Positions 1 to 64,000 of a stretch of 64,000 nucleotides of DNA are shown here, piece by piece (position 1 is the first letter of the stretch; the number at the start of each line of letters is the position of its first letter). Below the pieces are notes generated by a model, which was given only the letters and a program-made list of their open reading frames with translations, did not search any database and had not been told where the DNA came from. A program made the translations under genes and the position numbers. The stretch comes from Bdellovibrionota bacterium. Its GTDB lineage: Bacteria > Bdellovibrionota_C > UBA2361 > OMIW01. The stretch covers positions 320 to 64,319 of the forward strand of contig JBIIHQ010000003.1 of the NCBI GenBank assembly GCA_044235645.1, written 5' to 3'.

Positions 1-1188
1 GTCGGTGTACCCATTGTTCATCTTCCCCTCAAGGGTCGGGCTGTCAGAGTATCCGACCGAATAAATACTTCCGTCGAGGCCGACCGTAACACCGAAAACC
101 CACTCCGTCTGCAAGCCCCCCATCAGTCGCGTCCACGCCTTAGTCCCATCTGGGCTCAACTTGGTTAAAAAAACATCCTGCCCGCCGCTATTCATCTCGC
201 CGTCGAGGGTGGCGCTACTTGAGACTCCTGTCATGTAGACGCTCCCATCGGTACCAGTGGCAAGAGCGGTCCCCTCCTCTAAACCCGCCCCCCCCACGAG
301 CCGTGTCCACCCCCCCTCCCCTGAAGGTTGCTGCCCCTTCTCCCGCACAACCAGCACCTTGGAGGTACTCCGGGACAAAAAATTGACTCCGAAGAGCTTC
401 GAAAATCTTCCACTTCGCGTTGTGGAACTGAGTCCTTTGAGCGTCACCTCCGCCGCAACGAGTTCTTGCGCCTCCCGATGCCTCGCCATCCACATGCCTC
501 GGGACGGTTTTGAGGTTATTTCGTTTGCCCCATATTTGACAAAGTGGCGTTTCGCCTCCACTTCGGTATTAATTGGCGGGCTAAAGCCGAGCAGGTCAGG
601 GTTCGCCGCGAGATATGTTTGCCAATCAAAGTCACCCGGAAGCAGCGATGATTGAAACGACTGACCACTTTCCCAATCATCAACGAGCGGAGTTGGCAAG
701 CTAAGTTGAGGCACTACCGCACTACACGGCTTTAACCCTCCCAGGCTTCGGTCAGAAAGATCATCGACACTGCCGAGCCTAAGGGTTGCCTTCGCTAACG
801 TTCCTCCGCTCGTGTCTTCGAAAACCGCCTCTATCGGCTCGATTGTTCCTTCTGCTGGTATGCTCACTGCTGGAAGCGACACACTTTCTACATTCTTTAC
901 GTCCATCGCACGCCTTCCGGCATCTAGCGCAAAACGGACCCTACCAGCATTCCGATTTATATGATCAAATTCGCACCCGGCCAACTCGTACGCCTTCAGT
1001 GCCGCAATCCCAATGCTCCGCACTCGACGATCTTGCTCGATGTTCTCTTGATACGCGCGATATCCGTCATACGCGAGACCGAACCCCATCAGAAATCCAA
1101 TCACGACAAAGGGAGCGGCAATAGCAACCGTACCGCCCTCCCGTGGCCATCGAACGCCCCGCCCACGCCGCTGCACCGAGCTCACCAT
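1..1188 (-). CDS. Membrane-anchored protein with C-terminal SBBP-type beta-propeller repeats. It is partial: the 3' end lies beyond the window start.
   Basis: Manual translation of the minus strand gives one open frame from an ATG near 1188 to position 1 with no stop. That is why it is absent from the M-to-stop ORF track. The N-terminus has a hydrophobic anchor (TVAIAAPFVVIGFLMGFGLAY). The middle carries a YLAANPDLLGF motif. The C-terminal part has repeats of the form GxxxWTRLxGG...DGSVYxTGxS...GGQDVFLTKLSPDGTKAWTR, which is typical of SBBP beta-propeller repeats. Confidence 0.5.
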   Translation of the reverse strand, partial: MVSSVQRRGRGVRWPREGGTVAIAAPFVVIGFLMGFGLAYDGYRAYQENIEQDRRVRSIGIAALKAYELAGCEFDHINRNAGRVRFALDAGRRAMDVKNVESVSLPAVSIPAEGTIEPIEAVFEDTSGGTLAKATLRLGSVDDLSDRSLGGLKPCSAVVPQLSLPTPLVDDWESGQSFQSSLLPGDFDWQTYLAANPDLLGFSPPINTEVEAKRHFVKYGANEITSKPSRGMWMARHREAQELVAAEVTLKGLSSTTRSGRFSKLFGVNFLSRSTSKVLVVREKGQQPSGEGGWTRLVGGAGLEEGTALATGTDGSVYMTGVSSSATLDGEMNSGGQDVFLTKLSPDGTKAWTRLMGGLQTEWVFGVTVGLDGSIYSVGYSDSPTLEGKMNNGYTD

Positions 1189-1222
1189 CACACCCCCTCG
1201 TACTTCATACACCGGTCGTAAC

Positions 1223-1909
1223 CTATCCAATCGTCTCCGTGCGAGTCACGGAGAACGACGGCAGCAAACTACCTATTCCCGACACATTACGCATTCTCGA
1301 CTGTACCGCCCCGTCGAAGTAGCCAGTCGCTGCGACCGTCACTTTGCGGTACTTGCCCAGTCGAGGCTCAACCCCCACATCAACCGGGCTATCATCATAC
1401 CTTACCAACAAATGAACCCGGGTCAGACTCGACGAGCCCAGCGAGGAAATGATGAACTGCCCCATCGTCGTCATGGTTATCCAGGCCCCACAGGCGATAT
1501 CGTTCTGCCCACCCATGCAATTGCGCGAGCCCTCAGGTATCGCGTTCGACAGAGTCCAGTTATAAGTACCCCCATTGGCATCCGGAATAAACGTGACCTC
1601 AAACTGCCGCTGCGCGCCTGTCGATGTCATCGTCGGAGTCGGACGTAACCCATTCCCCAGTACTGCCTGGTTGACAGCCCACGATACCGCTCGGCTCGAC
1701 TGATGCAGCGTGTTTGTTGCAACGATACCGACGAAGCCGGCAATCGCAGCTGGCACCAGCAATGCCGACTCAACAAGCGCTGCACCTCGTTGGCGTCCTC
1801 CTGAAGACCTGAGAGACCTCGGGGAACTAAGCGTTTCTAAAGCCTTCGCGCCCTTCAAAAAGACCCCCTGTTCTTTCCGGGTGTTTGTCTTCATTCCCTC
1901 CTCCCTCAT
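1223..1909 (-). CDS. TadE/TadG-like pilus assembly (pseudopilin-like) protein
   Basis: 228-aa ORF. The N-terminal ALVESALLVPAAIAGFVGIV segment matches the hydrophobic motif of the TadE-like family. The gene lies between two other pilus-like genes on the same strand. Confidence 0.5.
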   Translation of the reverse strand: MREEGMKTNTRKEQGVFLKGAKALETLSSPRSLRSSGGRQRGAALVESALLVPAAIAGFVGIVATNTLHQSSRAVSWAVNQAVLGNGLRPTPTMTSTGAQRQFEVTFIPDANGGTYNWTLSNAIPEGSRNCMGGQNDIACGAWITMTTMGQFIISSLGSSSLTRVHLLVRYDDSPVDVGVEPRLGKYRKVTVAATGYFDGAVQSRMRNVSGIGSLLPSFSVTRTETIG

Positions 1910-1960
1910 TAACCCAATCTGACACAGTCCATAGGTCGCAGGCTTCGATCGCTTCCCTCA

Positions 1961-3652
1961 TCAAGGTTGATTCTGAATAAGGCCTGGCACCCCACTTCCC
2001 GCACAATTTTGCCATTCATAGACGTAGTATCTACATTGATTGCACAGCGAGTCGTCTGTTGTGCCCGGAACTAAACATCCTGCCCCGGATTGAACGCACG
2101 TCGGTGTTGTCCCTCCATCACCCGCCGACTTAATGAAGTGCTTACCGGCCCAATGACAGGAGGTATTGCACTGACCATCGGAGTCCTCGTGATTTGAACT
2201 ATTTATACGTATTCCCGACCCATTATCACACATTTTGACACAAGACTTCGTGATATAACTTTCGTTTCTTCTATTCCCACAAAAATCCTGCTCCCATGTG
2301 GGCTGCCTGTTGTTCATGTTACTGTCACAGGTATTCGCCCAGGGGCCAGACTGCGACGACCAGCCACCCCGATATTCGGTAGTCTGATTTCTTTTGTTGC
2401 CACATGCGTCCTGCTCCCACCGCAGTCGCGATTGCTTTCCCTCTGTATTACAGCTTGTCGACCAGAGGCCATACTGCGTATTCCACCCACACGAGCTATC
2501 ACTCGCACGACAACCCGCCACCTCCGTATGGTTCCTGTTCGGCTGGCACCCCCCCCTATCGCGTTCCCACCTCCATTGACGCCGCTTTCCATCGGCTTCG
2601 CAGTAAGGGCTCCACTCTCTATTCGGATTATCTTTGCCCCAGCCGGACTGGAGCTGATCAAAGCACGGCTGACACCGCGACTCCGAAATACCCGACGAAT
2701 TACCACAGGAGTCGCTGTATGAGTTCGTCCTCGTTCCGGGACCACACTCCGCGCTCCAAGCCGACCAGCTACCTGATGATTGTCGCGGCTCACAACTCGG
2801 AGCCGTCACTGGCTGAGCCACCTGAGGATAGAACGGCACGGCCATCACCATCGGATACGAACCCACAATTCCTTTCACCTCGACCACTGCGACTACTTCG
2901 GTCGGCAGCTTAGTGCTCACTGAGGAAAGACTATTCCATGAACCTAGCTCAGCGGCCGGCACCTTGATTATCCGACAGGTTCCCCGCCCCCCAGCCCGGC
3001 TGGTGCTGGGTTGTGCCTCAGAGTCCCTGAGACCTTGCAGCCTCTTTCGCGCATTAAACCTATCGTGCGCCCCCTCCATCTCCGTCTCTGAAGCTGTGTT
3101 AGCACTAGCGACCACCCCACACGCATGATAATTATTGAGAGATGCCCAATTACTAGGGCCCTCGTTCCAATCTTCTACTAATGCCGAAGTCAACGGCGGC
3201 AGATACCCAAAGTTAAGCTCCTCGAGCCTCGCCTCGGTACCAAGCCGGTCAAGGTGCCTCACTTTCTTGAACGACACTCCTCCAACACCCGACATCGCCG
3301 ATGCAAACCTATCAGATAGACTTTTACGCGCCGTTTTGAATGCCGTATACTCGGGCCCCTCCCCCCTGTTCCAAAAATCGCCCAAGAGAGCCTTATTCCC
3401 TCGAGCATCATCGACAAGCTCGGTAAGCTGATGGTAAGCGCTGTTGTACCGATGCATTACCACGAGGGGTTCGGCAACCCCGACCCCCAGCGCGACCACC
3501 ATAGGTGTCACAATCGCAGCCTCAAGGAGCTGAGCACCGCGCTCCGCTATCCTCGCCAAAGCTCCTCGCGTCTTCGTTGTTCGCTTACCTGCCATACCGA
3601 GCCTCGTCTCCCTACGTTCTACATCGTGGCAGCACGGAGGTGTTACAGACAC
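1961..3652 (-). CDS. Large TadE/TadG-like protein with C-terminal Cys/Trp-rich repeats that resemble thrombospondin type-1 repeats
   Basis: 563-aa ORF. The real start is probably the internal Met at about 3595 (MAGKRTTK...). The N-terminal LLEAAIVTPMVVALGVGV segment is a TadE-like motif. The C-terminal half contains WSAWSAECGPG followed by three units of about 38 aa: RWERDRGGCQPNRN, RWEQDACGNKRN and TWEQDFCGNRRN. Confidence 0.55.
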   Translation of the reverse strand: MSVTPPCCHDVERRETRLGMAGKRTTKTRGALARIAERGAQLLEAAIVTPMVVALGVGVAEPLVVMHRYNSAYHQLTELVDDARGNKALLGDFWNRGEGPEYTAFKTARKSLSDRFASAMSGVGGVSFKKVRHLDRLGTEARLEELNFGYLPPLTSALVEDWNEGPSNWASLNNYHACGVVASANTASETEMEGAHDRFNARKRLQGLRDSEAQPSTSRAGGRGTCRIIKVPAAELGSWNSLSSVSTKLPTEVVAVVEVKGIVGSYPMVMAVPFYPQVAQPVTAPSCEPRQSSGSWSAWSAECGPGTRTNSYSDSCGNSSGISESRCQPCFDQLQSGWGKDNPNREWSPYCEADGKRRQWRWERDRGGCQPNRNHTEVAGCRASDSSCGWNTQYGLWSTSCNTEGKQSRLRWEQDACGNKRNQTTEYRGGWSSQSGPWANTCDSNMNNRQPTWEQDFCGNRRNESYITKSCVKMCDNGSGIRINSSNHEDSDGQCNTSCHWAGKHFIKSAGDGGTTPTCVQSGAGCLVPGTTDDSLCNQCRYYVYEWQNCAGSGVPGLIQNQP

Positions 3653-3967
3653 GTCCGCCCTCGCCCCATGAAACTTAAAATCAGCTCTGTGGGCTGTAGC
3701 CAGATCAACCCCGTTCCCTTCTCTTCAAACCTCTATCGCCGAAACAACCCCCATTCTGTTCTATGAGGATAGCCCGCATCCAATTCCAAAATCAAACTTT
3801 TTTTGAGCGCAATTCCGATCCGCGTCAAAATGACGGTCGTTGGAACGGGGGACGGACGAATGAGTCGGCCTGAGAAACGGCGGATGTTCGTGGGTAAGGC
3901 CAAAATGACCCCTTACTCTCAGCTCGCCCGACACCCGTTTTTGCGCTTTACCCTCAACTTTTCGCTG

Positions 3968-4789
3968 CTAGGCGCTCCACGTTCGAATTGAACCGTAAAT
4001 TTGTGACACCAAACTCTCTGACCTCTGGAGCTGTTCGAGCAGGAGATTCGACGCTGTCTCCTGTTGAGCAGTCGCCCTCTCCAGATTCGCTGTCTCCTCA
4101 ACCTCATCGATTGAACGCATCACCACCGATGCCTCATCATACAATCCTACCATCACCCCAAGATACGTCACCGCCGCCGATGCCCGCGATCGACCAGCGT
4201 TAATCACCCCTCGACGACGTTCAATTTCCTCAAGATATACCTCGAGGTCGGCGAGCTCCGTTGCCGGGTTACCGGTCGAAGATATATCGATTGATCCGAG
4301 TTCAATCGAAGCTCCATCCCCCACGGTCACCTGAAAGGACCCCGAGTCCTCCTGACTTGCTTTAACGGTTATTGATGAGAAATCTCCAAAAAAAATGCTC
4401 TTCTCCCCAAACTTTGCTGATCTTATGAAATCGTTAGCCTGAGCAATCAGATCGTTTGCCTCGCTATTGAGGCTCGCTCGCTCAGTCGGATCGGTTGTCG
4501 CTGACGCTTCCTCAATAACCGCTCTTACATCCCCCATAATCGCCTGAACTCCCTCAAGGGCTGCATCGGCGACGTTCAGGTACGATATCCCATCATTAAG
4601 ATTGCTTATTGTGGCAAGACCGGTTGTCACCTGAGCATCGAGGCCATTTGCTACCCCGATACTAACCGAATCGTTCTCCCGCTCTCCCGTCAAAAGCCTC
4701 TTCTGAATTCGCTCGACATCCCAGGTCGATTGCCGAAGGTACCCTACCAACCACGACGTGACGACGTTACTACTCGCTAACACACTCAC
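3968..4789 (-). CDS. Flagellin / hook-associated protein (FlgL)-family protein
   Basis: 273 aa. The N-terminal region (RLLTGERENDSVSIGVANGL...NLNDGISYLNVADAALEGVQAIMGDVRAVIEEAS...DPTERASLNSEANDLIAQANDFIRSAKFGEKSIFFG) follows the conserved pattern of the flagellin N-domain (RLSSG..IN...DDAAG...NDGIS...A.GAL.E...LQR.RELAVQ...DR..I..E...L). The C-terminal domain matches only weakly. Confidence 0.5.
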   Translation of the reverse strand: MSVLASSNVVTSWLVGYLRQSTWDVERIQKRLLTGERENDSVSIGVANGLDAQVTTGLATISNLNDGISYLNVADAALEGVQAIMGDVRAVIEEASATTDPTERASLNSEANDLIAQANDFIRSAKFGEKSIFFGDFSSITVKASQEDSGSFQVTVGDGASIELGSIDISSTGNPATELADLEVYLEEIERRRGVINAGRSRASAAVTYLGVMVGLYDEASVVMRSIDEVEETANLERATAQQETASNLLLEQLQRSESLVSQIYGSIRTWSA

Positions 4790-4870
4790 GGCAACCTCCT
4801 TGATCCCTCACGACAGCTTCCTCAAGGGAGAAACCGGCTCCCTCCACTATCCCAAACCTCTCTCCCGCCT

Positions 4871-5131
4871 CTAATCCTCCAGAAGGAATCGCACCCGTGC
4901 TTCGTCGAACGGTATACAAAGCAAATCCACCTGCGCTTGTCCCCGGAAAACCCGCACTCCAAGAGCGTCGGCCAAAAGCTCAGCCTCCTCAGGATTTCTC
5001 ACGATGCTGTAGGCAAAATGCAGATCTGGTTCTCTGCTCGACATCATCCCTCCAAGCGATTTCAAATTTCTCAGCCCCCGATAGTGGTTACCGAAATCCA
5101 TCGCGCCTCCTTTTTCGAACCCCATCACCAC
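4871..5131 (-). CDS. Hypothetical small protein (86 aa)
   Basis: ORF lying between the flagellin-like gene and the DUF1003 gene on the same strand. No motif recognised. Confidence 0.25.
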   Translation of the reverse strand: MVMGFEKGGAMDFGNHYRGLRNLKSLGGMMSSREPDLHFAYSIVRNPEEAELLADALGVRVFRGQAQVDLLCIPFDEARVRFLLED

Positions 5132-5323
5132 AACCTACCAAGTCCCGTGCGTACCCTTGTTATGGAGGGTCCGCGAACCCTGTGCGGTTAGCCCATAGAA
5201 CCTTTCGTTGAATTCGCGGAGCGCTTGACATCGAAGCAACACCTCAGCCTCCTCAGGACTACGCGCGTCTCGGGGCCTTCTGAACTGATGATTTCACCAC
5301 TAGTGCGTGACCGTGCGAGTTCG

Positions 5324-6241
5324 CTAACCGTGGCGGATCCCCGCGGTGGATCCCTCTGCCGCTGGACCCCGTTCGGGATGTCCCCGATCGGCGTGCCGCC
5401 CGAGCCGTCGTTGAAGCTCGAAAAGCTCCTCAAGAAGCTCGGTCTGAATATTTTGGACCTCGAGAAGCCGCTGCCACTGATGATTCATCAGCTGATCAAG
5501 TTTGCGGGAAAGGTGGCGAATCTCAAGCTCTGCCTTTAGATTAACGAGGTAATCCTGTTCGGACCGATAACGATCCTTTGCCTCCTGGCGATTCTGACTC
5601 ATCATGATAATCGGTGCCTGCATGGCTGCGATGCACGAAAGAAGCAAATTAAGAAGGATAAATGGGTAGGGGTCAAAAGCGGCGGAGTCGCCTCCCCGCG
5701 AATTCACAATTATCCACACCGCAAGAACGGCGGAAAAACATCCAATAAAGATCCAACTCCCCCCGAAAGAGGCCACCCGATCTGCTATTAACTGCCCCTT
5801 CGTGAGCGATTGATCGAAATGTGTGTTAATATCTTCAGAAATTATTGCCTGTTCCTGGAGGCTTCTGATGACCTCTTCCTCGAGCTGGGTCAGCTCTCCC
5901 CTTTCCTGCACAATAGTATGAGCGACGAAGCCCCCCCGAAACCGGTTGAGGCATCGGTGACAGATCGGCTGATCCTCTTGCCACCCCACCGCCTGCTCTC
6001 GAATGTATTGATTAAGCGCCACTCCATGAAGCGCGCTGGGCGAGAGCTCGGCTCCAGAGGCGCGCTTGTGACAGATGGCGCAGTGAGTGGCACCGGGGAC
6101 ATTGCCTCGGTGGCGACGGCGGGTATGGTGGAGCTGTTCAGTTGATGTGGGGGAAACGTCCCCCGGGGAATGTTCCGTCTCATCCTGCTTTCTCTCGACA
6201 GGGGAGGCTCCGTGAGTATCTTTTGGTGGTTCAGCACCCAT
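5324..6241 (-). CDS. DUF1003 family membrane protein
   Basis: The C-terminal region PYPFILLNLLLSCIAAMQAPIIMMSQNRQ followed by a coiled-coil tail is characteristic of DUF1003. The start is taken at the internal Met (MGAEPP) so the gene does not overlap the leuS stop. The ORF itself extends to 6373. Confidence 0.6.
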   Translation of the reverse strand: MGAEPPKDTHGASPVERKQDETEHSPGDVSPTSTEQLHHTRRRHRGNVPGATHCAICHKRASGAELSPSALHGVALNQYIREQAVGWQEDQPICHRCLNRFRGGFVAHTIVQERGELTQLEEEVIRSLQEQAIISEDINTHFDQSLTKGQLIADRVASFGGSWIFIGCFSAVLAVWIIVNSRGGDSAAFDPYPFILLNLLLSCIAAMQAPIIMMSQNRQEAKDRYRSEQDYLVNLKAELEIRHLSRKLDQLMNHQWQRLLEVQNIQTELLEELFELQRRLGRHADRGHPERGPAAEGSTAGIRHG

Positions 6242-6303
6242 GATTCCTCCCCCCTGTCGCTGTTTGCCCCGGAACTCAACCGTCCTACCACCACCATCGA
6301 CCG

Positions 6304-8952
6304 TTACACAACGACATTTACCAGTTTGTCCGGAACAACGATCATTTTCCGGATATCCTTTCCATCGCACCACCTCCCGACCGCCGGGTGACCGCGAACC
6401 GCAGCTTCAACCTCTTCGCGAGGCGTGCCCGGCGCAGCGGTGATCTCACCCCGCAGTTTTCCGTTCACCTGGATCACGATCGTAATCATGTCCTCCTTCG
6501 CTTTCTCGAGATCCCCGACCGGCCATTGCGAGCAGTGAATACTTTCCCCCTCGCCTCCTCGATGCCACAACTCCTCAGTAATATGGGGGAAGATCGGCGC
6601 CATCAGCTGAAGAAGGGTACGACACGCCATCCGCCATACGGGCTTGCTCACCGAACCACGCTCACGCGAGAGAAGATTCGCAAACTCCATATACCCGGCG
6701 ATCACGGTGTTGAACCGAAAATCGGAGAGACCCTCGGTCGCCCGGATAATCAACTGGTGCATCCGACGTTCAATAAGGATATCGGCCTTCCCGGGACCAG
6801 ACGCCGCCCCCTCTGAGAGTGTTCCCTCTTCGAGAACCAGCCGCCACGTCCGATGAAGAAAGCGAGAGATCCCCTCAATCGCGCTCGGGTCCCACGGCCC
6901 TCCCTGCTCCCACGGGCCAAGGAACATCAGATACCCCCGTACCGTATCGGCTCCATAATCCCGCACGTAATCGTCCGGATTGACCACATTACCCCGGCTT
7001 TTCGACATCTTCTCGTTGTCTGGACCCAGCACCATTCCCTGATTGACCAGCCGAATCATGGGCTCGGAAAAATCGTACAGCCCGATATCTCGGAGTGCCT
7101 TTGAGAAGAAACGCGTGTATAGAAGATGCATCGTTGCATGTTCTATTCCCCCAGTGTACTGGTCCACCGGTGCCCAGTACGAAAACGCCTCTGGATCCCA
7201 CGGCGTATCATCACGATGGATAACCGCCCCCTTCTTCCAGTACGGGGAGATGTACCCGTACTGATACCAGCTCGAGCAGAGGAAAGTATCCATCGTATCG
7301 GTCTCTCGCTCTGCCGCGTTACCACACCGCGGGCACGAAACGTGGCGAAAGCTGGGGTGATATTTGAGAGGGCTTTCTCCCGTCGGCTTGAAGGCAGCAT
7401 CATCGGGAAGAGTGACCGGAAGTGATTCGTATGGAACCGGCACTTCACCACAGCCGGTGCAATACACCATCGGGATTGGGGTGCCCCACATCCTTTGACG
7501 GCTGATCAACCAATCCCGCAGCCGATACGAAATCGTACGCTTTCCAAAACCGCACTCCTCTATCCACTCCGCGATGCGTGGTATCGCCTCTGCCACCGGG
7601 GTACCAGTGAAGGGACCACTAGCAACGAGCGTCCCCTCAGTTTTTGATGAGTAGGCACCGGTCGAGGCGCTGCCCCCCGCCGGGGGTTCGATAACGGTGA
7701 CTATCGGGAGGGAGAATTTATGCGCGAATTCGTAATCGCGGTCGTCGTGGCCCGGTACTGCCATAATCGCGCCCGTCCCGTATCCCATCAACACGTAATC
7801 GGCGACCCATACCGGTACTGGTTGGTTCGTTGCGGGATTAATCGCATACGCCCCGGTGAACACCCCCGTTTTTTCCTTGTCGGTCGCCGTTCTCGTTCGT
7901 TCGTCGAGACGCTGAGCTGCTTCGACGTAGTCGGTGACCGCGGAGCGGTACGACGGAGGAGTGAGAGCGGAAACTGCGGGGTGCTCTGGGGCAAGTACCA
8001 GGAAAGTCGCTCCCCAAAGGGTGTCCGGACGGGTGGTAAAAACGGTGATAGTACTCCCCTCCCGACACTCTGCGGTCGGCGGTACTGAAAAGACAACCTC
8101 AGCCCCTTCACTTCTCCCGATCCAGTTCGTCTGCATCGTCTTGACCCGCTCGGGCCACGCGAGGGTTCCCAGTTCAGTGAGCAGCTCCTCGGCGTACCTC
8201 GTGATCCGAAACTTCCACTGATTGAGCTCCTTCTTAACGACCGGGCTGTCGCATCGCTCGCAGAGCCGCTCAACCCCCACGACCTGCTCACGCGCAAGGG
8301 TAGTATTGCAACTGGGGCACCAATCAACCGGCGCAAATTCACGATACGCGAGCCCCGCCTCGTAAAGCCGCAGGAAGAGCCACTGGGTCCATTTGTAATA
8401 ATCGGGGTCACACGTCACTACCTCATGATCCCACGCCCACATTGCCCCCATCTGCCGGAGCTGTCCCCGCATCCGCGCAATGTTGTCGTAGGTCCATTTC
8501 TTGGGGTGGAGATTGTGCTTGATAGCTGCGTTCTCGGCGGGAAGGCCAAAAGCATCGAAACCGACCGGGAAAAATACATTATACCCCTGCATCCGGCGAA
8601 ATCGGGCCGCTGCATCAGAGGGGGTCATCGCGTACCAGTGGCCCGCATGCAGATCCCCCGAGGGGTACGGCAGCATCGTCAGGGCGTACCATTTCGGGCG
8701 CGCGGGGTCGATCCTCGTTCGGTCGATACCCTGCTCTTCCCACGTGGCGTGCCATCGCTGTTCGACTGATTGGTGATCATACCGTTCGCTCATGAGTGTT
8801 CCGTGGGAAAAGGTATTTAGAATAGTGAACAATATCAGGAGGCTCCGCGACGGGCTTCGACTGGACCGAAGCATGGCCACAGCCGACGAGCAGAATCGAG
8901 GGAGAAGGTAAGTCAACCCACGCATCGAGCCATCTTGGTCGAACTGTAGCAC
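6304..8952 (-). CDS. leuS: Leucyl-tRNA synthetase
   Basis: 882 aa. The N-terminus (QRWHATWEEQGIDRT...KWYALTMLPYPSGDLHAGHWYAMTPSDAAARFRRMQGYNVFFPVGFDAFGLPAENAAIKH) carries the class-I HIGH-type motif, and the full-length architecture is that of LeuS. Confidence 0.95.
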   Translation of the reverse strand: MLQFDQDGSMRGLTYLLPRFCSSAVAMLRSSRSPSRSLLILFTILNTFSHGTLMSERYDHQSVEQRWHATWEEQGIDRTRIDPARPKWYALTMLPYPSGDLHAGHWYAMTPSDAAARFRRMQGYNVFFPVGFDAFGLPAENAAIKHNLHPKKWTYDNIARMRGQLRQMGAMWAWDHEVVTCDPDYYKWTQWLFLRLYEAGLAYREFAPVDWCPSCNTTLAREQVVGVERLCERCDSPVVKKELNQWKFRITRYAEELLTELGTLAWPERVKTMQTNWIGRSEGAEVVFSVPPTAECREGSTITVFTTRPDTLWGATFLVLAPEHPAVSALTPPSYRSAVTDYVEAAQRLDERTRTATDKEKTGVFTGAYAINPATNQPVPVWVADYVLMGYGTGAIMAVPGHDDRDYEFAHKFSLPIVTVIEPPAGGSASTGAYSSKTEGTLVASGPFTGTPVAEAIPRIAEWIEECGFGKRTISYRLRDWLISRQRMWGTPIPMVYCTGCGEVPVPYESLPVTLPDDAAFKPTGESPLKYHPSFRHVSCPRCGNAAERETDTMDTFLCSSWYQYGYISPYWKKGAVIHRDDTPWDPEAFSYWAPVDQYTGGIEHATMHLLYTRFFSKALRDIGLYDFSEPMIRLVNQGMVLGPDNEKMSKSRGNVVNPDDYVRDYGADTVRGYLMFLGPWEQGGPWDPSAIEGISRFLHRTWRLVLEEGTLSEGAASGPGKADILIERRMHQLIIRATEGLSDFRFNTVIAGYMEFANLLSRERGSVSKPVWRMACRTLLQLMAPIFPHITEELWHRGGEGESIHCSQWPVGDLEKAKEDMITIVIQVNGKLRGEITAAPGTPREEVEAAVRGHPAVGRWCDGKDIRKMIVVPDKLVNVVV

Positions 8953-9151
8953 ACCCCTCAGGAATGTGCATAGGAAACAGGAGGATAGCCGAGGTTTGCG
9001 GAGGACAATCGGAGCGGGATGTCATCGAGAGAAGGTCGGACCGGTTCATATCCGCCTATCTACAGATTTTTTTGGTGAAACCAGAAAATAAAGTCGGTCC
9101 AGTACGATACGTGGCAGGTTTCGCACGCATAACTTTCAGCGAAGGTTGGAG

Positions 9152-9198
9152 TTGGACTTGTTGAGTGAAGTGCTGAACAAGTCCAATTTCTTTTTTAT
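9152..9198 (+). terminator. Intrinsic terminator (11-bp perfect stem, U-tract)
   Basis: The sequence ttggacttgtt / gagtgaagtgctg / aacaagtccaa is followed by tttcttttttat. Confidence 0.6.
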
Positions 9199-9647
9199 GG
9201 TTCTGTCAAACGTCGCTGTCGCTGCAGCCAACGCAATGCGGTGGACAATCGAGGATGCTGATCAGGCGCACGCCGAGGGTTACAGGAAAACCATCTGTGA
9301 ATTTTTCGGGGGAAGCCTCCCATTCTATTGGCAACACCTAGGCCAATGTCTAGAAAGTCGGACCACGCCGATGAAGATATTGTCGGGTGGCGAGATCGGG
9401 TTGGCCCCCTGTACCGGCGATTGACCTGGGCGAATTCCTGTTAGCCCTGAGTCTCGAGTCCGGCGGCAACCGTCGCCTTGTGGTGCTCACTAATTCCTCA
9501 CGTCCCTCCCTCGTTGGAGTTGTTCAAGAGGAACCGGAGCCGAAACAAGATTCCGCAGGTATGACAGCCTGGGATCGCAGTTTGACCTCGGTCATGGCTC
9601 AGAATGCGACGAAGCTGGGCCAGGTGATCGAATAACGCGACCGTCCC

Positions 9648-9692
9648 CCCTCCATGAGCTCATACGAAGCTCATGGAGGGCCTTTTTTCTCC
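9648..9692 (+). terminator. Intrinsic terminator (12-bp perfect stem, U-tract)
   Basis: The sequence ccctccatgagc / tcatacgaa / gctcatggaggg is followed by ccttttttctcc. Confidence 0.7.
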
Positions 9693-9812
9693 TCCCTGCC
9701 GGAACGACGACCGTTTCGAACCACTTACTCAAAATAACGAAACTCATATCCCAGCCTCCAACCGTGTGATACCCTTCTCCGGTCAACAGCAACCCTTTCA
9801 GCCCATCACCTC

Positions 9813-10460
9813 ATGAAACCAGAACACTTTCGAGCTCACCCCTGGCATGGCGTCACCCCCGGCGATCGATGCCCCGAAGTTGTCACGGCCTATATCGAGA
9901 TCGTTCCGACCGACACGGTCAAGTTCGAAGTAGACAAGGCCTCTGGGATCCTTCGCATCGACCGGCCTCAGCGATATTCGAATATCTGTCCTGCTATGTA
10001 CGGCTTCATTCCTCAGACGTTGTGTGGTGATCAGGTGGCAAAATTGTGCGTGGACGCACTCGCCCGTACTGGTGCCGACGGTAGCGCTCACGCCTCGATT
10101 GTCGGTGACGCCGATCCGGTTGATATCTGTGTTCTCACCGAGCGCGTGGTGCATCATGGAGATATCCTCGTCAGCGCCCGTCCGATTGGTGGCCTCCGTC
10201 TCGTCGACAAGGGAGAGGCAGATGATAAATTAATCGCGGTGCTCGAGGGAGATCCCGCATTCGACAACTGGCGCGATATCACCGACTGTCCCGCTGCGCT
10301 TCTCAATCGGCTCTCGCACTACTTCCTTACCTATAAGCTCTCCCCCGAAACGATGGTGTCACAATGTCAAATCGTCGAAACGTTCTCCCGCGCAGAGGCG
10401 TACCGAGTGATTGAGGCGAGCATCGGCGATTATCGATCGAGTTATTGGGGAACGCGGTAA
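9813..10460 (+). CDS. ppa: Inorganic pyrophosphatase (family I)
   Basis: The N-terminal HPWHGV...EIVPTD..KFEVDKASG...DRP...YPAMYGFIPQTLCGD run is the soluble PPase signature. Confidence 0.85.
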   Translation: MKPEHFRAHPWHGVTPGDRCPEVVTAYIEIVPTDTVKFEVDKASGILRIDRPQRYSNICPAMYGFIPQTLCGDQVAKLCVDALARTGADGSAHASIVGDADPVDICVLTERVVHHGDILVSARPIGGLRLVDKGEADDKLIAVLEGDPAFDNWRDITDCPAALLNRLSHYFLTYKLSPETMVSQCQIVETFSRAEAYRVIEASIGDYRSSYWGTR

Positions 10461-10500
10461 AACGAGAAATGCCTCACGAGTAGGATATTCGGAAACGCCA

Positions 10501-11151
10501 ATGCCCTCAACCCGAATCAGCTGCATCCTCTTTGACCTCGGCAACGTTGTCGTCTCTGTCGACGCCTCCCGCATCTTCGCTACGCTGGCCGAACGATGTG
10601 GGCAAAATCCCAGCAAGATAGAACGAACCCTCCTTGGAGACAGCGCGTGGTGGCACCACTTCTCGATGACGCACTTCTCAAACGAGTCGGTAGCCGCGTG
10701 GGTGAATGAACGGCTCATGACTGAGCTCCCATCGATGGCTATTATCGATGCGTTTAATGCCGAACTCGGACCTGCCATTCACACAACGTGCGATCTCCTG
10801 CCCTCTCTCCGTCAGCAAGTGGTGCTTGGATGCTTATCCAACACCAATTCAATTCACTGGGAACAGCTCCATCAGCAGTACGACTTCATGGACCAATTCG
10901 CGTACCGATTTGCTTCTCAGGAGATGGGGGTAGCGAAACCCTCTCCGGCAATATATCAACAGGCCGCGCAAGCACTAGACATGTCTCCCAGCGAGATTCT
11001 TTTTTTCGATGATCGTGCCGAGAATATCGCTGCTGCTGCAGACCTCGGGTGGCAGGCGCGTCAATATACGACCCACGAGCAGTTGGTCGCAGATTTGGAG
11101 GATATGGGATTTATGGTGGAGGGTGATGGAACCCGCATCGGAGGTGAGTAA
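10501..11151 (+). CDS. HAD-superfamily hydrolase
   Basis: ISCILFDLGNVVV matches HAD motif I (DxG). A C-terminal FFDD run is present. The start is taken at the internal Met; the ORF itself starts at 10411. Confidence 0.65.
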   Translation: MPSTRISCILFDLGNVVVSVDASRIFATLAERCGQNPSKIERTLLGDSAWWHHFSMTHFSNESVAAWVNERLMTELPSMAIIDAFNAELGPAIHTTCDLLPSLRQQVVLGCLSNTNSIHWEQLHQQYDFMDQFAYRFASQEMGVAKPSPAIYQQAAQALDMSPSEILFFDDRAENIAAAADLGWQARQYTTHEQLVADLEDMGFMVEGDGTRIGGE

Positions 11152-12277
11152 CGATCAGTATCTATCGAGAGGAAAGGTGGACCCTCACGTGGCGCCGTCT
11201 CTGACAAACCGAATAAATGGGGAGCTCCCTCGGCTCGGTGCGGAGAGCCAGCTGCACGAAACGCTCGGGGTAACTTACCGCCGGGATTTTAACGATGGAG
11301 TGGAACTATTCGTTGCTCCCCGTTGCGTGACCCGGTGGAGTGAGTTTTCCGCCAGGGCTCCCGAGTTTTCAGTTGCGCTCGACGGGATTGTTTTCGGTCC
11401 CCCTGAATTTGACCCGTCCGGCCCACGTGTCAATTTCAACCACCACGAAGGGGTAGATCGCCTTGCAACCGGGAGTACGACAGAGCAGGTGCTTATTGCG
11501 CTCAAGATGGGTCTGATGGAGACCTTCTCGGCTGGCGAGGCCCCTCATCTTCGTATATTTGTTAATGATGCCGATCAAGATGTCTGCACCGCCGTCTGGT
11601 TGCTAAAAAACCACACTCGGGTGTCTGGTGGGCACAGCGAGTGGCGTATCAATCGACTCGTCCGGAATGTCGATCTCCTTGACCGTACGGCCGGTGCTTT
11701 CCCCATTGATCCAAAGTCAGAATTTGCTCAAGAGCTTGCCTGGATATATCGCCCATACAATGAAGCGAGGCGCAGTGGCCGTCTCTTTTCCATGAATGGT
11801 CAGGAATTGGCGGATATTATTGATGCCGTGGGGGAACGAATTAATAGGCATATCGATGGCCACGGCGAGAGGATAGAACTCGATACCGAGTTTAAGCCTC
11901 GGGGCGGAGGGAATGGGTGGACCCTTGTCGAAGAGGTTGGCTGCGACGCACGAGCGGCTGTTTATCATTCGGGAGTGAAAGCATTTATCGCATTTCGGGA
12001 ACAATCACCCGAAGACACCGCAGCCGGGGTATTTCGGTATTCAATAGGTAAAATTTCCCCCTTTATCTCGTTCCCCATTTCGGATCTGTACGATGAGCTC
12101 AACAGAGCCGAGGGAATTTCTCCTGATTCCTTGGATAGATGGGGGGGCAGCGATATCATTGGAGGCTCACCCCGCGCGAAAGGGAGCACGCTTTCACCAC
12201 CAGAAGTTGAGCGCATCATCAACACATATTTCGAATCCACAACATCTTTCCCCTCCCCCTTCGTCCGCGCTGACTGA
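11126..12277 (+). CDS. Hypothetical protein
   Basis: Long ORF with ordinary amino-acid composition in the ppa-HAD-GT2 same-strand run. No motif recognised. The start is uncertain; the ORF begins at 11009. Confidence 0.4.
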   Translation: MEPASEVSNDQYLSRGKVDPHVAPSLTNRINGELPRLGAESQLHETLGVTYRRDFNDGVELFVAPRCVTRWSEFSARAPEFSVALDGIVFGPPEFDPSGPRVNFNHHEGVDRLATGSTTEQVLIALKMGLMETFSAGEAPHLRIFVNDADQDVCTAVWLLKNHTRVSGGHSEWRINRLVRNVDLLDRTAGAFPIDPKSEFAQELAWIYRPYNEARRSGRLFSMNGQELADIIDAVGERINRHIDGHGERIELDTEFKPRGGGNGWTLVEEVGCDARAAVYHSGVKAFIAFREQSPEDTAAGVFRYSIGKISPFISFPISDLYDELNRAEGISPDSLDRWGGSDIIGGSPRAKGSTLSPPEVERIINTYFESTTSFPSPFVRAD

Positions 12278-12352
12278 CCTCACATCTGCCCTTGCCCCTC
12301 TCACAACCAAAATCTATCATCATTTCGGCTACCACGTTTGTAATCCGCTCCC

Positions 12353-13318
12353 ATGCCTCCCACCCTCCTACCCCAAGCCCGTTCTCCGATCCTCCTCGGC
12401 ATGGTGTCGACCGCCCCGTCTCTTCACTACACGGAGCTCGCGCTCTCTTCATTATTGACTTACACCTCACTTATCCCAGACGACACGGTTATCCTCATCG
12501 ACAACGACGGATCCGCCGCCGACCTCGCTATCTCTCGCGATCCCCGCATCACCCGCATCGTCCCTCACCAACCCCGCGGATTTGCCACAAACGGTAACGC
12601 CCTCATCGGTGAGGCTCTCCGCTTGAGACGCGATCTGATTTTTCTCAACAATGACCTTTTATTTTCCCCAAACTGGCTCGAAAGCCTCCTCTCATGTGGT
12701 GATGCGATCGCAATTCCTGCCACGAATCGGGAGTTTCAGTACGCACTTGCAATCGTAAAACCAGGCGAGGATCGAACGACCTCGGTGTTCACCCTCTCCC
12801 CCCGAATGACTATCGCAGATGTAGAGAATCACCTCCACGGATTTCAGGCGCTTGCGGAATTTCATACGAAGCAGAATATCCTCTTACGGGTGATGTTGGT
12901 TCTCCCCTTCTCGTGTGTTCGGATTCCTATCGCTATCGCCCAGGAGGTGGGTGGATTTGACGAATTGTTCGGCAAAGGGGGGGGCGAGGACTATGATTAT
13001 TGCCTCAGAGCAATCATGGCGGGTTTTCCCATTCTCCTTGCGGGGACCAGTCTTATCCTCCACTTCGGAGGACGCTCAACATGGGGAGTTGAGAATGCAG
13101 GGGAGATCCAGGCGCGAGAAGATTTGTTCCGGAGCCGTTTTCGCGAAAAATGGGGAGAGACATTGTACAAGATGATATTTCTTGAGCAGGATATGACGAG
13201 CACCGATCCTGAACTTGGACCTCTCTTTCATCCCGGCCACCTCGCGGAGTTGATCGTTCGTTTGCTCGCGCGAGAGAACATTCCACAACCCACGATATCC
13301 GTACCACTCGGCGGGTGA
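12353..13318 (+). CDS. Glycosyltransferase family 2-like protein
   Basis: VILIDNDGS resembles the GT2 pattern hhhDNGSxD. An acidic stretch follows later. Size is about 320 aa. Confidence 0.5.
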   Translation: MPPTLLPQARSPILLGMVSTAPSLHYTELALSSLLTYTSLIPDDTVILIDNDGSAADLAISRDPRITRIVPHQPRGFATNGNALIGEALRLRRDLIFLNNDLLFSPNWLESLLSCGDAIAIPATNREFQYALAIVKPGEDRTTSVFTLSPRMTIADVENHLHGFQALAEFHTKQNILLRVMLVLPFSCVRIPIAIAQEVGGFDELFGKGGGEDYDYCLRAIMAGFPILLAGTSLILHFGGRSTWGVENAGEIQAREDLFRSRFREKWGETLYKMIFLEQDMTSTDPELGPLFHPGHLAELIVRLLARENIPQPTISVPLGG

Positions 13319-13357
13319 CAGTGCGGGGCACCGATGCTGCTCGCACATACTTGCCTT

Positions 13358-14215
13358 TCAGCCACCCCGCGAGAGCCCCCCTCCCCTTTGATCACGCCAC
13401 GTGGCTGATGCTCGAACAAGCCCCGTAAAGCAGGCCTCCCAAGCCGGGACGATATCGGTACACAAGGTCTCTGGATGACTCTGAACGCCAAGGAGAAACC
13501 TATCGCGTTCGACCGCTTCGAGCGATTCCGGCACACCGTCAGAGGTTGACGAGGTAACCCGGAGCCCCTCACCGAGGGAGCCAATGCATTGATGATGAAG
13601 GGAGTTGGTCCGAATTCTATTAATTCCCAGCAGGTCAGAGAGAAGGGAACCCTCGACTATCTCGATATCGTGAGCCAATTCGTGCCACCCGAAATCGTTA
13701 TGATTCTCATTTTTCGGCCAATGAGTATCTCGCTGATGATCAGCGAGATCGGGTACCAGCGTCCCCCCTTGAGCGACATTGATGACATGCATCCCACGAC
13801 AGATTCCGAGCAGCGGCTTTTTATCAGCAATTGCTCGACGCGCGAGGTAAAGCTCAACGAGATCCCGCTCACCATCGTGCTGTTCCATGGCCGGATGAGG
13901 CTCTCCGCCGTAATGAACAGGAGACACATCAGCCCCGCCTGGTATGAGTATGCCATCGGCAAGTTCATAAAGGACCGATAGCGATGCCTCACAAAACATC
14001 GGGGGAACGAGAAACGGCACGGCTCCAAGACGTCGAACGACCGACACGCAGCAGCATCGAATGGAGAAAAATGGATGAGCCTTAGTGGGGGAGCCTTCGT
14101 TACAGCAGGTGACGGCGATTTTTGGGGGAGGTGGGGGCGCGAGGGGTACCGAGCCATCGGAATCAGAATCTGAGCCAGTTGGGATGATAGAGAAGGGCTC
14201 GCTCGACGTATTCAT
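13358..14215 (-). CDS. Class I glutamine amidotransferase-like / gamma-glutamyl hydrolase (peptidase C26) family protein
   Basis: LLGICRGMHVINVAQGGTL carries the GATase1 catalytic cysteine motif. An HQ pair lies downstream. Confidence 0.7.
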   Translation of the reverse strand: MNTSSEPFSIIPTGSDSDSDGSVPLAPPPPPKIAVTCCNEGSPTKAHPFFSIRCCCVSVVRRLGAVPFLVPPMFCEASLSVLYELADGILIPGGADVSPVHYGGEPHPAMEQHDGERDLVELYLARRAIADKKPLLGICRGMHVINVAQGGTLVPDLADHQRDTHWPKNENHNDFGWHELAHDIEIVEGSLLSDLLGINRIRTNSLHHQCIGSLGEGLRVTSSTSDGVPESLEAVERDRFLLGVQSHPETLCTDIVPAWEACFTGLVRASATWRDQRGGGLSRGG

Positions 14216-14282
14216 TGCAGCTTTGCCGCGGTAATCAGTCAAAATCTCTCTTTATTCTATGATTTAATACTCTTTTTCGCAA

Positions 14283-14963
14283 CTACCGTCCTACTGCTCG
14301 TAGAAACTCATCCCGGGCTGCCCCGATCTCTTTCAGCTGCCCCCGAAATGCGGAGGTGACCATTTGCCCGGACTGCACCTGAATGCCCCTCATCATCATG
14401 CACAGATGATGCCCTTCGAGGACGACCCCTACACCTCGGGGGCCGAGGATCTCATCCAGCGCGCCCGCTATCTGTTCGGTAAGCCGCTCCTGCACCTGAA
14501 GCCGACGGCTGAAAAGCCTCACCAGCCGAGGTATTTTTGAGAGCCCGATAATTTTCCCGTCGGGGATATATCCCACATGCGCATAGCCATAAAACGGGAG
14601 GAGATGATGCTCGCATAGCGAGTAAAATTCGATCCGCTTCACAAGGACTAGCTCGGCTGACGATTCGGTAAATATGGCGTCCCCGACAATATCGGAGGCA
14701 GTTTGACGATATCCCTCAGTCATCTCGAGCATTGCCCGACCGAATCTCTGCGGGGTATCACGTAACCCCTCGCGCTGACCATCTTCGCCGATAGCCGTCA
14801 ACACAACAGAGCACGCATCCCTCAACAGCTGGTGGTGATGCTCCAGCCGGCGCCGTTCAGGAGCACCCTGCTCCCGGCCTTGCTCTTTTTGCCTGCTCTG
14901 CTTTAACCCATCCACCTTTTTTCGCTCTCTCACGCTCCCCCTCCTCTTTCTCTGACCTGACAT
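14283..14963 (-). CDS. folE: GTP cyclohydrolase I
   Basis: YSLCEHHLLPFYGYAHVGYIPDGKIIGLSKIPRLVRLFSRRLQVQERLTEQIA...VLEGHHLCMMMRG matches the conserved FolE core. Confidence 0.9.
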   Translation of the reverse strand: MSGQRKRRGSVRERKKVDGLKQSRQKEQGREQGAPERRRLEHHHQLLRDACSVVLTAIGEDGQREGLRDTPQRFGRAMLEMTEGYRQTASDIVGDAIFTESSAELVLVKRIEFYSLCEHHLLPFYGYAHVGYIPDGKIIGLSKIPRLVRLFSRRLQVQERLTEQIAGALDEILGPRGVGVVLEGHHLCMMMRGIQVQSGQMVTSAFRGQLKEIGAARDEFLRAVGR

Positions 14964-15154
14964 CGAGCATACCTATTCGAGACCTCATTAATGATGCGCC
15001 GATTTGCTCTGTCAGATTCTTATTTTAACCCCACCTTCGAACATATGTTACGCTCTGAGGGCTCCCTTGCTTCACCAAACACCATTCCGACCTCCTGTTA
15101 TTTTCGCCTCCTACTGCGATTGTTTGAGAAAGCATCTTTCGGTACGATGACGTT

Positions 15155-16315
15155 ATGAGAATTCCACTTCCCTCAATTCCCCTTGGCTCAGTCGCGGGCA
15201 CCCCGACGGCACTTCATTTTTCAGTCCCCCTCCTTGTGCTTGTGGTGGCAGCAGAGGCAGATTTTACCGGTCAGCAGGCGCTGCTCTTCGGCCTCGCAGT
15301 CATTGCATCCCTCGTTATGCACCTCCTCATCCACCTCGCTCTCGGTCGTTGGGCAGAGCTTCCTGAACCCCCTCGAGGGATAGCCCTCATGCCTTTTGGC
15401 GAGGTGGGAATGGCTCGATGGCATCCCCCCGCTGCCAGTCACCAGAACGGGAATATTCCGGTACCACCACATGCGAGTTCAGTAAACTTGACGAAAGGGG
15501 TCATCGCAATCCTCGCTCCGAGTGGCATTCACCTTGCAGCCGCCGCCGCAATATGGAGCTTCGCCATCGAGCCGTACGTCGGTCCTCCGATTCCGTTTGC
15601 TCACAATCAGATGATGCACCTTTTCGTCATTCAGGCAGCGCTGGGGCTTATCAATCTTCTACCACTCGAGCCTCTTGATACGGGACGCCTCTTCCGGATC
15701 CTCTCCCGACAAAGCGCGACCACGGGAGCAATGTCATCTCTCAGCCTTATCCGCTCAGGCCAGGTGATCACTCTCGGCATCGGGTTGCTCTCTCTCTGGT
15801 TGGGACCATTTTCCCTCTTTTTCCTGTGCCTCATGATTCTCGCCGCTTCAATGCAGATTGTCATGGAGGAGACCGCGCTCCTTGCGGCGGCGGGGATGAG
15901 TGCGCGAGAGGTGATGCGCCCTGCGCAACGGGTTGACTCATTCACCCACGGCGTGACCATATCAGCCGCACTCCGAATCGCACAATCATCCTTTCAGGAC
16001 ATATTTCCAGTTATTTTGCAGGGTCGCATAATCGGTCTTGTCGATAGGCGCACTCTTCTCTCGGCAGCGGCTCATGCAGACAAACAGGAGCAGCTGGTCG
16101 CGGAGCTAGCCTCTCCACCCGCACAGATTGTCAATCTTGAGACCCCGGTCTCAGAGGTTCTCGCGGGGGGAAGCCCTGATGGAGCGGCTGTGGTGGTTTC
16201 GACGGAGAACACCTTCGAGGGGATTATCCTCCCCGAGCACCTGAGCGATGTGCTGATCGTTGGGGCAATCCGGAAGGAGGAACCGCCGGAGGACCCACCT
16301 GAAGTGCCGTATTGA
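15155..16315 (+). CDS. Polytopic membrane protein with a C-terminal CBS-domain pair (site-2-protease-like, no HExxH seen)
   Basis: The N-terminal half is hydrophobic. The C-terminal half has tandem CBS-like segments (IIGLVDRRTLL, GIILPEHLSDVLIVG). A canonical HExxH motif is not evident. Confidence 0.5.
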   Translation: MRIPLPSIPLGSVAGTPTALHFSVPLLVLVVAAEADFTGQQALLFGLAVIASLVMHLLIHLALGRWAELPEPPRGIALMPFGEVGMARWHPPAASHQNGNIPVPPHASSVNLTKGVIAILAPSGIHLAAAAAIWSFAIEPYVGPPIPFAHNQMMHLFVIQAALGLINLLPLEPLDTGRLFRILSRQSATTGAMSSLSLIRSGQVITLGIGLLSLWLGPFSLFFLCLMILAASMQIVMEETALLAAAGMSAREVMRPAQRVDSFTHGVTISAALRIAQSSFQDIFPVILQGRIIGLVDRRTLLSAAAHADKQEQLVAELASPPAQIVNLETPVSEVLAGGSPDGAAVVVSTENTFEGIILPEHLSDVLIVGAIRKEEPPEDPPEVPY

Positions 16316-17286
16316 CCAAGCAATCGTCGGCGCGGAGAGATTCAGTGAAAAGAACCCTCGTATCAAATGCGATAAGGCTCGGTGGGCTCCTGGGGCGGTT
16401 CGCCTACTATCTTCCGATTCGCGAAAAACAGGTAGCTCAGAGGCAGCTTGCCCGGTTCCTCCCAGAAGCCCCCCCCACCACGACGATCCGTCTTTTTGAC
16501 CATCTCGGGAGGTCACTTATCGAGGGGGTGCTCTGTCGTTCCGTTCTTGAGCTCGCGTCAGTCACCTGTGATGGATGGGATGCAGTCGAGCGGGCGCATG
16601 CTGAGGGGCGCGGACTCGTAACCCTCACGGGACATCTTGGAAGCTGGGATCTTCTCTCAGCCTACGCCCGTTTTCGGGGCATGCCTCTGTACGCGATAGG
16701 GCGCGAGGTCCGTGGTGTGATATCGCAACGGCTCGTTCAACGGCTTCGCGATCAGTCAGGGGTAACGATGTTGTGGCGAACAGGGCTCTCGGGAGGACGC
16801 GAGATCGCCCGCCTTCTGACCTCAGGAGCGACCATCGCTGCGTTAATCGACCAAGACACCACGGTGCGCAGTGAGTGGGTCCCTTTTCTCGGGCATCCCG
16901 CAAAAACACCCGCGACCCTCGTCGAGATCGCGCTTCGGACGCGCGCGAGCATCGTCTCCGCTTTTCTCGTCCGTACGGGCCACCTGTCGTATCGTGTGAA
17001 TATTCGTGCTATCGACGCGCGTGAATCTGTTCAGGCCATTCTGAAGGAGTACCACGCCCATCTTGAGTCATTACTCCTCAAGTATCCTGAGCAATGGGTG
17101 TGGATTCACAAGCGGTGGCGGTCCCCCGTGGGATCCGCCCCCCTTTCCTCCGCGGAGTATCTTGCGTGGTTAACGCACCCAGAGGGGGGTGGCGAGATTC
17201 AGAGCGAAGCGGTATCAGTATCTCACGAGGGTTCGGTCCCTTCCGCTGTTTCGGCCATTCGAGCCTCGCCCCGCCCAGCCGAATAG
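16312..17286 (+). CDS. Lysophospholipid / lipid A acyltransferase (LpxL/HtrB family)
   Basis: LTGHLGSWDL matches the HX4D acyltransferase motif of the LpxL family. Length is about 320 aa. Confidence 0.7.
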   Translation: MTKQSSARRDSVKRTLVSNAIRLGGLLGRFAYYLPIREKQVAQRQLARFLPEAPPTTTIRLFDHLGRSLIEGVLCRSVLELASVTCDGWDAVERAHAEGRGLVTLTGHLGSWDLLSAYARFRGMPLYAIGREVRGVISQRLVQRLRDQSGVTMLWRTGLSGGREIARLLTSGATIAALIDQDTTVRSEWVPFLGHPAKTPATLVEIALRTRASIVSAFLVRTGHLSYRVNIRAIDARESVQAILKEYHAHLESLLLKYPEQWVWIHKRWRSPVGSAPLSSAEYLAWLTHPEGGGEIQSEAVSVSHEGSVPSAVSAIRASPRPAE

Positions 17287-17333
17287 TATCGCCTGACGGA
17301 ACGCCGAAAACAGTCCCCCAAGGAAGATCTATC

Positions 17334-17840
17334 ATGACTATCACCTCACCTCGCATCGCTTCGCTCATTGTCGCCGTGGCATCGGTTTTTCTCGTCACTG
17401 GATGCCGTTTTGGGCGTGGCTCGCTCCACCTCAGCGAAGCGGAAGAGCAGCTCCGACTTAAGCAGTACGACGATGCGATAGCGAGCTATCGAGCTCATAT
17501 CGATCATCGGCTCGAGGTAGAGGATCGTCCCGCCTGGGAAAACCCCTACTTCTATCTCATGTTGATCGTTGATATCGAGGTAAACCGCGATAATATCTCC
17601 GGGGCCCGCGCAGCTCTTGCCGAAGCCGAAGCCAAGGGAGTCGATTCAACGCTCATCGCAGACCGGTGGCGTTCTCTCGCTCGGTGGTACGAACTCCACG
17701 GAGAAAACCGCGAAGCGTTCGAACTTCTTCAGGCGCATCGTCAACTTGACACACTCCTATTTGATGCCGCGCTTGATCGGCTGGCAAAACAGATTGTGAA
17801 GGAGGAAGAAACCGCCGTTTCGCGCGAAAAGTCAAATTAA
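17334..17840 (+). CDS. Lipoprotein (TPR-like, helical)
   Basis: An AAGGAAGA ribosome-binding site lies upstream of the ATG. The signal peptide has a lipobox (LVTGC). The ORF starts at 17094 and overlaps the upstream gene, so the internal Met was chosen. Confidence 0.5.
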   Translation: MTITSPRIASLIVAVASVFLVTGCRFGRGSLHLSEAEEQLRLKQYDDAIASYRAHIDHRLEVEDRPAWENPYFYLMLIVDIEVNRDNISGARAALAEAEAKGVDSTLIADRWRSLARWYELHGENREAFELLQAHRQLDTLLFDAALDRLAKQIVKEEETAVSREKSN

Positions 17841-17913
17841 AGGGTGAGGACAGGAGAGATATCACTGGAGAACGACCCATAAGTCACTACAATCACCCAC
17901 GAGGGAGGTACCG

Positions 17914-19452
17914 ATGTCATCACGCGATGAATTACTCGACAGGACAAATCAGGCACTCGCCGGGGGTGGCTCGAATCGAGTTGCGAAACAACACGAAGCT
18001 GGCAAGCTCACCGCTCGCGAGCGTATCGCTTTACTGCTCGATCCCGATTCATTTCGAGAGATCGATCAGCTCGCCACGAGCCAATCGTCGCACACCGAGC
18101 GGATCCCGGGAGATGGTGTTATTACGGGCTATGGCAGTATCGAAGGTCGTCAGGTTTTTGTGTTCGCCCAGGACTTCACCGTTTTCGGGGGTTCGCTCGC
18201 CACGATGCACGCGCGCAAGATCTGTAAAGTTATGGATCTTGCGTTGCAGAACGGCTGCCCAATTATCGGGATCAACGATTCAGGGGGGGCGCGTATTCAG
18301 GAGGGGGTCGAGAGCCTCGCGGGATACGCGGATATCTTTTTGCGAAATACCCTCGCATCGGGGGTTGTACCGCAGCTTTCGCTCATCATGGGACCGTGCG
18401 CAGGAGGCGCCGTGTACTCACCCGCAATTACTGATTTTGTCCTGATGGCAGAGCATCACAGCTACATGTTTATCACCGGGCCCGATGTCATCAAAGCGGT
18501 CACCAAGGAGGAGGTCACCAAGGAACGTCTCGGAGGTGCCCATCCTCACAGTACGTTGAGCGGTGTATCTCACCTCTCTGCTCCCCGCGATGAGGACGTT
18601 ATCGCGCTCGCGCGCGAGCTTATCTCTTTCATTCCGCAGAACAATCTCGATGGGGTCATTCGTCGGCCTACCGCTGACACTGCCGGTCGAGAATCGCCCC
18701 TTCTAACGACGATTGTTCCCGAGAATCCGAACAAACCGTACGACATGCGGGAATTGATTCGTGAGATCGCCGATGAGCACCACTTCTTCGAAACTCAACC
18801 ACTCTTTGCTAAAAATATCATCACCGGCTTTATCCGTCTCGATGGATGGCCCGTCGGTGTTGTTGCCAATCAACCCCAGGTCCTCGCGGGTTGTCTCGAT
18901 TGCGATGCAAGCGTCAAGGCCGCCCGATTCGTTCGATTCTGCGATGCATTCGCGATACCTCTCCTCACCCTCGTTGATGTTCCGGGATTCCTCCCTGGGG
19001 TTAATCAGGAACACACCGGCATCATCAGACACGGTGCGAAGTTGTTGTATGCGTACGCAGAGGCAATCGTGCCCAAGGTCACCGTCATCACCCGCAAGGC
19101 CTATGGAGGCGCATACGACGTCATGAGCTCAAAGCACCTCCGAGGCGATCTCAACCTCGCATACCCGACCGCTGAGGTTGCGGTGATGGGCCCCGAAGGA
19201 GCCGTCAATATCGTTAATAAGCGTGAGCTTGAAGATGCACGTGATGCCGGTAATCTTCCTGAAAAGCGAGCCGAGCTTGTCGCCTCGTATCGGCGGGAGT
19301 TCGCTAATCCGTGGCAGGTCGCCTCGCTCGGATTCATCGATGCTGTGATCCTTCCGGAACACACTCGTCCACGAATCATCGAGGGATTCACGATGGCTCG
19401 GAACAAGCGAATAACTAATCCCCCCAAAAGACACGGGAACATTCCCTTGTGA
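17914..19452 (+). CDS. Acyl-CoA carboxylase carboxyltransferase subunit (propionyl-CoA carboxylase beta / methylmalonyl-CoA decarboxylase alpha type)
   Basis: 512 aa with the carboxyl_trans domain pattern GGARIQEG...GPCAGGAVYSPA...KAYGGAYDVM. Confidence 0.9.
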   Translation: MSSRDELLDRTNQALAGGGSNRVAKQHEAGKLTARERIALLLDPDSFREIDQLATSQSSHTERIPGDGVITGYGSIEGRQVFVFAQDFTVFGGSLATMHARKICKVMDLALQNGCPIIGINDSGGARIQEGVESLAGYADIFLRNTLASGVVPQLSLIMGPCAGGAVYSPAITDFVLMAEHHSYMFITGPDVIKAVTKEEVTKERLGGAHPHSTLSGVSHLSAPRDEDVIALARELISFIPQNNLDGVIRRPTADTAGRESPLLTTIVPENPNKPYDMRELIREIADEHHFFETQPLFAKNIITGFIRLDGWPVGVVANQPQVLAGCLDCDASVKAARFVRFCDAFAIPLLTLVDVPGFLPGVNQEHTGIIRHGAKLLYAYAEAIVPKVTVITRKAYGGAYDVMSSKHLRGDLNLAYPTAEVAVMGPEGAVNIVNKRELEDARDAGNLPEKRAELVASYRREFANPWQVASLGFIDAVILPEHTRPRIIEGFTMARNKRITNPPKRHGNIPL

Positions 19453-19492
19453 GGGCTTTTCTCGAAAGAGGATACAATAGGGTGATTGGCCG

Positions 19493-19771
19493 ATGAAACA
19501 AAGCGTAACTCAACAGCAACGCGATCAGCTGTCATCTCGGCGATTTCGTTTCTCCATCCCCGCCTCGATATCATTCGGCGCTGGCGATATTCCGTCGGTT
19601 ATGGTCGAGTTTGAGGACGATCCTGCAGCCACCGGCCCCCCTCTCTCCGATGAAGAGGTCGCCGTCGTTGCAGCCGCCCTGATGGTCGCAACCTCGGATT
19701 CTCTTGATACAGGGAAGGTCGATCACCCGACTCCGTGGGGACTTTCGGCAGCGCTTCGAGCGCTGCGGTAG
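19493..19771 (+). CDS. Small subunit of the carboxylase/decarboxylase complex (OadG/epsilon-like)
   Basis: 92 aa. The EEVAVVAAALMV segment is typical of the small OadG / AccE-like subunits that are encoded between the carboxyltransferase and biotin carrier genes. Confidence 0.35.
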   Translation: MKQSVTQQQRDQLSSRRFRFSIPASISFGAGDIPSVMVEFEDDPAATGPPLSDEEVAVVAAALMVATSDSLDTGKVDHPTPWGLSAALRALR

Positions 19772-19869
19772 TCACGAAGTCAGGCGATCAACGGCATTGT
19801 GCGAACCTTGGGTTTTAGGGTCAGAAGTTATATCGAGCTCACGATTGTATTGGGTTCAAGCGCGACAAT

Positions 19870-20343
19870 ATGAAAAAGAACTACCTCATCGACCTTGGCG
19901 AACGCTCGGTTACTGCCACCCTCCTCGACCGCTCGGGCCCTCGGCTCACCTTTGCCGTCGAGGGAACGACCTATAGCGTCACCGTTCGTCCGGAGCTCTC
20001 GCCTCCGACATTCTCGGGGGTGATGCCTCTCTCAGGACCGATTACACCAGCGAGTTCTTCACGAGAACAATCTCCTCCCACTCATTCCGTCGCCCACTCG
20101 GTACACTCCGCCGAACAGGTTACGAGCCCACTTCCCGGAATGGTCGCCGCGATCCTTGTAAAGGTCGGCCAAACGGTTGCTCCTGGTACCCCGCTGGCGG
20201 TCGTTGAAGCGATGAAGATGGAGAACTCTGTGCCCGCTACGCAGGGGGGTGTCATAGCTGAGATATTCGTCACTGTTGGGCAGGAGATCTCCGTGGGCGA
20301 TGTGTTGATGCGGTTGGAGAAAAAGGATATCGCAGTCTCATGA
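19870..20343 (+). CDS. Biotin carboxyl carrier protein (biotinyl domain)
   Basis: AVVEAMKMEN has the biotinyl-lysine AMKM motif. The sequence ends in a lipoyl/biotinyl hammerhead pattern. Confidence 0.8.
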   Translation: MKKNYLIDLGERSVTATLLDRSGPRLTFAVEGTTYSVTVRPELSPPTFSGVMPLSGPITPASSSREQSPPTHSVAHSVHSAEQVTSPLPGMVAAILVKVGQTVAPGTPLAVVEAMKMENSVPATQGGVIAEIFVTVGQEISVGDVLMRLEKKDIAVS

Positions 20344-20546
20344 CCCCCGACGATCCCCCCCCCACGCGCGACGAAGAGCTCGACGAGCTTATCGAACACC
20401 TCCATACCGTCGCGTGTGAGCGTGGAGAAACAAGCTATCGAGATCCCGCGACCGGATACGTCGTATTTACCCGACTACATCACCTCTCGCGCGGCTCGTG
20501 CTGCGGGAGTGGTTGTCGGCACTGTCCGTGGCAGGAAGAGGATTAG
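20340..20546 (+). CDS. DUF5522-like Cys-rich small protein
   Basis: 68 aa ending GYVVFTRLHHLSRGSCCGSGCRHCPW, which matches the CCGxGCRHCP family signature. Confidence 0.4.
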   Translation: MTPDDPPPTRDEELDELIEHLHTVACERGETSYRDPATGYVVFTRLHHLSRGSCCGSGCRHCPWQEED

Positions 20547-20982
20547 TCACCCATCCTCGAACCTTCACCACCCGCCCATTATCGTCACTCTCCTCTCCGA
20601 ACCCGAGGGTTATCTCTCGCTGCGGAAACTCACCCCATGCCGTCATTCTTTCACACCATTCAATCAATCGAATCACGTGAGACGCGGGGGGCTCAAGAAG
20701 CTCGGGGACCGGTTCGCGCACCCGGTAGAGATCCCAGTGCTCGATCAGAATTCCTGAGGTCGTCGGATATTCGAACGAGAGCACGTAGGTCGGTGAGGAA
20801 ACCGGAACAGTGCTCCCGAGCGCCTCACAGAGCGAGCGGATGAAGGTTGTCTTTCCCGCGCCAAGCTCTCCTGAAAAACCGATCGTGTCCGGGGCTCGCA
20901 CCGATAGCGCCAAACAACGCGCGAGCGCGGCGACTGCCTCCTCGTTTCCGCAGAAATACTCGTTTTCGTCAGCGCAGCTCAT
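20467..20982 (-). CDS. tsaE: tRNA threonylcarbamoyladenosine biosynthesis protein TsaE
   Basis: GELGAGKTTFIRSLCEALG is a Walker A motif in a protein of about 150 aa. The family is YjeE/TsaE. Confidence 0.8.
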   Translation of the reverse strand: MSCADENEYFCGNEEAVAALARCLALSVRAPDTIGFSGELGAGKTTFIRSLCEALGSTVPVSSPTYVLSFEYPTTSGILIEHWDLYRVREPVPELLEPPASHVIRLIEWCERMTAWGEFPQREITLGFGEESDDNGRVVKVRGWVTNPLPATDSADNHSRSTSRARGDVVG

Positions 20983-21059
20983 TTTTATTCGCCATCACAC
21001 GTCGCCGTCACCATTCGTCGGGATTATTGCCCGAGTCTCGAAGCAATCGCAAACGTCGC

Positions 21060-22937
21060 CTATGATACGCAGTACCGAGGCGCGATCACTGGTGCCACCA
21101 CCTCACTTATCGCACGCGCTACTTCGTGCGCAACCAAACCTCTCGCAGAACGGGACTCATCGCCGCCCTCGCCGCCACGCTGACCGCTCGCGTAATACCC
21201 AGCCTCCGTATGAATCAGCACCCCCTCGGCGGCGATTATTCCCCATGTCGGCGAAGCCCCCCCCAATCGCTCCTCTCGCGCACGTGCCTGAGCGCAGAGC
21301 CCTCCGATTATTCCCGCGAGAACATCACCACTCCCCGCTGTTGCGAGGGAAGCCGGACCAGGCGGAATGAGCCAATACCGCTCGCTGTCGGCGATCACCG
21401 TCCCGGCTCCTTTGAGCACGATGGTGCATCCGTAGCGAGTTGCGAGCGCACGCGCCGAGTCTACCGGTTCGGCCTCGATGTGAGCCGAGTCCACTCCAAG
21501 CAACCGCGCCGCCTCGCCGTGATGTGGAGTGAGAATCCACTTTTTTTCTCTCGATGGAAAAGCAAGCGCCCCCCCACTCGACGCGATCAGCGTTAAGCCA
21601 TCAGCATCGATCACAACAGGCAGTTCCCGTCGATGCTCCGCAAGATAGCCCAGCAGCTCACCGAGGAAAAATCGCGTCTCCGCTGCTCGCCCGAGCCCCG
21701 GTCCAACGACGACTGCATGGGCTCCCGCGATTGCCGTCACCACCCGCTCACCGTGCACCGACGCGAAGCACGCACCTTTGCCCACCACCACCCGCAGCAC
21801 CTCGGGCCGAATCCACGACTGGTCGATTTCCGTCGTCCGACATTGCACCACAAGACCGGCCCCCACCCGTTGCGCGGCCTCTGAAACAAGAGCGGGGGCC
21901 CCGGGCATCTCACGCTCCCCACCCACAACAACGACCCGCCCTCGCTGGAACTTATGCACATTCGGGGCACACGGGATGACACATGAAGGGATAGCCCCGC
22001 GCCGCACCGATTTTCGCGCCGTCATCCCCATCCCCTGCGGCTCGCGCTCACCCTGAATCCCACCCTCAATAACCCGAAGTTCGCCACAAACATGAAAGGC
22101 TGGCGCGAGGAGGCATCCGCGCTTTATTCCCTGAACGGTGAGGGTGAGGTCAGCTACAATCCACTGGTCAAAAACACGACCCGATTCGGCACACACCCCA
22201 GTGGGGAGATCAACCGCGATAACCCGGCGCGGGCATCCTCCAGTGCTGACACCGTCGGACTCTTTCAAGCCTCCCCTCTCACCCCGCTGCCACCGCTCAA
22301 CCGCAGCCACCATTCGATTGATCGACCCCTGTGGCGCCCCCCGCTGTCCCGTTCCGAGGAGGGCATCCACGAGAACAGAAGCCCCCGAGATCACCCGATC
22401 AAGCTCGGCATCATCGAGTTCCGTTGGCTCCCGTTCCCCGAATTCGATCCCCCAGCGATCCTGCGGAATCTCCCCGACAACAAAACACCCTCCTCGCCCT
22501 GACTTACTGTCAGCTTTCCACCAACTCCCCTCGAATAGCTCCGCCGCGCTCTCGCGCCATACGGTACTCCTTTGGCTTCCGCCGACAAGAACCACCTGAA
22601 TCGACAACCCCTCCTCGCGCAGAACCCGCGCAATCACCAACCCGTCTCCGCCATTATTCCCCGGCCCCACGAGTACGACGACAGGACCGTCAGAGGTCCC
22701 ATCCAAGCCCCCCCGATGACGCCGAATTTCAGCGCATATCTCCCGACCAATCGCCTCCCCCACCCGACGCATCAAGATAAAGGAAGCCGACCACCCGGTT
22801 GATGATATCTCCGACGACGCTGCGATCTCATCGATAGTGCGCCGGTCCGCAGCCTGCATCTCAGCTACGCTCCAGACAGGAGTCACCACGATTGATCCCG
22901 GGTCGAGGAGTGATGCGGGAGAGGATGGCGGTGCCAT
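21060..22937 (-). CDS. nnr: Bifunctional NAD(P)H-hydrate repair enzyme Nnr (epimerase/dehydratase)
   Basis: The N-terminal VVLVGPGNNGGDGLVIARVL segment belongs to the YjeF_N domain. The C-terminal HAVVVGPGLG...GSGDVLAG segment belongs to the carbohydrate-kinase domain. Confidence 0.9.
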   Translation of the reverse strand: MAPPSSPASLLDPGSIVVTPVWSVAEMQAADRRTIDEIAASSEISSTGWSASFILMRRVGEAIGREICAEIRRHRGGLDGTSDGPVVVLVGPGNNGGDGLVIARVLREEGLSIQVVLVGGSQRSTVWRESAAELFEGSWWKADSKSGRGGCFVVGEIPQDRWGIEFGEREPTELDDAELDRVISGASVLVDALLGTGQRGAPQGSINRMVAAVERWQRGERGGLKESDGVSTGGCPRRVIAVDLPTGVCAESGRVFDQWIVADLTLTVQGIKRGCLLAPAFHVCGELRVIEGGIQGEREPQGMGMTARKSVRRGAIPSCVIPCAPNVHKFQRGRVVVVGGEREMPGAPALVSEAAQRVGAGLVVQCRTTEIDQSWIRPEVLRVVVGKGACFASVHGERVVTAIAGAHAVVVGPGLGRAAETRFFLGELLGYLAEHRRELPVVIDADGLTLIASSGGALAFPSREKKWILTPHHGEAARLLGVDSAHIEAEPVDSARALATRYGCTIVLKGAGTVIADSERYWLIPPGPASLATAGSGDVLAGIIGGLCAQARAREERLGGASPTWGIIAAEGVLIHTEAGYYASGQRGGEGGDESRSARGLVAHEVARAISEVVAPVIAPRYCVS

Positions 22938-23088
22938 GGGAGGGTCAGTTTTAGCAAAGGAGGAGCTTAATACTCAGAATAACTCAGGACGAACAAAGCC
23001 CACGGGGCGCGCGCCAAACCGGGACTCTCCCCGCAATCTTCGCATGATGCCCTCGTCTCCGATACGGGCGGTCGTAGATGGACCCCCC

Positions 23089-23160
23089 GGGGTGTCTGAG
23101 ACCTTAGGACCTTGGGGTGAGACCACCCCCTTGCTCGGGGTGTCAGAGACCTCGGGGTAG
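23089..23160. repeat. Tandem GC-rich repeat (two or three copies of GGGGTGTC[T/A]GAGACC(T)) in the nnr-pilin intergenic region
   Basis: ggggtgtctgagacc...ggggtgagacc...ggggtgtcagagacc is seen directly. It is related to the motifs at 62247, 63229 and 63309. Confidence 0.6.
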
Positions 23161-23371
23161 GATACCGAGCTGAGCCCCCCAAAAAATCCCCTCGAATCAC
23201 ACAACAATTTTCTCCCCGTTACGATACCTAACCATCCCTGCGCATCCGCCCCTCCGCGATGCGATGCTCGCTCCCGATTGCAATCGCCAGTTCGGCCTCG
23301 CTCGAGCGTCACCTCTCCTTCGAGAGGAACCACATTTCATTTTTGTGTCTGACTATTCAGGAACATCTTCC

Positions 23372-23776
23372 ATGAGCCAATCACGTAACCATCCCATTCC
23401 CCCCATCATCCCTGAGCGCGGCTTCACCCTCCTCGAGCTCCTCGTCGCCCTCGTCATTATCAGCGTCCTCACCGCAACCGCCCTCCCCGAATACCGCCGA
23501 TTCCGCCAACAGGCCTTCGACAACCGAGCCCTCACCGACCTCAGGACCGTTGCGCTCGGAGAGGAGGCGTATTTTCTCGAGAATGAGAAATATTTTTCGT
23601 GCAGGAATGAAACGTGTGCGACATTGCCCGGCGTGAATCGCATATCTGAGGGGACAGACGTCGTGGTGGAGGGATCCGACGAGGGGTGGACCGGAGAGGC
23701 AAAACACCCGCGGGGGACTGGCCGGGTGTGGCGATGGGATAGTTCGCGGGGAGGGTTGGAGTTTGACCGAGATTAA
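23372..23776 (+). CDS. Prepilin-type N-terminal cleavage/methylation domain protein (type IV pilin / pseudopilin)
   Basis: The leader MSQSRNHPIPPIIPERG is followed by FTLLELLVALVIISVLTATALPEYRR, the classic G|FTLLE class-III signal with E+5. The ORF starts at 23264, so the internal Met was used. Confidence 0.7.
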   Translation: MSQSRNHPIPPIIPERGFTLLELLVALVIISVLTATALPEYRRFRQQAFDNRALTDLRTVALGEEAYFLENEKYFSCRNETCATLPGVNRISEGTDVVVEGSDEGWTGEAKHPRGTGRVWRWDSSRGGLEFDRD

Positions 23777-23805
23777 CTTCTCCACGCTAGAAAAGGCGAA
23801 GAAGA

Positions 23806-25182
23806 ATGAATTCACAGTACGGAACCAAAAGGAATCCCGACTTGAGGGTCGTAACCCCAAGTGACAGTACCGCACACTTACCGGAGAGCGGCGCGGAATT
23901 CTGTGAGTTAGTCAGGTGGGGCCTCGAAGGCACCGATGGGACAGATCAACAAGTGCTGCAAGTTGCAGAGGATATCCTTCTTGAATTATCAACAGACTTC
24001 GATGAGTCCCCGTCGCCCTCGAGCCGAGTCGCAGCGGTTTATAATCTTCTGAGAAACGCCCCTGATCTTCAGGAAAGGCTGTGGAAGGAGATTGTCGGAG
24101 ATAACGATACAAATAAGGTTGAAGAACTTGTCAAAAGTCATCAGATATCATTTGTGACATCCCGACCAGCTTTAAGAAATGACCTGCTTCAAACCCCAAA
24201 TGCCCGAGAGTCAGTCGGCATCATTGCCGATGCGTTGCTCATGGCTCATCCCGATAAGAAAAGCGTTAATTCCCTAATGGCCTCGCTCGACCCAGCTGCA
24301 TTCCGGTTTATCGGCGATGATGGTATCTCGGTTCTGCGGAGTTGGGCAGGGTTCGATTCCGTGGCTCCCGGTGATTTATCCGACATCCCGAAAATAGTAG
24401 CGAGGGCAGTTAACGGGATTAGGCTTAGATCGCGAGCGCAGGATGAGCAGGCTGAAACCTTGGTGAACCGCATGTTACAGTATCCGAGGGACGCATTTGA
24501 AGGAGGATTTAAAACACAATCGGGCCGACAAGTACGCGAGTTCGATCCGGATTCGCTAAAACAATCAGTGACTCGTTTTCTGTCGAAACTTCGTACGTTC
24601 CAGGGATTGGATGGTCATCCGGATGAGTCAACTATCAACCAATATGGATCCTCCCTTCCCGAGATGTCCGAGTTCGCTGCTCTGTCACCTCGGTGTAAAC
24701 AAGATGTTCTGAATGGATTGGCAGCGGGAAGGGACAAAATAGAACAGCTGCTCACAAGTCGAATGCAAGCCGAATGTATCGGGCATGATTGCGAAATGCT
24801 AGCAGCCAGAATTCTTGAGAAAATGGACTCTCTTGAAGGCATGAGTGGGATCTCTTTCGTCCAATCAAGAAAGGAGTCAGATACCGACCATCACGGTGTG
24901 GATTTTCGCGTTACAACTCCATACGGGGTGGCTCATATCGACGTCAAAGGGAGTTATTCGGCAGAGCACTCAAGTGATGCCGAAAGAGCCGATTTCTCCA
25001 ATCGGAGGGGATTAGCGAGGGGAATAGCATTTCTACCAAATGATAACGGCTCAGTTCGCATTTACCGATTTCCTGAGCAAGCGGTTGTCAATCGGTCGCT
25101 ATCGGAGAATGAAATAGCGGGCAATATTAGTTCAGCAATCAAAAGAGCCTTAACTCTTCCCCCACATCTTCTTGGTCAGTAA
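23806..25182 (+). CDS. Hypothetical 458-aa protein in a lower-GC island. It may have a C-terminal PD-(D/E)xK-like segment.
   Basis: Long clean ORF. GC of this gene is about 47-50%, against about 58% for the flanking genes. No known domain recognised. The C-terminal HHGVDFRVTTPYGVAHIDVKGSYS segment has a D...(I)DVK arrangement. Confidence 0.5.
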   Translation: MNSQYGTKRNPDLRVVTPSDSTAHLPESGAEFCELVRWGLEGTDGTDQQVLQVAEDILLELSTDFDESPSPSSRVAAVYNLLRNAPDLQERLWKEIVGDNDTNKVEELVKSHQISFVTSRPALRNDLLQTPNARESVGIIADALLMAHPDKKSVNSLMASLDPAAFRFIGDDGISVLRSWAGFDSVAPGDLSDIPKIVARAVNGIRLRSRAQDEQAETLVNRMLQYPRDAFEGGFKTQSGRQVREFDPDSLKQSVTRFLSKLRTFQGLDGHPDESTINQYGSSLPEMSEFAALSPRCKQDVLNGLAAGRDKIEQLLTSRMQAECIGHDCEMLAARILEKMDSLEGMSGISFVQSRKESDTDHHGVDFRVTTPYGVAHIDVKGSYSAEHSSDAERADFSNRRGLARGIAFLPNDNGSVRIYRFPEQAVVNRSLSENEIAGNISSAIKRALTLPPHLLGQ

Positions 25183-25290
25183 GCAAGATTTTCTGATGAG
25201 ATTCCGCTCTCGCGTGTGGAGAAATAGACTGATGAGATGATTGAGTTTATAACGAGAACATCCGTTTTTTAGTTCCGCCCGCCCCCCCCA

Positions 25291-26880
25291 ATGCCCAACC
25301 TCATCATCATTAACATTGACGGCCTCAAACCCGCCACCCTTGCCGATGGCCTTGCCGCGGGGAGTTTGCCTCATCTTGCTTCGATCCTCCTCCCTTCCCC
25401 GCACTCCCAACCTCTTACCTTCAGCCTCATCTCCCCCGCCCCGTCGACTACCTTCACCTGTCAGGGTTCGTTCATAACCGGCGCCTCTCCTGGACAGCAT
25501 CGGGTGGTGGGGAATCAGTTTTTCGATCGTCTCGGGACGAACTCTCGAGGGAAACCTCGTCATTATGGCCTCGATGTGGGAGATTCTTTGTCGTATGACG
25601 ATGCAGTTGGGGTGTTTCGGCCCGTTGTGGCAGTGGATACGGTTTCAATCTCGGACTTAGGTTTCTCATCCTCCCACCCACCGAACTCGGGTCTTGCCGA
25701 CCGGCTCATGCCCTCCGATTTGCCGACCGTCTTTCAGTCAGCCGCCTCTCGTGGCCTCACGAGTGCGGCTATTCACTTTATGTACGGCCGAGGCTCGTCC
25801 GCGTGGGTACGGCCGAACCTGCTCGATCTCGCTCGGTTTAAGCGGGGGGGGGCGGTGTGGGGATTATCACCAGAGGCGTTTGATCGGCGAATGGTCGAGC
25901 GTTTTCGAGGGTTGCTCAGCCACGCCGCTCAGCCTCCTCACCTACTGCTTTTGTACTTTATGGGTCTTGATATGACCTCGCACCTGCAGGGGCCGCAGGC
26001 CCAGGCAGAGTATCTGATGCGGGTAATCGATCCACTCGTGGGGGAGATCCTCACCACCCTGGCAAAACGCGGCTATCGAAACGGTACCACCTTTATTGTG
26101 ATGTCAGACCATGGGCAGGTCGCCGTTACTCCCGATGAGCGTCATGCTCTCCGGATTGGTAACCCCTTCACGAAGCCTCACCACGAATTCTGCGACATGC
26201 TGACCTCAGGGGGCGGAAGATTACACCGATTCCCCACGACGGAGGGACGTTCTGAAATCATCTGCACCCCCAATGGAGGTCTCGCCCACCTTTACCTTCG
26301 CGACCACGCGGCTCCGTGGCACGAGCCACCGTCCTTTGAATCTCGGGTACTCCCCCTTGCCCTCACCCTGGCGGAGGCGAGCGGTGGGAGCTCCAGCGAT
26401 TTGCCAATCGCCCCCGATGCCTTCTCCGCGGTCCTTGTCCGAAACACGGCAGCGGCGGGATGGCACGCTCCGTATGACGGAGTCGCCCCGACCGGTGCCC
26501 TTATTCCGCTCCCTGAGTTCTTTGCTCACCCCTCTTTTGCTCCGTATAGCGAACCAGCCCGGCGGATCAGCGAGCTCGCGGTCCCGGAGAGTGGTGACAT
26601 CATACTGTTGGCAAACACGGAACACGGCTACGCGTTCGGCGGGCCTCTGAAAGGGCAGCACGGAGGACTGCACCACGAAGAATCAGTCTGTACATTCGCC
26701 GTCGGGACACAGTGGCTGGCAAACAACGAGCAAACAGCGGACGGAGGACGGAAAGATGTTGAGCGCAGAATAGAGATATCGCTCCACACTGAGCGGGCAC
26801 AGCATCAACGTCACTACAATTCCCTCTCAGATGTGGCAGCTGTCACAGCAGCGATCCTCCCACCCTTAAAAATGTCCTGA
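25291..26880 (+). CDS. Alkaline-phosphatase-superfamily enzyme (type I phosphodiesterase / nucleotide pyrophosphatase-like)
   Basis: The N-terminal LIIINIDGLKPATL segment contains the metal-binding DG motif. FIVMSDHGQ and a later HGG pair are typical of the AP superfamily. Confidence 0.65.
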   Translation: MPNLIIINIDGLKPATLADGLAAGSLPHLASILLPSPHSQPLTFSLISPAPSTTFTCQGSFITGASPGQHRVVGNQFFDRLGTNSRGKPRHYGLDVGDSLSYDDAVGVFRPVVAVDTVSISDLGFSSSHPPNSGLADRLMPSDLPTVFQSAASRGLTSAAIHFMYGRGSSAWVRPNLLDLARFKRGGAVWGLSPEAFDRRMVERFRGLLSHAAQPPHLLLLYFMGLDMTSHLQGPQAQAEYLMRVIDPLVGEILTTLAKRGYRNGTTFIVMSDHGQVAVTPDERHALRIGNPFTKPHHEFCDMLTSGGGRLHRFPTTEGRSEIICTPNGGLAHLYLRDHAAPWHEPPSFESRVLPLALTLAEASGGSSSDLPIAPDAFSAVLVRNTAAAGWHAPYDGVAPTGALIPLPEFFAHPSFAPYSEPARRISELAVPESGDIILLANTEHGYAFGGPLKGQHGGLHHEESVCTFAVGTQWLANNEQTADGGRKDVERRIEISLHTERAQHQRHYNSLSDVAAVTAAILPPLKMS

Positions 26881-26929
26881 GAATACGAATCGCCTCGTCT
26901 CAGCCGTTCATTATCGGTTGACGCCATGC

Positions 26930-28249
26930 CTATACAATGGTGCCAGCGCTCATTAATACTCGACCAAAAATAACTTCGACGGCCCGGGTGTGCCGCTGCA
27001 CGTCGAATATCTCATCGATCCGTTCCCGCCCAAGCGCTTGCAGCGCCGTGTCATCGCTGAGAATCCTCTCATGAAAGCTTCGCGCCGCCGAGCCTTCATG
27101 AATGGCATCGTGCGCGTGACGTTGGACGATGCGGTACGCCTCTTCACGCGATATGCCGGCATCAGTAAGCGCTATAAGAACTGAGCCTGAAAAGATCGTC
27201 CCCCTGAGCAGTTCGAGGTTTGACTGCATTCTCTCAGGAAATACTTGGAGGCCTGTGATCAAACCATGAAGCCGATGCAACATATAGTGGGCGACGATGC
27301 AGCTATCGGGTGCGACTACCCGTTCAACCGAGCTATGGCTGATATCACGCTCATGCCACAACGGGACGTTCTCGATCGTGGCATGAGCGTATCCCCGGAG
27401 CAGCCGCGCGAGGCCGGTGATATTTTCCGCTGAGATAGGATTTTTCTTGTGGGGCATCGCAGACGAGCCCTTCTGCCCCTTCGAAAACCCCTCCTCAACC
27501 TCCCGCACCTCGGTTCGCTGGAGGTGTCGAAGCTCAACAGCAATTCGCTCGACACTCGCCCCGAGAAGCGCAAGCTCATTAAAAAACCGCGCGTGACGAT
27601 CGCGGTGAACGATTTGGGATGGGACCGATTCGGGCTGGAGTCCGAGTCGCGACAGGACATACTGCTCAACCGCCGGCGAGACTGAATGATAGGTCCCAAC
27701 CGCGCCTGCTATCTTACCGGTGCGAATATCCCGAATCGCTCCTGAGAATGAACATAGCCATCGCTGAAGCTCGGCGTACCACGAGAGCACCTTGAGCCCG
27801 AACGTCGTCGGCTCCGCATGGATACCGTGACTCCTTCCGATGCAGATCGTGAATTTATGCGCCAGCGCAAGCTCGCGGAGGGCCACGAGCACCTTCTCAC
27901 ACATGTTTTGTATGAGATCACCCGCCTCTCCCAGCTGCACCGCGAAGGCGGTATCGATTAGATCGCTCGACGTCATCCCCCGATGGAGAAAGCGCGCATC
28001 AGGACCGGCGACCTCGGCAACACTCGTGAGAAACGCGATAACATCGTGCTTAAGCTCACGTTCCAGTTCATCGGCTCTTGCGGGATTTGATATCGCCTTG
28101 CTCCGCACAGCAGCAGCAACGCCAGCGGGGACCACCCCCTCCTGCTCCATCCCCTCGAGCGCGAGCAACTCGACCTCGAGCCACGTCGAATACCGATGCT
28201 CATCGGACCAGATCGCTGCCATATCGGGGAGAGTATAACGAGAAATCAT
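26930..28249 (-). CDS. purB: Adenylosuccinate lyase
   Basis: MISRYTLPDMAAIWSDEHRYSTWLEVELLALE is a PurB-type N-terminus. The fumarate-lyase signature is present internally. Confidence 0.9.
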   Translation of the reverse strand: MISRYTLPDMAAIWSDEHRYSTWLEVELLALEGMEQEGVVPAGVAAAVRSKAISNPARADELERELKHDVIAFLTSVAEVAGPDARFLHRGMTSSDLIDTAFAVQLGEAGDLIQNMCEKVLVALRELALAHKFTICIGRSHGIHAEPTTFGLKVLSWYAELQRWLCSFSGAIRDIRTGKIAGAVGTYHSVSPAVEQYVLSRLGLQPESVPSQIVHRDRHARFFNELALLGASVERIAVELRHLQRTEVREVEEGFSKGQKGSSAMPHKKNPISAENITGLARLLRGYAHATIENVPLWHERDISHSSVERVVAPDSCIVAHYMLHRLHGLITGLQVFPERMQSNLELLRGTIFSGSVLIALTDAGISREEAYRIVQRHAHDAIHEGSAARSFHERILSDDTALQALGRERIDEIFDVQRHTRAVEVIFGRVLMSAGTIV

Positions 28250-28387
28250 GCGAGGGTGCCTTCTAATGAGGGGAGGTAATTGCCCTAATAAAGGATGAAT
28301 TGCGCAAAAAGTTCTTGACGAACGCGAGCATTACATGGAGACGGATGGTACCACCTATTTGATGAGCACGCACCTTATGAGGACGTA

Positions 28388-29224
28388 TCACCCCCCGACA
28401 GCCATTCCCTCCAGCAACCCTTCGACACAGAACAGCGGAGTCGCGGTATGCACACTGCCGTAGGTCAAGGTCGCGGTGTAGCCCGCGCTTCGGTGAGCAG
28501 CGAGAGCACGGGTACCCGCTGCGATGGCATGACTGGGGGTATTGCTGTTTTCACTGAGATGACCGAGCACCACCACCGAGAGCTGGGGATGGGCGCACCC
28601 CTCAAGCGCTTCAGCCATCGCATCGTTTGATAGATGGCCGTGCGCCGAGGCGATCCGTTGCTTGAGAGACCATGGATACTCACACTCTCGCAGCAACTCG
28701 AGATCGTGATTCGATTCGAGGACGATGGCGTTGGCCCCCTGAAGAGCAAAGGTGACATTCGGGGTGACCTTCCCAAGGTCAGTCGCCTGAACAAAACGAA
28801 ACCCTCCCCCCTCAATCGCAAATCCGAGAGGGTTGACCGCATCGTGCGCAATACGAAATGGGTGGATCGTGACCTCACCGAGCGAGAAGCTCTTTCCAGG
28901 GCTAATGTGCTCAACCGCAAAAAGGCCCTCGACCTCAGCCGCCGTCTCGGCGGTCGTGTACACCGGGAGCCGCATCCGGTTCGAGAGGACCCGAAGCCCC
29001 GCAATGTGGTCGGAATGTTCGTGGGTCAGGAGAATCCCCTGTACCGTCTTGAGGTCGACCCCCATATCGTGCAACCGCACCCCCGCCTGTCGCGCTGAGA
29101 GGCCACAATCGATAAGAAGTCGGGTATTACCCACCTCGATAAAGGTGCTGTTGGCAGCGCTACCACTCGCCAGGACTGAGAATCGCATGCGCGGGACCAT
29201 AGCACCCACGCGCGGCAACCTCAA
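28388..29224 (-). CDS. MBL-fold metallo-hydrolase
   Basis: FSVLASGSAANSTFIEV...LLIDCG...LLTHEHSDHIAGL carries the HxHxDH motif. Confidence 0.8.
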   Translation of the reverse strand: MRLPRVGAMVPRMRFSVLASGSAANSTFIEVGNTRLLIDCGLSARQAGVRLHDMGVDLKTVQGILLTHEHSDHIAGLRVLSNRMRLPVYTTAETAAEVEGLFAVEHISPGKSFSLGEVTIHPFRIAHDAVNPLGFAIEGGGFRFVQATDLGKVTPNVTFALQGANAIVLESNHDLELLRECEYPWSLKQRIASAHGHLSNDAMAEALEGCAHPQLSVVVLGHLSENSNTPSHAIAAGTRALAAHRSAGYTATLTYGSVHTATPLFCVEGLLEGMAVGG

Positions 29225-29284
29225 TGGATAAGAGGCAATACGAACACCTTCTCACAACGCATCAATCCTGATCAATAATCCTGA

Positions 29285-29974
29285 TCAACGTAGTACGCTG
29301 TCCGAAACCACGGCCCGATATCGGTACGCAATTCCCCCCGTCAAGGCGCGACTCTCGGGATTAACGAATCCCGCTTCGCGCAACAACTCACAAAAAGCGC
29401 CGTCGCACGGGAAGAGGCGCGACGTTTCTGGGAGGTATTCGTATGCTGCTCTATCTCCCGTCACGAGACCTCCCAACCGCGGCAATATCCATCGGCTGTA
29501 GCTTTCGTATACCTTGGCAAAAAAAGCGTTCCGTGGCTGACCAAACTCGAGGACATGGATCGTGCCCCCCGGCTTCAGCACCCGATGAAGCTCGCGAAGC
29601 CCCGCAAGCGGGTCCTCGAAATTACGCACGCCAAAAGCAACGGTTATGGCATCAAAGGTCGAATCGGCGAACGGTAGTCTCAACCCATCGCCACACACGA
29701 GGCTCTTCAGTCCACGGGCTGCACCAACTTCAAGCATCGGCAAACAAAAATCCACTCCAACCGCAAGCCGACATCGCCGCAGCAACAGCGCCAACACTCC
29801 CCCCGTCCCCGTCGCCACATCGAGCACTGCCGCGGTCGGCGGGACGGCACGAACCAATCCATGCCGCCAAAGCAGATGAATCCCCCCACTCAGCACGTTA
29901 TTCGCAAAATCATACCGCCGTGCTATCCGTCCGAACATCGACTGAACGCTCCGCGCTTGCACCTGAACTGCCAT
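29285..29974 (-). CDS. ubiE: Demethylmenaquinone / ubiquinone C-methyltransferase
   Basis: MFGRIARRYDFANNVLSGGIHLLWR and VLDVATGTGG (SAM motif I) are present, in a protein of about 229 aa. Confidence 0.8.
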   Translation of the reverse strand: MAVQVQARSVQSMFGRIARRYDFANNVLSGGIHLLWRHGLVRAVPPTAAVLDVATGTGGVLALLLRRCRLAVGVDFCLPMLEVGAARGLKSLVCGDGLRLPFADSTFDAITVAFGVRNFEDPLAGLRELHRVLKPGGTIHVLEFGQPRNAFFAKVYESYSRWILPRLGGLVTGDRAAYEYLPETSRLFPCDGAFCELLREAGFVNPESRALTGGIAYRYRAVVSDSVLR

Positions 29975-30412
29975 CGGTCACCCTCCGCGACTATCCCTGA
30001 ATGGGGAATCAATCCGGTTCACGACGGCCGATAGCCGCCACGGCGAGCAGAAACGGGGATTGTGCCCCTCTCTTCTCGGGCTCTACCATACGTGGGGAAT
30101 ATCCCCCAAAGCCCTTGAGTTGCTCCCGAAGCAGTATGCACCGAGTACCCCTCGCCGCAAACCCCACCACCCTGAAATCTTAGTAAACCACTCCGTATGA
30201 CCTCATCGTCCCGGCCCCCTTCACCACCGCGCACCACCCGGACACAACGAAAACGGGCACGCGAGCGCGCAGCCCGGGCCAACGCTCCCCGCCATCAATT
30301 CCAAATACCACCGCGGCATCGGGCGTCTTCAGCTGACCCGACAACCAGTATCGCGGCTCTCCCCCCCAAAGATCACCCCTCTCGGAACGGCGCCTCTTCG
30401 CATCACGCCACG

Positions 30413-31330
30413 ATGCCTCCAATACCATTACCCTCGGCGCACGGTGCCGAGGGGGTCATTCATTCAGCTCTTCCCTCCTCCTCCCCCTCCCTCTTAGCAG
30501 AGCTTCCCCTCGCACTCGCGGTTAGTGGCGCGGGGCTCCTCGGAGTTGTCGTCTCGTTAGGGATAATCCTGAGAGGGGACATACTATTTCCCCACCGCAT
30601 CCAAGCGCTCTTAGCGGTTTTGATTGCGGCCGCAACCTGGTCACTTTGTAGTCGCGGTGCCCCCCTCCTTCCGAAAATTAGCCCTCGCTGGGCCCGCATC
30701 TGTGCAAGCGGAATATTTCTTTTAGCGATTTTTTTCCTCCTCGCCGCCGTGCATCGGACGAAGGAGATGCTCGCTTATATAAACGGGGGATTTAATGCCT
30801 TCTTGATCCTCACCCTTGCTTTAACAGCCGACGCTGTTTTAAAGGTACGCCAGCGACTCGACCTCCGATATGTGGCCGTTTTCTCGTGGGCAACCATGCT
30901 CGGAGCACTCTCACTTGCGACCATGCTCGGTGGGTGGGACGTCGGCTCGGCGATAATAGCGACTGGCTATGGAGCTCTCTGCGCAGCCGTCGCCCTCGCG
31001 ACGGATCGACCATTGAGCGCCAAAAGGTCGGCTCCTGCGTATCGCTCGCTCGTGTTCGCAGGAGCCGTTTCCCTCCCGGCTCTCGCAGTGCTTTCGGGAC
31101 AACCGCCATGGTATCTGGTGACCTATGCTCTCCTTATTCCCACGTTCTTTCACCTCCGCCCTCTTACGCCCTCCACCCCTTTTCCCTCGCCTTTCCGGTC
31201 GCTGAGTCTCGCTGCCTGGTTTTTGGGATGCTTGGTGATGCTTGCTCTCGTGAATGCCTATCTCGCAAAGGAGCCGCAAAGGGATAAAATTTCAGATGAA
31301 AAAGCTGCTCAGGCCACAGTACGTGAGTAG
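30413..31330 (+). CDS. Hypothetical polytopic membrane protein
   Basis: About 305 aa with multiple hydrophobic spans. The ORF starts at 30197, and the internal Met was chosen as the start. Confidence 0.4.
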   Translation: MPPIPLPSAHGAEGVIHSALPSSSPSLLAELPLALAVSGAGLLGVVVSLGIILRGDILFPHRIQALLAVLIAAATWSLCSRGAPLLPKISPRWARICASGIFLLAIFFLLAAVHRTKEMLAYINGGFNAFLILTLALTADAVLKVRQRLDLRYVAVFSWATMLGALSLATMLGGWDVGSAIIATGYGALCAAVALATDRPLSAKRSAPAYRSLVFAGAVSLPALAVLSGQPPWYLVTYALLIPTFFHLRPLTPSTPFPSPFRSLSLAAWFLGCLVMLALVNAYLAKEPQRDKISDEKAAQATVRE

Positions 31331-31443
31331 TTCCTCCCTGATTTTCCGGTCATAGTAATTTAACTCTTCCCATGACCCTCACCCTCTGCAAGGATCGTCT
31401 CTATCACGCGTTAGCCGCACCCGCGATTCCGGAGAAATAATTT

Positions 31444-32526
31444 ATGCAGCTATCAGGCGATATCGTTTTCACCTCAGGGGCCGTCGGAGATACCGATATC
31501 TGGCGACTTGATCTCGAAACCCGGGCACTCACCCAACTCACCACCGGCAATGATATGAACGAGCAACCTCGCTGGTCCCCCAGCGGGAGTCGCATAGCCT
31601 TCATCTCAAACCGCGACAAAGGCATTCCAAAACTTTTTATCATGGGGGCGAATGGGGGACAGGTAACTCAACTCACCAAAGGCGACCATTTTTGTGATGG
31701 CGTCTCGTGGTTCCCCGATGGACAGCGGATCCTCTTCAGCGGAAACCTTCAGCAATCAGATGAGATAGACCTTTTCTCGATTGACACGCGAAATCAACAA
31801 CCACCCCTCAAGGTAATGACCGGAGAGGGCATCGAATCTGGGCCCTGCGTCTCTCCCGACGGCTCGCATATTCTCTACTGCGTTGCCTCCGAATCCGAGG
31901 AGCCGGGCCTTCCCCGAAATTATGATATCTGGGAGTATCATATCCAGTCTGGAAGGCGAAACCAGATGACCGATCATCTTCTTCGGGATTTTTCCGCCCG
32001 CTACGCTCCAGATGGACATCGTATCGCCTTCATATCGCAAAGGACCCGAGGAGACGAAGAAGAGCTCACAAAAGCCTTTGCCCATCTGCAACACCTCGTG
32101 CTCACCTCGGCGCCAATTCGCGAGATTGATAACGCTATCCGTGCGGTTCAGGGACTTGAGCGACGAGCCGATCTCTGGCTCTTAGATCGACATCAACCCA
32201 AACTCGCTTATCCGTTAACGTCGGGCCGCCTCGTCTCTGCCTCATTCACCTGGTCTCCCGATGGTCGATACATATGCTATGCAGCAGCAGAACCCGAAAG
32301 TGACGGCGTGACCCGGCTTCACGTCGTCGATGTCAAAACGGGAGAATCAGAACCTCTCGAATTCGACCGAACCCCCCTGATGGTAGAGCTCAAAACAGAT
32401 GATGCCCGCCTCCTCAGCCGCACAGGCCTCGGTTGGCTGATACCCGATTTTCTGCAAAGAAGGATGGTGCCCCGGGTGGTTCATGGGTCAGAGTACCAAC
32501 CAGACTGGCGGGGCGAGGCTGGGTGA
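31444..32526 (+). CDS. TolB-like / PD40 beta-propeller repeat protein
   Basis: WSPDGSRIAFISNRDKG, WFPDGQRILFSG and YAPDGHRIAFISQR are repeated PD40 motifs. Confidence 0.7.
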   Translation: MQLSGDIVFTSGAVGDTDIWRLDLETRALTQLTTGNDMNEQPRWSPSGSRIAFISNRDKGIPKLFIMGANGGQVTQLTKGDHFCDGVSWFPDGQRILFSGNLQQSDEIDLFSIDTRNQQPPLKVMTGEGIESGPCVSPDGSHILYCVASESEEPGLPRNYDIWEYHIQSGRRNQMTDHLLRDFSARYAPDGHRIAFISQRTRGDEEELTKAFAHLQHLVLTSAPIREIDNAIRAVQGLERRADLWLLDRHQPKLAYPLTSGRLVSASFTWSPDGRYICYAAAEPESDGVTRLHVVDVKTGESEPLEFDRTPLMVELKTDDARLLSRTGLGWLIPDFLQRRMVPRVVHGSEYQPDWRGEAG

Positions 32527-32715
32527 TGGTTAAGTAAGCGTTCTCTCAGATGTCGCCACGTCAGTATAAATCGTTTGCCCCTGAGCTACCACTCGGTCGA
32601 GAGTCTGTCACAAAGGTCCCCGAGCGAATGCAGATCCTCTCAGAGATCTTTTGCGCGAAATCGTCCGCAACAGTGTCTGAGGTTACCCGATTGTCATTGA
32701 AGGTAATCATCAATT

Positions 32716-33852
32716 TCACCTCGGGTAAAGTTTGTAGTACCTCGAAAGAACATCAGGAGCGGAAGGATTATCGTAGCGTGGAGTGTTACGCATGGCCTCT
32801 ATGTGAGCGTTGACCACATCACTCGATACCGGCTCCACAAAGATCGTCGCCCCCTTATCAGGCCCGCCTACCGTAAGATTCGGGGAAATTGCCACATGAA
32901 CTCCAGCAACCCGCCCATCCACGACGTAGGCAGAGCCACTTGTTCCTGGCTCCGTCGGGAAAGTAGAGTGGTACCCGAGGACGCTCGCGGCAACCCCTTC
33001 GATGCCTTTCGGGTGAAGGTTTGATGCCGGCCCGTTCGTAGATGCCGTATAAACACCGACGTTATTAGCCATAATCTCAACCTGAGCCCCTTCAGCTCCT
33101 AATTCCTGCCGGGAAGTGATGCCGAGCCCCGTTGCCGCGACAGTATCACAAAGCCCTTGCGGATCTTTTTCCGTACCGTCACACGATGGACCAAATGTCC
33201 CTGCAGGCGCCCCCGCAACAAGGGTTGCGGATGTGGTCAGAAGGTCCCGACGTCCGTCCGGGGAAATCGCTGCAACGGGCAACCGCGGTCCACCAGCCGG
33301 GACCGTGAAGGACACCAAAGCCAAGTCTGGCTGCCCTCCGGAGGGTTTTGAAGATACCCGATCCACCGGATAAATCCCGTCCTTGGTTATCACATGCGGT
33401 GGCACCGATCCCTTCTTGTCAGGTGCCGTTGGATCGTTGAACACCCATCCAGGCTCTACCCGTCCGGAGGATGAATAGGGAACGTGACCTGCTGTGAGGG
33501 CATAGTACGTCATGGAACCATCCGGATTGCTCTGCGAGTGAACGACCATTCCTGAGCCCGGATCGCCAGCTCCTTGAATCTCAACGATCCCCCCTTTGAG
33601 CACCTTATTCTGTAAACCTATGGCCGCCGAAGGTACGGATATCGAGCCTCGAGGTAGAGGCATCGTTTGAAATAACTCCGCCCGGGGGGGAGCGCTTGCA
33701 CCAAGAGGTGACGGGCGAATGCCAGCAGTACCTGGACCCACGGGCGGAAGAGTCGCTGTACCCTTGCCCTCTTCTGCGGGATGAGGAGGTTGAATCGGAG
33801 GTGTCGGAAGTGATTGACCTATTGGCATGGCGTTCCACACGGAGAAAGTCAA
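32716..33852 (-). CDS. Secreted trypsin-like (S1 family) serine protease with a Pro-rich N-terminus
   Basis: A candidate catalytic triad is present: YALTAGHV for His, DLALVSF for Asp and GTSGSAYV for Ser. Confidence 0.5.
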   Translation of the reverse strand: MTFSVWNAMPIGQSLPTPPIQPPHPAEEGKGTATLPPVGPGTAGIRPSPLGASAPPRAELFQTMPLPRGSISVPSAAIGLQNKVLKGGIVEIQGAGDPGSGMVVHSQSNPDGSMTYYALTAGHVPYSSSGRVEPGWVFNDPTAPDKKGSVPPHVITKDGIYPVDRVSSKPSGGQPDLALVSFTVPAGGPRLPVAAISPDGRRDLLTTSATLVAGAPAGTFGPSCDGTEKDPQGLCDTVAATGLGITSRQELGAEGAQVEIMANNVGVYTASTNGPASNLHPKGIEGVAASVLGYHSTFPTEPGTSGSAYVVDGRVAGVHVAISPNLTVGGPDKGATIFVEPVSSDVVNAHIEAMRNTPRYDNPSAPDVLSRYYKLYPR

Positions 33853-34019
33853 ATCACAAGGTGTCGCTCTTGCTTTTGCTTTCGAATTGTTAAGCCTTTC
33901 GTCAAGAAGAAGAGGAGGTTATCACTCATGCAGCCAATACATTGCGACGTCTTCGACATCCCTTCTCAAGAGTTATGCAAGAGAAAAGTTTGGAGGTTCA
34001 AAAAATAAATAAGCTGCTC

Positions 34020-35234
34020 TCATTTTATCCAATGAACCGAATTTTTTGCCCCCCAATCCCGCCGAACCTTCCCCCAAAAGCCAAAAAACCCACCCCCCGC
34101 CGCCGGCATGTACCGCGTATCCCAAACTCTCCGATGCCAACCCACTGACACCCCGCGCAATTCAAGCTGCTCGGCAAGATGCTCCACAGCGATTCGCCCC
34201 TCGCCAACAGGCGGAATAAACGTATGAACGGTCGGGGTGGGGGATTGTTTTACGAGGGGGAAAAGTTCCTCGGCGGTTCTGACAAGCGGGGCTTCCACCC
34301 TGGTGGCAGTGTCAGCTCGGAGCCGGGTTATATGGGCACGTACCCGCTCGCTCAACGAGGTAAGCTCGAGATCGAGCACGGCATATCTAAACCGCTGCGT
34401 CGCCTCTTGAGTCTTCCCGTCAAGGGGGCTACCCTCCCCCCTTCTCCATTCCTCAGCAAGGTCCGCCGAAAGATCATCATCGTGCAGCAAAATAATCGAT
34501 CCGGGTGGTGGCGGAGCTGTTGATACCTCGCGCAGCGGCTCACACGGCGGGTGATTTACCCCTTCCGGCCCATTGAACACCGCATCTACCGCGAGCTGGC
34601 CTTCCGACGGCACCCACCGGCCCTCTGAAAAGGTTGCGATATTGTCAGGCCGCGCGAGATAGATTTTACCAGCGGTGTGTCGCCCTGCCACCCAACGCCA
34701 CGAAAGGGTGTTCGAGGCGGGATCGCCATCAAGAAGATGGTGATACATCAATGAAGCTCCGAGCTGCCACGGTAGCTTCAGAGTGAAGATCCAGACACTC
34801 GCAAACCACATCCTGGTGTGATTGTGTAGATAACCCGTATTCTTCAGCTCAGCGACCCAGTCATTGAAGAACGAGAGTTTTGTTTGCCCCTCGCACGCAC
34901 CAAGATAGAGAGAATCTTTCTGATATTGCTCCCTTAACAGCGCAACCTCGTCGTGATACGTCGACCACACCGATGGTCTCATCTCGAGCCACCCTTTCCA
35001 GTAGGTGCGCCACAGAATCTCTTGAATGAACTTCTCCGCCACCGACAGGGAATACCGTGCCATCACCGCGCGAGCACACTCCTCCTCAGTGATGACCCGA
35101 TACCGAATCCAGTGCGAAAGCCGCGATACCTCTTGGTACCCCGCCCGCACATAATTCCTCTCCCGTCCGTACCGCGGCACGGCGGGCAGAAACTCCTCGA
35201 GTCTCCGAAGAGCTTCGTCGCGAGCGCTCATCAT
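34020..35234 (-). CDS. Photolyase/cryptochrome FAD-binding-domain protein that lacks the N-terminal alpha/beta photolyase domain
   Basis: The N-terminal half (WRTYWKGWLEMRP..., LDGDPASNTLSWRWVAG) matches the FAD-binding domain of the DNA photolyase family. The C-terminal half, about 200 aa, is unrelated. Confidence 0.7.
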   Translation of the reverse strand: MMSARDEALRRLEEFLPAVPRYGRERNYVRAGYQEVSRLSHWIRYRVITEEECARAVMARYSLSVAEKFIQEILWRTYWKGWLEMRPSVWSTYHDEVALLREQYQKDSLYLGACEGQTKLSFFNDWVAELKNTGYLHNHTRMWFASVWIFTLKLPWQLGASLMYHHLLDGDPASNTLSWRWVAGRHTAGKIYLARPDNIATFSEGRWVPSEGQLAVDAVFNGPEGVNHPPCEPLREVSTAPPPPGSIILLHDDDLSADLAEEWRRGEGSPLDGKTQEATQRFRYAVLDLELTSLSERVRAHITRLRADTATRVEAPLVRTAEELFPLVKQSPTPTVHTFIPPVGEGRIAVEHLAEQLELRGVSVGWHRRVWDTRYMPAAGGGFFGFWGKVRRDWGAKNSVHWIK

Positions 35235-35264
35235 GATTTCCCAGAATAAAAATTCTCTCCCCGA

Positions 35265-35627
35265 TTATTGGTAAAGCGCAAGACCGAGGGTGACCACCAA
35301 TAATAGTGCCGCGGGTGCCCACAATACCGCCCGATCCCTCACCTTGGCCCGCACCAGAAGGGCGCAGACCATCATCAGCGCAAGCCCTGACGAACTCATA
35401 CAACGGATGGTGGGGCTAAAAAATCCTACAAGCAACCCGAGTCCCCCGAGTATTTCCAAACTCCCGGTTAGTCGCTGGATAGAGCGCAATCCCCACCGTT
35501 CAAACTCAGCGGTCAACGCCCGAGAAAAAAAACAGGCGATCCCGTACACAAGAAACGCAACGGCAGTGCCGAGCTGAACAAGGGAAAAAAGTATCGGGAT
35601 CATCGAGCTAAAAAAAAGTCTAACCAA
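35265..35627 (-). CDS. DoxX family membrane protein
   Basis: 120 aa with hydrophobic helices and a pattern that fits DoxX-like proteins. Confidence 0.55.
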   Translation of the reverse strand: MVRLFFSSMIPILFSLVQLGTAVAFLVYGIACFFSRALTAEFERWGLRSIQRLTGSLEILGGLGLLVGFFSPTIRCMSSSGLALMMVCALLVRAKVRDRAVLWAPAALLLVVTLGLALYQ

Positions 35628-35697
35628 GCATGACCCTCCATGCTACCGTTTGACGTGAGGGTAGTGTCAACCCACATTCATCCCTGAGAGCTTCTTT

Positions 35698-36069
35698 ATG
35701 ATTTCATCCACAATCGCCCCCCTCCTTCAGATTATCATCGCGTGTGGTCTTCTGAATGTATGGTTGGTAAGATTCAATCGAAGCACCGCCTATCGGGGTG
35801 GGAATGCGACTAACCTGGTCGAGGAGTTCGCGGTCTACGGACTATCCCCCACCTTCTGCTATGCAATCGGAGCGCTCAAAGTGGGCTCGGCGCTCGTCTT
35901 GCTTCTCGGCCTGAAGCTTCCCTTTCTTGTCGCCCCTGCTGCAGCACTCGTTGCCGCTTTGATGGTAGGGGCGGTCGCCATGCACGCCAAGGTGAAAGAC
36001 CCCGTTAAAAAGGCGATCCCCGCGTCACTGATGCTGGCGATGAGTGTGGCACTTTATTGGAGCGTTTGA
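35698..36069 (+). CDS. DoxX family membrane protein
   Basis: 123-aa paralog of the previous gene, transcribed divergently from it. Confidence 0.55.
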   Translation: MISSTIAPLLQIIIACGLLNVWLVRFNRSTAYRGGNATNLVEEFAVYGLSPTFCYAIGALKVGSALVLLLGLKLPFLVAPAAALVAALMVGAVAMHAKVKDPVKKAIPASLMLAMSVALYWSV

Positions 36070-36251
36070 GTACTAATAAGTCCCACATAATCGTTTTCGT
36101 CCAGCCCGCGGTGGTTGAGGCGCCCTTTTTTACTCTTCCGGTAAAGTCAGCCCTGGAATAGGGGCAAACATCCCCGCGCCCAACACCTCCCTCGGCGCAC
36201 ACCTCGCCTCTCGATTGACGCACCGTGCTCCCCAACGTACCATAGAGCTGG

Positions 36252-36887
36252 TTGTTTTTATTAATTCTATGGCACACCGTGAGCTTCATCGATCGCTTCA
36301 TCTCCTTTACGTGCGACGTATCGCTCACTGATCGCGATGTGCACGAACGTGCCCGCCGAAAACTTCCCCGGCACGAGCGGGAGGACGCTCGTCAGTTTTA
36401 CGCAAAGGTCGTAGCGGCGTGGTACCTCCACCGCCCCCTCCTGATGATAGCAGCAGAGCCGATTGACGAGGGGACTCCGCGGCTCTCGATAACAGCCCCC
36501 GAGGGCCATTACGAGCTGTGGGCCGATGTGGGAGAAGCATCCGCCCGCCGACTCCGGGCCGCGACTCGACTGCGACCGACCCCGGAGATATTTCAATTTT
36601 TTTACGATGATGATCACCTGGCTCCACTTCTGACGGCGTTGCGGGGAAGCACTGAAAACTGGGTTGACAAGATCCACTTCATCAAACTCGACCCTGACCT
36701 TCTTGATCACCTCATCGAACACGAAGCGACCGTCCCGGGAACAACAAGCCAGCACTGGAGCTTTACGATGCCCGATGATCAAACTCTCTACCTCGCTGTT
36801 GATGGGGCATTTTTTGCATCGAGCATCACCGAAATATCTATCTGGGACGCGTTCCAAAAGAGTCTCAACGGTATCGATTTGAATTAA
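36252..36887 (+). CDS. Hypothetical protein
   Basis: The plus-strand ORF has a more natural composition than the overlapping minus-strand ORF at 36267..37100, and it lies upstream of valS on the same strand. Confidence 0.3.
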   Translation: MFLLILWHTVSFIDRFISFTCDVSLTDRDVHERARRKLPRHEREDARQFYAKVVAAWYLHRPLLMIAAEPIDEGTPRLSITAPEGHYELWADVGEASARRLRAATRLRPTPEIFQFFYDDDHLAPLLTALRGSTENWVDKIHFIKLDPDLLDHLIEHEATVPGTTSQHWSFTMPDDQTLYLAVDGAFFASSITEISIWDAFQKSLNGIDLN

Positions 36888-36935
36888 TTTCGCTGACCTA
36901 TTCTCAAAAACCAACCTTGTAAAAGCCGCTGTCCT

Positions 36936-39650
36936 ATGGATTCCTCCTTTGAAAAATTCTTCGAACATCGCGACCGTGAACCCGCCATTTATGCGCAGTG
37001 GGAAGAGGCAAACGTGTTTTCTCCTGAGAGCGGTCGCGATCAATCGCTTCCCCTCTTCTCCGATTGCCTTCCCCCACCGAATGCCAACGGCGAGCTTCAT
37101 TTAGGACATTCGTTCGGCTACACCGTGATGGATGCGCTTGCGCGGTTTTATCGGCTGCGAGGCCACCCCGTCCTCCTAGTACCGGGGAAAGATCACGCAG
37201 GCATCCAGACCCAATGGGTTTTTGAAGCACGGCTGCGAAACGAGGGGGGTGAACCCTCATCGGCTCCTCGTGAAAAGCTCTTTGAAGAGTGCTATAAATT
37301 CTGCACCGATCGAGCGCATTACATGCAAAACCAGGAGAAAGCCCTCGGACTCTCAGCCGATTGGTCCAAGGAACTCTTCACCCTCGATCACCGACTCTCC
37401 GATATCATCTACGACACCTTCATCAAGATGTATCACGATGGGCTCATTTATCGTGGCACAAGGATAATAAACTGGTCGGTGCTCGCACAGACCGGCATCT
37501 CCGATGTCGAGGTTGAGTATGTTGAGAGGAAAGGAACCCTCTGGACGATCTTCTACCCATTCCCAGGTGTTGACATCACCACCCTTCCCGAGGGAGCCGA
37601 ACCGGTCAGCGGAGAGCACGGCCTCGCCATAGCCACCACCCGTCCTGAGACGATGCTCGGCGATGTCGCTCTCGCGGTCCATCCCGAAGATGCACGCTAT
37701 CAATCCCTCATCGGTAGAGAGATTCAGCTCCCCCTCACCTCCCGCACCATTTCGATCATCGCTGATAGCCGGGTCGATAAAGATTTTGGGACCGGTGTGG
37801 TGAAGATCACCCCCGCACACGATTTCCTCGACTATGAAATCGGCGCAACCCACCACCTTCCCGCGGTCCAGGTGATCGGAAAGGATGGTCGCATGACCAA
37901 CGAGGCGGGCGCCCCGTTTATCGGCCTTTCGACGCAAGAGTGTCGACAACGGGTGCTTGAGCAGCTTGAATCGCTGAAACTCCTCCGCAAAATAACCCCC
38001 ATAACCCACAAGGTACCGATCGGTGAGAGGAGCAAAGATGTCATTGAGCCACTCCTCTCCGAGCAGTGGTTTCTTGCGGTCGACAAGCCGGGACACAGCA
38101 TCAGGGAGCGAGCTCTCTCGTTTCTCCGTGAAGGTAAAGTTCGTGTGTATCCCGCCCGGATGAGCACTTTGTTTGAGCAGTGGCTCGAGAAACTTCGCGA
38201 CTGGAATATCTCTCGCCAGCTCTGGTGGGGGCACCGACTCCCCGTCTGGTATCGAACCGGCACGAATCGCTCCGAGATCCACGTGGGGAAGACGGCTCCC
38301 GAACCAATAGGGTGGGAGCAAGAGACTGACACCTTCGACACCTGGTTCTCATCGGGGCAGTGGGCGTTCTCAACCCTTGCGACTCACGGGATGCTCGATC
38401 TCGATTCCCCCCGAGAATCATCGGTATTTCCGTCTCACACGATGGTGATGGGGCGCGACATCCTCTTTTTCTGGGCGTGTCGGATGTTGCTGCTAACCGC
38501 CTATCGATTAGATAACATTCCCTGGCAAAACATTTACTTTCACGGACTCATCCTTGATGAGAAGGGTCAGAAGATGTCCAAATCGAAGGGGAACGGTATA
38601 AACCCAATAGATGCTCTCGAACAGCACGGCGCCGATGCGCTTCGACTTGCGCTCCTCATCGGGACCGCGCAAGGGCAAGATATTCCCTTCTCACTCCGAA
38701 AAGTTGAGGGATACGCCAAGTTTACTAATAAACTGTGGAACGCAGCGAAGCTTATTAGCACCAAGCTCGCCGATATTCCCGAATCGGACCCCGCATACCG
38801 CTGCCCTTACGACCTTGCGCTTTCGCGGTGGATAGTTGAACGGCTCCATCGCACCCATGCGGAGGTGACGAAGCGCTTTCTCGATTATGAAATCCCCCTT
38901 GCATGTGACGAACTTTACAGTTTCACGTGGTTTACCTTCTGCGATTGGTACCTCGAAGGGATGAAGCTTCTGATCGAGCAGGGGACCGCCTCGCATCGAG
39001 AAGAGGTCGCGTATGTCGCGCGTACCACCCTCCGCGCGGTTCTCACCATGTTTCATCCGGTGGCTCCCTTTGTGACCGAGGAGATTTACCAGAAACTGTT
39101 CGCCGATCGTGGGGAAGCAGCGAGGAGCGGAGGTGCTTCCGAAGCGGGACCTCATCGTGCCGACCTTCTCGCGCTGGCCCCATGGGATCGCCTCCCGGAG
39201 GCTCCCACCTCATCGGGGGATTCTGAGATCGCGGAGTGTATCGAGGTAGTCGAGACGATCCGTGCCATCAAAGCGGCCCTTCGTATCCCCCATCAGGTGA
39301 TCGATGTTTCTTTAGAGCGGGCATTGACGGATGAGCAACGGATCCTTATCAGTGGGCTCGCCCGGGTCAATTTTGTCGAGCGTCAAGCGATCCCGTCCGA
39401 GCGGGCGCTCTGTAAACCTTACTCAAAGGGCGAAATAGTCTGTAACGTGGAGAACAAAGAGTTGTATCGGGCGCAGCTCGAAAAGGATCTCGCCGCTGCG
39501 GAGACCCTCGTCATACAGCTTGAGAAAAAGCTCTCAGGAGGCTTTGCATCGCACGCCGACCCAGTACTTGTCGCTAAAGAGCGGGAACGGCTCGCCGATT
39601 CGGAGCGGATGATCGCTAGCCTGCGTTCGGAGCTGATCGGTTCCAATTAG
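36936..39650 (+). CDS. valS: Valyl-tRNA synthetase
   Basis: 904 aa. PPPNANGELHLGHSF is the HIGH-type motif, KMSKSKGN is the KMSKS motif, and a C-terminal coiled coil is present. Confidence 0.95.
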   Translation: MDSSFEKFFEHRDREPAIYAQWEEANVFSPESGRDQSLPLFSDCLPPPNANGELHLGHSFGYTVMDALARFYRLRGHPVLLVPGKDHAGIQTQWVFEARLRNEGGEPSSAPREKLFEECYKFCTDRAHYMQNQEKALGLSADWSKELFTLDHRLSDIIYDTFIKMYHDGLIYRGTRIINWSVLAQTGISDVEVEYVERKGTLWTIFYPFPGVDITTLPEGAEPVSGEHGLAIATTRPETMLGDVALAVHPEDARYQSLIGREIQLPLTSRTISIIADSRVDKDFGTGVVKITPAHDFLDYEIGATHHLPAVQVIGKDGRMTNEAGAPFIGLSTQECRQRVLEQLESLKLLRKITPITHKVPIGERSKDVIEPLLSEQWFLAVDKPGHSIRERALSFLREGKVRVYPARMSTLFEQWLEKLRDWNISRQLWWGHRLPVWYRTGTNRSEIHVGKTAPEPIGWEQETDTFDTWFSSGQWAFSTLATHGMLDLDSPRESSVFPSHTMVMGRDILFFWACRMLLLTAYRLDNIPWQNIYFHGLILDEKGQKMSKSKGNGINPIDALEQHGADALRLALLIGTAQGQDIPFSLRKVEGYAKFTNKLWNAAKLISTKLADIPESDPAYRCPYDLALSRWIVERLHRTHAEVTKRFLDYEIPLACDELYSFTWFTFCDWYLEGMKLLIEQGTASHREEVAYVARTTLRAVLTMFHPVAPFVTEEIYQKLFADRGEAARSGGASEAGPHRADLLALAPWDRLPEAPTSSGDSEIAECIEVVETIRAIKAALRIPHQVIDVSLERALTDEQRILISGLARVNFVERQAIPSERALCKPYSKGEIVCNVENKELYRAQLEKDLAAAETLVIQLEKKLSGGFASHADPVLVAKERERLADSERMIASLRSELIGSN

Positions 39651-39654
39651 CAAG

Positions 39655-40386
39655 GTGCTCCCCTCGATGGATACCGAGCCCACCCTTTTTCTGATTCCTA
39701 CCCCGCTCGCTCCGGGAGAAGCTTCGTGGCTCGGCACTGTCGAGCGGGCGTCACTTGCGCCGCTAACTGTCTATCTCGTGGAGAACGAACGAACCGCGCG
39801 CCGATTTATCGGTTCGCTCGGCTTTCCCCGTCCCGTCTCTGCGTTATCATTTATTCGGTTCGACAAAGACGCGAGCCTTTCGGATGCTCGACAGATCCTT
39901 GCCTCGCTTCCTCCCGAGAGTTCAGCTGGAGTCCTATCGGAGGCGGGGGCCCCCTGTATCGCCGACCCCGGTGCGCTCCTCGTCCGTGCCGCACACGAGC
40001 GGGGAATGAAGGTTCGCCCCCTCATCGGGCCAAGCGCGATAATGCTCGCGCTGATGGCCTCTGGTCTCAATGGACAGCGATTTACCTTCCACGGATATCC
40101 CCCCGTCGAAGAGGGGGCGTGCCAAAAGTGGATCAAAACAATCGAAGAAACATCTCGTGGCCAAAACGCGACCCAGCTTTGGATAGAAACCCCGTACCGA
40201 ACCCGCCGAATGGCGGCGATTCTCACTGCGACTATCGCGGACGACACCCTTATATCGATCGCTCAGGATATCGGGGGTCCTCATGAGTCGATTCAAACTT
40301 TACGGGGCAGCCACCGCCACACCCTCTCCCCCCTGCATCCCAAGGCCCCCGCCGTTTTTGGATTGCTCCGAGGAACGTGGGATTAG
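39655..40386 (+). CDS. SAM-dependent tetrapyrrole-methylase-fold methyltransferase (RsmI-like 16S rRNA 2'-O-methyltransferase family)
   Basis: LFLIPTPLAPGEASWLG...LVENERTARRFI resembles the RsmI N-terminus LYLVPTPIGN...AEDTR. Confidence 0.65.
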   Translation: MLPSMDTEPTLFLIPTPLAPGEASWLGTVERASLAPLTVYLVENERTARRFIGSLGFPRPVSALSFIRFDKDASLSDARQILASLPPESSAGVLSEAGAPCIADPGALLVRAAHERGMKVRPLIGPSAIMLALMASGLNGQRFTFHGYPPVEEGACQKWIKTIEETSRGQNATQLWIETPYRTRRMAAILTATIADDTLISIAQDIGGPHESIQTLRGSHRHTLSPLHPKAPAVFGLLRGTWD

Positions 40387-40486
40387 CGACTCTCTGTCGA
40401 CCCATTTTTGGTTTTTTTTGGTCGAATCAGGTATCCTTCGACTAATTCGTCAACAGTCGCCATCGATTTGTCATCCCCTTTTTTTC

Positions 40487-41935
40487 ATGTCCCCCACCTC
40501 CGATACCGTAGCTTTCATGAGCGATCAAGCGGAAACCGACGCTGTCAGCCCGGACTCCATCGCTTCGCTACCGGTGTATCACATCGCCTCGTATCGCACC
40601 GCATCGGGGTCCCGACCATTTGGTCCCCTTCTTTCATACGCTGCAACCCTATCGTGCGGCCCTCTCTGGTATCTTCAGAACCGGGATAGCTCCCGCGAGA
40701 TTCTCGCCGTTGGTGCCATCGCGACCTTCCGGGCTGACTCCCTTGTCGACTTTCATCGTCGCTATCCTTGGCTGATGCCCAGTCTGCGGACACACCCCGC
40801 GGCGGAGTTCCTGATGCTCGTAGGAGGAACCTCGTTTGATGGAGAAGCTCCTGGTTCTTCATGGCCTGGCTTCAGCGCGGTTCACTTTATCCTCCCTCGC
40901 GAACTTCACCTCCGTCGCGGCGCCATCGTCGATGTGTATCAGTTCGGAGATTATACCGGGGAGCATACTCTCAAATCCGCCAATAGGACGGGAATGATCG
41001 CAATGGGAACCAGAGAGACTCCCACACCGGCCCCTCTTGCCACCTCGTGGGTCTCTTCACAACCCACCTTTGCTGAGTGGGCGAAAACTCTCGACGTCGC
41101 CCTTGCCGCAATTGAGCGGGGTGAGCTCGATAAGGTGGTACTCGCGCGACGAGCGGTAGCTTCTCTTAGCACCGCAATTCATCCTGCCCTCCTCCTTCAG
41201 CGACTCCTCGCCTCACCACAACCAGTTGCGCCCTACTTTTTTGCCCCCGGCTGCACATTGCGTCAAACATTTCTCGGCGCGACTCCAGAGCTTCTTTTCG
41301 CCCTTACCCCCGGCGTTGACAGCCCCACTGAGAAATCTCCTCACCTCGATCGCCCGCAGCCCGTGGCACCTTCGTTCACCATCCTCGATAGTGAAGCGCT
41401 TGCCGGGACCCTTTCACGACTCCCCGGCATGGCGACTCAAAGCGGACAGCTCCCCAACCTCACCACCGGATGCGAGAAGGAACGGGCCGAACATCAGTTC
41501 GTCGTCACTTCTATCCTCGAAAAACTACGAGCCATCGCCACAACGATCGACGCCCCTCAGGAGCCTCAGACCACTACGTTGCACGACCTTCATCACCTGA
41601 TAACCCCGATTCGAGCCCACCTCTCCACGTCCCCATCTCCTCTCGATATCATAGCGCGCCTCCACCCCACCCCCGCCGTTGGTGGCACCCCGCCAGAGGC
41701 TGCGCGCTCCTTTATCCGCGATCATGAATCCTTTGAAAGAGGCTGGTACGCCGGAACGATTGGGTATATTACAAACGAGCGTTCTGAGTTTTACGTGAGC
41801 CTTCGCTCAGCCTTGCTCATCGAAGATGAACTCACCGCTTACGTCGGCGCTGGCATAGTCAAGGGCTCGACGGCGGCGCAGGAATGGCGAGAGCTGGATT
41901 TAAAGCAGCAACGACTTGTCGCAAGTGTGGCGTGA
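40487..41935 (+). CDS. menF: Isochorismate synthase
   Basis: Chorismate-binding C-terminal domain (GGTPPEAARSFIRDHESFERGWYAGTIGY...). It lies immediately upstream of menD and menH. The start is either 40487 or 40517; the ORF itself starts at 40283. Confidence 0.75.
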   Translation: MSPTSDTVAFMSDQAETDAVSPDSIASLPVYHIASYRTASGSRPFGPLLSYAATLSCGPLWYLQNRDSSREILAVGAIATFRADSLVDFHRRYPWLMPSLRTHPAAEFLMLVGGTSFDGEAPGSSWPGFSAVHFILPRELHLRRGAIVDVYQFGDYTGEHTLKSANRTGMIAMGTRETPTPAPLATSWVSSQPTFAEWAKTLDVALAAIERGELDKVVLARRAVASLSTAIHPALLLQRLLASPQPVAPYFFAPGCTLRQTFLGATPELLFALTPGVDSPTEKSPHLDRPQPVAPSFTILDSEALAGTLSRLPGMATQSGQLPNLTTGCEKERAEHQFVVTSILEKLRAIATTIDAPQEPQTTTLHDLHHLITPIRAHLSTSPSPLDIIARLHPTPAVGGTPPEAARSFIRDHESFERGWYAGTIGYITNERSEFYVSLRSALLIEDELTAYVGAGIVKGSTAAQEWRELDLKQQRLVASVA

Positions 41936-42018
41936 TGAGTAGTGGGGGTATTTTTCCTGAAACGCCCTCCGCCAGAACCAATCGAAAAAAGTGCGCCCGT
42001 CGTCATCGAGAAGAAAAC

Positions 42019-43896
42019 ATGACCACCTTCCTCGGCTACAACCATCTCATCGCCACCCTCATAATCGAAGAGCTGCACCGATTGGGGGTACGCACGTTTG
42101 TGCTATCCCCCGGTTCTCGGTCGACTCCCCTCGCGAAGGCGCTCGAGCATTATCACGATCATGCGATTGTCCATATCGACGAACGGGCAGCGGGATTTTT
42201 TGGGTGGGGTGCGGCGCTCGGGACCGGGGTCCCTGCGGTCCTGATCTGCACGTCAGGAACAGCGATCGCCCACTACCTTCCAGCAGTCATCGAAGCATCG
42301 CAGTCGGCGGTGCCCTTGATCGTGCTCTCAGCGGATCGCCCGACCGAACTGATCGATACCGGTGCTAATCAGACAATTCGTCATCGCGGGATATTCTCTC
42401 ACTACATCCGGTATGACGCCGCAATCGAGGCTCCCTCGTCGACGACATCCACTCCTCTGGTTATACGGCTCATCGATGAGGTGTACGCGCGTTCTCTTGG
42501 CCCCCTGCCCGGCCCGGTGCACCTTAACGTCGCATTCCGGCTTCCTCTTCTTGAGCCCAACAACACCGTGGCTCTACCACACGAGCTCGCTGCGTGGTAC
42601 GCCTCGCAACAGCCACTGTGTGTAACAACCTACGGAGGAATAACGAAGGGAATAACTCCCGACCCAACACGTGCGTGGGCAGAATCGCCCACCTCTCCCC
42701 TCCTTGCCCGCATCGAAGCCGAGATACGGAGTTCACATCGCGGCGTGATCGTCGTTGCAGGATACCACCCCCGCAACGGTGCTCCGGCAGTGAATCCAGC
42801 CTCCTCGATATGCGAACTCGCTGAGCTCCTCGGGTGGCCGATTGTGGCTGATGTCACATCGCAAGTGCGGATCGGAGGGGAGAGTTCCATGGAACGTACC
42901 TCGATCTTTCGGGAAGCAAGCATCCTCTACGAACTCCCCACTGCTCGCGAACAGCTTGCACCCGATCTTATTATCCATATCGGCACTCAGCCGGTAGCAA
43001 GCTCGCTCCTCCAGCTCCTCTCGCGGTGCCCCTCGGTCATTCACCTTGCTCACCATTCGCTTCGGTCTGATTCGGTCGGAAATAACATCACATCAGCTCC
43101 GCTGCACCCCGCAGAACTAGTAGGTTATTTACGCGGTCGACTAAGACCCAATGCCGAATCACCCGATATTCCTCCAATTGTACCATCAGATCTCACCGCC
43201 GTTTATCGGCGCATTCACGAGATATGCCGGGCATCTTACCCCCTATTTGCAGTTGCATACGACAATTCAGAGGGCGCCTTTATCGAGACTATCCTTGCGG
43301 AGATGCCTACCGACTGGCAATTATACCTCGCCAACAGCCTCCCAATCCGTCTCGCAGATTGCTCGCTTCATCACCTCGCGGTCGAACCCTCTCCGAAGCA
43401 ACCTGTGTCTGTGCGACCCACCTCCATCGGCTATCACAGAGGCGCAAGTGGCATAGATGGCACCATCGCTGCCGCGAGTGGATTCGCTCACGCGACCGGA
43501 ACCCCAACCGTTGCTATCGTCGGTGATCTTGCGACCCTTCACGATTGCACCTCGCTTCTTCTTGCCCGCCGTTCCCGTGCGCCCGTTATCACCATCATCA
43601 TCAACAACGGTGGAGGAGGGATCTTCTCTACTCTTCCAAACCTCGCTGATCAGGCCGGTTTTAGAGATTTTTTCCTTACCCCTCAATCAGTCAACTTTGC
43701 GGGAGCTGCACTTCTTGCTGGGGTGCCATATCACCACGTTACCGATACAGTCGCTCTGCGAGACGTGTTCGCACGAACCGTTGCTGAAAAATGCCCCGTC
43801 GTTATTGAGGTCACTGTTGGATGGGAACATACCCAACCATCCCTCGTGGCACGTCGTGCCGTGATGGAAGAGGCATTCGCACAGGTGTCAATCTAA
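42019..43896 (+). CDS. menD: 2-succinyl-5-enolpyruvyl-6-hydroxy-3-cyclohexene-1-carboxylate synthase
   Basis: ThDP-enzyme architecture, with an N-terminal TPP-binding fold (TFVLSPGSRSTPL) and a C-terminal GDLATLHD segment. Operon context supports the call. Confidence 0.8.
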   Translation: MTTFLGYNHLIATLIIEELHRLGVRTFVLSPGSRSTPLAKALEHYHDHAIVHIDERAAGFFGWGAALGTGVPAVLICTSGTAIAHYLPAVIEASQSAVPLIVLSADRPTELIDTGANQTIRHRGIFSHYIRYDAAIEAPSSTTSTPLVIRLIDEVYARSLGPLPGPVHLNVAFRLPLLEPNNTVALPHELAAWYASQQPLCVTTYGGITKGITPDPTRAWAESPTSPLLARIEAEIRSSHRGVIVVAGYHPRNGAPAVNPASSICELAELLGWPIVADVTSQVRIGGESSMERTSIFREASILYELPTAREQLAPDLIIHIGTQPVASSLLQLLSRCPSVIHLAHHSLRSDSVGNNITSAPLHPAELVGYLRGRLRPNAESPDIPPIVPSDLTAVYRRIHEICRASYPLFAVAYDNSEGAFIETILAEMPTDWQLYLANSLPIRLADCSLHHLAVEPSPKQPVSVRPTSIGYHRGASGIDGTIAAASGFAHATGTPTVAIVGDLATLHDCTSLLLARRSRAPVITIIINNGGGGIFSTLPNLADQAGFRDFFLTPQSVNFAGAALLAGVPYHHVTDTVALRDVFARTVAEKCPVVIEVTVGWEHTQPSLVARRAVMEEAFAQVSI

Positions 43897-43905
43897 CCAC
43901 TCCAT

Positions 43906-44748
43906 ATGGTCAACTCCCTTGCCTTTCAGACCATTCTTGCTGCCCCCACTCTTGCTCCAGCGCCCCCCCTTCTCCTTATCCACGGATGGCTCGGATCGGC
44001 ACACGACTGGCGCCCAATTATCGACTGCCTTTCTTCGGTTAATCATTCACTCCAGCGCCATGTTGTTGCCGTCGATCTCCCCGGTCATGGTGAATCCCCC
44101 CCCTGGGATGATGGCACGCTCACCTTTTCATCGCTTTGCGACTCGCTCGCGTCTCTCATAATCGAGCAATTTACCGCAACTCCACCAATAATTGTCGGAT
44201 ACTCACTCGGCGGACGGCTCGCGCTTCAACTCGCGCGTCGGCATCCGAAATTACTCCACTCCCTCGTCATGATCGCGGCACACCCCGGATTGCCGAGCGA
44301 TAGCGAGACAAAAACCGCATCATCATCGCGGGCAGAGCGGTTTGCGCTCGACCTCGCCCGAGCGCACGAAGTGACCACCACCCCGTGGCCGGTGTTCATC
44401 GAGCGCTGGTACGATCTTGGCATCTTCGCCTCACTGCGAGCTCACCCCGTCATCCGCGATCAGATCATCACTCAACGACTTGCCCATCCGCCTACCGCAC
44501 CGGCTCCTCTTCTCACCGCCCTCAGTGTCGCCCACCAACCCCCTCCTCCTCGAACGGTCGCAACCCCCACCCATCAGATTGTCGGCTCGCTCGACCCAGC
44601 CTACCACCACCTCGCTCACGGAGCCCCATGGATGAAGGCCGCCACTCACCATCGCATAACCGTGATCGAGGGTGTGGGGCATGCGGTGGTGTACGAGGCA
44701 GCGCGAGAGGTAGCTGCGTTACTAATCGGTGGTGGAGGTGTTCGATGA
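43906..44748 (+). CDS. menH: 2-succinyl-6-hydroxy-2,4-cyclohexadiene-1-carboxylate synthase (alpha/beta hydrolase)
   Basis: LLLIHGWLGSAHDW and GYSLGGRLA (nucleophile elbow) mark an alpha/beta hydrolase fold. The gene follows menD. Confidence 0.7.
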   Translation: MVNSLAFQTILAAPTLAPAPPLLLIHGWLGSAHDWRPIIDCLSSVNHSLQRHVVAVDLPGHGESPPWDDGTLTFSSLCDSLASLIIEQFTATPPIIVGYSLGGRLALQLARRHPKLLHSLVMIAAHPGLPSDSETKTASSSRAERFALDLARAHEVTTTPWPVFIERWYDLGIFASLRAHPVIRDQIITQRLAHPPTAPAPLLTALSVAHQPPPPRTVATPTHQIVGSLDPAYHHLAHGAPWMKAATHHRITVIEGVGHAVVYEAAREVAALLIGGGGVR

Positions 44749-44847
44749 AAATCCAACAAGTAACGAAAGTGCACTCCGCGATTCTGCACCACAGGTATCG
44801 CTCCTCAGAGCGATTTCAGTCGGGCCGCCACCAGACTCGGAGCAAAG

Positions 44848-45156
44848 TTGACCGCAAGGGGTTTACTGGCTAGAGTCATCGAGACGTGCAGGTTAATGAT
44901 GACGGATTCAATTTCAGGGAAGGTCACAGAAATACGCAGGGACCTCATCTCCTTGAGGTTCGGGGCCATTACGCTGAAACTTAAGGTTAACAGGAATCTC
45001 TTGGCGGGCATATCCGTTGGAGACACCGTGGACATCCTCAGCACCGATGATTCTGGCGTCGTGCAGAAAGTTACAGTTGCGACGGGCGTTAAAAAGGGCC
45101 CTCCCTCGCCCTCAATAATCGGTCGAGTAGCTACCGATCTCCGCAAGACAGAGTGA
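44848..45156 (+). CDS. Small TOBE/Mop-like domain protein (tentative)
   Basis: SISGKVTEIRRDLISLRFGAITLKLKV...GISVGDTVDILSTDDSGVVQKVTV follows the beta-rich TOBE pattern. The gene lies immediately upstream of the 991-aa orphan gene. Confidence 0.3.
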   Translation: MTARGLLARVIETCRLMMTDSISGKVTEIRRDLISLRFGAITLKLKVNRNLLAGISVGDTVDILSTDDSGVVQKVTVATGVKKGPPSPSIIGRVATDLRKTE

Positions 45157-45220
45157 CCTTTGCTCTTTTCGGAGGAGCTCCCCCGGAGCTCTTCCTTTTC
45201 TCATCAACCAGCAGCAGTAC

Positions 45221-48196
45221 ATGAATTCTCCCGCACCTCTCCAGTGTCCGTCTCCTTATCGTCTATTCACTATCCACCCCTCCGGTCTCTCTAAAGGAGA
45301 CTACCAACCCAAATCTTCCCTCTCTGCTCCCTGCCTTCCCCCTGGTAACACGCCGATCGAAGACCTCCCCCCGTTTGTTCAGCGGATCGCTGAGGCCTTC
45401 TCAACCCGACAGGCACTCCTCGCCTATGCGCGACATGTGGCTATTGGCGGGCGCGACGTTCGTCCGACTCTCCCCCTTGCAACCCACTGGATTGATGCCC
45501 TTGATGGAACGAACCTGATAGCTCTGAGGGACGGCAATCCATGGCAGGCTGACGCTACCCCCTCCTCCGACACTCATTACCGATCGTTCCCCGCATCGGT
45601 TCTCTGTTATGAGAGCCATCTCGCTGAATTCAGGTACGACTGGGAACGCAGCTCACGATTATTTCTCTTGAGACTCCCCGATAGCGAGCACCAGGAGATT
45701 CTTGCAAACTGTTCGGATGGCCCCAGACCGACCGTTCCAGAGGCGTTTGGTTATCTGAGATACACCACACAATCGGACGGATCTATCTGTATCTTAGAGA
45801 TTCACAACGAACTTTTCGGTCGACTTACCTCGAGCATCCTCAAGGAGCAGTACCAAGACTGGGCGGTCGAACTTCTTGATGGCTTCACCCAATATGTCGC
45901 GCGTGCTGCCGATATAGTGAGCGTTATCGTCAAGCCCGAGGACGCCCAACGTTTTAATAAAAATCTGACCCGAACCATCATCATTCCCCCAGCGTCAATG
46001 ATGGAGGAAAGGTACGGCGATCTCGATTGCGGGCGCCCCACCCCCTGGGCGCAGCAGAACGAGGATGGCCTCTGGTATCTACCAGGGATAGACACCGCGC
46101 AGATCGTCGAACGATACGTTGAAGCACCGACCCGATTGGGATTTGAGCAGCAGACCCTCGAGGGCTCTTTTTTTGCTAATAAAGAGGAGCTACCCCGAAT
46201 AACCGAGGGACTCATCCTCAAGGTACTCTCTCCCCACTCAGACCGAGTAGTTCCGAAAAACACTCTCATCACCGAGCTCCTCCATCGCTGCTCTGCTGCC
46301 CCACCCGCAAGTCCTTCTCACAACAAACTTGATTATTTTAAACGGGCGGCGGAGGTTCTTTCGTCATATATCAACGGTGGCGACATCGAATCACCCCGCC
46401 TTCTGAGGACACTCTCGGTGCCGTCGGTGAGACCCAACGCACTCACGCTAGCCCCCTCCTTCGAGGTAGCCCCCGCTTTCACCGTCAGCCTTGAGGAGAT
46501 AATTCCGCCCTCCCTCGTCCAGGGTCTGAGGGAAAAATCTCCTGAATTCGCCTCTCATCTCCGCGAACTAACCGCGGTCCTTAACCGCCTCATCGATCCG
46601 AACTTCACCGTCATAAGCCGAGGATTCCAAGGGGGCATGGCCGATGATTGGGCTGAACTACCAGATCCTGAGCTTCCTCCGGGTTGCTACCTCTTTTTCG
46701 TCCAAGCACCTCATCAGAATAGACACCCCTCAATCCGAGTGGTGGTTGTCGATGATTCGAAAAACCATCGTATGTACTACCTGGGAATTAAGGGAGCAGG
46801 GATCGCCGAGCTCGGCGGCTGGCCCGTCCATAAACCCGGAACGGGAGAACGTGCCCCGATCTATCGAACAGAAGGAAAGGATTCATTCGATCGGGCACCG
46901 TGGTGGGGTGGACTGACCTCTGTCGAGGCTCTTGAAGAAGCCCGCTATTCGCTCGCCCTTGCGACCCATCTCGCTGAGTTTCTTCCACACCTCGCAGACC
47001 GGGCATTAATCCCCCTTCGTCTCTCACTTCCCACCATGCTTCCCACCTGGAGCGAGAGCGACACGAGTTGGCAACTTCCGGAAGACTATGCCACGACGGT
47101 GCTCTCTCTCGGCCGACAGAGCTCAGCGCCTCCTGAGATTCACCAAGGCGAATCACCTAAGGAAGCCTCCGACCGCACCCAAAGCGTTACCATCGCGGGG
47201 GGCGAAGATCTCAACATTCTCGACCAGGTCGTCCGAGACACCGAAACCCTGCCTTCAGCACCGGATGAGGCCGCCATCATAGGACCCAGCAATCTGCTTG
47301 AGGACTACCCTGTCGAGCATCTCGTCGTACCGGAGGCATCGCCACAACCTGAACCGCCTCCCCCCGAGCTTGCTACCCTTATCTCAACCTTTCCAAGCGA
47401 CGTTCGTATCCACACCTTTTTCGATCGCATTTTCAATGGACCGCGGAATCAAGACACCCCTTTCGATCCCATCCGAGATATCAACAAGACGATGCGGTTC
47501 CTCTACAATGTGCATGGATTCTCTCTGAATGAACCAACCGAGCAGTACGTTCCTCCTGACCTCATCCTCGACCCGCCCGCGATCTGCGAATATCTCGCGA
47601 TAATTGCCGAACTCAACAAGGAAAACGCCCAAGAGATCTACCGACGAGTCTGCGGTGACACCCTCGCGATCATCGAATCAGTTCACCACCGAGGCGGTCA
47701 TCTTGGCGGAGGGCGAATCGAGCCAACGCTGGGGGTAATAGTAGGTGCGAGGAACGGGGGTGTGACCGCGATGAGAAACATCGATATCGGAGGGGGAAAT
47801 CAGAGCGGAAAAGGGGCGGGCATGCACGACGTCAGCGCATTATGCTACTTTCCATGGATGAACTCCCCGAGGGATCATTCCGACGATCAGTGGTACCACC
47901 AGCAGTACCTCAACACGCTTCAGGCGTTTGACCTCAGCTATTGGGCTGAAATGGAGCAATGTATGCGCATCTTTCTCACTGGCGCTCCGTATGAGAAAGG
48001 CGCCCGATGGATACGCCACCAGCTGACCGCCCTCAATGACGTCACCCTCTACTCCGCAGCCCCCTCAACCTCCAACATCCTGGCGGCAGCAAAGCTTATT
48101 CAAGAAGCCGAGCAGACACGAGCGCGCGTATCGATCGATGAAGTTAAAGGGCTTGTTATCCCCTCGGTGCTCCATCTCCTTTTCTCAGACTCATAG
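45221..48196 (+). CDS. Large orphan protein (991 aa) with a Gly-rich segment near the C-terminus. It belongs to a locally repeated gene family.
   Basis: Long uninterrupted ORF. No known domain recognised. Its C-terminal region (HHRGGHLGGGRIEPTLGVIVGARNGGVTAMRNIDIGGGNQSGKGAGMHD...) has a degraded paralogous copy at 50228..50690. Confidence 0.6.
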   Translation: MNSPAPLQCPSPYRLFTIHPSGLSKGDYQPKSSLSAPCLPPGNTPIEDLPPFVQRIAEAFSTRQALLAYARHVAIGGRDVRPTLPLATHWIDALDGTNLIALRDGNPWQADATPSSDTHYRSFPASVLCYESHLAEFRYDWERSSRLFLLRLPDSEHQEILANCSDGPRPTVPEAFGYLRYTTQSDGSICILEIHNELFGRLTSSILKEQYQDWAVELLDGFTQYVARAADIVSVIVKPEDAQRFNKNLTRTIIIPPASMMEERYGDLDCGRPTPWAQQNEDGLWYLPGIDTAQIVERYVEAPTRLGFEQQTLEGSFFANKEELPRITEGLILKVLSPHSDRVVPKNTLITELLHRCSAAPPASPSHNKLDYFKRAAEVLSSYINGGDIESPRLLRTLSVPSVRPNALTLAPSFEVAPAFTVSLEEIIPPSLVQGLREKSPEFASHLRELTAVLNRLIDPNFTVISRGFQGGMADDWAELPDPELPPGCYLFFVQAPHQNRHPSIRVVVVDDSKNHRMYYLGIKGAGIAELGGWPVHKPGTGERAPIYRTEGKDSFDRAPWWGGLTSVEALEEARYSLALATHLAEFLPHLADRALIPLRLSLPTMLPTWSESDTSWQLPEDYATTVLSLGRQSSAPPEIHQGESPKEASDRTQSVTIAGGEDLNILDQVVRDTETLPSAPDEAAIIGPSNLLEDYPVEHLVVPEASPQPEPPPPELATLISTFPSDVRIHTFFDRIFNGPRNQDTPFDPIRDINKTMRFLYNVHGFSLNEPTEQYVPPDLILDPPAICEYLAIIAELNKENAQEIYRRVCGDTLAIIESVHHRGGHLGGGRIEPTLGVIVGARNGGVTAMRNIDIGGGNQSGKGAGMHDVSALCYFPWMNSPRDHSDDQWYHQQYLNTLQAFDLSYWAEMEQCMRIFLTGAPYEKGARWIRHQLTALNDVTLYSAAPSTSNILAAAKLIQEAEQTRARVSIDEVKGLVIPSVLHLLFSDS

Positions 48197-48976
48197 AGGC
48201 TCCCTCAACAAGTACAGCATCTGGAGGCGGGATTATCGCTAAATAGGACTTATCCTCAATCAAAACAGTATCTGAGCCCTCCATCTCTTCTTCTCAGACT
48301 CATAGAGGTACGCCCCGACACTGGCACAGCCATTGGGGGTGAGAACCTCTATCGGTGGGAGAATAAATAGCCAAGTGGCTATAACTTTGGAACAAATTGT
48401 AAAACTCAGCGCCGCGCCGACCCGCATTTTCTCTCGCTCGTGTGCTGCTCGAGCTTGGGCAATTTTTTTGGGGCCCCCGAGACGCGCTTTGTCGGCTCGG
48501 GGGCTTATTCACCCTCTCACTCTCAACTTTCTCTCTTTCCCAGAGACTCTGCCAGACGTATCCGAACTGCGTTGCGACCCATTGTCCCCTCCATGTGGCC
48601 TCTACAGCGGGATAGCTGGAGGATGAGTACATGGTGGCACAGATGAATGGCATGAGTGCCGACGCAGCTTCTTCGGGCAGTGTGCCGGGGTACTTTAACA
48701 CGAGTCGAGGTCCCCCCGCGTCGTCGCCTATTCTCCAGGTTCGCCGATTATCGGACAGCTGGAAGGCCACCGAAGAGGCCAAAAGATCTTGAGAAATATC
48801 ACCAAGAATTTCAACGAACTCTTCTTTCCGGGACGGAAGACAAACCAGTTTTTTCATTTTCTTTTGAAGAAAATAACCTCCGAAGTATCCGCCGCCCAAC
48901 GCCGAAAAATCAACCCCTCCCCCCAAAAAACCTCTCTATCTCAGACTCATGGAGATTCCCCCACACGAGCACAGCC
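48180..48976. repeat. Three dispersed copies (48180..48199, 48284..48331, 48931..48976) of the terminal ~45 bp of the 991-aa gene plus its immediate downstream sequence
   Basis: The motif tc.tctcagactcat.gag...cccc.aca..g.cacagcc is seen directly three times. Confidence 0.6.
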
Positions 48977-49173
48977 GCTGAGGACGGGAATCAGGAGCTT
49001 TTTTCCAAAAACGCCCCGATGGTTTGGGGGGATTGGGATTTTGATGCTATCAAAATCCGCTATTCCCGGAATTTTTTTGATAAAAAGAGCTTTGAAGGTG
49101 TGGCTCTCCGAGCGCGGCTGAGAGTCGCGGGTAGGAGAGGGAATTTTAAACGGCCGTTTCCCGAAGGGACGCC

Positions 49174-50169
49174 TTAGGTCATCGGCCAAACGTAAGGACG
49201 ATACGTGCCTTCGGGGAAATCAACGGAGAGATCCCCACTTCGGTACGCTTCAGAGGCGGCTTTAAACCGAAAGTAGATATCGAAGTACCACGCTTTCATC
49301 TCGGCGCGACGAATGTTGCACGCCGATAGGACACGAGGGCGATGAGTGGTAGGGCTCGAGGTTCTTGTGGATTTTGGTAACGAGCCTGGCTTGATTCGTT
49401 TAAGGGCGGTTCGACCGAGAAAGCGCTTCCCCTCAGCAGCTCGGGCTTTGAGGATCTCTTGACGACGTTCCTCAAGCCGACGAGTCATGAGGAGGGCGTA
49501 CTCCTTCTGGGAGAGCTTTTCGTAGCCGGGGAGACGGGCGTATTGAAGGGTGAACTCCTCGAGAAAATCTCTCTTGTTGACCTTTTTCCCCCACCGAGAG
49601 GCTTTGTAGTAGGCGGTCCAGTTCATGACCTTAAAGGTTCTCTTTATCCCCCACACGGCGTCATGGAAGCAGTTGTAGCCAGGGTAGTCAGAGATTTTTT
49701 CAACAAGGCCATCCTTGACCGGCTGGAGGACGGCGTAAAAGAAGTAGTTCTCGATATCAGTGCGGTCCGCGAGAAACTCGTTTGAATATCTTCTGCCCCA
49801 GACACCACCGCCCGAATATGAGGGTGTATATCGGGGGACGGCGCGGGCTATCGTTGATTTGAGGTCACGCAGGAAGTGGGCGCGATTATTCTTGTTGTTA
49901 TGCGCGACGATGTGCAGGTGGTTGCCCTCAATAGCAAAGCCGTAGAGGGTGATCGTACGCCGAGTGGCGTACTTGGCAGTCAGCCCAAGAATCCGCTGCT
50001 CGAGGGATTCGTTGTTGACGAACCAGAGACGCGAATCTCTGGTTCGACTCGTGATAAAGTCTGAGTGTTCGTTCGTTTCGATGCGGGGATGGCAGCCCAT
50101 CGGTGTTGTCCTCCGAGAGAGATAAAGTAGATCTCTCTCGGTTCGACACGTTGAAGAAATAGTTGCCAA
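49174..50169 (-). mobile_element. IS200/IS605-family HUH (Y1) transposase-domain protein, long form (331 aa)
   Basis: LYGFAIEGNHLHIVAH provides the HuH motif. YAVLQPVKDGLVEKISDYPGYNCF matches the Y..NPVKAGLV..DYPWSS catalytic-Tyr helix of Y1/RAYT transposases. The gene is flanked by repeats and by a pseudogene fragment. Confidence 0.7.
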
Positions 50170-50227
50170 AAAGTGGGGACATTTCTCTGAAAATGAAGCA
50201 GGATTCCACTGGGTCCCCTCTCCTCAG

Positions 50228-50690
50228 CCGTCCCCTCAATCTGGCGAAGCAGCTCAAGAACATATATGAATTTTCCCTGAATAACCCAATCGAGTAGTAC
50301 GTTCCTCCTGAACTCATCCTCGATCCGCCGGCGATCTGCAAATATCTCACAATGATTGCCGAAATTAAGGAGAAGATCGCCGGAGGGATCATTCTGATTA
50401 TCCGTGGTATGACCGGTAGTACCTTAACAACCTTCAGGGTTAGATCTCAGCTATTGGACTGAAATGGAGCAATCTGTGCGGATCTTCCTCGCTGGCGCTC
50501 CGCATGAGAAAGGAGTCCACTGGGTAAACCACTAGGTGACAGCCCTCAATGACGTCACCCTCCACTCCGCAGCCCCCTCAACCTCCAATATCCTGGCGGC
50601 AACGAAGCTCATACAGGAAGCTGAGGAGACACGAACACGCGTTCTATCTTACAAGATAAGGGGGCTCGTCATCCCCTCGCTCCGATAGCC
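50228..50690 (+). pseudogene. Decayed, internally deleted copy of the 3' end of the 991-aa gene
   Basis: Roughly 80-85% nucleotide identity to 47500..48196 by eye. Several stop codons are present, and about 190 bp encoding the Gly-rich segment is deleted. Confidence 0.65.
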
Positions 50691-50748
50691 CTCAAATATA
50701 TTCCTCTTGATCAGGAATTTGTGGGGAATGCGAACATCATCGATTAAT

Positions 50749-52170
50749 TCAGGGGCTCTCCTGATTGGCTGAATCAAGTCCTGCGGACGTTGAGCCCTGT
50801 TCCAATTCTTCAGAGGTAATGCTTCGGAAGTGTTGCTGAAGAACGTAGTCCAACTCGAGCCCGAATGAAACCTCTGAGCATCGATAAAATACGGCGATAT
50901 CGGCCTGAAGTGCCTCTCTCAACGCCTTGCAGGTTTCAGAAAATTGGTCTGATTCGATTACATCTCGGGATAATCCGTCAAAATCATCAATTCGAGACAT
51001 GTCAATCGCCCCTTCCCGGAGAGAACAATCAAAACTTGCTTTCACCACATCAGCACCCTGACCGCTGTCCACCATCAGGACCATCAACCGCCCGAATTGC
51101 GGCACTTGACCCCCGATATAATGCCATTCGGTCAATGTGACGATCTCGTTGGTAATCGCGATTCGTTGCTCCGCCTTCAGAAGAAGATCCTCTGCTCGCT
51201 GCTCAAAGCGCGCAAGCGCCACATCAGTGGCCCTCTTGAGCTGAATCGCCATCGATTGCTGTTCAGGATTCGCAACCACCTCATCTGTCGGAGCTTTAGC
51301 AGCAGGCAAAAGGAGAGACGCGATCTCACTTCCCGCAAGCAGATGGCTCTCAATGACCTGCGGAAGCTTTTTTCTTACCTCCGCTATCTGACGTTGACGG
51401 GCATCGATAAGGGCGTCTGGCCGAAGTTGCACCTTTGGATCATCGGGGCGACCCACGCCACTATCGAGCCACGCAAAATCCTCCTCAATCATCGCTGCCG
51501 CCAACGCGCATGAAAGCGCCTCTCTGAGCGCCCGCGCCGTTTTTACCGAGGGGGCGCGCTCATGCAGCTCTTTGAGGACCTCCAACATCTCCGGGTTTGA
51601 ACCAGGCACCAGGTTATGGATCGCCCGTATATCGGGCACCGTCGAACCCCCCAAAAGTTGCTTGATATCGAGCCCCGCCGAAGAGGATGAGATGATTGGC
51701 GTACCTGTCTTACTCCTGAGTTCGGCCGGAAATGAATCGAGCAGCTCGTCATATGCAGCGCGGCCCTTCGGATCAATCAACGTATCCTTTGCCAACACCA
51801 ACACCGCCAACCTTCTCTGACCATCTTTTTCGTAATCGGTACCCTGTAATTTATTGGGGTTTACTCCTTTCACCTTCTCCCTAAACGCACTCTTAATCGC
51901 ATCCGCATCCGCATCTCGCAAAACCCCGAGAACTGCATAAAAATCAGTCACATAGTCCACTCCATGCTGAGGCTCACCCCTCCGCTCGTTTCTCGCACAT
52001 TCTTCATCTGTCGCCGACCCACTCCTCGATTCGCCAGAGGCGGGAATCGATGGAAGGTGTGCTGCTCCAAAATCCCCCTCTCGCGATGAGCCCTGAGTGT
52101 TCATTATCTCCGAAGTCATGAGATCGACTAAAACCTCTCGCGACGAGTCTTCCTGATGATGATTGTGCAT
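50749..52170 (-). CDS. J-domain-like protein with a degenerate HPD motif (NPN) and a long C-terminal domain of unknown function
   Basis: DFYAVLGVLRDADADAIKSAFREKVKGVNPNKLQG...LAVLVLAKDTLIDPKGRAAYDE follows the J-domain helix II-III pattern, but HPD is replaced by NPN. Confidence 0.45.
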   Translation of the reverse strand: MHNHHQEDSSREVLVDLMTSEIMNTQGSSREGDFGAAHLPSIPASGESRSGSATDEECARNERRGEPQHGVDYVTDFYAVLGVLRDADADAIKSAFREKVKGVNPNKLQGTDYEKDGQRRLAVLVLAKDTLIDPKGRAAYDELLDSFPAELRSKTGTPIISSSSAGLDIKQLLGGSTVPDIRAIHNLVPGSNPEMLEVLKELHERAPSVKTARALREALSCALAAAMIEEDFAWLDSGVGRPDDPKVQLRPDALIDARQRQIAEVRKKLPQVIESHLLAGSEIASLLLPAAKAPTDEVVANPEQQSMAIQLKRATDVALARFEQRAEDLLLKAEQRIAITNEIVTLTEWHYIGGQVPQFGRLMVLMVDSGQGADVVKASFDCSLREGAIDMSRIDDFDGLSRDVIESDQFSETCKALREALQADIAVFYRCSEVSFGLELDYVLQQHFRSITSEELEQGSTSAGLDSANQESP

Positions 52171-52207
52171 GGACCTTCCTCCGTTTTGACCCCGAAAATT
52201 AGTCTAT

Positions 52208-53866
52208 TTATCCCCCAACCCACCCCCGAGCATCGGCAATAATCCGCTCAAGATGCGCCTCACTCTCAAAACTCTCAGCGTATATCTTGTAGATATCTTC
52301 TGTCCCCGAGGGGCGGGCCGCAAACCAGCCGTTTGGGGATTCGAGCTTAAAACCGCCAATACTCTCGCCGTTGCCAGGGGCTTTAATTACGATACGACTC
52401 GCGGGGGCGCCAGCGACGGTTGCGGCGCCTAGCGATGCCTCGGTAATCTGTGCGAACCAGCGGCGCGCCTCGGGACCGCACGGCTGATCAACGCGGCGAT
52501 ACCACAGCGGTCCATGAGTTGCCAGGATCTCGCTGAGCAGCTCATCCGGTCCGTGCCCCGTAACCGCCTTCATTTCAGCCGCGAGCAGCCCCATGATGAT
52601 CCCATCCTTATCGGTGGACCACGGAGTTCCATCACGACATAAAAAGCTCGCCCCCGCGCTCTCTTCTCCCCCGAAGCCGAGCGTTCCATCAAAGAGCCCT
52701 GCCACAAACCACTTAAAACCGACCGGCACCTCGTACAACGAGGCCCCGACCGATGCAGCAACGCGATCTACCAACGAACTACTCACCACCGTTTTACCAA
52801 CGGCTAATCCTTTCGCCCATGCGGGTCGGTGGCGAAACAGATACGAGATCGCTACCGCCAGAAAGCGGTTCGGCTCAACAAGCCCCGCACTGCCGGCGAT
52901 GATACCGTGACGATCGGCATCAGGATCATTGGCACACGCCAGGTCGTATCCCGCCACCCGCTCAACCAACGGGCCCATCACATCACGACTCGAGCAGTCC
53001 ATCCGAATCTTGCCGTCGTGATCGAGCGCCATGAACGAAAATTGCGGATTAACGGCTCGATTAACCACCATGAGGTCGAGCCCCCAGCGCGATGCAATCC
53101 GATCCCAGTACTCAAGCGACGCCCCCCCCAGCGGATCCACCGCGATACGAACACCGGCACGCGCGATGGCCTCGATACCGACCACCCGATCGAGTGCCTC
53201 AACATACGGTTCAACGAGATCACGACAGTGAAGCAACCGATGCCCTATCGTCTCAGAGAGCGGAATGGATCGAATCGCCCGTGAGTCATCTGTGAGAAGC
53301 TGATTTGCCCGTTTCTGAATCCACCCCGTCACTGGAGTCTCGGCGGGGCCACCATGAGGAGGATTGTATTTACACCCGCCATCCTCCGGTGGGTTATGCG
53401 AAGGAGTAAGAACAATCCCATCCGCTTGTTCACTCGGTGCCCGCGCCCCTCCCAAACGCCCATCCCGATTGTACGCGAGAATCGCCCGCGAAATGCTCGG
53501 AGTCGGGGTATAACCACCATCTTCCTGAATAATCGTCTCGACTCCATTTGCGAGCAACACCGCAATGACCGAGTCCTGCGCCTGATCCGAGAGCGCGTGC
53601 GTATCTTTACCGACAAAAAGGGGGCCTTCGATTCCCGCGTGCACCCGGTAATCGCAGATCGCTTGGGCTATCGCCATCACGTGAGATTCGGTGAAAGTGC
53701 CCGCCAACGAGGTGCCCCGATGCCCGCTTGTTCCGAAAGATACCGGTGCCGATGGTGCTGGTGCATCGTGATATGCGCGCCGAGCAGCCCCAACATCCAT
53801 CAACAAAGATTCTGGCGCCTGCTTCCCGGCGAGTGGATGTTTTCCCATATGCAAAGCACCTAACAT
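52208..53866 (-). CDS. pgm: Phosphoglucomutase (alpha-D-glucose-phosphate specific)
   Basis: FGTSGHRG and TPSHNPPEDGG mark the phosphoserine-loop and metal-binding motifs. Length is about 550 aa. Confidence 0.85.
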   Translation of the reverse strand: MLGALHMGKHPLAGKQAPESLLMDVGAARRAYHDAPAPSAPVSFGTSGHRGTSLAGTFTESHVMAIAQAICDYRVHAGIEGPLFVGKDTHALSDQAQDSVIAVLLANGVETIIQEDGGYTPTPSISRAILAYNRDGRLGGARAPSEQADGIVLTPSHNPPEDGGCKYNPPHGGPAETPVTGWIQKRANQLLTDDSRAIRSIPLSETIGHRLLHCRDLVEPYVEALDRVVGIEAIARAGVRIAVDPLGGASLEYWDRIASRWGLDLMVVNRAVNPQFSFMALDHDGKIRMDCSSRDVMGPLVERVAGYDLACANDPDADRHGIIAGSAGLVEPNRFLAVAISYLFRHRPAWAKGLAVGKTVVSSSLVDRVAASVGASLYEVPVGFKWFVAGLFDGTLGFGGEESAGASFLCRDGTPWSTDKDGIIMGLLAAEMKAVTGHGPDELLSEILATHGPLWYRRVDQPCGPEARRWFAQITEASLGAATVAGAPASRIVIKAPGNGESIGGFKLESPNGWFAARPSGTEDIYKIYAESFESEAHLERIIADARGWVGG

Positions 53867-53905
53867 GTTTTCAATTAAACAACTGCCATCACTCTCGTAA
53901 TCCGG

Positions 53906-55333
53906 TTACGAATCCTCCGCCAGGCCCCGAAACAACTGCACTGCGTAGCCCTTCGCCTCGGCATGGTCGACGATAAGGCCCGGATAGCCTCGCGGACGGG
54001 AAGCACCTTGGTCTTCCAACCGATGAATCGCGGCCGCTGACCAGCCCGAGAACTCAGGCACCCACCGTTTGATGTAAACCGCCTCATTGTCAAATTTCCT
54101 CTGCTGCAGCCACGGATTGAATATCCGAAAGTACGGCTGTGCATCGCACCCAGTAGAGGCCGCCCACTGCCAACTCCCATTATTAACTGCTGGATCGTAT
54201 TCCGTCAGGTGCTGTGCGAACACCGCCTCCCCCATCCGCCACGACTGATGCAGATCTTTCGTCAAAAAGGAGGCAACAATCATTCTCACTCGATTGTGCA
54301 TATAGCCAGTCGCCTGAAGCTCTCGCATCCCGGCATCGACGATCGGATATCCGGTCATCCCTGCAGACCACCGTGCCACCTTTTCGCTATCCTCCTCCCA
54401 CGGAATCCGATCGAATCGTCGATGAAACGATCCCGAGAAGACGTGGGGAAAGTGCCACGCGATGTGGGTGAAAAAATCCCGCCAAAACAGCTCTCGAATA
54501 AACGGGTGTTCAATCCCAAGCGAATCAGCCGCGGTCCAATACACTTCGCGGATAGAGACGGTACCAAACTTATTATGAGGCGAGAGGATCGAGGTCTTAT
54601 CAAGAGCCGGAAGATCGCGGACGGTGGCATAATCTGAAAAGAGCGGCACCCGTGCCAGCGTTGCGACTGCTGCACGTCGGCCCCCTAAACTTCGCCGCTG
54701 CGGCGCGCCACCCCCCACTTCCCGCACCAGCTCGCAATACCGCTCGGGTGACGTCGTGGCAAACTGCCCTGCCGCCACTCCTTCTGCAAGCACCCCATCG
54801 GGCACCCGCCCCCATGGGCATCCCGCCTCAAAAGGAACCGCCCGCCGCACTTCCTCCCGCACCGCTCGCTTGTAAAACGGCGTAAATACCGTGTATGGCG
54901 TGCGGTCAGGCTTCGCAAAAACGCTCGGTTCAACAAGGAGTGCATCAGAGAAGCTATGAAACCCTATCCCCGCCGCCTCGCAGCTTGCCGCTATCTGCCG
55001 ATCTCGCTCGCGACTATACGGAGTGTAGTCTTTATTCACATATACCCCATCAATCACCCCCCGCTCCGCAAGAGCAGCCACCACCTCATGCGGTTCCCCA
55101 TGAAACAGATGCAACCATCCCCCATCGCGTGCGATTTGCTCCCTCAGCTCCGAAAGCGACTCAAGCATGAACGCAAGCCCATTCACCGAACGGAATCGAT
55201 GCGGCACGGTTTGCGCATCGGTGAAGACAAAGCACGGAATGATAGAGCGAGATCGAGAACGAGCCGCGAGTAGCGCGGTATTGTCATCAAGGCGGAGGTC
55301 TCGGCGAAAAATGAGGAGGGAGCTGGGGGTCAT
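53906..55333 (-). CDS. phrB: Deoxyribodipyrimidine photolyase
   Basis: An N-terminal alpha/beta domain (LLIFRRDLRLDDNTAL) is followed by a full FAD-binding domain. Confidence 0.9.
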   Translation of the reverse strand: MTPSSLLIFRRDLRLDDNTALLAARSRSRSIIPCFVFTDAQTVPHRFRSVNGLAFMLESLSELREQIARDGGWLHLFHGEPHEVVAALAERGVIDGVYVNKDYTPYSRERDRQIAASCEAAGIGFHSFSDALLVEPSVFAKPDRTPYTVFTPFYKRAVREEVRRAVPFEAGCPWGRVPDGVLAEGVAAGQFATTSPERYCELVREVGGGAPQRRSLGGRRAAVATLARVPLFSDYATVRDLPALDKTSILSPHNKFGTVSIREVYWTAADSLGIEHPFIRELFWRDFFTHIAWHFPHVFSGSFHRRFDRIPWEEDSEKVARWSAGMTGYPIVDAGMRELQATGYMHNRVRMIVASFLTKDLHQSWRMGEAVFAQHLTEYDPAVNNGSWQWAASTGCDAQPYFRIFNPWLQQRKFDNEAVYIKRWVPEFSGWSAAAIHRLEDQGASRPRGYPGLIVDHAEAKGYAVQLFRGLAEDS

Positions 55334-55753
55334 GGGAAAGTGAGAGGACGAGAGGGAGCGTGCGTAGTGAGCTCCCAGACTACTTGAGTTCCGAGGGCCT
55401 GGGTAGAGATGAAGGAGTCGAATAACCCGCTCATCACCGGCGTAACACGCCGCCGGTAGATTTCCTCAGACCAAAGCCCCAGTTCTTTGAGTCGAAAGAG
55501 AAAGAAGGTCCGACTCCCAAGCAGGGTGTCCGAAAGATAACCCCCACCGGGCCCCGTACCTCTCCGCCTCTGAGCAGGAGAGGACGAAGCCCGACCCCGA
55601 CGCTATCCTGCTTCGAGAAGGCGAAGACGGGTTGAAGACACTCCGATGCTGATCCTTTAATCCATTAGATGGACGGGGGCGCCTTGACTAAGGGGCCGGA
55701 TAATGAGATTTTGTTTGCAAATTTTTTTTGGGTAGAAGACTTTTTGGCGATGA

Positions 55754-56503
55754 ATGTCAAGGAGCAGCTCACATTCGAGGAGCGCTTCGGGCATTTGTCT
55801 TAAAGGTTTGAAAAAAACTATTCGCCCGCGCGCCATCCGCAGAGCCAAAGTGCTCACCGCATTGGCCGTCTCCAGCGCTCTCGCCGCACCTCTTGCAGGG
55901 TGTTACTCTGAGGGGGACATTATGGGACCAGTTCCTCAAGTTACCCCCGATGAGAGAACCGCGAACTCAACGACCAAAGCGGTTTTCTTCCGTACCGCGG
56001 AGGAATGTCGCACTAACCTGGCGGAAAGGGAAAAGCGTGGCTTGCCACGGCTTTCCATCTCGCCCGATGATTGCGAGGCACAGTTGTTCGCGGCTCAAAA
56101 AGAGTACGGTGCGACCGTCCCCATCTTCAACTCCGCACAGGATTGTCAGCGGGACAAGGTGAAGTGCGAGCCCACCGAGGGAGGATACCGTCCAATCTTC
56201 GGGGGTGCGTACATTTACCCTAGCACGGGTCACTACCTTCCCATCTTCATGGGGGGTACCGAGAGACGGGTTTATGTGCCGTCGACCGTTTACTCGGGAG
56301 CTCGGCCAGGGCAATACGTGACGCCATATGGGCGCTCGATCACCCAGCACTACGTCGGTAGTGTTGAGGTCCCGAGACATACCCAGTTTACGGCACCAGC
56401 GCGTCCAGCGGCGGTGCAGGGAACCGGCTTTATATCGGGCCGAGGTCAGTCGGGCTTTGGTTCTACGTATAAGGCCACGGGTCGCGGTGGATTCGGTAAA
56501 TGA
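55754..56503 (+). CDS. DUF1190 (YgiB-like) lipoprotein
   Basis: The signal peptide has a lipobox (LAAPLAGC). A TTG start at about 55811 is likely. The gene is paired with a ygiC-like gene, as in the enterobacterial ygiB-ygiC arrangement. Confidence 0.6.
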   Translation: MSRSSSHSRSASGICLKGLKKTIRPRAIRRAKVLTALAVSSALAAPLAGCYSEGDIMGPVPQVTPDERTANSTTKAVFFRTAEECRTNLAEREKRGLPRLSISPDDCEAQLFAAQKEYGATVPIFNSAQDCQRDKVKCEPTEGGYRPIFGGAYIYPSTGHYLPIFMGGTERRVYVPSTVYSGARPGQYVTPYGRSITQHYVGSVEVPRHTQFTAPARPAAVQGTGFISGRGQSGFGSTYKATGRGGFGK

Positions 56504-56703
56504 GCACTCCAGAGGCTGAGCCGAAGTAGTGCTTGACCCTGAGGCCTCTCCCTCGAGAGGCCTCTTCCCCATATCTGCCCGAGGCCTTGCGCGAACACCT
56601 TATCATGCGATTAGTTCTATTGGTTACACCACGGGTAAGAGCGGTCACTAGAGGTGGCAAGGGGAATTTTCGGAACTCCCTGTAGTGACCGCTCGTACCA
56701 ACA

Positions 56704-58044
56704 ATGCGCGCAATTCCGTTTAAAGCTCGCCGCCATTGGCAACGCCATGTGATGGACAATGCCTACCAGGCAGAGGTCCTCGCAGACAAATCCCAGCAGT
56801 ACTGGGTTGAGGCACTGGCGAATCCGTTCTACGTTCAGTTTTCCTCCGATGAGGAACAAAAAATCGCCGATGCGACTGAAGCACTCGGCGCCATGTGTCA
56901 GGAGTTTCTTGACTGGTTCTTCTCGGAGGAAAATCCAGGCGAGGTCGATGCTCGCTTGCGAGCACTTGGCATCAAACCGGCTTATTGGGAGGCCATAAAA
57001 GCATCCTGGGATCGGACGGAACCGGAGGATCTCTCCCTCTATGTGAGGTTCGACCTTGCTGTTCCTGAGTTTGACGGTCCACCGAAGCTGCTGGAAATAA
57101 ACGGAGAAACGCCCCTTCTTGGGTGTGAGACCGTGTACCAGTGGAATTGGTTAGCTGACATGCTAAGTCACCAAGCCAGAGACCTGCCACCGGGGGCCTC
57201 TCAGGCCAACGATTTCTGGGACCTGGTTTGCGCTCAGCTGGACGCAATCATGAGGACCTATGGGTCCGAGGGTAAGATCTTCTCCTTTCTCGTTGATGAG
57301 AAACTCAATGAGGACATCGAGATGGCCGCCCAACTCATACAGATGATTGAAGACTCGATCGGGCAATACTGTCAGATCGTCTTTCTTCGAGATCAGCATG
57401 ATGAGCAAGGTAACGTTCAGCAACGTGGGATTGGAATGGATGACGAGGGATACCTCGTGGACCATACGAATCACCGGATGCCCTTCATATGGAAGGTGTA
57501 TGACTGGAGCGACCTCCAGAACGACGTGGAGGCGATGGGAAAGACTGACCTGTTCGCCCGAAGGCTCGAAACAGGAGAGGTCAAAATCCTTGAGCCGCTC
57601 TGGAAGCAAGTGCTCTCGAACAAGGGATCGCTGGCTTTCATTTGGGCACAGTTCAAGGATCATCCCGTTTACGGCCAGTATCTTCTCGAGACTCACTTCG
57701 AAGCAGGGGTGGGAGCCGAGGTTACCAAACTGCTGTGCAAACAGCATGTTAGGAAGCCCTTTCTCGGCCTCGAGGGCGTTGCGACGACCATCTCCGATGG
57801 AAGTCTCATGCTGGAGGCGCGTGAAAGCTTCGGCTACGGCGAGGAAGGATTCGTAATCCAGGAGTATACCCCGCTCCCAACAGCCTTCGATTACTACTAC
57901 ATGGTGGGATCGTGGTTGGTGGGAGGGCTTGAAGATGGTAAGCCGGCTGGCTTCATTATCCGGGGCGACAAGTCTCAGATTACGGGCCGCCACTGCCTCA
58001 TCATTCCCCACGTGGTGAGCGACCGTCTGGTTGCTGGTTACTAA
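56704..58044 (+). CDS. Glutathionylspermidine-synthase-family ATP-grasp protein (YgiC/YjfC-like)
   Basis: 446 aa, and the N-terminus is typical of the YgiC family. It lies downstream of the DUF1190 gene. Confidence 0.75.
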   Translation: MRAIPFKARRHWQRHVMDNAYQAEVLADKSQQYWVEALANPFYVQFSSDEEQKIADATEALGAMCQEFLDWFFSEENPGEVDARLRALGIKPAYWEAIKASWDRTEPEDLSLYVRFDLAVPEFDGPPKLLEINGETPLLGCETVYQWNWLADMLSHQARDLPPGASQANDFWDLVCAQLDAIMRTYGSEGKIFSFLVDEKLNEDIEMAAQLIQMIEDSIGQYCQIVFLRDQHDEQGNVQQRGIGMDDEGYLVDHTNHRMPFIWKVYDWSDLQNDVEAMGKTDLFARRLETGEVKILEPLWKQVLSNKGSLAFIWAQFKDHPVYGQYLLETHFEAGVGAEVTKLLCKQHVRKPFLGLEGVATTISDGSLMLEARESFGYGEEGFVIQEYTPLPTAFDYYYMVGSWLVGGLEDGKPAGFIIRGDKSQITGRHCLIIPHVVSDRLVAGY

Positions 58045-58065
58045 TCGGTTACGGCCAGGCAAAGC

Positions 58066-58106
58066 GAGAGCGTCGGCGGTTTCATCCGACGACGCTCTCT
58101 ATGTTT
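58066..58106 (+). terminator. Possible intrinsic terminator after the ygiC-like gene
   Basis: 10-bp stem gagagcgtcg/cgacgctctc with a weak T-rich tail. Confidence 0.3.
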
Positions 58107-58164
58107 CCCGAGACTTGTAGAAACGGGAGGCGCAAGACTGGTCGGATTCCCCTAACTATGACAG

Positions 58165-59145
58165 ATGCCTGAAGCGTTCCATTTGACGAATCGGAAGAAC
58201 TTCGTCACGAAGGCGATCGTCCGAGCATATCATTCATCGCCACGAATAGAGGTTAAAACGGTTCACCGCGAAATTCCTCCAAGAAATGGGGGGCATTTCG
58301 CGATGAACCAAAAGGTTATGAAATTCGCCCAAAGGTGCTGGAAGCTCCCAATTTCACCTGATTTTCAGGTGTCCAATGAGTGGATAACCGGTCTCCCCTC
58401 GGGAGTCCATCCAAATTTCCTCGCTCTCCTCGCGAGGGATGTCTGGTCGGAAGGGGACAGTCAGCCCCTCTATGATTACATCCAGTCTCGGAAAGGAGAA
58501 ATGTCAGCAGACTTTCTCTCCATGATGGAGCTATGGCTTCAGGATGAACAGAAGCATTACGAGGCGATGCGTCGGTGCTTCCATGCAATCAGTGGCATCG
58601 GCTACGATGAGATGGACGACTTCTTTCTTGGACGATCCCATGAGCTCGAACCGATCAAGCCCGTTTTGAAGGATGAGTTCACCATTTTGGTGGCCTTAGC
58701 CTTCGACGAGCTGGGCTCAACAATGTCCTATCGTCGGGACGTTGACGAGTATTATCGGTATTATCCCCCTGGGATAGCGGCAATTGGTCGCCACCTGTAT
58801 GCCGATGAAGGTGTGCATTTTGGCAATGCCATTGCTCTCCTTAAGCGTCATCATCAAAGCCGGCTCGGCGAGGTGGAGTCAACGCTGAAGGAAATTATCC
58901 GACTCGAGGCCGAATTGGGCAGGTACACCAAGACTTTCTTCTTGGATCATGCGCAGGAGGTAAACCGATTTCCGCCCTTCTTTAATGAGCGGATCTCGGC
59001 GAAGATCCTCGGTTGCCTCGGTGTGGCCGCTCACCCTGCGAAGATGAGCGACCTCTGGAAGTGGCGTCCTAAAGGTTGTGAGCGGGTCCCGATTGCCATG
59101 GACCCAACGTGGAGCCAACGACTCGTCTCACCGTTAGCTCTGTAA
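58165..59145 (+). CDS. Hypothetical protein (326 aa, helical; possibly ferritin-like)
   Basis: Clean ORF followed 20 nt downstream by a strong terminator. No domain recognised with confidence. Confidence 0.45.
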   Translation: MPEAFHLTNRKNFVTKAIVRAYHSSPRIEVKTVHREIPPRNGGHFAMNQKVMKFAQRCWKLPISPDFQVSNEWITGLPSGVHPNFLALLARDVWSEGDSQPLYDYIQSRKGEMSADFLSMMELWLQDEQKHYEAMRRCFHAISGIGYDEMDDFFLGRSHELEPIKPVLKDEFTILVALAFDELGSTMSYRRDVDEYYRYYPPGIAAIGRHLYADEGVHFGNAIALLKRHHQSRLGEVESTLKEIIRLEAELGRYTKTFFLDHAQEVNRFPPFFNERISAKILGCLGVAAHPAKMSDLWKWRPKGCERVPIAMDPTWSQRLVSPLAL

Positions 59146-59164
59146 CACCTCGAACGAGTGTGTT

Positions 59165-59202
59165 CTGCTGCGAGGCTCACTCCTCGCAGCAGTCCTTTTT
59201 TT
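59165..59202 (+). terminator. Intrinsic terminator (11-bp stem, U7 tract)
   Basis: The sequence ctgctgcgagg / ctcact / cctcgcagcag is followed by tccttttttta. Confidence 0.75.
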
Positions 59203-59222
59203 AGACCACGGGGCTCACCTTT

Positions 59223-59978
59223 GTGAGAATATCGCTCCGTACGGTCTGTAAAAATCCGCCTCTTCATCCTTACAGATTCTCGAAAAACAGATCAGAACAG
59301 AAAACCTATCAGTTCCCCGACACCCCAAGAGTGAGGACCATCTTGTTCGGTTACCCATTGAGGATAATCAAATTGGCTGCCATCACACACGAGCTGCCCC
59401 GCAACCGACTCAAGCATAAACGCAAACCCATTTACCTATCAGAATCTTGGGATACCCAAAAAGGGGCGCGCGGTGCGGTTAGTGACGAACCGTCACGCTG
59501 GGTACCAGAATGGGGATTTCTCTTAATTGGGGCTACATCGGCAAAACGACCCATTCAATTGCCAGGTCTCTACGCCTGTCTATTATGTCTTTTAATCTCT
59601 GCGCTCGGTATTCGTATTCCTGCACCTACCCTCAGCACCCTCAAATCAGCCTACGTTGTTCTTGGCATGATGATGCTCGGGCTCGTACTTTCTCAGCGAC
59701 GACTATCCCTCAATCTCCCCTTTATCTGCGGAGAACTTTTCATTCGTTTTGGTGCCTGGTTTGGAGCGACCTGGATCTTGCTCGCTATCGATTGGGCAAC
59801 CCTCGGAGCCCTTGCGCCCCCGATATCGCAATCAATCTTGTGGATGATGGGATTTCGGCCGATAGGAGCAAATCTTATCGCCTATGCCGTTGATGCCGAG
59901 GCATCGCCCGAACAGATAGCACCGGCAGTTGTGTTGTCGACGCTTCTATCACCCCTCCTGTTGGCGTGGGCGTTCTGA
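59223..59978 (+). CDS. Membrane protein, possibly a truncated auxin-efflux-carrier (AEC)-like transporter
   Basis: Only the C-terminal part of about 150 aa is hydrophobic and transporter-like. The N-terminal part of the ORF looks non-coding. Confidence 0.3.
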   Translation: MRISLRTVCKNPPLHPYRFSKNRSEQKTYQFPDTPRVRTILFGYPLRIIKLAAITHELPRNRLKHKRKPIYLSESWDTQKGARGAVSDEPSRWVPEWGFLLIGATSAKRPIQLPGLYACLLCLLISALGIRIPAPTLSTLKSAYVVLGMMMLGLVLSQRRLSLNLPFICGELFIRFGAWFGATWILLAIDWATLGALAPPISQSILWMMGFRPIGANLIAYAVDAEASPEQIAPAVVLSTLLSPLLLAWAF

Positions 59979-60051
59979 TACGCTTTTGACGAATACCCCT
60001 CTCATCCGCATCAACGGCATCCCCTACCAAGCGCACTCGCAAAATTTCTTC

Positions 60052-60921
60052 ATGATCCACACCATCGCCGCCCTTACCGCTACCGTTTTCTCCATCAGCA
60101 AAGACATGGTCAGCAAGTCTGTTGCATCCCGCGTTGATGGAACGACCTCGACCCTTGCAAGCTTTGCGTATGCTCTTCCGTACTACGCGGTGGGGCTCCT
60201 CCTCTGCATCCTCTTCGGCGTCCCCCTTGGCGATCTCTCCGGGCCATTTTGGCTATTCGTCGGCCTTCGCAGCATTACCGACGCTTGCGCTGAATGGTTA
60301 AAAATGTCAGCGCTCGGCAAGACCGACATCTCCCTTGTCGTTCCCTTCTTTGCCCTGTCACCCGTCCTTCTTCTCATCATGGGGCCCCTCGTTTCGGGCG
60401 ATAAACTCACCCCATTGGGCATCACCGGGGTGCTTCTGAGCGTCATCGGTACGATCGGACTCCTTCCCCGCCGCTCAGCCAACGCGTCCGCAGCCGGCTC
60501 TTCAGCGATGCAGGGCATCTTCATGGCCCTCGGCGCCTCAGTATTTTTCGCCCTCAATACCCTCTTCGATCGCCTTGCCGTTCAACGAGCCTCGAGCCTT
60601 GTCTCAGCCGCCGCAATGACCGCCACCGCAACTCTCCCCTTCATCATCCCCGTGTTCCGCTCATCCACCCGACGCGAGGCCTTCTTCCGAGAAGCAAAAC
60701 TCTTCAACCTCCGCGGCATCTTCGAGGTCGGCTTCATGACCCTCAAACTCTTCGCCCTCGCCACTCTCCCCGGAGCCTACGTAACCGGACTCATGCGCCT
60801 CTCCGTCCTCGGAACCATTATCGGCGGCCGAATGCTCTTTCAGGAGCAAGAGACAAAACGGCGACTATTATGGGGTTCCCTCGTGTGTGCAGGGAGTGTG
60901 TTGATTGTGTGTTCGGGGTAG
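60052..60921 (+). CDS. EamA/DMT-family transporter
   Basis: About 290 aa, polytopic, with the two-half pattern typical of DMT transporters. The internal Met was used as the start; the ORF itself starts at 59929. Confidence 0.55.
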   Translation: MIHTIAALTATVFSISKDMVSKSVASRVDGTTSTLASFAYALPYYAVGLLLCILFGVPLGDLSGPFWLFVGLRSITDACAEWLKMSALGKTDISLVVPFFALSPVLLLIMGPLVSGDKLTPLGITGVLLSVIGTIGLLPRRSANASAAGSSAMQGIFMALGASVFFALNTLFDRLAVQRASSLVSAAAMTATATLPFIIPVFRSSTRREAFFREAKLFNLRGIFEVGFMTLKLFALATLPGAYVTGLMRLSVLGTIIGGRMLFQEQETKRRLLWGSLVCAGSVLIVCSG

Positions 60922-60949
60922 ACGAGCTGGGTAGACCTCATCGGCATCC

Positions 60950-62152
60950 CTACGGCATTGCGCAAAGAAAATGACTTACCGGCATCGCAGATATCGCACT
61001 CTGGTGAATCTTTGGAAGTTTATACACCTGGTCACTTTTGAGATGGATCTGATAGACGAACGGGATAGCGATTTTTTTGAGGAGATAGGTGAGGCCACTG
61101 CTTAAGTCCTGCTCAGAGCTTTTCACCTCGATGGCAATCCATGGTCGCTTGTTTCGAAGGAGGATGAAATCGATCTCGTGCCCATCAACATCTTTGATGT
61201 ATCGTAACTCGATTACCTCGCCGTAAACATCTTCAAACCAGTGAACAAGACGCAAGAGATGGAGGGCGACAAGATTTTCAAGTCGCGCTCCGGGGTCTGC
61301 GAGCCGGCCCACATCCCACAGGAAGAGCTTTCGCTCCTTTTTAATTGCCTTAATCTTTGGATCGCCGAAGGGCAGAACGTAAAAATTGGCGTACAGCTTT
61401 TCGAAGATACCGATCCACTTGGCTACCGTTTGATGAGCGACCTCGAGATCCTTTGCAAGGTTATTGATCGATAGATTATTCGATACGAGATCGGGCAAGC
61501 GATCGTAGAGCAGACTCATCTGGTCGAGCTCTTGGGTCTGTTCAAGGCTTCTGACATCCTCAAACACCAGTCGTTGCCCGTACGCGAGTCGCCATCTTCC
61601 GGCGTAGCTCTTCGATCGGCTCAGGAACGGCTCGGGAAACCCTCCAAAGGAAAGAAGATCGGTCAGGATGGATTGCGCCTTATCGCGATCCGGCGGGGAG
61701 AAAGTGGCAGCCCGCTCCATTGTTCGTCGATAATCGAGCTCAGGTAGGGCGAGAACTTCAGCAAGCGTAAAGGGATGGAGCCGATAATGAAAGTACCGTC
61801 CCTGCAGAGAGTCTCCCCCTCGAGCGTATTGGTCGAGCCGAGCGCTGCCGGTGACGAGGATTTTATGCTCTGCATGGTGAAGGTCATACACTCCCTTCAA
61901 CCAATTTCTCCATGAACGGAATTTATGCAATTCATCAAATACCCAATACTCCCGTGAGAGGTCGAGTTTATACCCTTTGAGGTTTTGGCGGTGTGTAGCA
62001 ACGTCCCAGTTGTAGTACCCCATCGTCGAGGTTGGATCGCCGATCGACTTGGCAAGAGTAGTCTTTCCACATTGCCGGGGACCAGAGAGCAGAACCATCT
62101 TTCCCCGACCGAGGTCGGCAAGAATGTGGGGGTAAATTGAACGGTAAGACAT
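60950..62152 (-). CDS. AAA+ ATPase with a DUF4143 domain
   Basis: MVLLSGPRQCGKTTLAK is a Walker A motif. The 400-aa architecture is common to the ATPase + DUF4143 family. Confidence 0.75.
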   Translation of the reverse strand: MSYRSIYPHILADLGRGKMVLLSGPRQCGKTTLAKSIGDPTSTMGYYNWDVATHRQNLKGYKLDLSREYWVFDELHKFRSWRNWLKGVYDLHHAEHKILVTGSARLDQYARGGDSLQGRYFHYRLHPFTLAEVLALPELDYRRTMERAATFSPPDRDKAQSILTDLLSFGGFPEPFLSRSKSYAGRWRLAYGQRLVFEDVRSLEQTQELDQMSLLYDRLPDLVSNNLSINNLAKDLEVAHQTVAKWIGIFEKLYANFYVLPFGDPKIKAIKKERKLFLWDVGRLADPGARLENLVALHLLRLVHWFEDVYGEVIELRYIKDVDGHEIDFILLRNKRPWIAIEVKSSEQDLSSGLTYLLKKIAIPFVYQIHLKSDQVYKLPKIHQSAISAMPVSHFLCAMP

Positions 62153-62246
62153 AGAGTAAATTTAATACCTGTCTAACAAAAAGTAAAGTAGTTTTAACAG
62201 GTATTCAATTTTTTGCCTTAAGAGGAGAGGTAGCCCCCACCTCTCT

Positions 62247-62272
62247 GCCTCTGAGGTATCGAGGTCCTAGCC
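62247..62272. repeat. 26-bp GC-rich repeat, copy A (gcctctgaggtatcgaggtcctagcc)
   Basis: Direct repeat with 63229..63254, differing at 2 or 3 positions. Confidence 0.6.
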
Positions 62273-62430
62273 AAGATTCGGCGAGCCAATCGGTTACCAG
62301 AGTATATGCAGTAGATTTTGACGGCACCGCTGGTAGAACAATTTTAGTGGCTTGGTGCGGTAGCCCTGTGCCCGAGGTGGTTTGATTTATCATCACCGAT
62401 TGTTATACTAGGCCTAATTGAAGGTTAATT

Positions 62431-63036
62431 ATGAGAAGCATCTCACTTACTCTCGACTATCTTGGCATCGATGCGCTCCTGGGGCTTATTGATGAGCCCC
62501 ATCGGGCAGTCTGTCGAGCGATTCTCGCCGAAAATCGGCAGCTCTTCGAGCAAGCTCGCGGTTCGACCCACAATCACCAAACGTGGATTGGTGGCTACCT
62601 GGATCATGTCACCGATGGCATGAACTACGCCCGTCACCTCTTCGAGTTCGATCAAGCATTCGGGCGGCCACTTCCCTTTTCGCTTTCGGACGCCCTGCTG
62701 GTGTTCTTTCTTCACGATCTTGAAAAGCCGTGGAGAATACTCGTGGACGCGGAGGGTCGCGCGTCGAATCGCGAGGGGCTGACGACAAAAGCCCAGTTTA
62801 AAAAGTTCCGTGAGCAAAAGCTCGCAGAATACGGACTGCGCTTAACCCCGGAGCAGGCCAACGGCTTGACCTACGTCGAGGGCGAGCACAATGACTATAG
62901 CAGTGAGCGTCGTGTCATGAACGAACTGGCAGCCTTCTGCCACAAAGTCGATGTCTGGTGCGCGCGCGGATGGTATGACTATCCGAAACCCGGGGGTGAC
63001 GAGTGGATGGGAGCCGGGAGGTTTCGAACCTCCTGA
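62431..63036 (+). CDS. Small HD-domain-like protein (201 aa)
   Basis: THNHQTW followed by FFLHDLEKPW gives an H...HD...K arrangement of the kind seen in HD phosphohydrolases. The gene is flanked by the 26-bp direct repeats. Confidence 0.4.
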   Translation: MRSISLTLDYLGIDALLGLIDEPHRAVCRAILAENRQLFEQARGSTHNHQTWIGGYLDHVTDGMNYARHLFEFDQAFGRPLPFSLSDALLVFFLHDLEKPWRILVDAEGRASNREGLTTKAQFKKFREQKLAEYGLRLTPEQANGLTYVEGEHNDYSSERRVMNELAAFCHKVDVWCARGWYDYPKPGGDEWMGAGRFRTS

Positions 63037-63104
63037 CGCATCGTCGCGGCCAAGAGCCCATGGGGTACCATTGGGCTCTTTATCGAGAACTGGTTTAATT
63101 ACAC

Positions 63105-63140
63105 GGGCAGAAAAGGGAAATCTGTTTCTGCCCTCTCTCA
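63105..63140 (+). terminator. Possible terminator hairpin after the HD-like gene
   Basis: The sequence gggcagaaa / agggaaatctg / tttctgccc is followed by tctctcatatc. The tail is only moderately T-rich. Confidence 0.35.
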
Positions 63141-63228
63141 TATCAAATCCCCGATACCCACTGTTACCCAAGCTACAGCGGTTCAACGCTTAAGATTCGC
63201 GCCTCATAAAACCCTGGTCCTCTGTACA

Positions 63229-63254
63229 CCTCTGAGGTATAGAGGTCCTAGGCC
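63229..63254. repeat. 26-bp GC-rich repeat, copy B (cctctgaggtatagaggtcctaggcc)
   Basis: Direct repeat of copy A. A related longer variant lies at 63309..63346 (gcctctattcctcagagacatcgaggtcggggcatagc). Confidence 0.6.
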
Positions 63255-63378
63255 ACCGGTAAATTTTGTCATGCAGCTTTCGGGCTGAGGGTATCACTAC
63301 GTCTATCTGCCTCTATTCCTCAGAGACATCGAGGTCGGGGCATAGCAGGGTGGGGCGAATGTGTTGCCTGAAATTTCA

Positions 63379-64000
63379 TCAAATTTCAGAGGCGAGCAAA
63401 TCTCTCACCTCTGAGTACTTTCTTCGACTGACCGGTAGACTCTTGCCGTTCGACAGGATACATACCGCGTTGCCATTCCTCTTCACAAGCTTCTTAATAT
63501 GCTCCCGAGCGACCCAATGCGATCTATGAACTTGTATCCCAAAATTGGAAGGAAGCTCCTCGATGGCATCCCTCAGATTATATAGAAACATGACTTCAGC
63601 GTCCGTTGTAGTCACCCGGAGATAATGAAGCTCTGAACTCAGAGAAATCAAGCTACCCGATGCTCGGCTACGTAGCTCCTGAAAAAAACCGCTCAATTCT
63701 TTCGGCTCGCTCGAAGAGAGCCCCTGCTGGTCTCCCTCCTGTTCAGGAGCCAGCAGAGATTCTCTTCTGGAAAAATCTAACTGAAGAACCCAAGGGGCAT
63801 TGAGACCTAGCCAGGTAATGACAACGGGTAGAACCACTCCTGCAGCTTCGTCAAGCAAACCAAAAAAAATACCAGCTGATGAGGCATCATCAGGAATCGC
63901 AAAAAGCAGATCAAGAAGGTAACCAATCGGTACAAACAGAAGAGCTCCGACAATGCCAGATAGTGCGGTTTGTATCCAGGTGGATCGCGGAGTTCGGGGC
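63379..64000 (-). CDS. LytTR-family DNA-binding regulator with an N-terminal membrane segment. It is partial: the 5' end lies beyond the window.
   Basis: The C-terminal VHRSHWVAREHIKKL...SNGKSLPVSRRKY segment is the LytTR signature. The reading frame is open to position 64000 and encodes hydrophobic helices. Confidence 0.6.
   Translation of the reverse strand, partial: PRTPRSTWIQTALSGIVGALLFVPIGYLLDLLFAIPDDASSAGIFFGLLDEAAGVVLPVVITWLGLNAPWVLQLDFSRRESLLAPEQEGDQQGLSSSEPKELSGFFQELRSRASGSLISLSSELHYLRVTTTDAEVMFLYNLRDAIEELPSNFGIQVHRSHWVAREHIKKLVKRNGNAVCILSNGKSLPVSRRKYSEVRDLLASEI

Follow-up and report, generated by a model that had tools for sequence, protein, structure and literature searches.

The reverse strand of the 64-kb stretch of DNA analyzed here (the window) carries, at 1961..3595, a gene whose product is most likely a large minor pilin, i.e., a pilus-tip protein, with a disulfide-rich tail. 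More specifically, this protein would belong to a Tad/Flp-type (type IVc) pilus as a modular minor pilin (pseudopilin), with its gene leading a three-gene tip module, a reading to which we assign a probability of roughly 55%. The module is a variation on a known design and does not represent a novel type of system. The evidence comes from a prepilin-type leader, an N-domain modeled with a pilin-like fold, a three-gene organization kept across loci, and C-terminal parts that are exchanged among homologues.

Gene 1 and its N-terminal region

1961..3595, (-): gene 1 (P0001), modular pilin-like protein, 544 aa
3536..3595, (-): predicted class III (prepilin-type) leader, residues 1-20 (sequence inspection; G/XXXXE motif)
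2801..3535, (-): conserved N-domain, residues 21-265 (AF2, family alignment, weak TadE Pfam matches)
3461-3535, (-): hydrophobic alpha1N segment within the N-domain, residues 21-45

An earlier note on this DNA had placed an ORF at 1961..3652 and had given it a hydrophobic, TadE-like N-terminus. Both statements stand. The ORF lies on the reverse strand, its mechanical version (563 aa) reaches GTG 3652, and public gene calls shorten its start to ATG 3595, with an identical protein beginning MAGKR called in NCBI, JGI, ENA, and Logan. The family is small, with 23 matches among 1.84 billion representative proteins, and a renewed family search using a 15-sequence alignment returned just the three proteins already known.

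The leader of gene 1 is basic and ends in Gly20, and predicted cleavage at ERG/AQLLE would place Glu at +5, at the head of the hydrophobic alpha1N segment (ERG/AQLLEAAIVTPMVVALGVGV). This is the G/XXXXE motif as defined for the Kil/Tad system (PMC12075869), and it is kept in most of the 15 family members in the alignment. The Pfam TadE model (PF07811) matched residues 39-72 of the 563-aa ORF with 13.9 bits (E 0.062), below its gathering score of 22.9 bits, and sub-threshold matches at the same N-terminal position were also found in P0005, P0002, P0006, and P0017. Gene 1 itself thus falls short of the TadE family, but two distant members of the N-domain family, tied to gene 1 by the A1 profile (P0019, E 7e-5; P0020, E 1.5e-4), do belong to it; P0019 scores 28.9 bits, above the 22.9-bit cut-off, and P0020 has a TadE match in a precomputed table.

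Following the alpha1N segment, the N-domain continues as a long helix and then a beta-sheet domain, in which Cys159 and Cys207 are conserved. AlphaFold2 modeled residues 20-260 with pLDDT values of 80-94 as a helix (10-65) followed by beta-sheet strands, and the predicted fold is pilin-like, helix plus sheet. No PDB sequence was matched by the N-domain profile, and Foldseek with the gene 1 model retrieved no pilin structure from the PDB.

The three-gene module and its exchanged C-terminal parts

1223..1894, (-): gene 2, small pilin-like protein, 223 aa, leader QRG/AALVE, starting 66 nt downstream of gene 1
1..1188, (-): gene 3, 5' part, TadG-like, running off the window; hydrophobic N-terminus, N-domain of ~330 aa, SBBP beta-propeller repeats

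Gene 1 is followed by a gene of ~200 aa and one of 530-640 aa in an order conserved across loci, namely the window, L005/L006/L013, L015/L016, the P0004 locus, and the P0005 locus. The same order is seen with shorter genes in L019 and in permuted form in L010, and at P0006 the contig breaks off within the second gene, leaving two genes readable there. The module has the makeup of a Tip cluster: three clustered TadE/TadF/TadG-like genes, including one for a large protein whose distal domain varies. Gene 2 itself has no Pfam match; its positional counterparts in L010 and L019 match Pfam TadE (3.4e-9). The N-terminus of gene 3 reads EGG/TVAIAAPFVV, without Glu5, and its SBBP repeats are recognized by Pfam on a longer copy in L003 (23.8 bits) and by an NCBIfam SBBP lipoprotein family (2.7e-15). 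A weak match to Pfam Tad (PF13400; E 0.097) was obtained for gene 3 of L005, and NCBIfam returned no pilus family for any module protein. With the prepilin-type leader of gene 2 and the hydrophobic N-terminus and SBBP repeats of gene 3, both neighbors fit the proposed surface-appendage cluster.

C-terminal parts are swapped at both ends of the module. Among gene 1 homologues, a constant N-domain is joined to varying numbers of TSR-like units, to one or two CNTSCH domains, to a long SPM-type region, or to a Hint domain. Likewise, gene 3 orthologues keep the N-domain and vary at the C-terminus, where Laminin_G_3 plus crystallin replace SBBP.

The W/C-rich tail

2666..2794, (-): unit 1, residues 268-310, judged TSR-like, C..WSAWSAECGPGTRT..C..C..C (hhalign, PDB profile, AF2)
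2492..2665, (-): unit 2, residues 311-368, W/C repeat RWERDRGGCQPNRN (repeat z-scores against units 3 and 4)
2369..2491, (-): unit 3, residues 369-409, W/C repeat RWEQDACGNKRN (z-score against unit 4; AF2)
2231..2368, (-): unit 4, residues 410-455, W/C repeat TWEQDFCGNRRN (z-scores, regular expression, DNA repeat pair)
1964..2230, (-): 8-Cys domain, residues 456-544, CNTSCH plus SLCxxC (alignment A8)

The tail of gene 1 is laid out as four W/C units followed by a separate 8-Cys domain. Unit 1 (WSAWSAECGPGTR) has a Cys pattern that is kept in orthologues, and AF2 predicts it as a beta-hairpin (285-309; pLDDT 78-82). Judged by their alignment scores, units 2-4, of the form RWE.D.CGN.RN, are true repeats of one another, with z-scores against shuffles (13.6 for units 3 and 4, 7.8 for units 2 and 3, and 4.7 for units 2 and 4) that lie far above chance. 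Moreover, across all six translated frames of the window (128,000 aa), the pattern W..W..C..C[GQ][NP] has four matches, which stand in tandem within gene 1. The start-to-start spacing is 50 and 41 aa, and each W/C unit holds 3-5 Cys. A 32-nt pair of direct DNA repeats (2265-2296 and 2388-2419; 78% identical, 123 nt apart) connects units 3 and 4, and unit 4 is probably a duplicate of unit 3; P0004, the closest homologue, lacks a counterpart of unit 4.

This picture modifies the earlier description of the C-terminal half as a low-complexity array opening with WSAWSAECGPG, continuing in at least three 38-aa units of the form (R/T)WE(R/Q)DxCGNxRN, and encoded by visibly repetitive DNA. The opening motif occupies residues 277-287 (544-aa numbering), and the three units exist, albeit with lengths of 41-58 aa rather than 38. 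What was taken for low complexity is rather a biased composition (C 7.9%, W 5.0%) combined with a conserved Cys pattern. The repetitiveness of the DNA was not borne out: TRF found no relevant tandem array in 1800-3800, and the 32-nt pair is the sole relevant direct repeat.

Structure prediction for the tail gave a mixed outcome. AF2 produced hairpins in units 1 and 3 (pLDDT 74-82), with three strands in the latter, and Foldseek with the gene 1 models returned nothing at E<=0.001. The C-terminal 283 aa modeled alone gave a poor prediction (pLDDT 55), for which the Foldseek result is not meaningful, and a profile search of PDB sequences with units 2-4 returned nothing usable.

The last ~89 aa of gene 1 constitute a domain distinct from the W/C and TSR-like repeats. 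Its CNTSCH motif is invariant in all 12 sequences of alignment A8, and the domain had no PDB sequence match in a profile search and no Pfam match. Small lipoproteins, too, end in this domain, there as a stand-alone copy (P0009, P0012-14, P0022, and L007/L008). In a scan of genome contigs, this domain was the only part of gene 1 recovered, in two lake MAG lipoproteins. A CX3CH heme-c site is one conceivable reading of CNTSCH.

Relationship to thrombospondin type-1 repeats

The earlier note had further regarded the C-terminal half as built from repeats like the thrombospondin type-1 repeat (TSR). Judging by profile comparison, this is true of unit 1, the sole demonstrably TSR-like unit of the four. 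Comparison of the unit profile (A3) with canonical TSRs (A7) by hhalign gave a probability of 96% (E 4e-9) over 25 columns, leaving the C-terminal half of the TSR unaligned, and a search of the PDB with the unit profile returned 18 matches, all of them TSR domains (best E 4e-4). A WSxW motif followed by C(S)xTCGxGxxxRxR, corresponding to strands A and B, was found in unit 1 only. Units 2-4, on the other hand, showed no significant similarity to TSRs (hhalign probability 0.9%) or to unit 1 (5% in profile comparison), making them a separate repeat type, and the terminal ~89 aa are an unrelated Cys-rich domain.

Whether the likeness of unit 1 reflects common descent is a separate matter. A TSR carries six Cys in about 55 aa, and six conserved Cys within about 55-60 aa were not found in the gene 1 units, which are 41-58 aa long with 3-5 Cys. 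It is conceivable, if somewhat unlikely, that a WSxWS..CGxGTR motif arose convergently in an unrelated small disulfide-rich hairpin. Consistent with this, the Pfam TSP_1 and TSP1 models gave no match at E<=1 for the whole of gene 1, its C-terminal 278 aa, P0002, or P0004 (P0023, the positive control for these models, scored 3e-107). The hhalign and PDB-profile matches also span just 16-25 residues, the units have 4-5 Cys where a TSR has six, the Foldseek matches are at E 0.016 or worse, and units 2-4 are devoid of TSR similarity. Homology is favored by the fact that 18 of 18 PDB matches were TSR domains, and by the full-length family profile, which recovered Pfam-verified TSP1-repeat proteins from 1.84 billion sequences (E 8.7e-4). 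Gene 1 homologues also carry near-canonical CSVTCGGGTRS units, and the top Foldseek matches, though weak, are TSR-fold proteins (properdin, E 0.016; pleiotrophin; midkine).

Taken as a whole, gene 1 resembles the TSR families (Pfam TSP_1, PF00090; TSP1_ADAMTS, PF19030) in the W-S-x-W-S ... C-G-x-G-T-R-x-R core of strands A and B in unit 1, in the CSVTCGGGTRS units of its homologues, and in its tandem units within a predicted extracellular, disulfide-rich protein. It differs in that its units are shorter (43-45 aa) and poorer in Cys (4-5 against 6), with no Pfam match and no significant structural match, and in the separate nature of units 2-4.

Genomic context, proposed mechanism, and alternatives

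3968..4789, (-): flagellin-like upstream neighbor, 273 aa (Pfam Flagellin_N 8.8e-10 and Flagellin_C 22.7 bits; NCBIfam flagellin families); context only

Neither tadA/cpaF nor tadB/C, rcpA/cpaC, tadV, or flp was found in the 64-kb window, the related loci whose genes were listed contained no Tad machinery genes, and the 372-nt gap upstream of gene 1 holds no Flp-like small ORF. Since no Tad secretion genes occur in the window or at the related loci read, pilus display of gene 1 is something we infer. Orphan minor-pilin loci far from core tad genes have been documented in Bdellovibrio (bioRxiv 10.64898/2026.07.08.737194). A scan for sigma-70 promoters and terminators did no better than shuffles, and Rfam and tRNA scans of the window found nothing. 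By eye, a GGCGATAG box in the gap suggested a sigma-28 promoter, but a convincing -35 element is absent and the candidate was rejected.

If gene 1 encodes a Tad tip protein, the 20-residue basic leader would be cut after Gly20 by a TadV/CpaA-type prepilin peptidase, and the hydrophobic alpha1N helix, with AQLLE as its new start and Glu5 within it, would anchor the protein in the inner membrane. The products of gene 1, gene 2, and the TadG-like gene 3 may then bundle their helices into a priming complex destined for the distal tip of the pilus. The N-domain would serve as the carrier, and the C-terminal 280 aa (one TSR-like unit, three related W/C-rich units, and the terminal 8-Cys CNTSCH domain) would point outward as a disulfide-stabilized, ligand-binding stalk and head, with the SBBP propeller of gene 3 as a second exposed module. 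An adhesive module displayed at the tip is in line with work on Tad Tips (PMC12075869) and on modular pilins (PMC8179133). The earlier suggestion of an adhesin on a Tad pilus is partly supported, as regards the Tad-type pilin-like protein and its two neighbors, with the TSR likeness confined to unit 1.

Besides the Tad genes and Flp-like ORF that were looked for without success, several observations weigh against this tip-pilin reading: the TadE score of gene 1 is sub-threshold, gene 2 has no Pfam match, the N-domain has no PDB match, Foldseek retrieved no pilin, and the genes that adjoin the module are flagellar and not Tad. A flagellin-like gene lies 372 nt upstream of gene 1 on the same strand, flgB/flgC/fliE/fliF/fliH/fliI/fliJ come immediately behind gene 3 in L005/L006/L013, and FliW lies 5.5 kb upstream in L012, so that flagellar genes occur near the module in three lineages. 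One could thus propose that the three proteins are membrane-anchored or exported accessories of the flagellum, or of a flagellum-linked surface structure, co-inherited and co-regulated with flagellar genes, and not parts of a Tad pilus. We consider this very unlikely, given that the neighbors vary by locus, being absent at the P0004 locus (where ferredoxin follows), L010, L018, and L019, and that a transposase flanks the module in L005. Furthermore, none of the three proteins matches a flagellar family, their prepilin-type N-termini are absent from flagellar export substrates, and synteny among related genomes could explain the shared neighborhood.

The lack of pilus machinery nearby and the sub-threshold TadE score would also suit an N-terminal segment that is an uncleaved signal anchor, as would the presence of the CNTSCH domain on ordinary lipoproteins, which reach the envelope without a pilus. 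Gene 1 would in that case encode a stand-alone periplasmic or surface adhesin anchored in the inner membrane, or a subunit of a short pseudopilus as in type II secretion, never found on a long pilus. This is unlikely: Gly at -1 and Glu at +5 are kept across a divergent family, which a simple membrane anchor would hardly account for, two more pilin-like genes invariably accompany gene 1, and the predicted helix-plus-sheet model is pilin-like.

Comparison with known pilus systems

The closest parallel to a tip-pilin module is offered by the Kil/Tad Tip complexes of Myxococcus xanthus (KilL/KilM/KilN, with paralogous tip1-4 clusters; Herrou et al. 2025, PMC12075869), whose kilL/M/N genes lie in dispersed clusters and whose proteins combine variable distal domains with a large number of disulfides. 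Both systems have three adjacent TadE/TadF/TadG-like genes with prepilin-type G/XXXXE leaders, encoding one small protein and two large ones with C-terminal extensions; in both, the clusters sit apart from the core pilus genes, distal domains are variable, and disulfides are predicted for many of the Cys. They differ in that a long modular tail is also borne here by the TadE-like gene 1 protein, besides the TadG-like one, and in the modules themselves, a TSR-like unit, W/C repeats, CNTSCH, and an SBBP propeller here versus other modules reported for Myxococcus. The neighbors here are flagellar, and the likeness to KilL/M/N described here is one of architecture.

Modular type IV pilins, such as PilB and PilC of Streptococcus sanguinis, which bear a vWA and a lectin module, respectively (Raynaud et al. 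2021, PMC8179133), are similar in having a pilin carrier with adhesion-type modules grafted onto its C-terminus, an expected tip display, and a wide range of grafted modules among homologues. No TSR-like module is mentioned in the passages of that survey covered here, and its pilins are marked by the IPR012902 (type IVa/b) class III signal, whereas gene 1 has a Tad-type leader and a much larger carrier of ~245 aa. Canonical TadE/TadF/TadG proteins (Aggregatibacter, Caulobacter CpaJ/K/L, Pseudomonas) share with gene 1 a TadE-type hydrophobic stretch that has Gly at position -1 and Glu at position +5, and a TadG-like partner without Glu5 that has a large C-terminal module. Unlike gene 1, whose module is an orphan and whose protein is short of the Pfam TadE threshold, they close the tad operon.

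If the tip-pilin reading is correct, the idea of swappable minor-pilin Tad tips (PMC12075869) would reach an uncultured freshwater lineage, with variable cargo borne by both the TadE-like and the TadG-like partner. The newly displayed modules would include a TSR-like unit, a W/C repeat, the 8-Cys CNTSCH domain shared with lipoproteins, and, in relatives, Hint domains. A small bacterial family of shortened TSR-like units would also be relevant to the origin of this adhesive fold. The practical value is modest, with 23 representatives among 1.84 billion proteins, an uncultured organism, and an inferred function. One could go further and suggest that uncultured freshwater bacteria have a hitherto unrecognized class of Tad-pilus tips that are interchangeable, in which a short-form bacterial TSR (about 45 aa with 4-5 Cys) is displayed on a carrier alongside novel W/C repeats and a novel CNTSCH domain, and in which embedding among flagellar genes co-regulates tip identity with motility; this is quite improbable. 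Were it true, such co-regulation would echo the dependence of the Myxococcus Tips on a T3SS-derived apparatus, and a short bacterial TSR would bear on where a domain came from that has been regarded as an invention of animals and apicomplexans.

Finally, P0001, P0005, P0006, and P0007 were all found in JGI sample 3300059473. Several paralogous modules may thus co-occur in one sample, as do the paralogous Tip clusters of M. xanthus in one organism.

Architecture of gene 1 and its module

The open reading frame placed by the earlier note at 1961..3652 on the minus strand is present, and in NCBI, JGI, ENA, and Logan the identical protein (P0001) is called from ATG 3595, yielding 544 aa for gene 1. 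Base composition at the locus is unremarkable. The visibly repetitive DNA that had been described there was not recovered: TRF gave no array, and the sole relevant repeat is one 32-nt pair (2265-2296 and 2388-2419, 78% identical), which joins units 3 and 4 of the tail.

Features of the three-gene module
1961..3595, minus strand: gene 1, N-domain plus Cys/Trp-rich tail
Residues 268-310 of gene 1: unit 1, TSR-like, Cys pattern kept in orthologues
1964-2230, minus strand: CNTSCH domain of gene 1 (residues 456-544), independent, with eight Cys and SLCxxC; CNTSCH is invariant in the alignment
1223..1894, minus strand: gene 2, small and pilin-like, starting 66 nt after gene 1; leader QRG/AALVE
1..1188, minus strand, partial: gene 3, TadG-like, starting 34 nt after gene 2

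The Tad-pilin-like N-terminus that had been proposed for gene 1 is borne out. Pfam TadE scores weakly against the window protein (13.9 bits; cut-off 22.9); in many family members it matches at the equivalent N-terminal site, and in P0019 (28.9 bits) and P0020 the score exceeds the threshold. The leader ends in ERG/AQLLE, with Gly at -1 and Glu at +5; this G/XXXXE form, kept in most family members of the alignment, is the prepilin-peptidase motif given for Flp and Tad pilins (PMC12075869). An AlphaFold2 model built with a 15-sequence alignment (pLDDT 80-94 over residues 20-260) predicts a pilin-like N-domain made of two helices, the long one spanning 10-65, and a beta-sheet, for which neither a sequence nor a structure match was found in the PDB.

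The neighbours likewise fit the suggested surface-appendage cluster: gene 2 has its prepilin-type leader, and gene 3 combines a hydrophobic N-terminus of TadG-like character, which lacks Glu5, with a conserved domain of ~330 aa and repeats of the SBBP propeller type. The JGI call of gene 2 on a 321-kb contig (P0025, 179 aa) starts ~44 codons further downstream; it would lack the leader and the cleavage motif predicted here, and is probably a truncated call. The three-gene order recurs at the loci of the related proteins P0002, P0004, and P0005, and the same genes occur in shorter or permuted form at those of P0007 and P0017; the P0006 contig is short and ends within the gene downstream of gene 1, leaving just two genes readable. 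In orthologues, gene 3 carries Laminin_G_3 and crystallin where the window has SBBP, and both large proteins are therefore regarded as a constant carrier with a variable tail.

The Cys/Trp-rich tail

Cys (7.9%) and Trp (5.0%) are abundant in the C-terminal 279 aa of gene 1. WSAWSAECGPG, which the earlier note had singled out, occupies residues 277-287, and the three repeated motifs, RWERDRGGCQPNRN, RWEQDACGNKRN, and TWEQDFCGNRRN, were all found in the tail, in units that measure 41-58 aa rather than the 38 aa claimed. In a six-frame translation of the entire window, W..W..C..C[GQ][NP] occurs four times, always in tandem within gene 1. Shuffle tests identify units 2-4 as true repeats (z = 4.7 to 13.6), with unit 1 only marginally similar to them (best z = 3.1).

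The thrombospondin-like (TSR-like) nature proposed for the tail stands for unit 1 and is not supported for units 2-4 or for the last domain, which is different in kind; it is thus demonstrable in just one of four units. A profile built from 12 unit-1-type units across the family retrieved 18 PDB matches, all of them TSR domains, including circumsporozoite protein (4e-4), F-spondin (3e-3), TRAP (8.5e-3), and CCN3. Aligned to canonical TSRs with hhalign, the profile reached 96% probability (E 4e-9) across a stretch of just 25 columns that represents strands A and B, and near-canonical CSVTCGGGTRS units are present in homologues. Pfam TSP1 models did not match gene 1. Nothing significant linked the units 2-4 profile to TSRs (probability 0.9%), to unit-1-type units (5%), or to PDB sequences; on this basis the three units are classed as a W/C repeat in their own right, though they may derive from a TSR by extensive divergence. 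AlphaFold2 predicts hairpins in units 1 and 3 (pLDDT 74-82); unit 4 and the last domain are modelled with low confidence. Foldseek with the gene 1 models returned no match at E<=0.001; its top-ranked weak matches were the TSR-fold proteins properdin (E 0.016), pleiotrophin, and midkine.

Relatives and domain exchange

Among 5.8 billion proteins, a word-indexed search recovered P0002 and P0003 (~47% identity) and no other relatives. Their alignment served as the query of a full HMMER scan against 1.84 billion representatives, which yielded 23 proteins at E<=0.001, sorted into three groups. Members of one group share the ~260-aa N-domain and differ in their tails (P0004-P0008, P0010, P0011, P0015-P0017, P0019, P0020). 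A second group, the small lipoproteins P0009, P0012-14, and P0022, shares just the last ~75 aa. The third comprises P0023 with eight canonical Pfam TSP1 repeats (3e-107), P0024 with one, and P0021 with two TSR-like units that have no Pfam match. One more family member, L011 (923 aa), came from a metagenome scan. P0023 (638 aa, dockerin-like C-terminus; L020 6001-7917, NCBI GCA_964615765.1) lies on a compact, prokaryote-looking 242-kb contig, so bacterial MAGs seem to encode full-length TSRs.

The CNTSCH domain matched neither Pfam nor PDB and is undescribed. In two lake MAGs it also stands alone, forming the C-terminal end of small lipoproteins whose linkers are long and of low complexity. The CNTSCH motif itself fits CX3CH, which makes a haem- or metal-binding site conceivable. 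In some members of the N-domain family, a Hint (intein/hedgehog-type autoprocessing) domain replaces the Cys-rich tail, with Pfam Vint detected in P0010 (2e-6); a self-cleaving domain fused to a pilin-like carrier is unusual.

Related sequences that carry these domains
L007 9671-10210 and L008 9623-10222: CNTSCH domain, lake MAGs
P0010 residues ~290-395, P0017 residues ~359-447, and L010 10001-11512: Hint domain

Precomputed annotation places Pfam PF26745 'SPM' in the long C-terminal regions of P0005, P0006, and P0016, and in L011 (residues ~600-900), a region with EF-hand- or dockerin-like DxNGDG motifs. Four different N-domain family members occur in JGI sample 3300059473, on contigs with the window gene 2, P0005, P0006, and P0007, and P0005 and P0007 are found together again in sample Ga0157600 (L016, L019). 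By analogy with Myxococcus, one genome could hold several paralogous tip modules.

Interpretation and genomic context

We favour, at roughly 55% probability, the reading that gene 1 encodes a modular minor pilin of Tad type and that its tail serves as a binding module displayed at the pilus tip. The leader would be cleaved and the protein assembled into a pilus, with the tail at its tip meeting a putative ligand. [quoted passage not shown] This anatomy agrees with that of the window module, known here from genes and models, and gene 1 also agrees with the general concept of modular pilins as outlined in PMC8179133. Since, in addition, Bdellovibrio is reported to have orphan tip genes at a distance from the core tad loci (bioRxiv 10.64898/2026.07.08.737194), the minor-pilin reading is preferred.

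No Tad secretion genes that would link the module to the Tad pilus suggested in the earlier note occur in the 64-kb window or in the related loci read. This is compatible with gene 1 being a plain membrane-anchored envelope protein, a reading set against the G/XXXXE leader and the predicted pilin-like fold. A role linked to the flagellum is a further rival, as flagellar genes lie near the module in three lineages; other module loci have none nearby, and the flagellar neighbourhood could be inherited synteny or co-regulation. The repeats could also owe their TSR motif to convergence instead of homology, which would fit the isolated position of units 2-4; the uniformly TSR matches of the unit-1-type profile speak for homology in unit 1.

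Neighbours of the module
3968-4789, minus strand: flagellin, directly upstream of gene 1
L005 5658-12292 and L013 5250-8290: flgB-flgC-fliE-fliF-fliH-fliI-fliJ, directly downstream of the module
L012 13-498: FliW, 5.5 kb upstream of the module
L005 1-552, minus strand: DDE transposase fragment (DDE_Tnp_1, 1e-9), directly upstream of the module at the P0002 locus

Because this transposase fragment flanks the L005 module, it hints that the module is mobile.

Across the window (1-64000), no tRNA gene was found and no Rfam family reached its gathering score. Long open reading frames without a Pfam match at E<=1e-5, one of 991 aa, lie at 45221-48196 (plus strand), 23806-25182 (plus), and 49174-50169 (minus). 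The remainder is housekeeping in character, with LeuRS, another class I tRNA synthetase, and a menF/menD/menH-like cluster, together with two photolyase-family genes and one lipid A acyltransferase, the last of which indicates that the source organism is diderm.

Follow-up and report, generated by a model that had tools for sequence, protein, structure and literature searches.

The window, i.e., the whole stretch of 64,000 nucleotides that was analyzed, carries on its forward strand three consecutive genes. The ORF map confirms a prepilin-type pilin gene (23372-23776, +, 134 aa), a gene for a protein of 458 aa that is termed X here (23806-25182, +) and a phosphodiesterase gene (25291-26880, +, 529 aa), as described in an earlier reading made from the letters of the DNA (the sequence-only reading). 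The locus consists of the following features:

22938 to 23371, forward strand: intergenic region between the yjeF/nnr gene (reverse strand) and the divergently oriented pilin gene, presumed promoter region of a pilin-X-phosphodiesterase unit
23372 to 23776, forward strand: gene for a prepilin-type pilin or pseudopilin (Pfam N_methyl, 8e-9; TIGR02532, 8.5e-8)
23763 to 25290, forward strand: cassette X1, 1528 bp (break of blastn homology to the contigs L087/L088; low-GC segment)
23806 to 24720, forward strand: X residues 1-305, disordered N-terminus and all-alpha region as predicted by AF2
24721 to 25182, forward strand: X residues 306-458 and stop codon, predicted RmuC-like PD-(D/E)xK domain (invariant motif, AF2, HHalign)
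25183 to 25290, forward strand: right-hand spacer of the cassette, 108 nt, ending in poly-C directly 5' of the phosphodiesterase ATG (from the sequence)
25291 to 26880, forward strand: type I phosphodiesterase/nucleotide pyrophosphatase of the alkaline-phosphatase superfamily (PF01663 Phosphodiest, 5e-28)

The intergenic stretch upstream of the pilin gene is 99.8% identical to that of L088, a contig of the same species, and it contains a 17-nt direct repeat with copies at 23088-23104 and 23136-23152. Sigma-70 and sigma-54 consensus promoters and Rfam elements were sought on the pilin strand of this region and none was found. The pilin possesses a class III signal, in which the 17-aa leader MSQSRNHPIPPIIPERG ends with G at position -1 and is followed by FTLLE, with F at +1 and E at +5. 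The region around the cleavage site, MSQSRNHPIPPIIPERG followed by FTLLELLVALVIISVL, is composed of a basic leader and a hydrophobic helix, as is characteristic of this class. The match to TIGR02532 exceeds the cut-off of the model (16.3 bits). For the pilin subfamilies, such as GspG, PilA and PpdD, all equivalog models scored far below their cut-offs and matched only the N-terminal helix. The pilin bears the only prepilin motif of the window, and no genes of a pilus or type II secretion system (T2SS) machinery are located within about 10 kb of it. Its leader was described earlier as longer than usual. It is indeed longer than the leaders of about 8-9 aa in the orthologues of L092 and L094, but a length of 17 aa is unremarkable because the GspG encoded on L089, a related context, has an 18-aa leader (MSQSR...).

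The GC content drops to 0.465-0.517 over 23800-25400 compared to 0.55-0.64 in the flanks. The low GC content reported for the X gene was reproduced: its values for GC (0.493) and GC3 (0.466) are the lowest of the 44 scored ORFs of the window (z = -2.8 and -3.2), with minima of 0.509 and 0.516 among the remaining ORFs. The pilin gene, which had been placed inside the low-GC island, is native in composition (GC 0.598, GC3 0.696). The island is formed by X and its spacers (23763-25290) and excludes the pilin. The native pilin comprises codons 1-130 (to 23761), and its final four codons, FDRD, together with the stop codon are supplied by the cassette. Cassette X1 contains this pilin tail with the stop codon, a 29-nt spacer, the X gene and the 108-nt spacer up to the ATG of the phosphodiesterase. 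The poly-C tract at 25282-25289 is C8 in the window and C9 in the near-identical contig L001. The phosphodiesterase, for which neither a signal peptide nor a PADLOC match was found, is the conserved native right flank and lies outside the island. Flanking repeats, terminators or promoters marking a mobile element were not found at the locus and tRNA genes were not found in the window. The neighbours of X within the window are housekeeping genes and do not constitute a defence island.

Comparison with other strains revealed that the slot behind the pilin is occupied by exchangeable cassettes. Positions 20712-23762 of the window correspond to L088 1-3051 (blastn, 3.05 kb) and positions 25291-33000 to L087 2092-9801 (blastn, 7.7 kb), both with 99.8% identity. 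Between 23762 and 25291 blastn detected no homology of the window to L087/L088, and the homology to this strain restarts exactly at 25291. The alternative cassette in the conspecific slot, X2, encodes an X family member of 649 aa that is only about 23% identical to the X1 protein; in L088 the pilin stop codon and the X start codon overlap (TAATG). Each allele is supported by independent assemblies, X2 by L087/L088 and X1 by the window, L001 and others. The L088 pilin, which precedes the other cassette, is 97.7% identical to the window pilin and its C-terminus reads ...GGLE before the stop codon. The same C-terminus is found in the pilin of a sister species (L092), which shares with the window 84% identity in PurB, 73% in a beta-lactamase-fold protein and 70% in the pilin. 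In L092 the slot lacks X and contains 83 bp instead, and in L092/L093 the phosphodiesterase (48% aa identity) directly follows the pilin. The cassette boundaries, the allelic replacement and the empty site can be read directly from these alignments. The earlier proposal that X was acquired horizontally holds, because the composition, the empty slot of the sister species and the different conspecific cassette between flanks of 99.8% identity agree. The X cassette is foreign to the genome, strain-variable and probably swapped via homologous recombination in the conserved flanks. As both alleles are bounded by the last native codon of the pilin and the ATG of the next gene, the locus constitutes a clean natural case of cassette replacement at single-nucleotide resolution. 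It offers a system to study how such a polymorphism is maintained and a ready model for how accessory genes exploit the transcription unit of a pilin gene.

The X family is extremely small: in 15 billion proteins it forms about 10 clusters. A word search of 5.8 billion proteins yielded 2 clusters and an exhaustive search of 1.84 billion representatives yielded 9; a word-indexed search with the X family profile returned no further members. No relatives were detected by a profile scan of 185,579 species genomes, and tblastn of X against phages and plasmids gave no match. Searches of X and every family member with Pfam, NCBIfam, PADLOC and PHROGs returned nothing significant, RmuC being the sole recurring weak match. 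This agrees with the earlier remark that no domain is recognizable in the 458-aa protein, for which neither Pfam nor NCBIfam gave a match and PADLOC gave none that is meaningful. Among relatives X is extremely rare, not syntenic and compositionally anomalous, and nothing that the sequence-only reading had named as contradicting it was observed.

Members of the X family occur in at least five unrelated neighbourhoods without a constant partner. A homologue with 67% identity is encoded at a different locus (L002-L003) directly downstream of a dead 3' fragment of a pilin gene (tblastn E 2e-12; profile E 2.4e-13), and X is intact next to this dead pilin. The X gene of L002 is flanked on one side by a near full-length Fic protein of the SoFic type (1e-53) and on the other by a PDC-S01 protein of the AAA_14/DUF4143 kind (6e-49), both assigned by PADLOC. 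In a control, 3 of 10 distant genes also obtained PADLOC matches with E < 1e-20 through generic domains, and because of this high background the interpretation of the X neighbours as a defence island was downgraded. The family member P0022 is encoded on the same strand as a complete gspC-D-E-F-G...J operon, about 1.5 kb past its gspJ, and on L089 X and the pseudopilin genes are separated by an unrelated 282-aa protein and a 550-bp gap. The X gene of L085/L086 has native GC content and looks vertically stable. Four contexts of the family contain neither a pilin nor a pilin remnant. The pilin-family profile was negative upstream of X in L085, L086 and L089; a candidate remnant upstream of X in L090 (tblastn E 0.32) was rejected by the same profile. 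A non-random association of the X family with pseudopilin genes does exist, as seen in the window slot, the L002 remnant and the T2SS operon of L089. According to a rough estimate, two of about six independent contexts adjoin pseudopilin genes, which would be above chance. This recurrence is a testable lead on a link between pilus-type machines and a nuclease.

X is a real gene under purifying selection. The dN/dS ratio is 0.21 overall, 0.20 for the N-terminal region, 0.42 for the first 50 codons and lowest, 0.165, for the C-terminal domain. Neither a signal peptide nor a transmembrane (TM) segment was detected in X (maximum KD19 0.67-1.33), and X is predicted to be a soluble, cytoplasmic protein. 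The AF2 model of X has a pLDDT of 86.8, with the C-terminal blocks mostly above 89; an earlier model built from 3 sequences was too weak for use (pLDDT 65). Residues 1-26 are predicted to be disordered (pLDDT < 50) and residues 29-304 to form helices. Foldseek retrieved for the N-terminal helical region only generic helical-repeat proteins with E values of at least 0.12. The helical N-terminal region is presumed to be a target-recognition or regulatory domain, and two family members bear extra N-terminal extensions of ~200 aa. In a PDB profile search, the mid-region of X weakly matched the helical region of endonuclease III (E 0.014), a match that was not relied on.

The C-terminus was suggested earlier to be compatible with a PD-(D/E)xK fold on account of a D...(I)DVK arrangement, and this assignment gained support. 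The segment DHHGVDFRVTTPYGVAHIDVKGSYS, residues 361-385, contains three of the putative catalytic residues, i.e., D366 (24901-24903), D379 (24940-24942) and K381 (24946-24948), which are preceded by E330 (24793-24795). All four are invariant in 9/9 family sequences covering the domain, which otherwise share 22-36% identity, except for one close pair with 72%. AF2 predicts for the C-terminal part a helix (309-342), three strands (350-353, 367-371 and 374-381), a second helix (384-401) and a further strand (407-411), which is the core α-β-β-β-α-β order of the PD-(D/E)xK superfamily. In this model E330 is placed on the first helix, D366 at the start of the second strand (β2) and D379-x-K381 on the third (β3), and these positions align with RmuC. 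HHalign of the X family against a core of 11 RmuC sequences brought the motifs into register over 60 columns (P 9.6e-4, probability 22%). The score of 27.8 was reached by 0/240 shuffled or block-shuffled controls (means 12.8-14.0, maximum 22.4), and therefore a distant relationship to RmuC, not family membership, is indicated. Among the weak Pfam matches of the family consensus, RmuC ranks first (12.9 bits, E 0.058, compared to a gathering cut-off of 26 bits), and 2/9 individual members match it (best E 0.036). Foldseek of the full-length X model against PDB and BFVD gave no significant match. PD-(D/E)xK folds nevertheless recur among the weak viral matches below the threshold: six BFVD entries are VRR-NUC proteins, and a PD-(D/E)XK protein and an endonuclease I are found once each. 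When PDB chains were searched with the profile and the consensus of the C-terminal domain, nothing but noise was returned, e.g., GAPDH and eIF4E2. Motif conservation in the family and the predicted model both place the X C-terminus close to the PD-(D/E)xK fold, and the invariant E/D/DxK set at 22-36% identity argues for retained catalysis, i.e., for a predicted nuclease activity.

Several known systems resemble X in part. With RmuC (PF02646; E. coli RmuC/YigN), X appears to share G326..E330, corresponding to GxWGE of RmuC, D366, corresponding to (R/Q)PD, and D379-x-K381, corresponding to hhD(A/S)K. The N-terminal TM segment and the coiled-coil region of RmuC are absent from X, which instead has a helical N-terminal region of its own of ~300 aa, and the alignment ends after the DxK strand, leaving the distal block of RmuC (invariant F125 and P127, nearly invariant E129) unaligned. 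The Shield core protein ShdA is a membrane-bound RmuC-domain protein found so far only in Pseudomonas, and ShdA alone was reported to confer phage defence, to degrade DNA and to lower transformation efficiency (PMC10270631). X is likewise a single protein with a predicted RmuC-type nuclease core encoded by a strain-variable accessory gene. However, X is predicted to be soluble, it scores below the Pfam RmuC cut-off, matches no PADLOC model and belongs to an uncultured, distantly Bdellovibrionota-like lineage instead of Pseudomonas; by analogy, X might work as ShdA does. Accessory proteins of type IV pili (Tfp) are membrane-bound or periplasm-facing and travel with particular pilin alleles. X, in contrast, seems to be cytoplasmic and nuclease-like and is found also without a pilin, and two strongly divergent X alleles are preceded by practically the same pilin. 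What X shares with tfpO, tfpW, tfpY and tfpZ of P. aeruginosa is a strain-variable gene directly 3' of the pilin, a boundary at the pilin 3' end and conservation of the genes around the replaced segment; there, the pilin is modified by those accessory proteins that glycosylate it, and TfpY probably interacts with pilins and promotes pilus assembly (PMC11841053). Shedu SduA also is a single-gene system with a variable N-terminal region and a conserved C-terminal PD-(D/E)xK-type nuclease (10.1101/2023.08.10.552762). The likeness to SduA is drawn from this published description and general knowledge, and no PADLOC model matches X.

The sequence-only reading had offered a defence gene as one alternative, and this is the direction that is favoured here: X would be a horizontally exchanged stand-alone conflict or defence nuclease with an RmuC-like domain that is expressed from the pilin operon. 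We hold this reading tentatively, with slightly less than even confidence. X would act as a cytoplasmic two-domain enzyme, composed of the helical region of ~300 aa and an RmuC-like PD-(D/E)xK domain of ~150 aa, in which E330, D366, D379 and K381 would bind metal and cleave phosphodiester bonds. It would presumably be transcribed from the pilin promoter, because the cassette lacks a recognizable promoter consensus and is placed right after pilin codon 130, and it may degrade incoming DNA of phage or transforming origin. A defence role is suggested because of the strain-level swapping, the single-gene autonomy and the precedent of ShdA. Against it stand the negative PADLOC search with X, the housekeeping neighbours in the window, the generic-domain background that weakens the PADLOC matches of X neighbours, the stability of the gene in L085/L086, which is atypical of defence genes with fast turnover, and the repeated proximity to pseudopilin genes, which defence alone leaves unexplained. 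If X is an active conflict nuclease, it would add to the RmuC/PD-(D/E)xK repertoire of defence proteins a very rare new family whose helical N-terminal domain is also new, from a lineage that is uncultured and barely represented among reference genomes.

The same proximity is what recommends X as an accessory factor of a pseudopilus, T2SS or type IV pilus, be it a cytoplasmic or inner-membrane-proximal nuclease processing the DNA that a pilus-type machine takes up or touches, or a pilin-specific factor. In the window, L001 and L088, X directly follows the prepilin gene, in the last case with overlapping codons, its 67% homologue retains the pilin remnant upstream, P0022 follows gspJ on the same strand and the share of contexts beside pseudopilin genes is above chance by the rough estimate. 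However, X is intact and under purifying selection despite its dead pilin neighbour, four contexts lack any pilin, the sister species retains pilin and phosphodiesterase without X, the L089 gene is set apart from the pseudopilin genes and X has neither a TM segment nor a signal peptide. Moreover, X does not co-vary with the pilin: the two X alleles share 23% identity, their pilins 97.7%. We consider such an accessory role unlikely, and the same observations leave the earlier idea of a pilus- or T2SS-linked cargo or effector locus unconfirmed. Clearly less probable still is secretion of X by a Sec-independent route, as an effector or a polymorphic toxin carrying a nuclease warhead; this is the least probable of the readings considered here. 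The strain-level allelic diversity, the variable and disordered N-terminus, the C-terminal nuclease-type domain and the position of one family member beside a T2SS operon would fit this explanation, and nuclease C-terminal domains are found in many polymorphic toxins. T2SS substrates, however, require a Sec or Tat signal, which X lacks along with any TM segment; no known trafficking domain was found, the sole LXG match having E 0.077 in one member, and no candidate immunity gene follows, as the 108-nt spacer leads straight to the phosphodiesterase and the antisense ORF at 25150-25563 overlaps the phosphodiesterase start.

The mobility of the cassette itself could be explained if X were a selfish nuclease like a free-standing homing endonuclease, which cuts X-less pilin-phosphodiesterase junctions and is copied in by repair along with adjoining sequence. 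The precisely intergenic insertion, the presence/absence polymorphism among close relatives, the predicted nuclease-type domain, the pilin fragment co-transferred to the ectopic L002 site and the foreign composition are consistent with this. Yet the identical boundaries of alleles with 23% identity fit flank-mediated allelic replacement better, the long-term purifying selection extends across all 458 aa, the gene in L085/L086 is stable and GC-adapted, unrelated X loci share no target sequence, and X is unlike known homing-endonuclease families and absent from the phages and plasmids searched; we regard homing as improbable. Equally improbable in our view is that X keeps the nuclease fold without nuclease activity, either as a DNA-binding or regulatory protein or in a housekeeping, recombination-limiting function like that proposed for RmuC. 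PD-(D/E)xK folds are frequently re-used for binding, RmuC itself is annotated as 'putative recombination limiting protein', the mid-region weakly resembles the DNA-binding helical region of endonuclease III and the L085/L086 gene is stable. The invariance of the full E/D/DxK set in such divergent sequences speaks against a loss of activity, and allelic swapping within the species together with presence/absence variation argues against a housekeeping role.

The defence reading can be extended to a variant in which X founds a new family of soluble RmuC-like nucleases whose function is linked to a pseudopilus machine, either a T2SS or a type IV pilus, e.g., as a guard nuclease on the route of DNA entry via the pilus. 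The nuclease would then be expressed from the pilin operon and its polymorphism would be kept by phage pressure. We consider this variant unlikely, to about the same degree as an accessory role. If true, X would be a single-gene defence system of a new kind, its sensor domain would be new as well, and the site next to the pilin would be a new hot spot of cassette exchange.

The gene order that had been read from the sequence alone, i.e., a pilin gene, a 458-aa ORF (here X) and an alkaline-phosphatase-family phosphodiesterase gene, was confirmed by the ORF map, and the three ORFs are flanked by housekeeping genes:

21060-22937, minus strand: yjeF/nnr, upstream flank, together with tsaE (minus strand)
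23372-23776, plus strand: prepilin-type gene, 134 aa
23806-25182, plus strand: X, 458-aa ORF
25291-26880, plus strand: phosphodiesterase, 529-aa ORF (PF01663)
26930-28249, minus strand: adenylosuccinate lyase gene purB, downstream flank

The pilin matches Pfam N_methyl (8e-9) and TIGR02532 (8.5e-8) and carries the class III signal in textbook form (MSQSRNHPIPPIIPERG/FTLLE); no pilin subfamily model reached its own cut-off. The 529-aa ORF is a type I phosphodiesterase of the alkaline-phosphatase superfamily (PF01663, 5e-28) with no signal peptide. No further prepilin motif was found in the window, no pilus or T2SS machinery genes within ~10 kb of the pilin and no tRNA genes across the window. 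The remainder of the window encodes, among others, LeuRS, a second class I aminoacyl-tRNA synthetase, a carboxyltransferase, GTP cyclohydrolase I, a lipid A acyltransferase, chorismate-binding and ThDP-dependent enzymes (MenF/MenD-like) and a UbiE-family methyltransferase; the stretch is ordinary chromosomal DNA, and its host is a poorly sampled bacterium. With PurB as anchor, the top match in a set of 185,579 species-representative genomes is only 58% identical and comes from a Bdellovibrionales-labelled MAG, which has the synteny of purB and a beta-lactamase-fold gene in common with the window, followed by matches of 51-54%, mostly from 'Deltaproteobacteria'-type MAGs. At E <= 1e-5, no Pfam family was matched by several long window ORFs, the longest of 991 aa (45221-48196, 1961-3652, 11009-12277, 15155-16315, 30197-31330, 32716-33852 and 12353-13318), which is consistent with a poorly sampled lineage. 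The metallo-beta-lactamase-fold protein at 28388-29224 (minus strand) has a weak match to the Anti-Pycsar protein Apyc1 (37 bits against a 50-bit cut-off); as its gene lies beside purB also in a sister species and in a distant Bdellovibrionales-labelled MAG (L005), it is probably a housekeeping hydrolase and not an anti-defence gene. Upstream of the pilin, a 17-nt direct repeat (CGGGGTGTCTGAGACCT; 23088-23104 and 23136-23152, copies 94% identical and 48 nt apart) includes the short inverted motif GTCT-G-AGAC and may serve as a binding site for a regulator; neither a consensus promoter of the sigma-54 or sigma-70 type nor an Rfam element was found near it.

The low-GC island proposed earlier for pilin and X together is real as a dip, with a GC content of 0.465-0.517 over 23800-25400 versus 0.55-0.64 on either side. 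X has the lowest GC (0.493, z = -2.8) and GC3 (0.466, z = -3.2) among the 44 window ORFs, whereas the pilin (GC 0.598, GC3 0.696) and the phosphodiesterase (GC 0.591, GC3 0.628) look native by composition, so that the island consists of X alone.

The slot behind the pilin gene is cleanly delimited and allele-swapping, and X is a replaceable cassette. The conspecific metagenome contigs L087 and L088 match the window at 99.8% over both flanks (20712-23762 and 25291-33000) and show no homology to it at 23763-25290. Here, the window carries 1528 bp with X and the other lineage 2032 bp with P0021 (X2), a 649-aa protein ~23% identical to X. Codon 130 of the pilin gene is the last one before the left boundary; the native protein ends in GGLE, as in L088 and the sister-species contig L092, and the window pilin has four additional cassette codons (FDRD). 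On the right, the cassette ends exactly at the phosphodiesterase ATG. Pilin stop and X2 start overlap in L088 (TAATG), while the window has a 29-nt spacer instead. Each allele is carried by independent assemblies; within the pilin cluster, the 134-aa pilin form, a marker of the X allele, was found on 7 contigs and the 130-aa form, a marker of X2, on 2. No repeats, terminators, tRNA genes or integrase mark the cassette, and the simplest mechanism we infer is an exchange by homologous recombination in the conserved flanks, i.e., allelic replacement. A pilin-anchored metagenome scan identified a sister species (L092/L093) with the order yjeF (minus), pilin, phosphodiesterase, purB (minus), beta-lactamase-fold gene (minus) and ubiE-like gene (minus), in which 83 bp separate pilin and phosphodiesterase and X is absent. 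Composition, a different cassette between 99.8% identical flanks and the empty sister-species slot all support the horizontal acquisition that the sequence-only reading had postulated.

Amino-acid identity of sister-species proteins (L092/L093) to the window
PurB: 84%
UbiE-like methyltransferase: 74%
Beta-lactamase-fold protein: 73%
Pilin: 70%
Phosphodiesterase: 48%

YjeF is 39-47% identical between window and sister species, and, set against PurB and the beta-lactamase-fold and UbiE-like proteins of this pair, the signal-peptide-free phosphodiesterase (25291-26880 compared with L092 1288-2796) evolves fast. The pairing of pilin and phosphodiesterase is conserved in both. In L001, a near-identical contig, a 1-nt deletion at 23929 in a G-run (GGTGGGGCC, X codon ~42) puts the 5' end of X out of frame and accounts for the 421-aa gene call there; P0007 from another assembly is likewise a 421-aa variant with an altered N-terminus. 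These forms are either N-terminally truncated or inactivated X in some strains or a homopolymer assembly error. At the right end of the cassette, a poly-C tract directly 5' of the phosphodiesterase ATG (25282-25289) is C8 in the window and C9 in L001, and length variation in this initiation region could modulate phosphodiesterase expression. An antisense ORF (25150-25563, minus strand, 137 aa; 105 aa as called on L001) extends across the stop of X and the start of the phosphodiesterase gene and is probably spurious, as it is antisense to a conserved gene start.

X belongs to a family that appears tiny and very rare in sequence searches. A word-indexed search of 5.8 billion proteins returned two clusters only, near-identical copies of X (99%) and the 67% identical P0002/P0010, and eight distant relatives (E 1e-26 to 3e-13, 21-34% identity) were added when 1.84 billion cluster representatives were searched exhaustively with an HMMER profile. 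No relatives were found in the 185,579 species genomes or in phage and plasmid records. X itself has no match in Pfam, NCBIfam or PADLOC; the earlier statement that no domain is recognisable thereby held, and its suggested defence role found no counterpart in the defence database. The relatives lack Pfam domains too, and the family is annotated only as 'hypothetical protein'. Family members are nearly all acidic, and signal peptides and TM segments are absent from all of them. X is a genuine protein under constraint: dN/dS against the 67% homologue is 0.21 overall, 0.42 in the first 50 codons, 0.20 in the helical region and 0.165 in the C-terminal domain.

An AlphaFold model from three sequences was poor (pLDDT 65), whereas the 10-sequence family alignment gave a confident one (pLDDT 86.8, pTM 0.82). 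A disordered N-terminus is followed by helices over residues 29-304, a long helix (309-342), strands (350-353, 367-371, 374-381), a helix (384-401), more strands and a final helix. Among the nine sequences covering the C-terminal domain, G326, E330, L337, S358, D361, G364, D366, G374, D379 and K381 are invariant. In the model, the first helix carries E330, D366 sits where the second strand begins and D379-x-K381 belongs to the third strand, a predicted layout that corresponds to the canonical PD-(D/E)xK arrangement. The only recurring weak Pfam match is RmuC (two of nine members, best E 0.036; consensus E 0.058), aligned to exactly this E...D...DxK stretch. RmuC is a PD-(D/E)xK family. HHalign of an RmuC core alignment (E. 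coli RmuC and ten diverse homologues) with the X C-terminal alignment matched 60 columns at P 9.6e-4, and all motifs fell into register; the score of 27.8 exceeds column-shuffled (mean 12.8, max 22.4), block-shuffled (mean 14.0, max 21.6) and reversed (20.3) controls, and 0 of 240 shuffles reached it. Foldseek with the full-length model found no significant match in PDB or BFVD; the weak, non-significant BFVD matches include six VRR-NUC proteins, one 'PD-(D/E)XK nuclease superfamily' protein and one endonuclease I, and the five best VRR-NUC alignments, likewise non-significant, span ~117-136 columns (rmsd 5-8 Å, target-normalised TM 0.38-0.51). The nuclease-like C-terminus suspected earlier, whose motif lies within these invariant residues, is thereby supported: the domain probably has a PD-(D/E)xK nuclease-type fold, and X somewhat more probably than not retains catalysis. 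Residues ~140-200 (~24220-24400) show a borderline family-profile match (E 0.014) to endonuclease III structures (9nzd, 9nzc) in their helical DNA-binding region, over a conserved stretch (PEaLrFlGedGisaLRsrAGFdSV), and may form a helix-hairpin-helix-like DNA-binding element.

X would represent a novel, very rare RmuC-like nuclease family, distantly related to the RmuC-type nucleases and possibly working similarly. Its score stays under the Pfam RmuC threshold, and it lacks the membrane/coiled-coil N-terminus and the RmuC distal block, so that X does not belong to that Pfam family. ShdA of the Shield system, an RmuC-domain protein, is sufficient for phage defence, degrades DNA and reduces transformation (PMC10270631); the likeness of X to it is limited to the nuclease core and the single-gene nature. 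The locus is similar to the Pseudomonas pilin accessory-gene cassettes (PMC11841053) in where it lies and in how it varies between strains. The membrane location and pilin dependence of their products are absent in X.

We tentatively favour that X, a soluble, horizontally exchanged single-gene protein with a nuclease core, would act alone as a nuclease in conflict or defence, with expression from the pilin operon. X is polymorphic within the species, absent in the sister species and viable in unrelated neighbourhoods, a profile typical of conflict genes. The 67% homologue (L002-L004) has a neighbourhood unrelated to that of the window; in L002, a Fic protein of the SoFic type, nearly complete in length (1e-53), lies upstream of X and a PDC-S01-type AAA_14/DUF4143 ATPase (6e-49) downstream, and in L086 the kinase downstream of X matches PD-T4-6. 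As 3 of 10 distant control genes from the same loci also match PADLOC (E < 1e-20) via generic domains, these neighbours are suggestive only. A selfish, homing-type nuclease and a non-catalytic DNA-binding or regulatory protein are both improbable, and a secreted effector or toxin slightly more so; the pilus cargo or effector role suggested earlier was not established, X having neither signal peptide nor TM segment.

A pseudopilus-associated accessory or DNA-processing factor is the strongest of the rival readings, but unlikely. The association with pseudopilin genes is recurrent and probably non-random. DNA homology between window and L002 (72%) begins within the pilin gene, at 23615, and in L002 and L003 a pilin pseudogene fragment (C-terminal half only, with in-frame stops; E 2e-12 by tblastn, 2.4e-13 by pilin-family profile) lies directly 5' of X. 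P0022, a further family protein, is encoded ~1.5 kb downstream of the gspJ of a complete gspC-D-E-F-G...J operon, with an unknown protein of 282 aa and a gap of 550 bp in between. However, X persists beside this dead pilin and also without any: other members lie between DUF971 and Ser/Thr kinase-HEAT genes (two related genomes, X GC native there), next to a rhodanese gene, or between ATP-grasp and methyltransferase genes, with no pilin or pilin remnant nearby. Furthermore, the pilin is 97.7% identical under X alleles sharing just 23% identity. The X-pilin link predates this insertion and is not obligatory.

The GspG beside P0022 (L089, 6059-6166) has an 18-aa leader (MSQSRGSDMPERKMRERG/FTLVE) and starts with MSQSR as does the window pilin; the two hosts may be related, or the orphan pilin may be a GspG-like paralogue. 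On the 36-kb Candidatus Fervidibacter sacchari plasmid NZ_CP130455.1, a bona fide rmuC (23971-26036) has a helicase-related gene on one side and a DUF1156 gene on the other; this arrangement resembles an operon of the defence or restriction type, so conflict systems other than the Shield of Pseudomonas may also make use of RmuC.

Follow-up and report, generated by a model that had tools for sequence, protein, structure and literature searches.

The 991-aa gene in the analysed window (the whole 64-kb stretch of DNA) is probably a vertically inherited, single-copy gene that bears the scar of a transposon, and its rearranged 3' region reflects ordinary transposon damage rather than a toxin-style cassette system. 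The ancestral layout would be that of the sister species, in which a small ORF is followed by a gene encoding about 935 aa and then, 166 nt away, by a convergent DnaJ-domain gene. According to the proposed sequence of events, about 2.1 kb of DNA (48167–50252), the core of which is an IS-like element of ~1.26 kb, would have been inserted at gene position 48166. A solo right end (RE) of the element would have fused in frame to the gene, swapping its tail, and a 666-bp duplicate of the 3' part of the gene would have ended up beyond the insert, beside DnaJ. The features of the locus are listed in Table 1.

Table 1. Features of the 991-aa gene locus. Positions refer to the 64-kb window.
Feature	Positions	Strand	Remarks
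Small conserved ORF	44899–45156	+	85 aa from ATG; listed ORF begins at TTG 44848
991-aa gene	45221–48196	+	Single-copy; vertical inheritance; member of a sparse, uncharacterised family
Predicted kinase-like N-lobe	46673–47116	+	aa ~485–632; QNRHPSxR, GxKGxG, PIY, WGG; conserved Glu at aa ~573
Disordered, indel-prone linker	47117–47350	+	aa 633–710; pLDDT <50
Gly-rich segment	47684–47830	+	aa 822–870; VHGxGGHLGG ... RNxDxxGxxHD(870)
RE copy 1, solo right-end remnant	48167–48240	+	Supplies the last 10 codons and the stop of the gene
RE copy 2, inverted doublet	48288–48367		Resembles a REPIN or MITE hairpin
Spacer between copy 2 and element RE	48368–48925		Origin unassigned
Right end (RE) of intact element	48926–49173	-	Motif copy 3 at tip; core 48939–48955
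Y1 (HUH) transposase, RAYT/TIRYT type	49174–50100	-	308 aa
Left end (LE) of element	50101–50193	-	Block conserved upstream of ATG in all homologous loci
Filler between LE and gene fragment	50194–50252		Origin unassigned
Pseudogene fragment	50253–50679	+	Decayed duplicate of gene positions 47501–48166
DnaJ-domain gene	50749–52170	-	Convergent with the 991-aa gene

The same arrangement recurs in 11 contigs assembled independently from further samples, which are 99.5–100% identical to the window. In contrast, the sister loci (L001, L005 and L006) contain neither element, motif nor fragment, and the sister species has the same synteny and no additional copy of the gene. The insertion is probably specific to the lineage of the window and, if the sister species represents the ancestral state, would postdate the species split.

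The terminal ~45 bp of the gene had been reported to occur in three copies in a preliminary description of the locus. A core, TCTCAGACTCATAGAGG, is indeed present three times in the window (48183, 48292 and 48939), always on the plus strand and always within the locus; shuffled sequences are expected to yield 0.07 matches, and three matches were reached in 0 of 100 shuffles. The stretch shared by the three copies spans about 50–70 nt. This repeat, formerly taken for the terminus of the gene, is instead the RE tip of the mobile element, which replaces the original tail of the gene. At the sequence level, comparisons show that the motif belongs to the element end and not to the gene, because it lies at a fixed distance past the transposase stop codon in five further loci whose flanks are unrelated: 219 nt for copy 3, compared with 211–222 nt in L025, L027, L028, L030 and L031. 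The transposases of these five loci are 84–88% identical at the protein level; within the set, L030 and L031 share upstream sequence. Similarity among the loci starts about 100 nt upstream of the transposase ATG and ends just outside the motif. The suggestion that the locus is a hotspot reused by a mobile element is borne out, the end of the element being present here as part of the intact element, as a solo end and as an inverted doublet.

Homology between the gene and its counterpart in the sister species ends at 48166, just before copy 1, 71 nt of which match the RE of L027 at 82%. In this in-frame fusion, an ancestral tail of 17 codons has given way to 10 element-encoded codons (one junction codon followed by VLHLLFSDS) and a TAG stop. 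An unrelated ORF beside the element in L027 also ends with LLFSDS and a stop. The junction (48166–48174) is placed by comparison with a sister species that is only ~80% identical, not with an exact empty site. The arms of copy 2 match at 27 of 38 positions, a score reached in 0 of 1000 shuffles, and the predicted DNA fold has an energy of -14 kcal/mol (z -1.2). In strain L014, the 109 nt that separate copies 1 and 2 are missing. The spacer that follows has no match in Pfam, NCBIfam or PADLOC and no similarity to the transposase or to any fetched locus; it is overlapped by a minus-strand ORF of 208 aa (48300–48926), which is a gene call in some pipelines. The filler on the other side of the element shows no significant similarity to the 991-aa gene or to the sister locus.

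In the intact element (about 48930–50193), the transposase gene is located between conserved left and right ends. The gene, previously described as IS200-like, does encode a Y1 transposase, the real start of which is most likely at 50100. The protein matches the NCBIfam model NF047646 (REP_Tyr_transpos; E=4.8e-15, 55.7 bits, cut-off 80), PF01797 (23.0 bits, cut-off 23) and the TnpA_REP structure PDB 4er8 (E=0.012). Its HUH motif corresponds to H61-L62-H63, and Y122 aligns with the tyrosine of the YIxxNPVK helix of 4er8. There are 587 homologs, and dN/dS values relative to homologous elements range from 0.04 to 0.14. The LE carries a hairpin (50113–50141), located just upstream of the ribosome-binding site, in which GAGAGAG/CTCTCTC is kept and four pairs are compensatory. 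The element family is mobile, as evidenced by identical sequences of a 305-aa homolog, P0023, in at least three different flank combinations, by the truncation of a cas12b gene in L025 (PADLOC E=9.4e-39) and by the LLFSDS tail of the unrelated ORF in L027. Sequence identity among the P0023 loci ends exactly at -102 and at +235, so that the mobile unit of this related element measures 1255 bp.

The segment downstream of the element had been described as a paralogous 3' copy, 80–85% identical to the gene, with stop codons and without the Gly-rich region. Alignment with the 3' end of the gene confirms that the two are related (79.9% identity over 427 shared columns, with blocks of 78–85%), whereas the span originally assigned to the copy, 50228–50690, has to be narrowed to that in Table 1. 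The alignment shows the fragment to be, in sequence, a decayed duplicate of 666 bp of the gene. Decay is evidenced by three in-frame stops, a single frameshift of 1 nt and the deletion of 238 nt (~47629–47866, aa ~804–882), which takes out the Gly-rich region. The dS between the fragment and the intact copy is 0.50, compared with 0.83 between orthologs; three-way site patterns are 56/64/14, and codon-position bias is relaxed. We infer that the fragment is a by-product of element-mediated recombination. It could have arisen by unequal exchange between element copies at two insertion sites, by Campbell-type integration following excision of a circle that contained the element and flanking gene DNA, or by tandem duplication followed by the loss of one element copy; the three routes fit the data equally, and none is preferred.

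The locus had also been interpreted as part of a multi-copy family in which C-terminal cassettes are swapped, as in polymorphic toxins and effectors, the fragment being a displaced or orphan cassette. A partial 3' copy downstream of a full gene is reminiscent of orphan toxin cassettes, and the protein is large and devoid of annotated domains, but this interpretation is highly improbable. In a search of 5.8 billion proteins, the only matches were the gene and a single cluster of syntenic orthologs (72–75% identity), i.e., the single-copy state with conserved synteny in relatives that the preliminary description had itself set against its proposal. The fragment repeats the sequence of the gene at 80% identity, is interrupted by stops and provides no alternative C-terminus. 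Moreover, in comparisons of 35–45 distant family members the C-terminal half is conserved and the N-terminal half is variable, the opposite of what is seen with toxin cassettes; there is no candidate immunity gene, and the repeated motif is that of the transposon. An assembly artefact, such as a chimeric join or a collapsed repeat, is more improbable still. Repeats of 30–70 nt can mislead assemblers, the end of contig L015 coincides with copy 2, and L014 differs between copies 1 and 2; against this, the order of the whole locus is the same in the 11 contigs mentioned above, which derive from JGI, ENA and Logan, and from different samples and pipelines.

Two further alternatives concern the origin of the individual parts. 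The Y1 gene may be a domesticated RAYT or TIRtron, host-maintained and single-copy, with the motif copies as cognate REP/TIR repeats that, for instance, terminate transcription or stabilise the mRNAs of the convergent genes. The region 48926–50100 has no variable sites across 10 strain contigs, compared with 4–9 per kb in flanking genes, and this invariance could reflect host-level constraint rather than a selfish element. Domestication would also suit the single locus in the species, with the same synteny on all 15 contigs, the intact ORF with its HUH motif and tyrosine, the clustering of solo and doublet repeats beside the gene, as in REPtrons and TIRtrons (PMC3733652), and the orientation of the RE, which in 5 of 5 other loci is directed towards the 3' end of a gene convergent with it. 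We nevertheless regard it as unlikely, since the sister species lacks the element, near-identical genes reside in unrelated contexts, one interrupting cas12b, an identical homolog has several flank combinations, the 64-kb window has no further motif copy outside the locus, and the NCBIfam RAYT equivalog cut-off is missed. Alternatively, the fragment may be the 3' end of the resident allele, left behind when a diverged, element-bearing allele arrived by horizontal transfer and illegitimate recombination, a scenario to which we give a small but real chance. The two copies differ by 20%, compared with at most 0.5% between strains, and the fragment adjoins DnaJ, like the 3' end of the gene in the ancestral layout. 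Beyond the junction, the sequence of the fragment is closer to the sister species than that of the intact copy, with 16 of 24 positions matching (not significant), the match from which an ancestral position of the fragment, with its own tail, is derived. However, neutral decay alone explains the long branch and the weakened codon-position bias of the fragment, a molecular-clock reading dates the split after speciation, and neither the search of 5.8 billion proteins nor the HMMER relatives include a second diverged lineage of the gene.

The element combines features of several known systems. As in TIRtrons/TIRYTs (Di Nocera et al. 2013, PMC3733652) and long TnpA_REP (RAYT-like) Y1 transposases of subclasses 2.1/2.3 (Quentin et al. 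2018, PMC6006769; median length of subclass 2.3, 325 aa), the RAYT-like HUH/Tyr protein has about 310 aa and a large C-terminal extension, which makes these subclasses candidate assignments. Like TIRtrons, the element is not flanked by classical GTAG REPs, has conserved ends at fixed distances from the gene and is accompanied by solo and doublet end copies; its ends carry a G/C-run motif (GGGGACAT, GGGGGAAT) resembling the published GGGGWSAS, though the match is partial only. It differs from TIRtrons in that the inverted-repeat relation of its two ends is weak (13 of 18 positions, equalled by 137 of 1000 shuffles, and thus not significant), a host gene runs in frame into one element end, and the composite insert is flanked by a 666-bp duplication of host DNA.

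IS200/IS605 elements are similar in having a Y1 HUH transposase (Pfam Y1_Tnp, here at threshold), and a compact organization without long terminal inverted repeats; for the element family described here, there is also evidence that at least one genome holds multiple identical copies. In IS200, a subterminal left-end hairpin lies just before the ribosome-binding site, and the hairpin of the LE is placed likewise. In contrast, the transposase is double the length of TnpA_IS200, its match to the RAYT model is the better one, tnpB is absent, and the species has the element at a single locus on the 15 contigs. As for classical REP/RAYT systems (REPtrons and REPINs of Escherichia and Pseudomonas), the transposase is homologous to TnpA_REP, and short hairpin-forming repeats, including one REPIN-like inverted doublet, lie beside the gene. 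Unlike in these systems, the repeats are on one side only and number three in 64 kb, all at the locus, the transposase gene is missing from the sister species and lies in unrelated contexts elsewhere, the element interrupts genes, and the protein falls below the equivalog cut-off. The overall arrangement, gene(1..b)–element–gene(a..end) with a..b directly duplicated, is the expected product of IS-mediated truncation with flanking duplication, through unequal crossover between IS copies or circle re-integration; no intermediates are seen here, and the route is deduced. To our knowledge, no such case has been documented for Y1/RAYT-type elements.

The small upstream ORF most likely starts at the ATG, in keeping with calls of 85/86 aa in other assemblies. 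An 89-aa ortholog occupies the same position in the sister species (dN/dS 0.34). Earlier regarded as TOBE-like and as a possible partner of the 991-aa gene, the ORF has no significant TOBE match (the best match, RuvA_N, E=0.016, is below cut-off, and all OB-fold-like matches are sub-threshold), and no homologous ORF lies upstream of three distant family members, so that a partner role lacks support.

The 991-aa protein had been called an orphan with no recognisable domain. The latter part agrees with the lack of matches in Pfam, NCBIfam and PADLOC, whereas the orphan status does not strictly hold, since an exhaustive HMMER search revealed 54 distant relatives. The GC content, previously estimated at ~50% and below that of the surroundings, is 55.7% (window mean, 55.8%). 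As judged from dN/dS (0.20 overall, 0.13 in the C-terminal part), the gene is under purifying selection and functional. Two orthologs are separated by a 56-aa indel in the linker.

The protein is rare, and structure models suggest that it is kinase-like, as it appears to feature an atypical SelO-like protein-kinase-fold domain (pLDDT 82.7, pTM 0.83 for the model of this domain). A GNAT-like domain also appears to be encoded, on the basis of GNAT-like matches from structure models, reported without their position within the protein. The full-length model has no significant match in the PDB (Foldseek), and hhalign of the family against E. coli SelO is not significant (probability 0.2%), with a sole aligned stretch, likewise not significant, that places RN..D on DN..D, spaced by 9 residues in both. 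Features in common with SelO, a protein adenylyltransferase (kinase-fold AMPylase), and other atypical bacterial kinase-fold enzymes such as HopBF1 are the invariant Lys of the GxKGxG strand (K524), a conserved Glu on the next helix, and an Asn and an Asp spaced by 9 residues with Gly at +5, corresponding to the SelO motif DNxxxxGxxxD; the canonical HRD aspartate is absent. Unlike SelO, the family has no sequence-level membership (neither Pfam nor hhalign), the lobes are split by a 78-aa disordered linker, the N-terminal 480 aa are family-specific, and the loop before the Asn is a Gly-rich stretch peculiar to the family (VHGxGGHLGG and an insertion). The Gly-rich segment is the site of the most conserved motifs of the family (D870 is invariant, and conservation of H822 and N853 is 90% or higher), and we propose that it may supply a kinase-like C-lobe with its catalytic and metal-binding loops.

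The core of the gene-terminal motif, TCTCAGACTCATAGAGG, occurs at positions 48183, 48292 and 48939, all at this locus, and nowhere else in the 64 kb (0.07 matches are expected from shuffles); the recurrence noted in the preliminary description is thus real. Mutual homology among the intact 991-aa gene, its downstream partial copy and the gene of the sister species breaks right after ...ATCCCCTCG (48166). Searches with the 18-mer TTCTCAGACTCATAGAGG returned four single chance matches in genome contigs, all in unrelated MAGs (the genome of the window organism lies outside this collection), and six single matches in metagenome contigs, only one of which, locus L025, is related. L025 carries a transposase gene 78% identical to that of the window at the DNA level and features the motif about 210 nt past the stop codon. 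We identified 587 transposase homologs, the closest of which (84–88% protein identity) are found at loci L027, L028, L030 and L031; the last two have upstream sequence in common and are apparently the same locus sampled twice.

In each locus with enough sequence, the motif lies 211–222 nt downstream of the transposase stop codon, in the same orientation; copy 3 of the window is found at 219 nt. Genes around the related elements are unrelated between loci. Flank alignments revealed that similarity stops just outside the motif and begins ~100 nt upstream of the transposase ATG. At the left end (LE), a GAGAGAG/CTCTCTC hairpin, located just before the ribosome-binding site, is conserved and supported by 4 compensatory pairs. 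Hairpins at the right end (RE) are weak (covariation term 0.15), and single-sequence folds of copies 1 and 3 were no better than those of shuffles. In P0023, a 305-aa homolog (66% identity), identical proteins occur with at least three flanking-gene combinations, and comparison of the copies sets the boundaries of the unit exactly at -102 and +235 (1255 bp). The window element would therefore extend over ~48930-50193. From these comparisons, the “terminal 45 bp” of the gene belongs to a mobile element and forms its right end. The features of the locus and of two related loci are listed in the table.

Table. Coordinates of features at the window locus and next to related elements
Feature	Coordinates	Strand	Remarks
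991-aa gene	45221-48196	+	ORF map; small ORF precedes
RE copy 1	48167-~48240		solo end; closest to L027 variant (71 nt at 82% identity)
RE copy 2	48288-48367		inverted doublet; arms match 27/38, 0/1000 shuffles as good
208-aa ORF	48300-48926	-	ORF map
RE copy 3	48926-49173		right end of intact element
Y1-transposase ORF	49174-50169 as listed	-	ORF map; 308 aa from ATG at 50100
Convergent DnaJ-domain gene	50749-52170	-	ORF map
L027 ORFs converging on element	7152-7907; 8269-10356	second ORF, -	251 aa and 695 aa; unannotated
cas12b	L025:1224-2906	-	JGI contig Ga0172376_10060810; 5' end off contig; 3' end ...RGLSFARIEQPRISFSQTHRGSPEMSATRLRY, then stop

Flanks of the P0023 loci (L037-L046) mix and match, as either a ketoacyl synthase gene or a 406-aa gene is found upstream, and either an HhH-GPD or a transaldolase gene downstream. 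This pattern would mean either that a genome holds multiple copies or that copies have recombined with one another. Short tandem repeats abound in the flanks, and an 11-nt duplication is found at the RE tip of L037. A 15-nt tandem duplication (two copies of GATGATCTCTTTATC) is found at the RE tip of L028 (2985-3030). Because small duplications are found in both L028 and L037, the tips seem prone to slippage. Many homologs reside on 1.1–1.3-kb contigs, a possible sign of multiple copies to which we gave little weight, since short contigs predominate throughout the collection.

The element affects the coding capacity of neighbouring genes. Copy 1 is in frame with the 991-aa gene and encodes its last 10 codons (VLHLLFSDS after one junction codon) and the stop; the sister species has LVYPKNDPTYRLETDL in place of this element-encoded tail. 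At L027, the unrelated 251-aa ORF beside the RE has the identical ending, LLFSDS followed by a stop. The neighbour ORF in L025 is Cas12b (PADLOC PDLC01657, E=9.4e-39; Pfam and PDB sequence searches were empty). It stops inside the RE in another frame and misses the C-terminal part; the element appears to have inactivated a type V-B CRISPR effector here. The fused or truncated neighbours in the window, L027 and L025 therefore indicate that the element is mobile, disrupts genes and has stop codons in its tip.

The distance between the 991-aa gene and the DnaJ-domain gene is 2552 nt in the window vs 166 nt in the sister species. Across the locus, 11 contigs from other samples match the window at 99.5–100% identity, which shows that the arrangement is genuine and that this population is fixed for it. 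The 991-aa gene does not have the low GC content ascribed to it (55.7%, compared with 55.8% for the window). Scans of the locus with Rfam and with promoter and terminator models gave only chance-level scores. The transposase is recorded in databases as the 308-aa version; no exact match was found for a 331-aa version.

Strain contig L014 holds a single copy 1/copy 2 hybrid (48170-48308 compared), the 109 nt that separate the two copies being absent, and several changes are found in the arms of its copy-2 doublet. A second strain contig, L015, ends exactly at 48279. The comparison suggests that a unit may have been gained or lost by recombination between 30-nt repeats, and the L014/L015 pattern looks like either population polymorphism or assembly ambiguity at the repeat. 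Among 10 strain contigs, the transposase and its RE (48926-50100, 1175 nt) show 0 variable sites, for which a recent sweep and strong constraint are candidate explanations. Values per kb are 8.4 for the DnaJ gene, 4.8 for PGM, 9.2 for photolyase, 8.7 for the spacer and 33 for copies 1-2; the 991-aa gene is also low (1.7). Copies 2 and 3 are 560 nt apart, and the intervening sequence resembles nothing tested. This spacer (48350-48925) was considered as a decayed transposase or as ancestral intergenic DNA, and both candidates were discarded, as tblastn, blastn and tblastx revealed no similarity. The 208-aa ORF, which fills the spacer almost exactly and is called as a gene by some pipelines, has a TTG start and a Gly-rich N-terminus. 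Homologs were not found in the libraries searched, and it is probably not a real gene.

The partial copy of the gene beyond the transposase was likewise borne out. The repeat finder and MAFFT showed that ~50253-50679 duplicates 47501-48166, apart from an internal gap. As initially described, this fragment contains stop codons (three in frame) and has lost the Gly-rich region, by a 238-nt deletion removing aa ~804-882; a 1-nt deletion is also present. Over 427 shared columns, identity is 79.9% between fragment and intact gene, 70.0% between fragment and sister gene, and 81.7% between intact and sister genes. Site patterns in which the intact gene agrees with the fragment (56) or with the sister gene (64) outnumber those shared by fragment and sister gene (14). 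Synonymous divergence is 0.50 between intact gene and fragment and 0.83 between orthologs, and differences in the fragment are less concentrated at third codon positions. The simplest reading of these figures is that the fragment is a duplicate that postdates the species split, arose in this lineage and then decayed neutrally; derivation from an imported, diverged allele is less likely. Retention of the ancestral tail by the fragment, suspected by eye, failed a shuffle test, and 16/24 matching positions are a hint only. The fragment tail (50680-50748) and the filler sequence (50191-50252) showed no significant homology to the sister species or gene.

The locus is best accounted for by a RAYT/TIRYT-type insertion element that struck a resident gene at its 3' end, leaving behind extra element ends and a duplicated gene piece, which later decayed. 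The layout, gene (1..48166), insert, gene (47501..48166...), could stem from unequal exchange if copies of the element resided at two sites, from Campbell-type re-integration of an excised circle, or from a tandem duplication after which one of the element copies was lost. Each of the three routes would yield the observed layout equally. Loci L001, L005 and L006 (GCA_900299205.1) of the sister species feature the small ORF and the gene, followed by DnaJ, PGM and photolyase genes on the opposite strand; no transposase, motif or fragment was found in them. A paper on the bacterioplankton of Amazonian black waters cites SRR1522973, a sample that yielded sister-species sequences. The comparisons indicate that the locus is the footprint of a Y1-transposase element, with no exact empty site in the loci compared: the observation was real, and its explanation is mundane.

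One of the two readings offered in the preliminary description was a multi-copy family undergoing 3'-end turnover in the manner of polymorphic toxins and effectors. The gene is instead single-copy, with conserved synteny in the relative, an outcome that the description itself had named as refuting the multi-copy idea. A word-indexed search of 5.8 billion proteins returned only the 991-aa protein and one cluster of 935-aa orthologs (72–75% identity), and the same type of search with the family profile A3 returned only these two known proteins. Polymorphic toxins are defined by C-terminal toxin domains that vary behind a conserved N-terminal region, by orphan cassettes for alternative C-termini and by a neighbouring immunity gene. 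In this family, conservation is found in the C-terminal half, the fragment is a decayed version of the gene's own sequence, and neither paralogs nor an immunity gene candidate between the 991-aa gene and the element were found; the analogy fails on every defining feature that could be tested. The 991-aa gene (dN/dS 0.20) and the small upstream ORF (0.34) are both under purifying selection. The latter, once proposed as a partner, is rejected as a family-wide one, as distant family members sit in unrelated neighbourhoods, around which no conserved partner gene was found. The DnaJ-domain gene is the conserved convergent neighbour of the 991-aa gene in both species. Only the J-domain (residues 76-141) is recognised in its 473-aa product, the other ~330 residues being devoid of annotation. 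A chaperone-client relation between the two proteins is conceivable.

The transposase belongs to the Y1 HUH superfamily, as it matches Pfam PF01797 (Y1_Tnp) at the gathering score (23.0 bits, cut-off 23; 24.9 for the L025 homolog) and features the HUH motif H61-L62-H63 and the Tyr. Y122, which we take to be the nucleophile Tyr, aligns with the Tyr in the YIxxNPVK helix of E. coli TnpA_REP (4er8), although the overall match to 4er8 is weak. The RAYT model NF047646 matches residues 6-140 only (55.7 bits, E=4.8e-15), below its cut-off of 80; the transposase is related to classical RAYTs, and is not an equivalog of them. A classical REPtron requires inverted REPs on both sides of the gene, from a genome-wide high-copy family; in the 64 kb, motif copies are found downstream of the gene only, and number three. 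Vertical inheritance as a classical RAYT is rejected because the gene is missing at the syntenic site of the sister species, and transposases 84–88% identical reside in unrelated contexts. IS200/IS605 members encode a TnpA of ~150 aa, in contrast to the 308 aa found here. These elements also feature subterminal hairpins at both ends, of which the LE hairpin is conserved here, the RE ones being weak, and insert 3' of a specific 4–5-nt target without duplication.

In TIRtrons, terminal inverted repeats bound a RAYT-like (TIRYT) gene at fixed distances; the RE motif (+211 to +222) and the LE block (~-100) likewise occur at fixed distances here. Inverted repeats match at 15/19 positions in the P0023 unit of L037, starting exactly at the boundary; in the window element the match is only 13/18, which 137/1000 shuffles equal and which is not significant. 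Solo, dimeric and clustered end repeats have been described beside RAYT-like genes in TIRtrons (PMC3733652), and copy 1 (solo) and copy 2 (inverted doublet) correspond to the first two. Long TnpA_REP subclasses, reported to be without REP-like flanks (PMC6006769; median length 325 aa in subclass 2.3), are resembled by the 308-aa transposase, with its long C-terminal extension. The transposase is found at a single locus in this species. Viewed as an insertion sequence in general terms, the element is a unit with defined ends that occurs in different contexts, at least four for closely related units, and interrupts a gene (cas12b); dN/dS among elements is 0.04–0.14, denoting strong purifying selection. 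Interruption of cas12b by related copies, and identical copies in several contexts, argue that at least this transposase clade is a working insertion sequence.

The family of the 991-aa protein is itself rare. Among 1.84 billion cluster representatives searched exhaustively with HMMER, 54 proteins were identified (E<=1e-3), most of which are 850–1000 aa long, with homology mainly over profile positions ~450-880. None of the 35 family members analysed (the 991-aa protein and 34 relatives) matches Pfam, and nothing was found for them in NCBIfam, PADLOC or PDB sequences. Motifs conserved in the family are QNRHPSxR, GxKGxG, PIY, WGG, DVR, VHGxGGHLGG and RNxDxxGxxHDxD; four residues (K524, R501, R729 and D870) are invariant, and conservation is at least 90% for N853 and at least 80% for a Glu close to aa 573. 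The full-length AlphaFold2 model has a pLDDT of 72.6, rising to near 90 over 410-630 and 715-990, and a bilobal kinase fold is predicted; a Foldseek search of the PDB with this model gave no significant match (best E 0.23, a GNAT). The linker between the well-predicted segments (47117-47350, aa 633-710) is Pro/Glu/Ser-rich, is predicted to be disordered and features a 56-aa indel between the two orthologs.

From their order and spacing and a non-significant hhalign stretch, we infer that the conserved Lys, Glu, Asn and Asp may correspond to the ATP-binding Lys, helix-C Glu, catalytic-loop Asn and metal-binding Asp of kinases. This stretch, the sole one aligned, places the family RN-x-D-xx-G-xx-HD on SelO DN-msll-G-ltl-D; the Asn-to-Asp spacing is 9 in SelO, as in the family. 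In P. syringae SelO, N253 and D262 at these positions bind metal (PMC8097203). Membership in SelO (UPF0061) itself was not detected by Pfam, by a PDB profile search, which returned no SelO, or by hhalign vs E. coli SelO (probability 0.2%); SelO-like AMPylases are defined by flipped ATP binding and AMP transfer. The Gly-rich segment would thus form the most conserved part of the active site in the predicted kinase fold. An insertion of 8 residues (GNQSGKGA) is found within it in this species.

A big unannotated gene, a repeated terminal sequence and a downstream partial copy make a deceptive pattern, and the useful negative result is that apparent toxin-style turnover of 3' cassettes is here the footprint of a Y1-transposase element. 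A clean discriminator is to ask whether, in other genomes, the repeat seen at a gene terminus keeps a constant distance to a transposase. The locus is also of interest for the poorly understood long Y1 transposases. In the literature, long RAYT-like (TIRYT/subclass-2.x type) enzymes are without identifiable REP-like ends and of unsettled mobility; here, unit ends can be defined ~100 nt upstream and ~235–245 nt downstream of the gene, alongside evidence of mobility. Similarly, the rare, predicted SelO-like kinase-fold family, with its unusual glycine-rich active-site region, provides a testable hypothesis for a set of hypothetical proteins.
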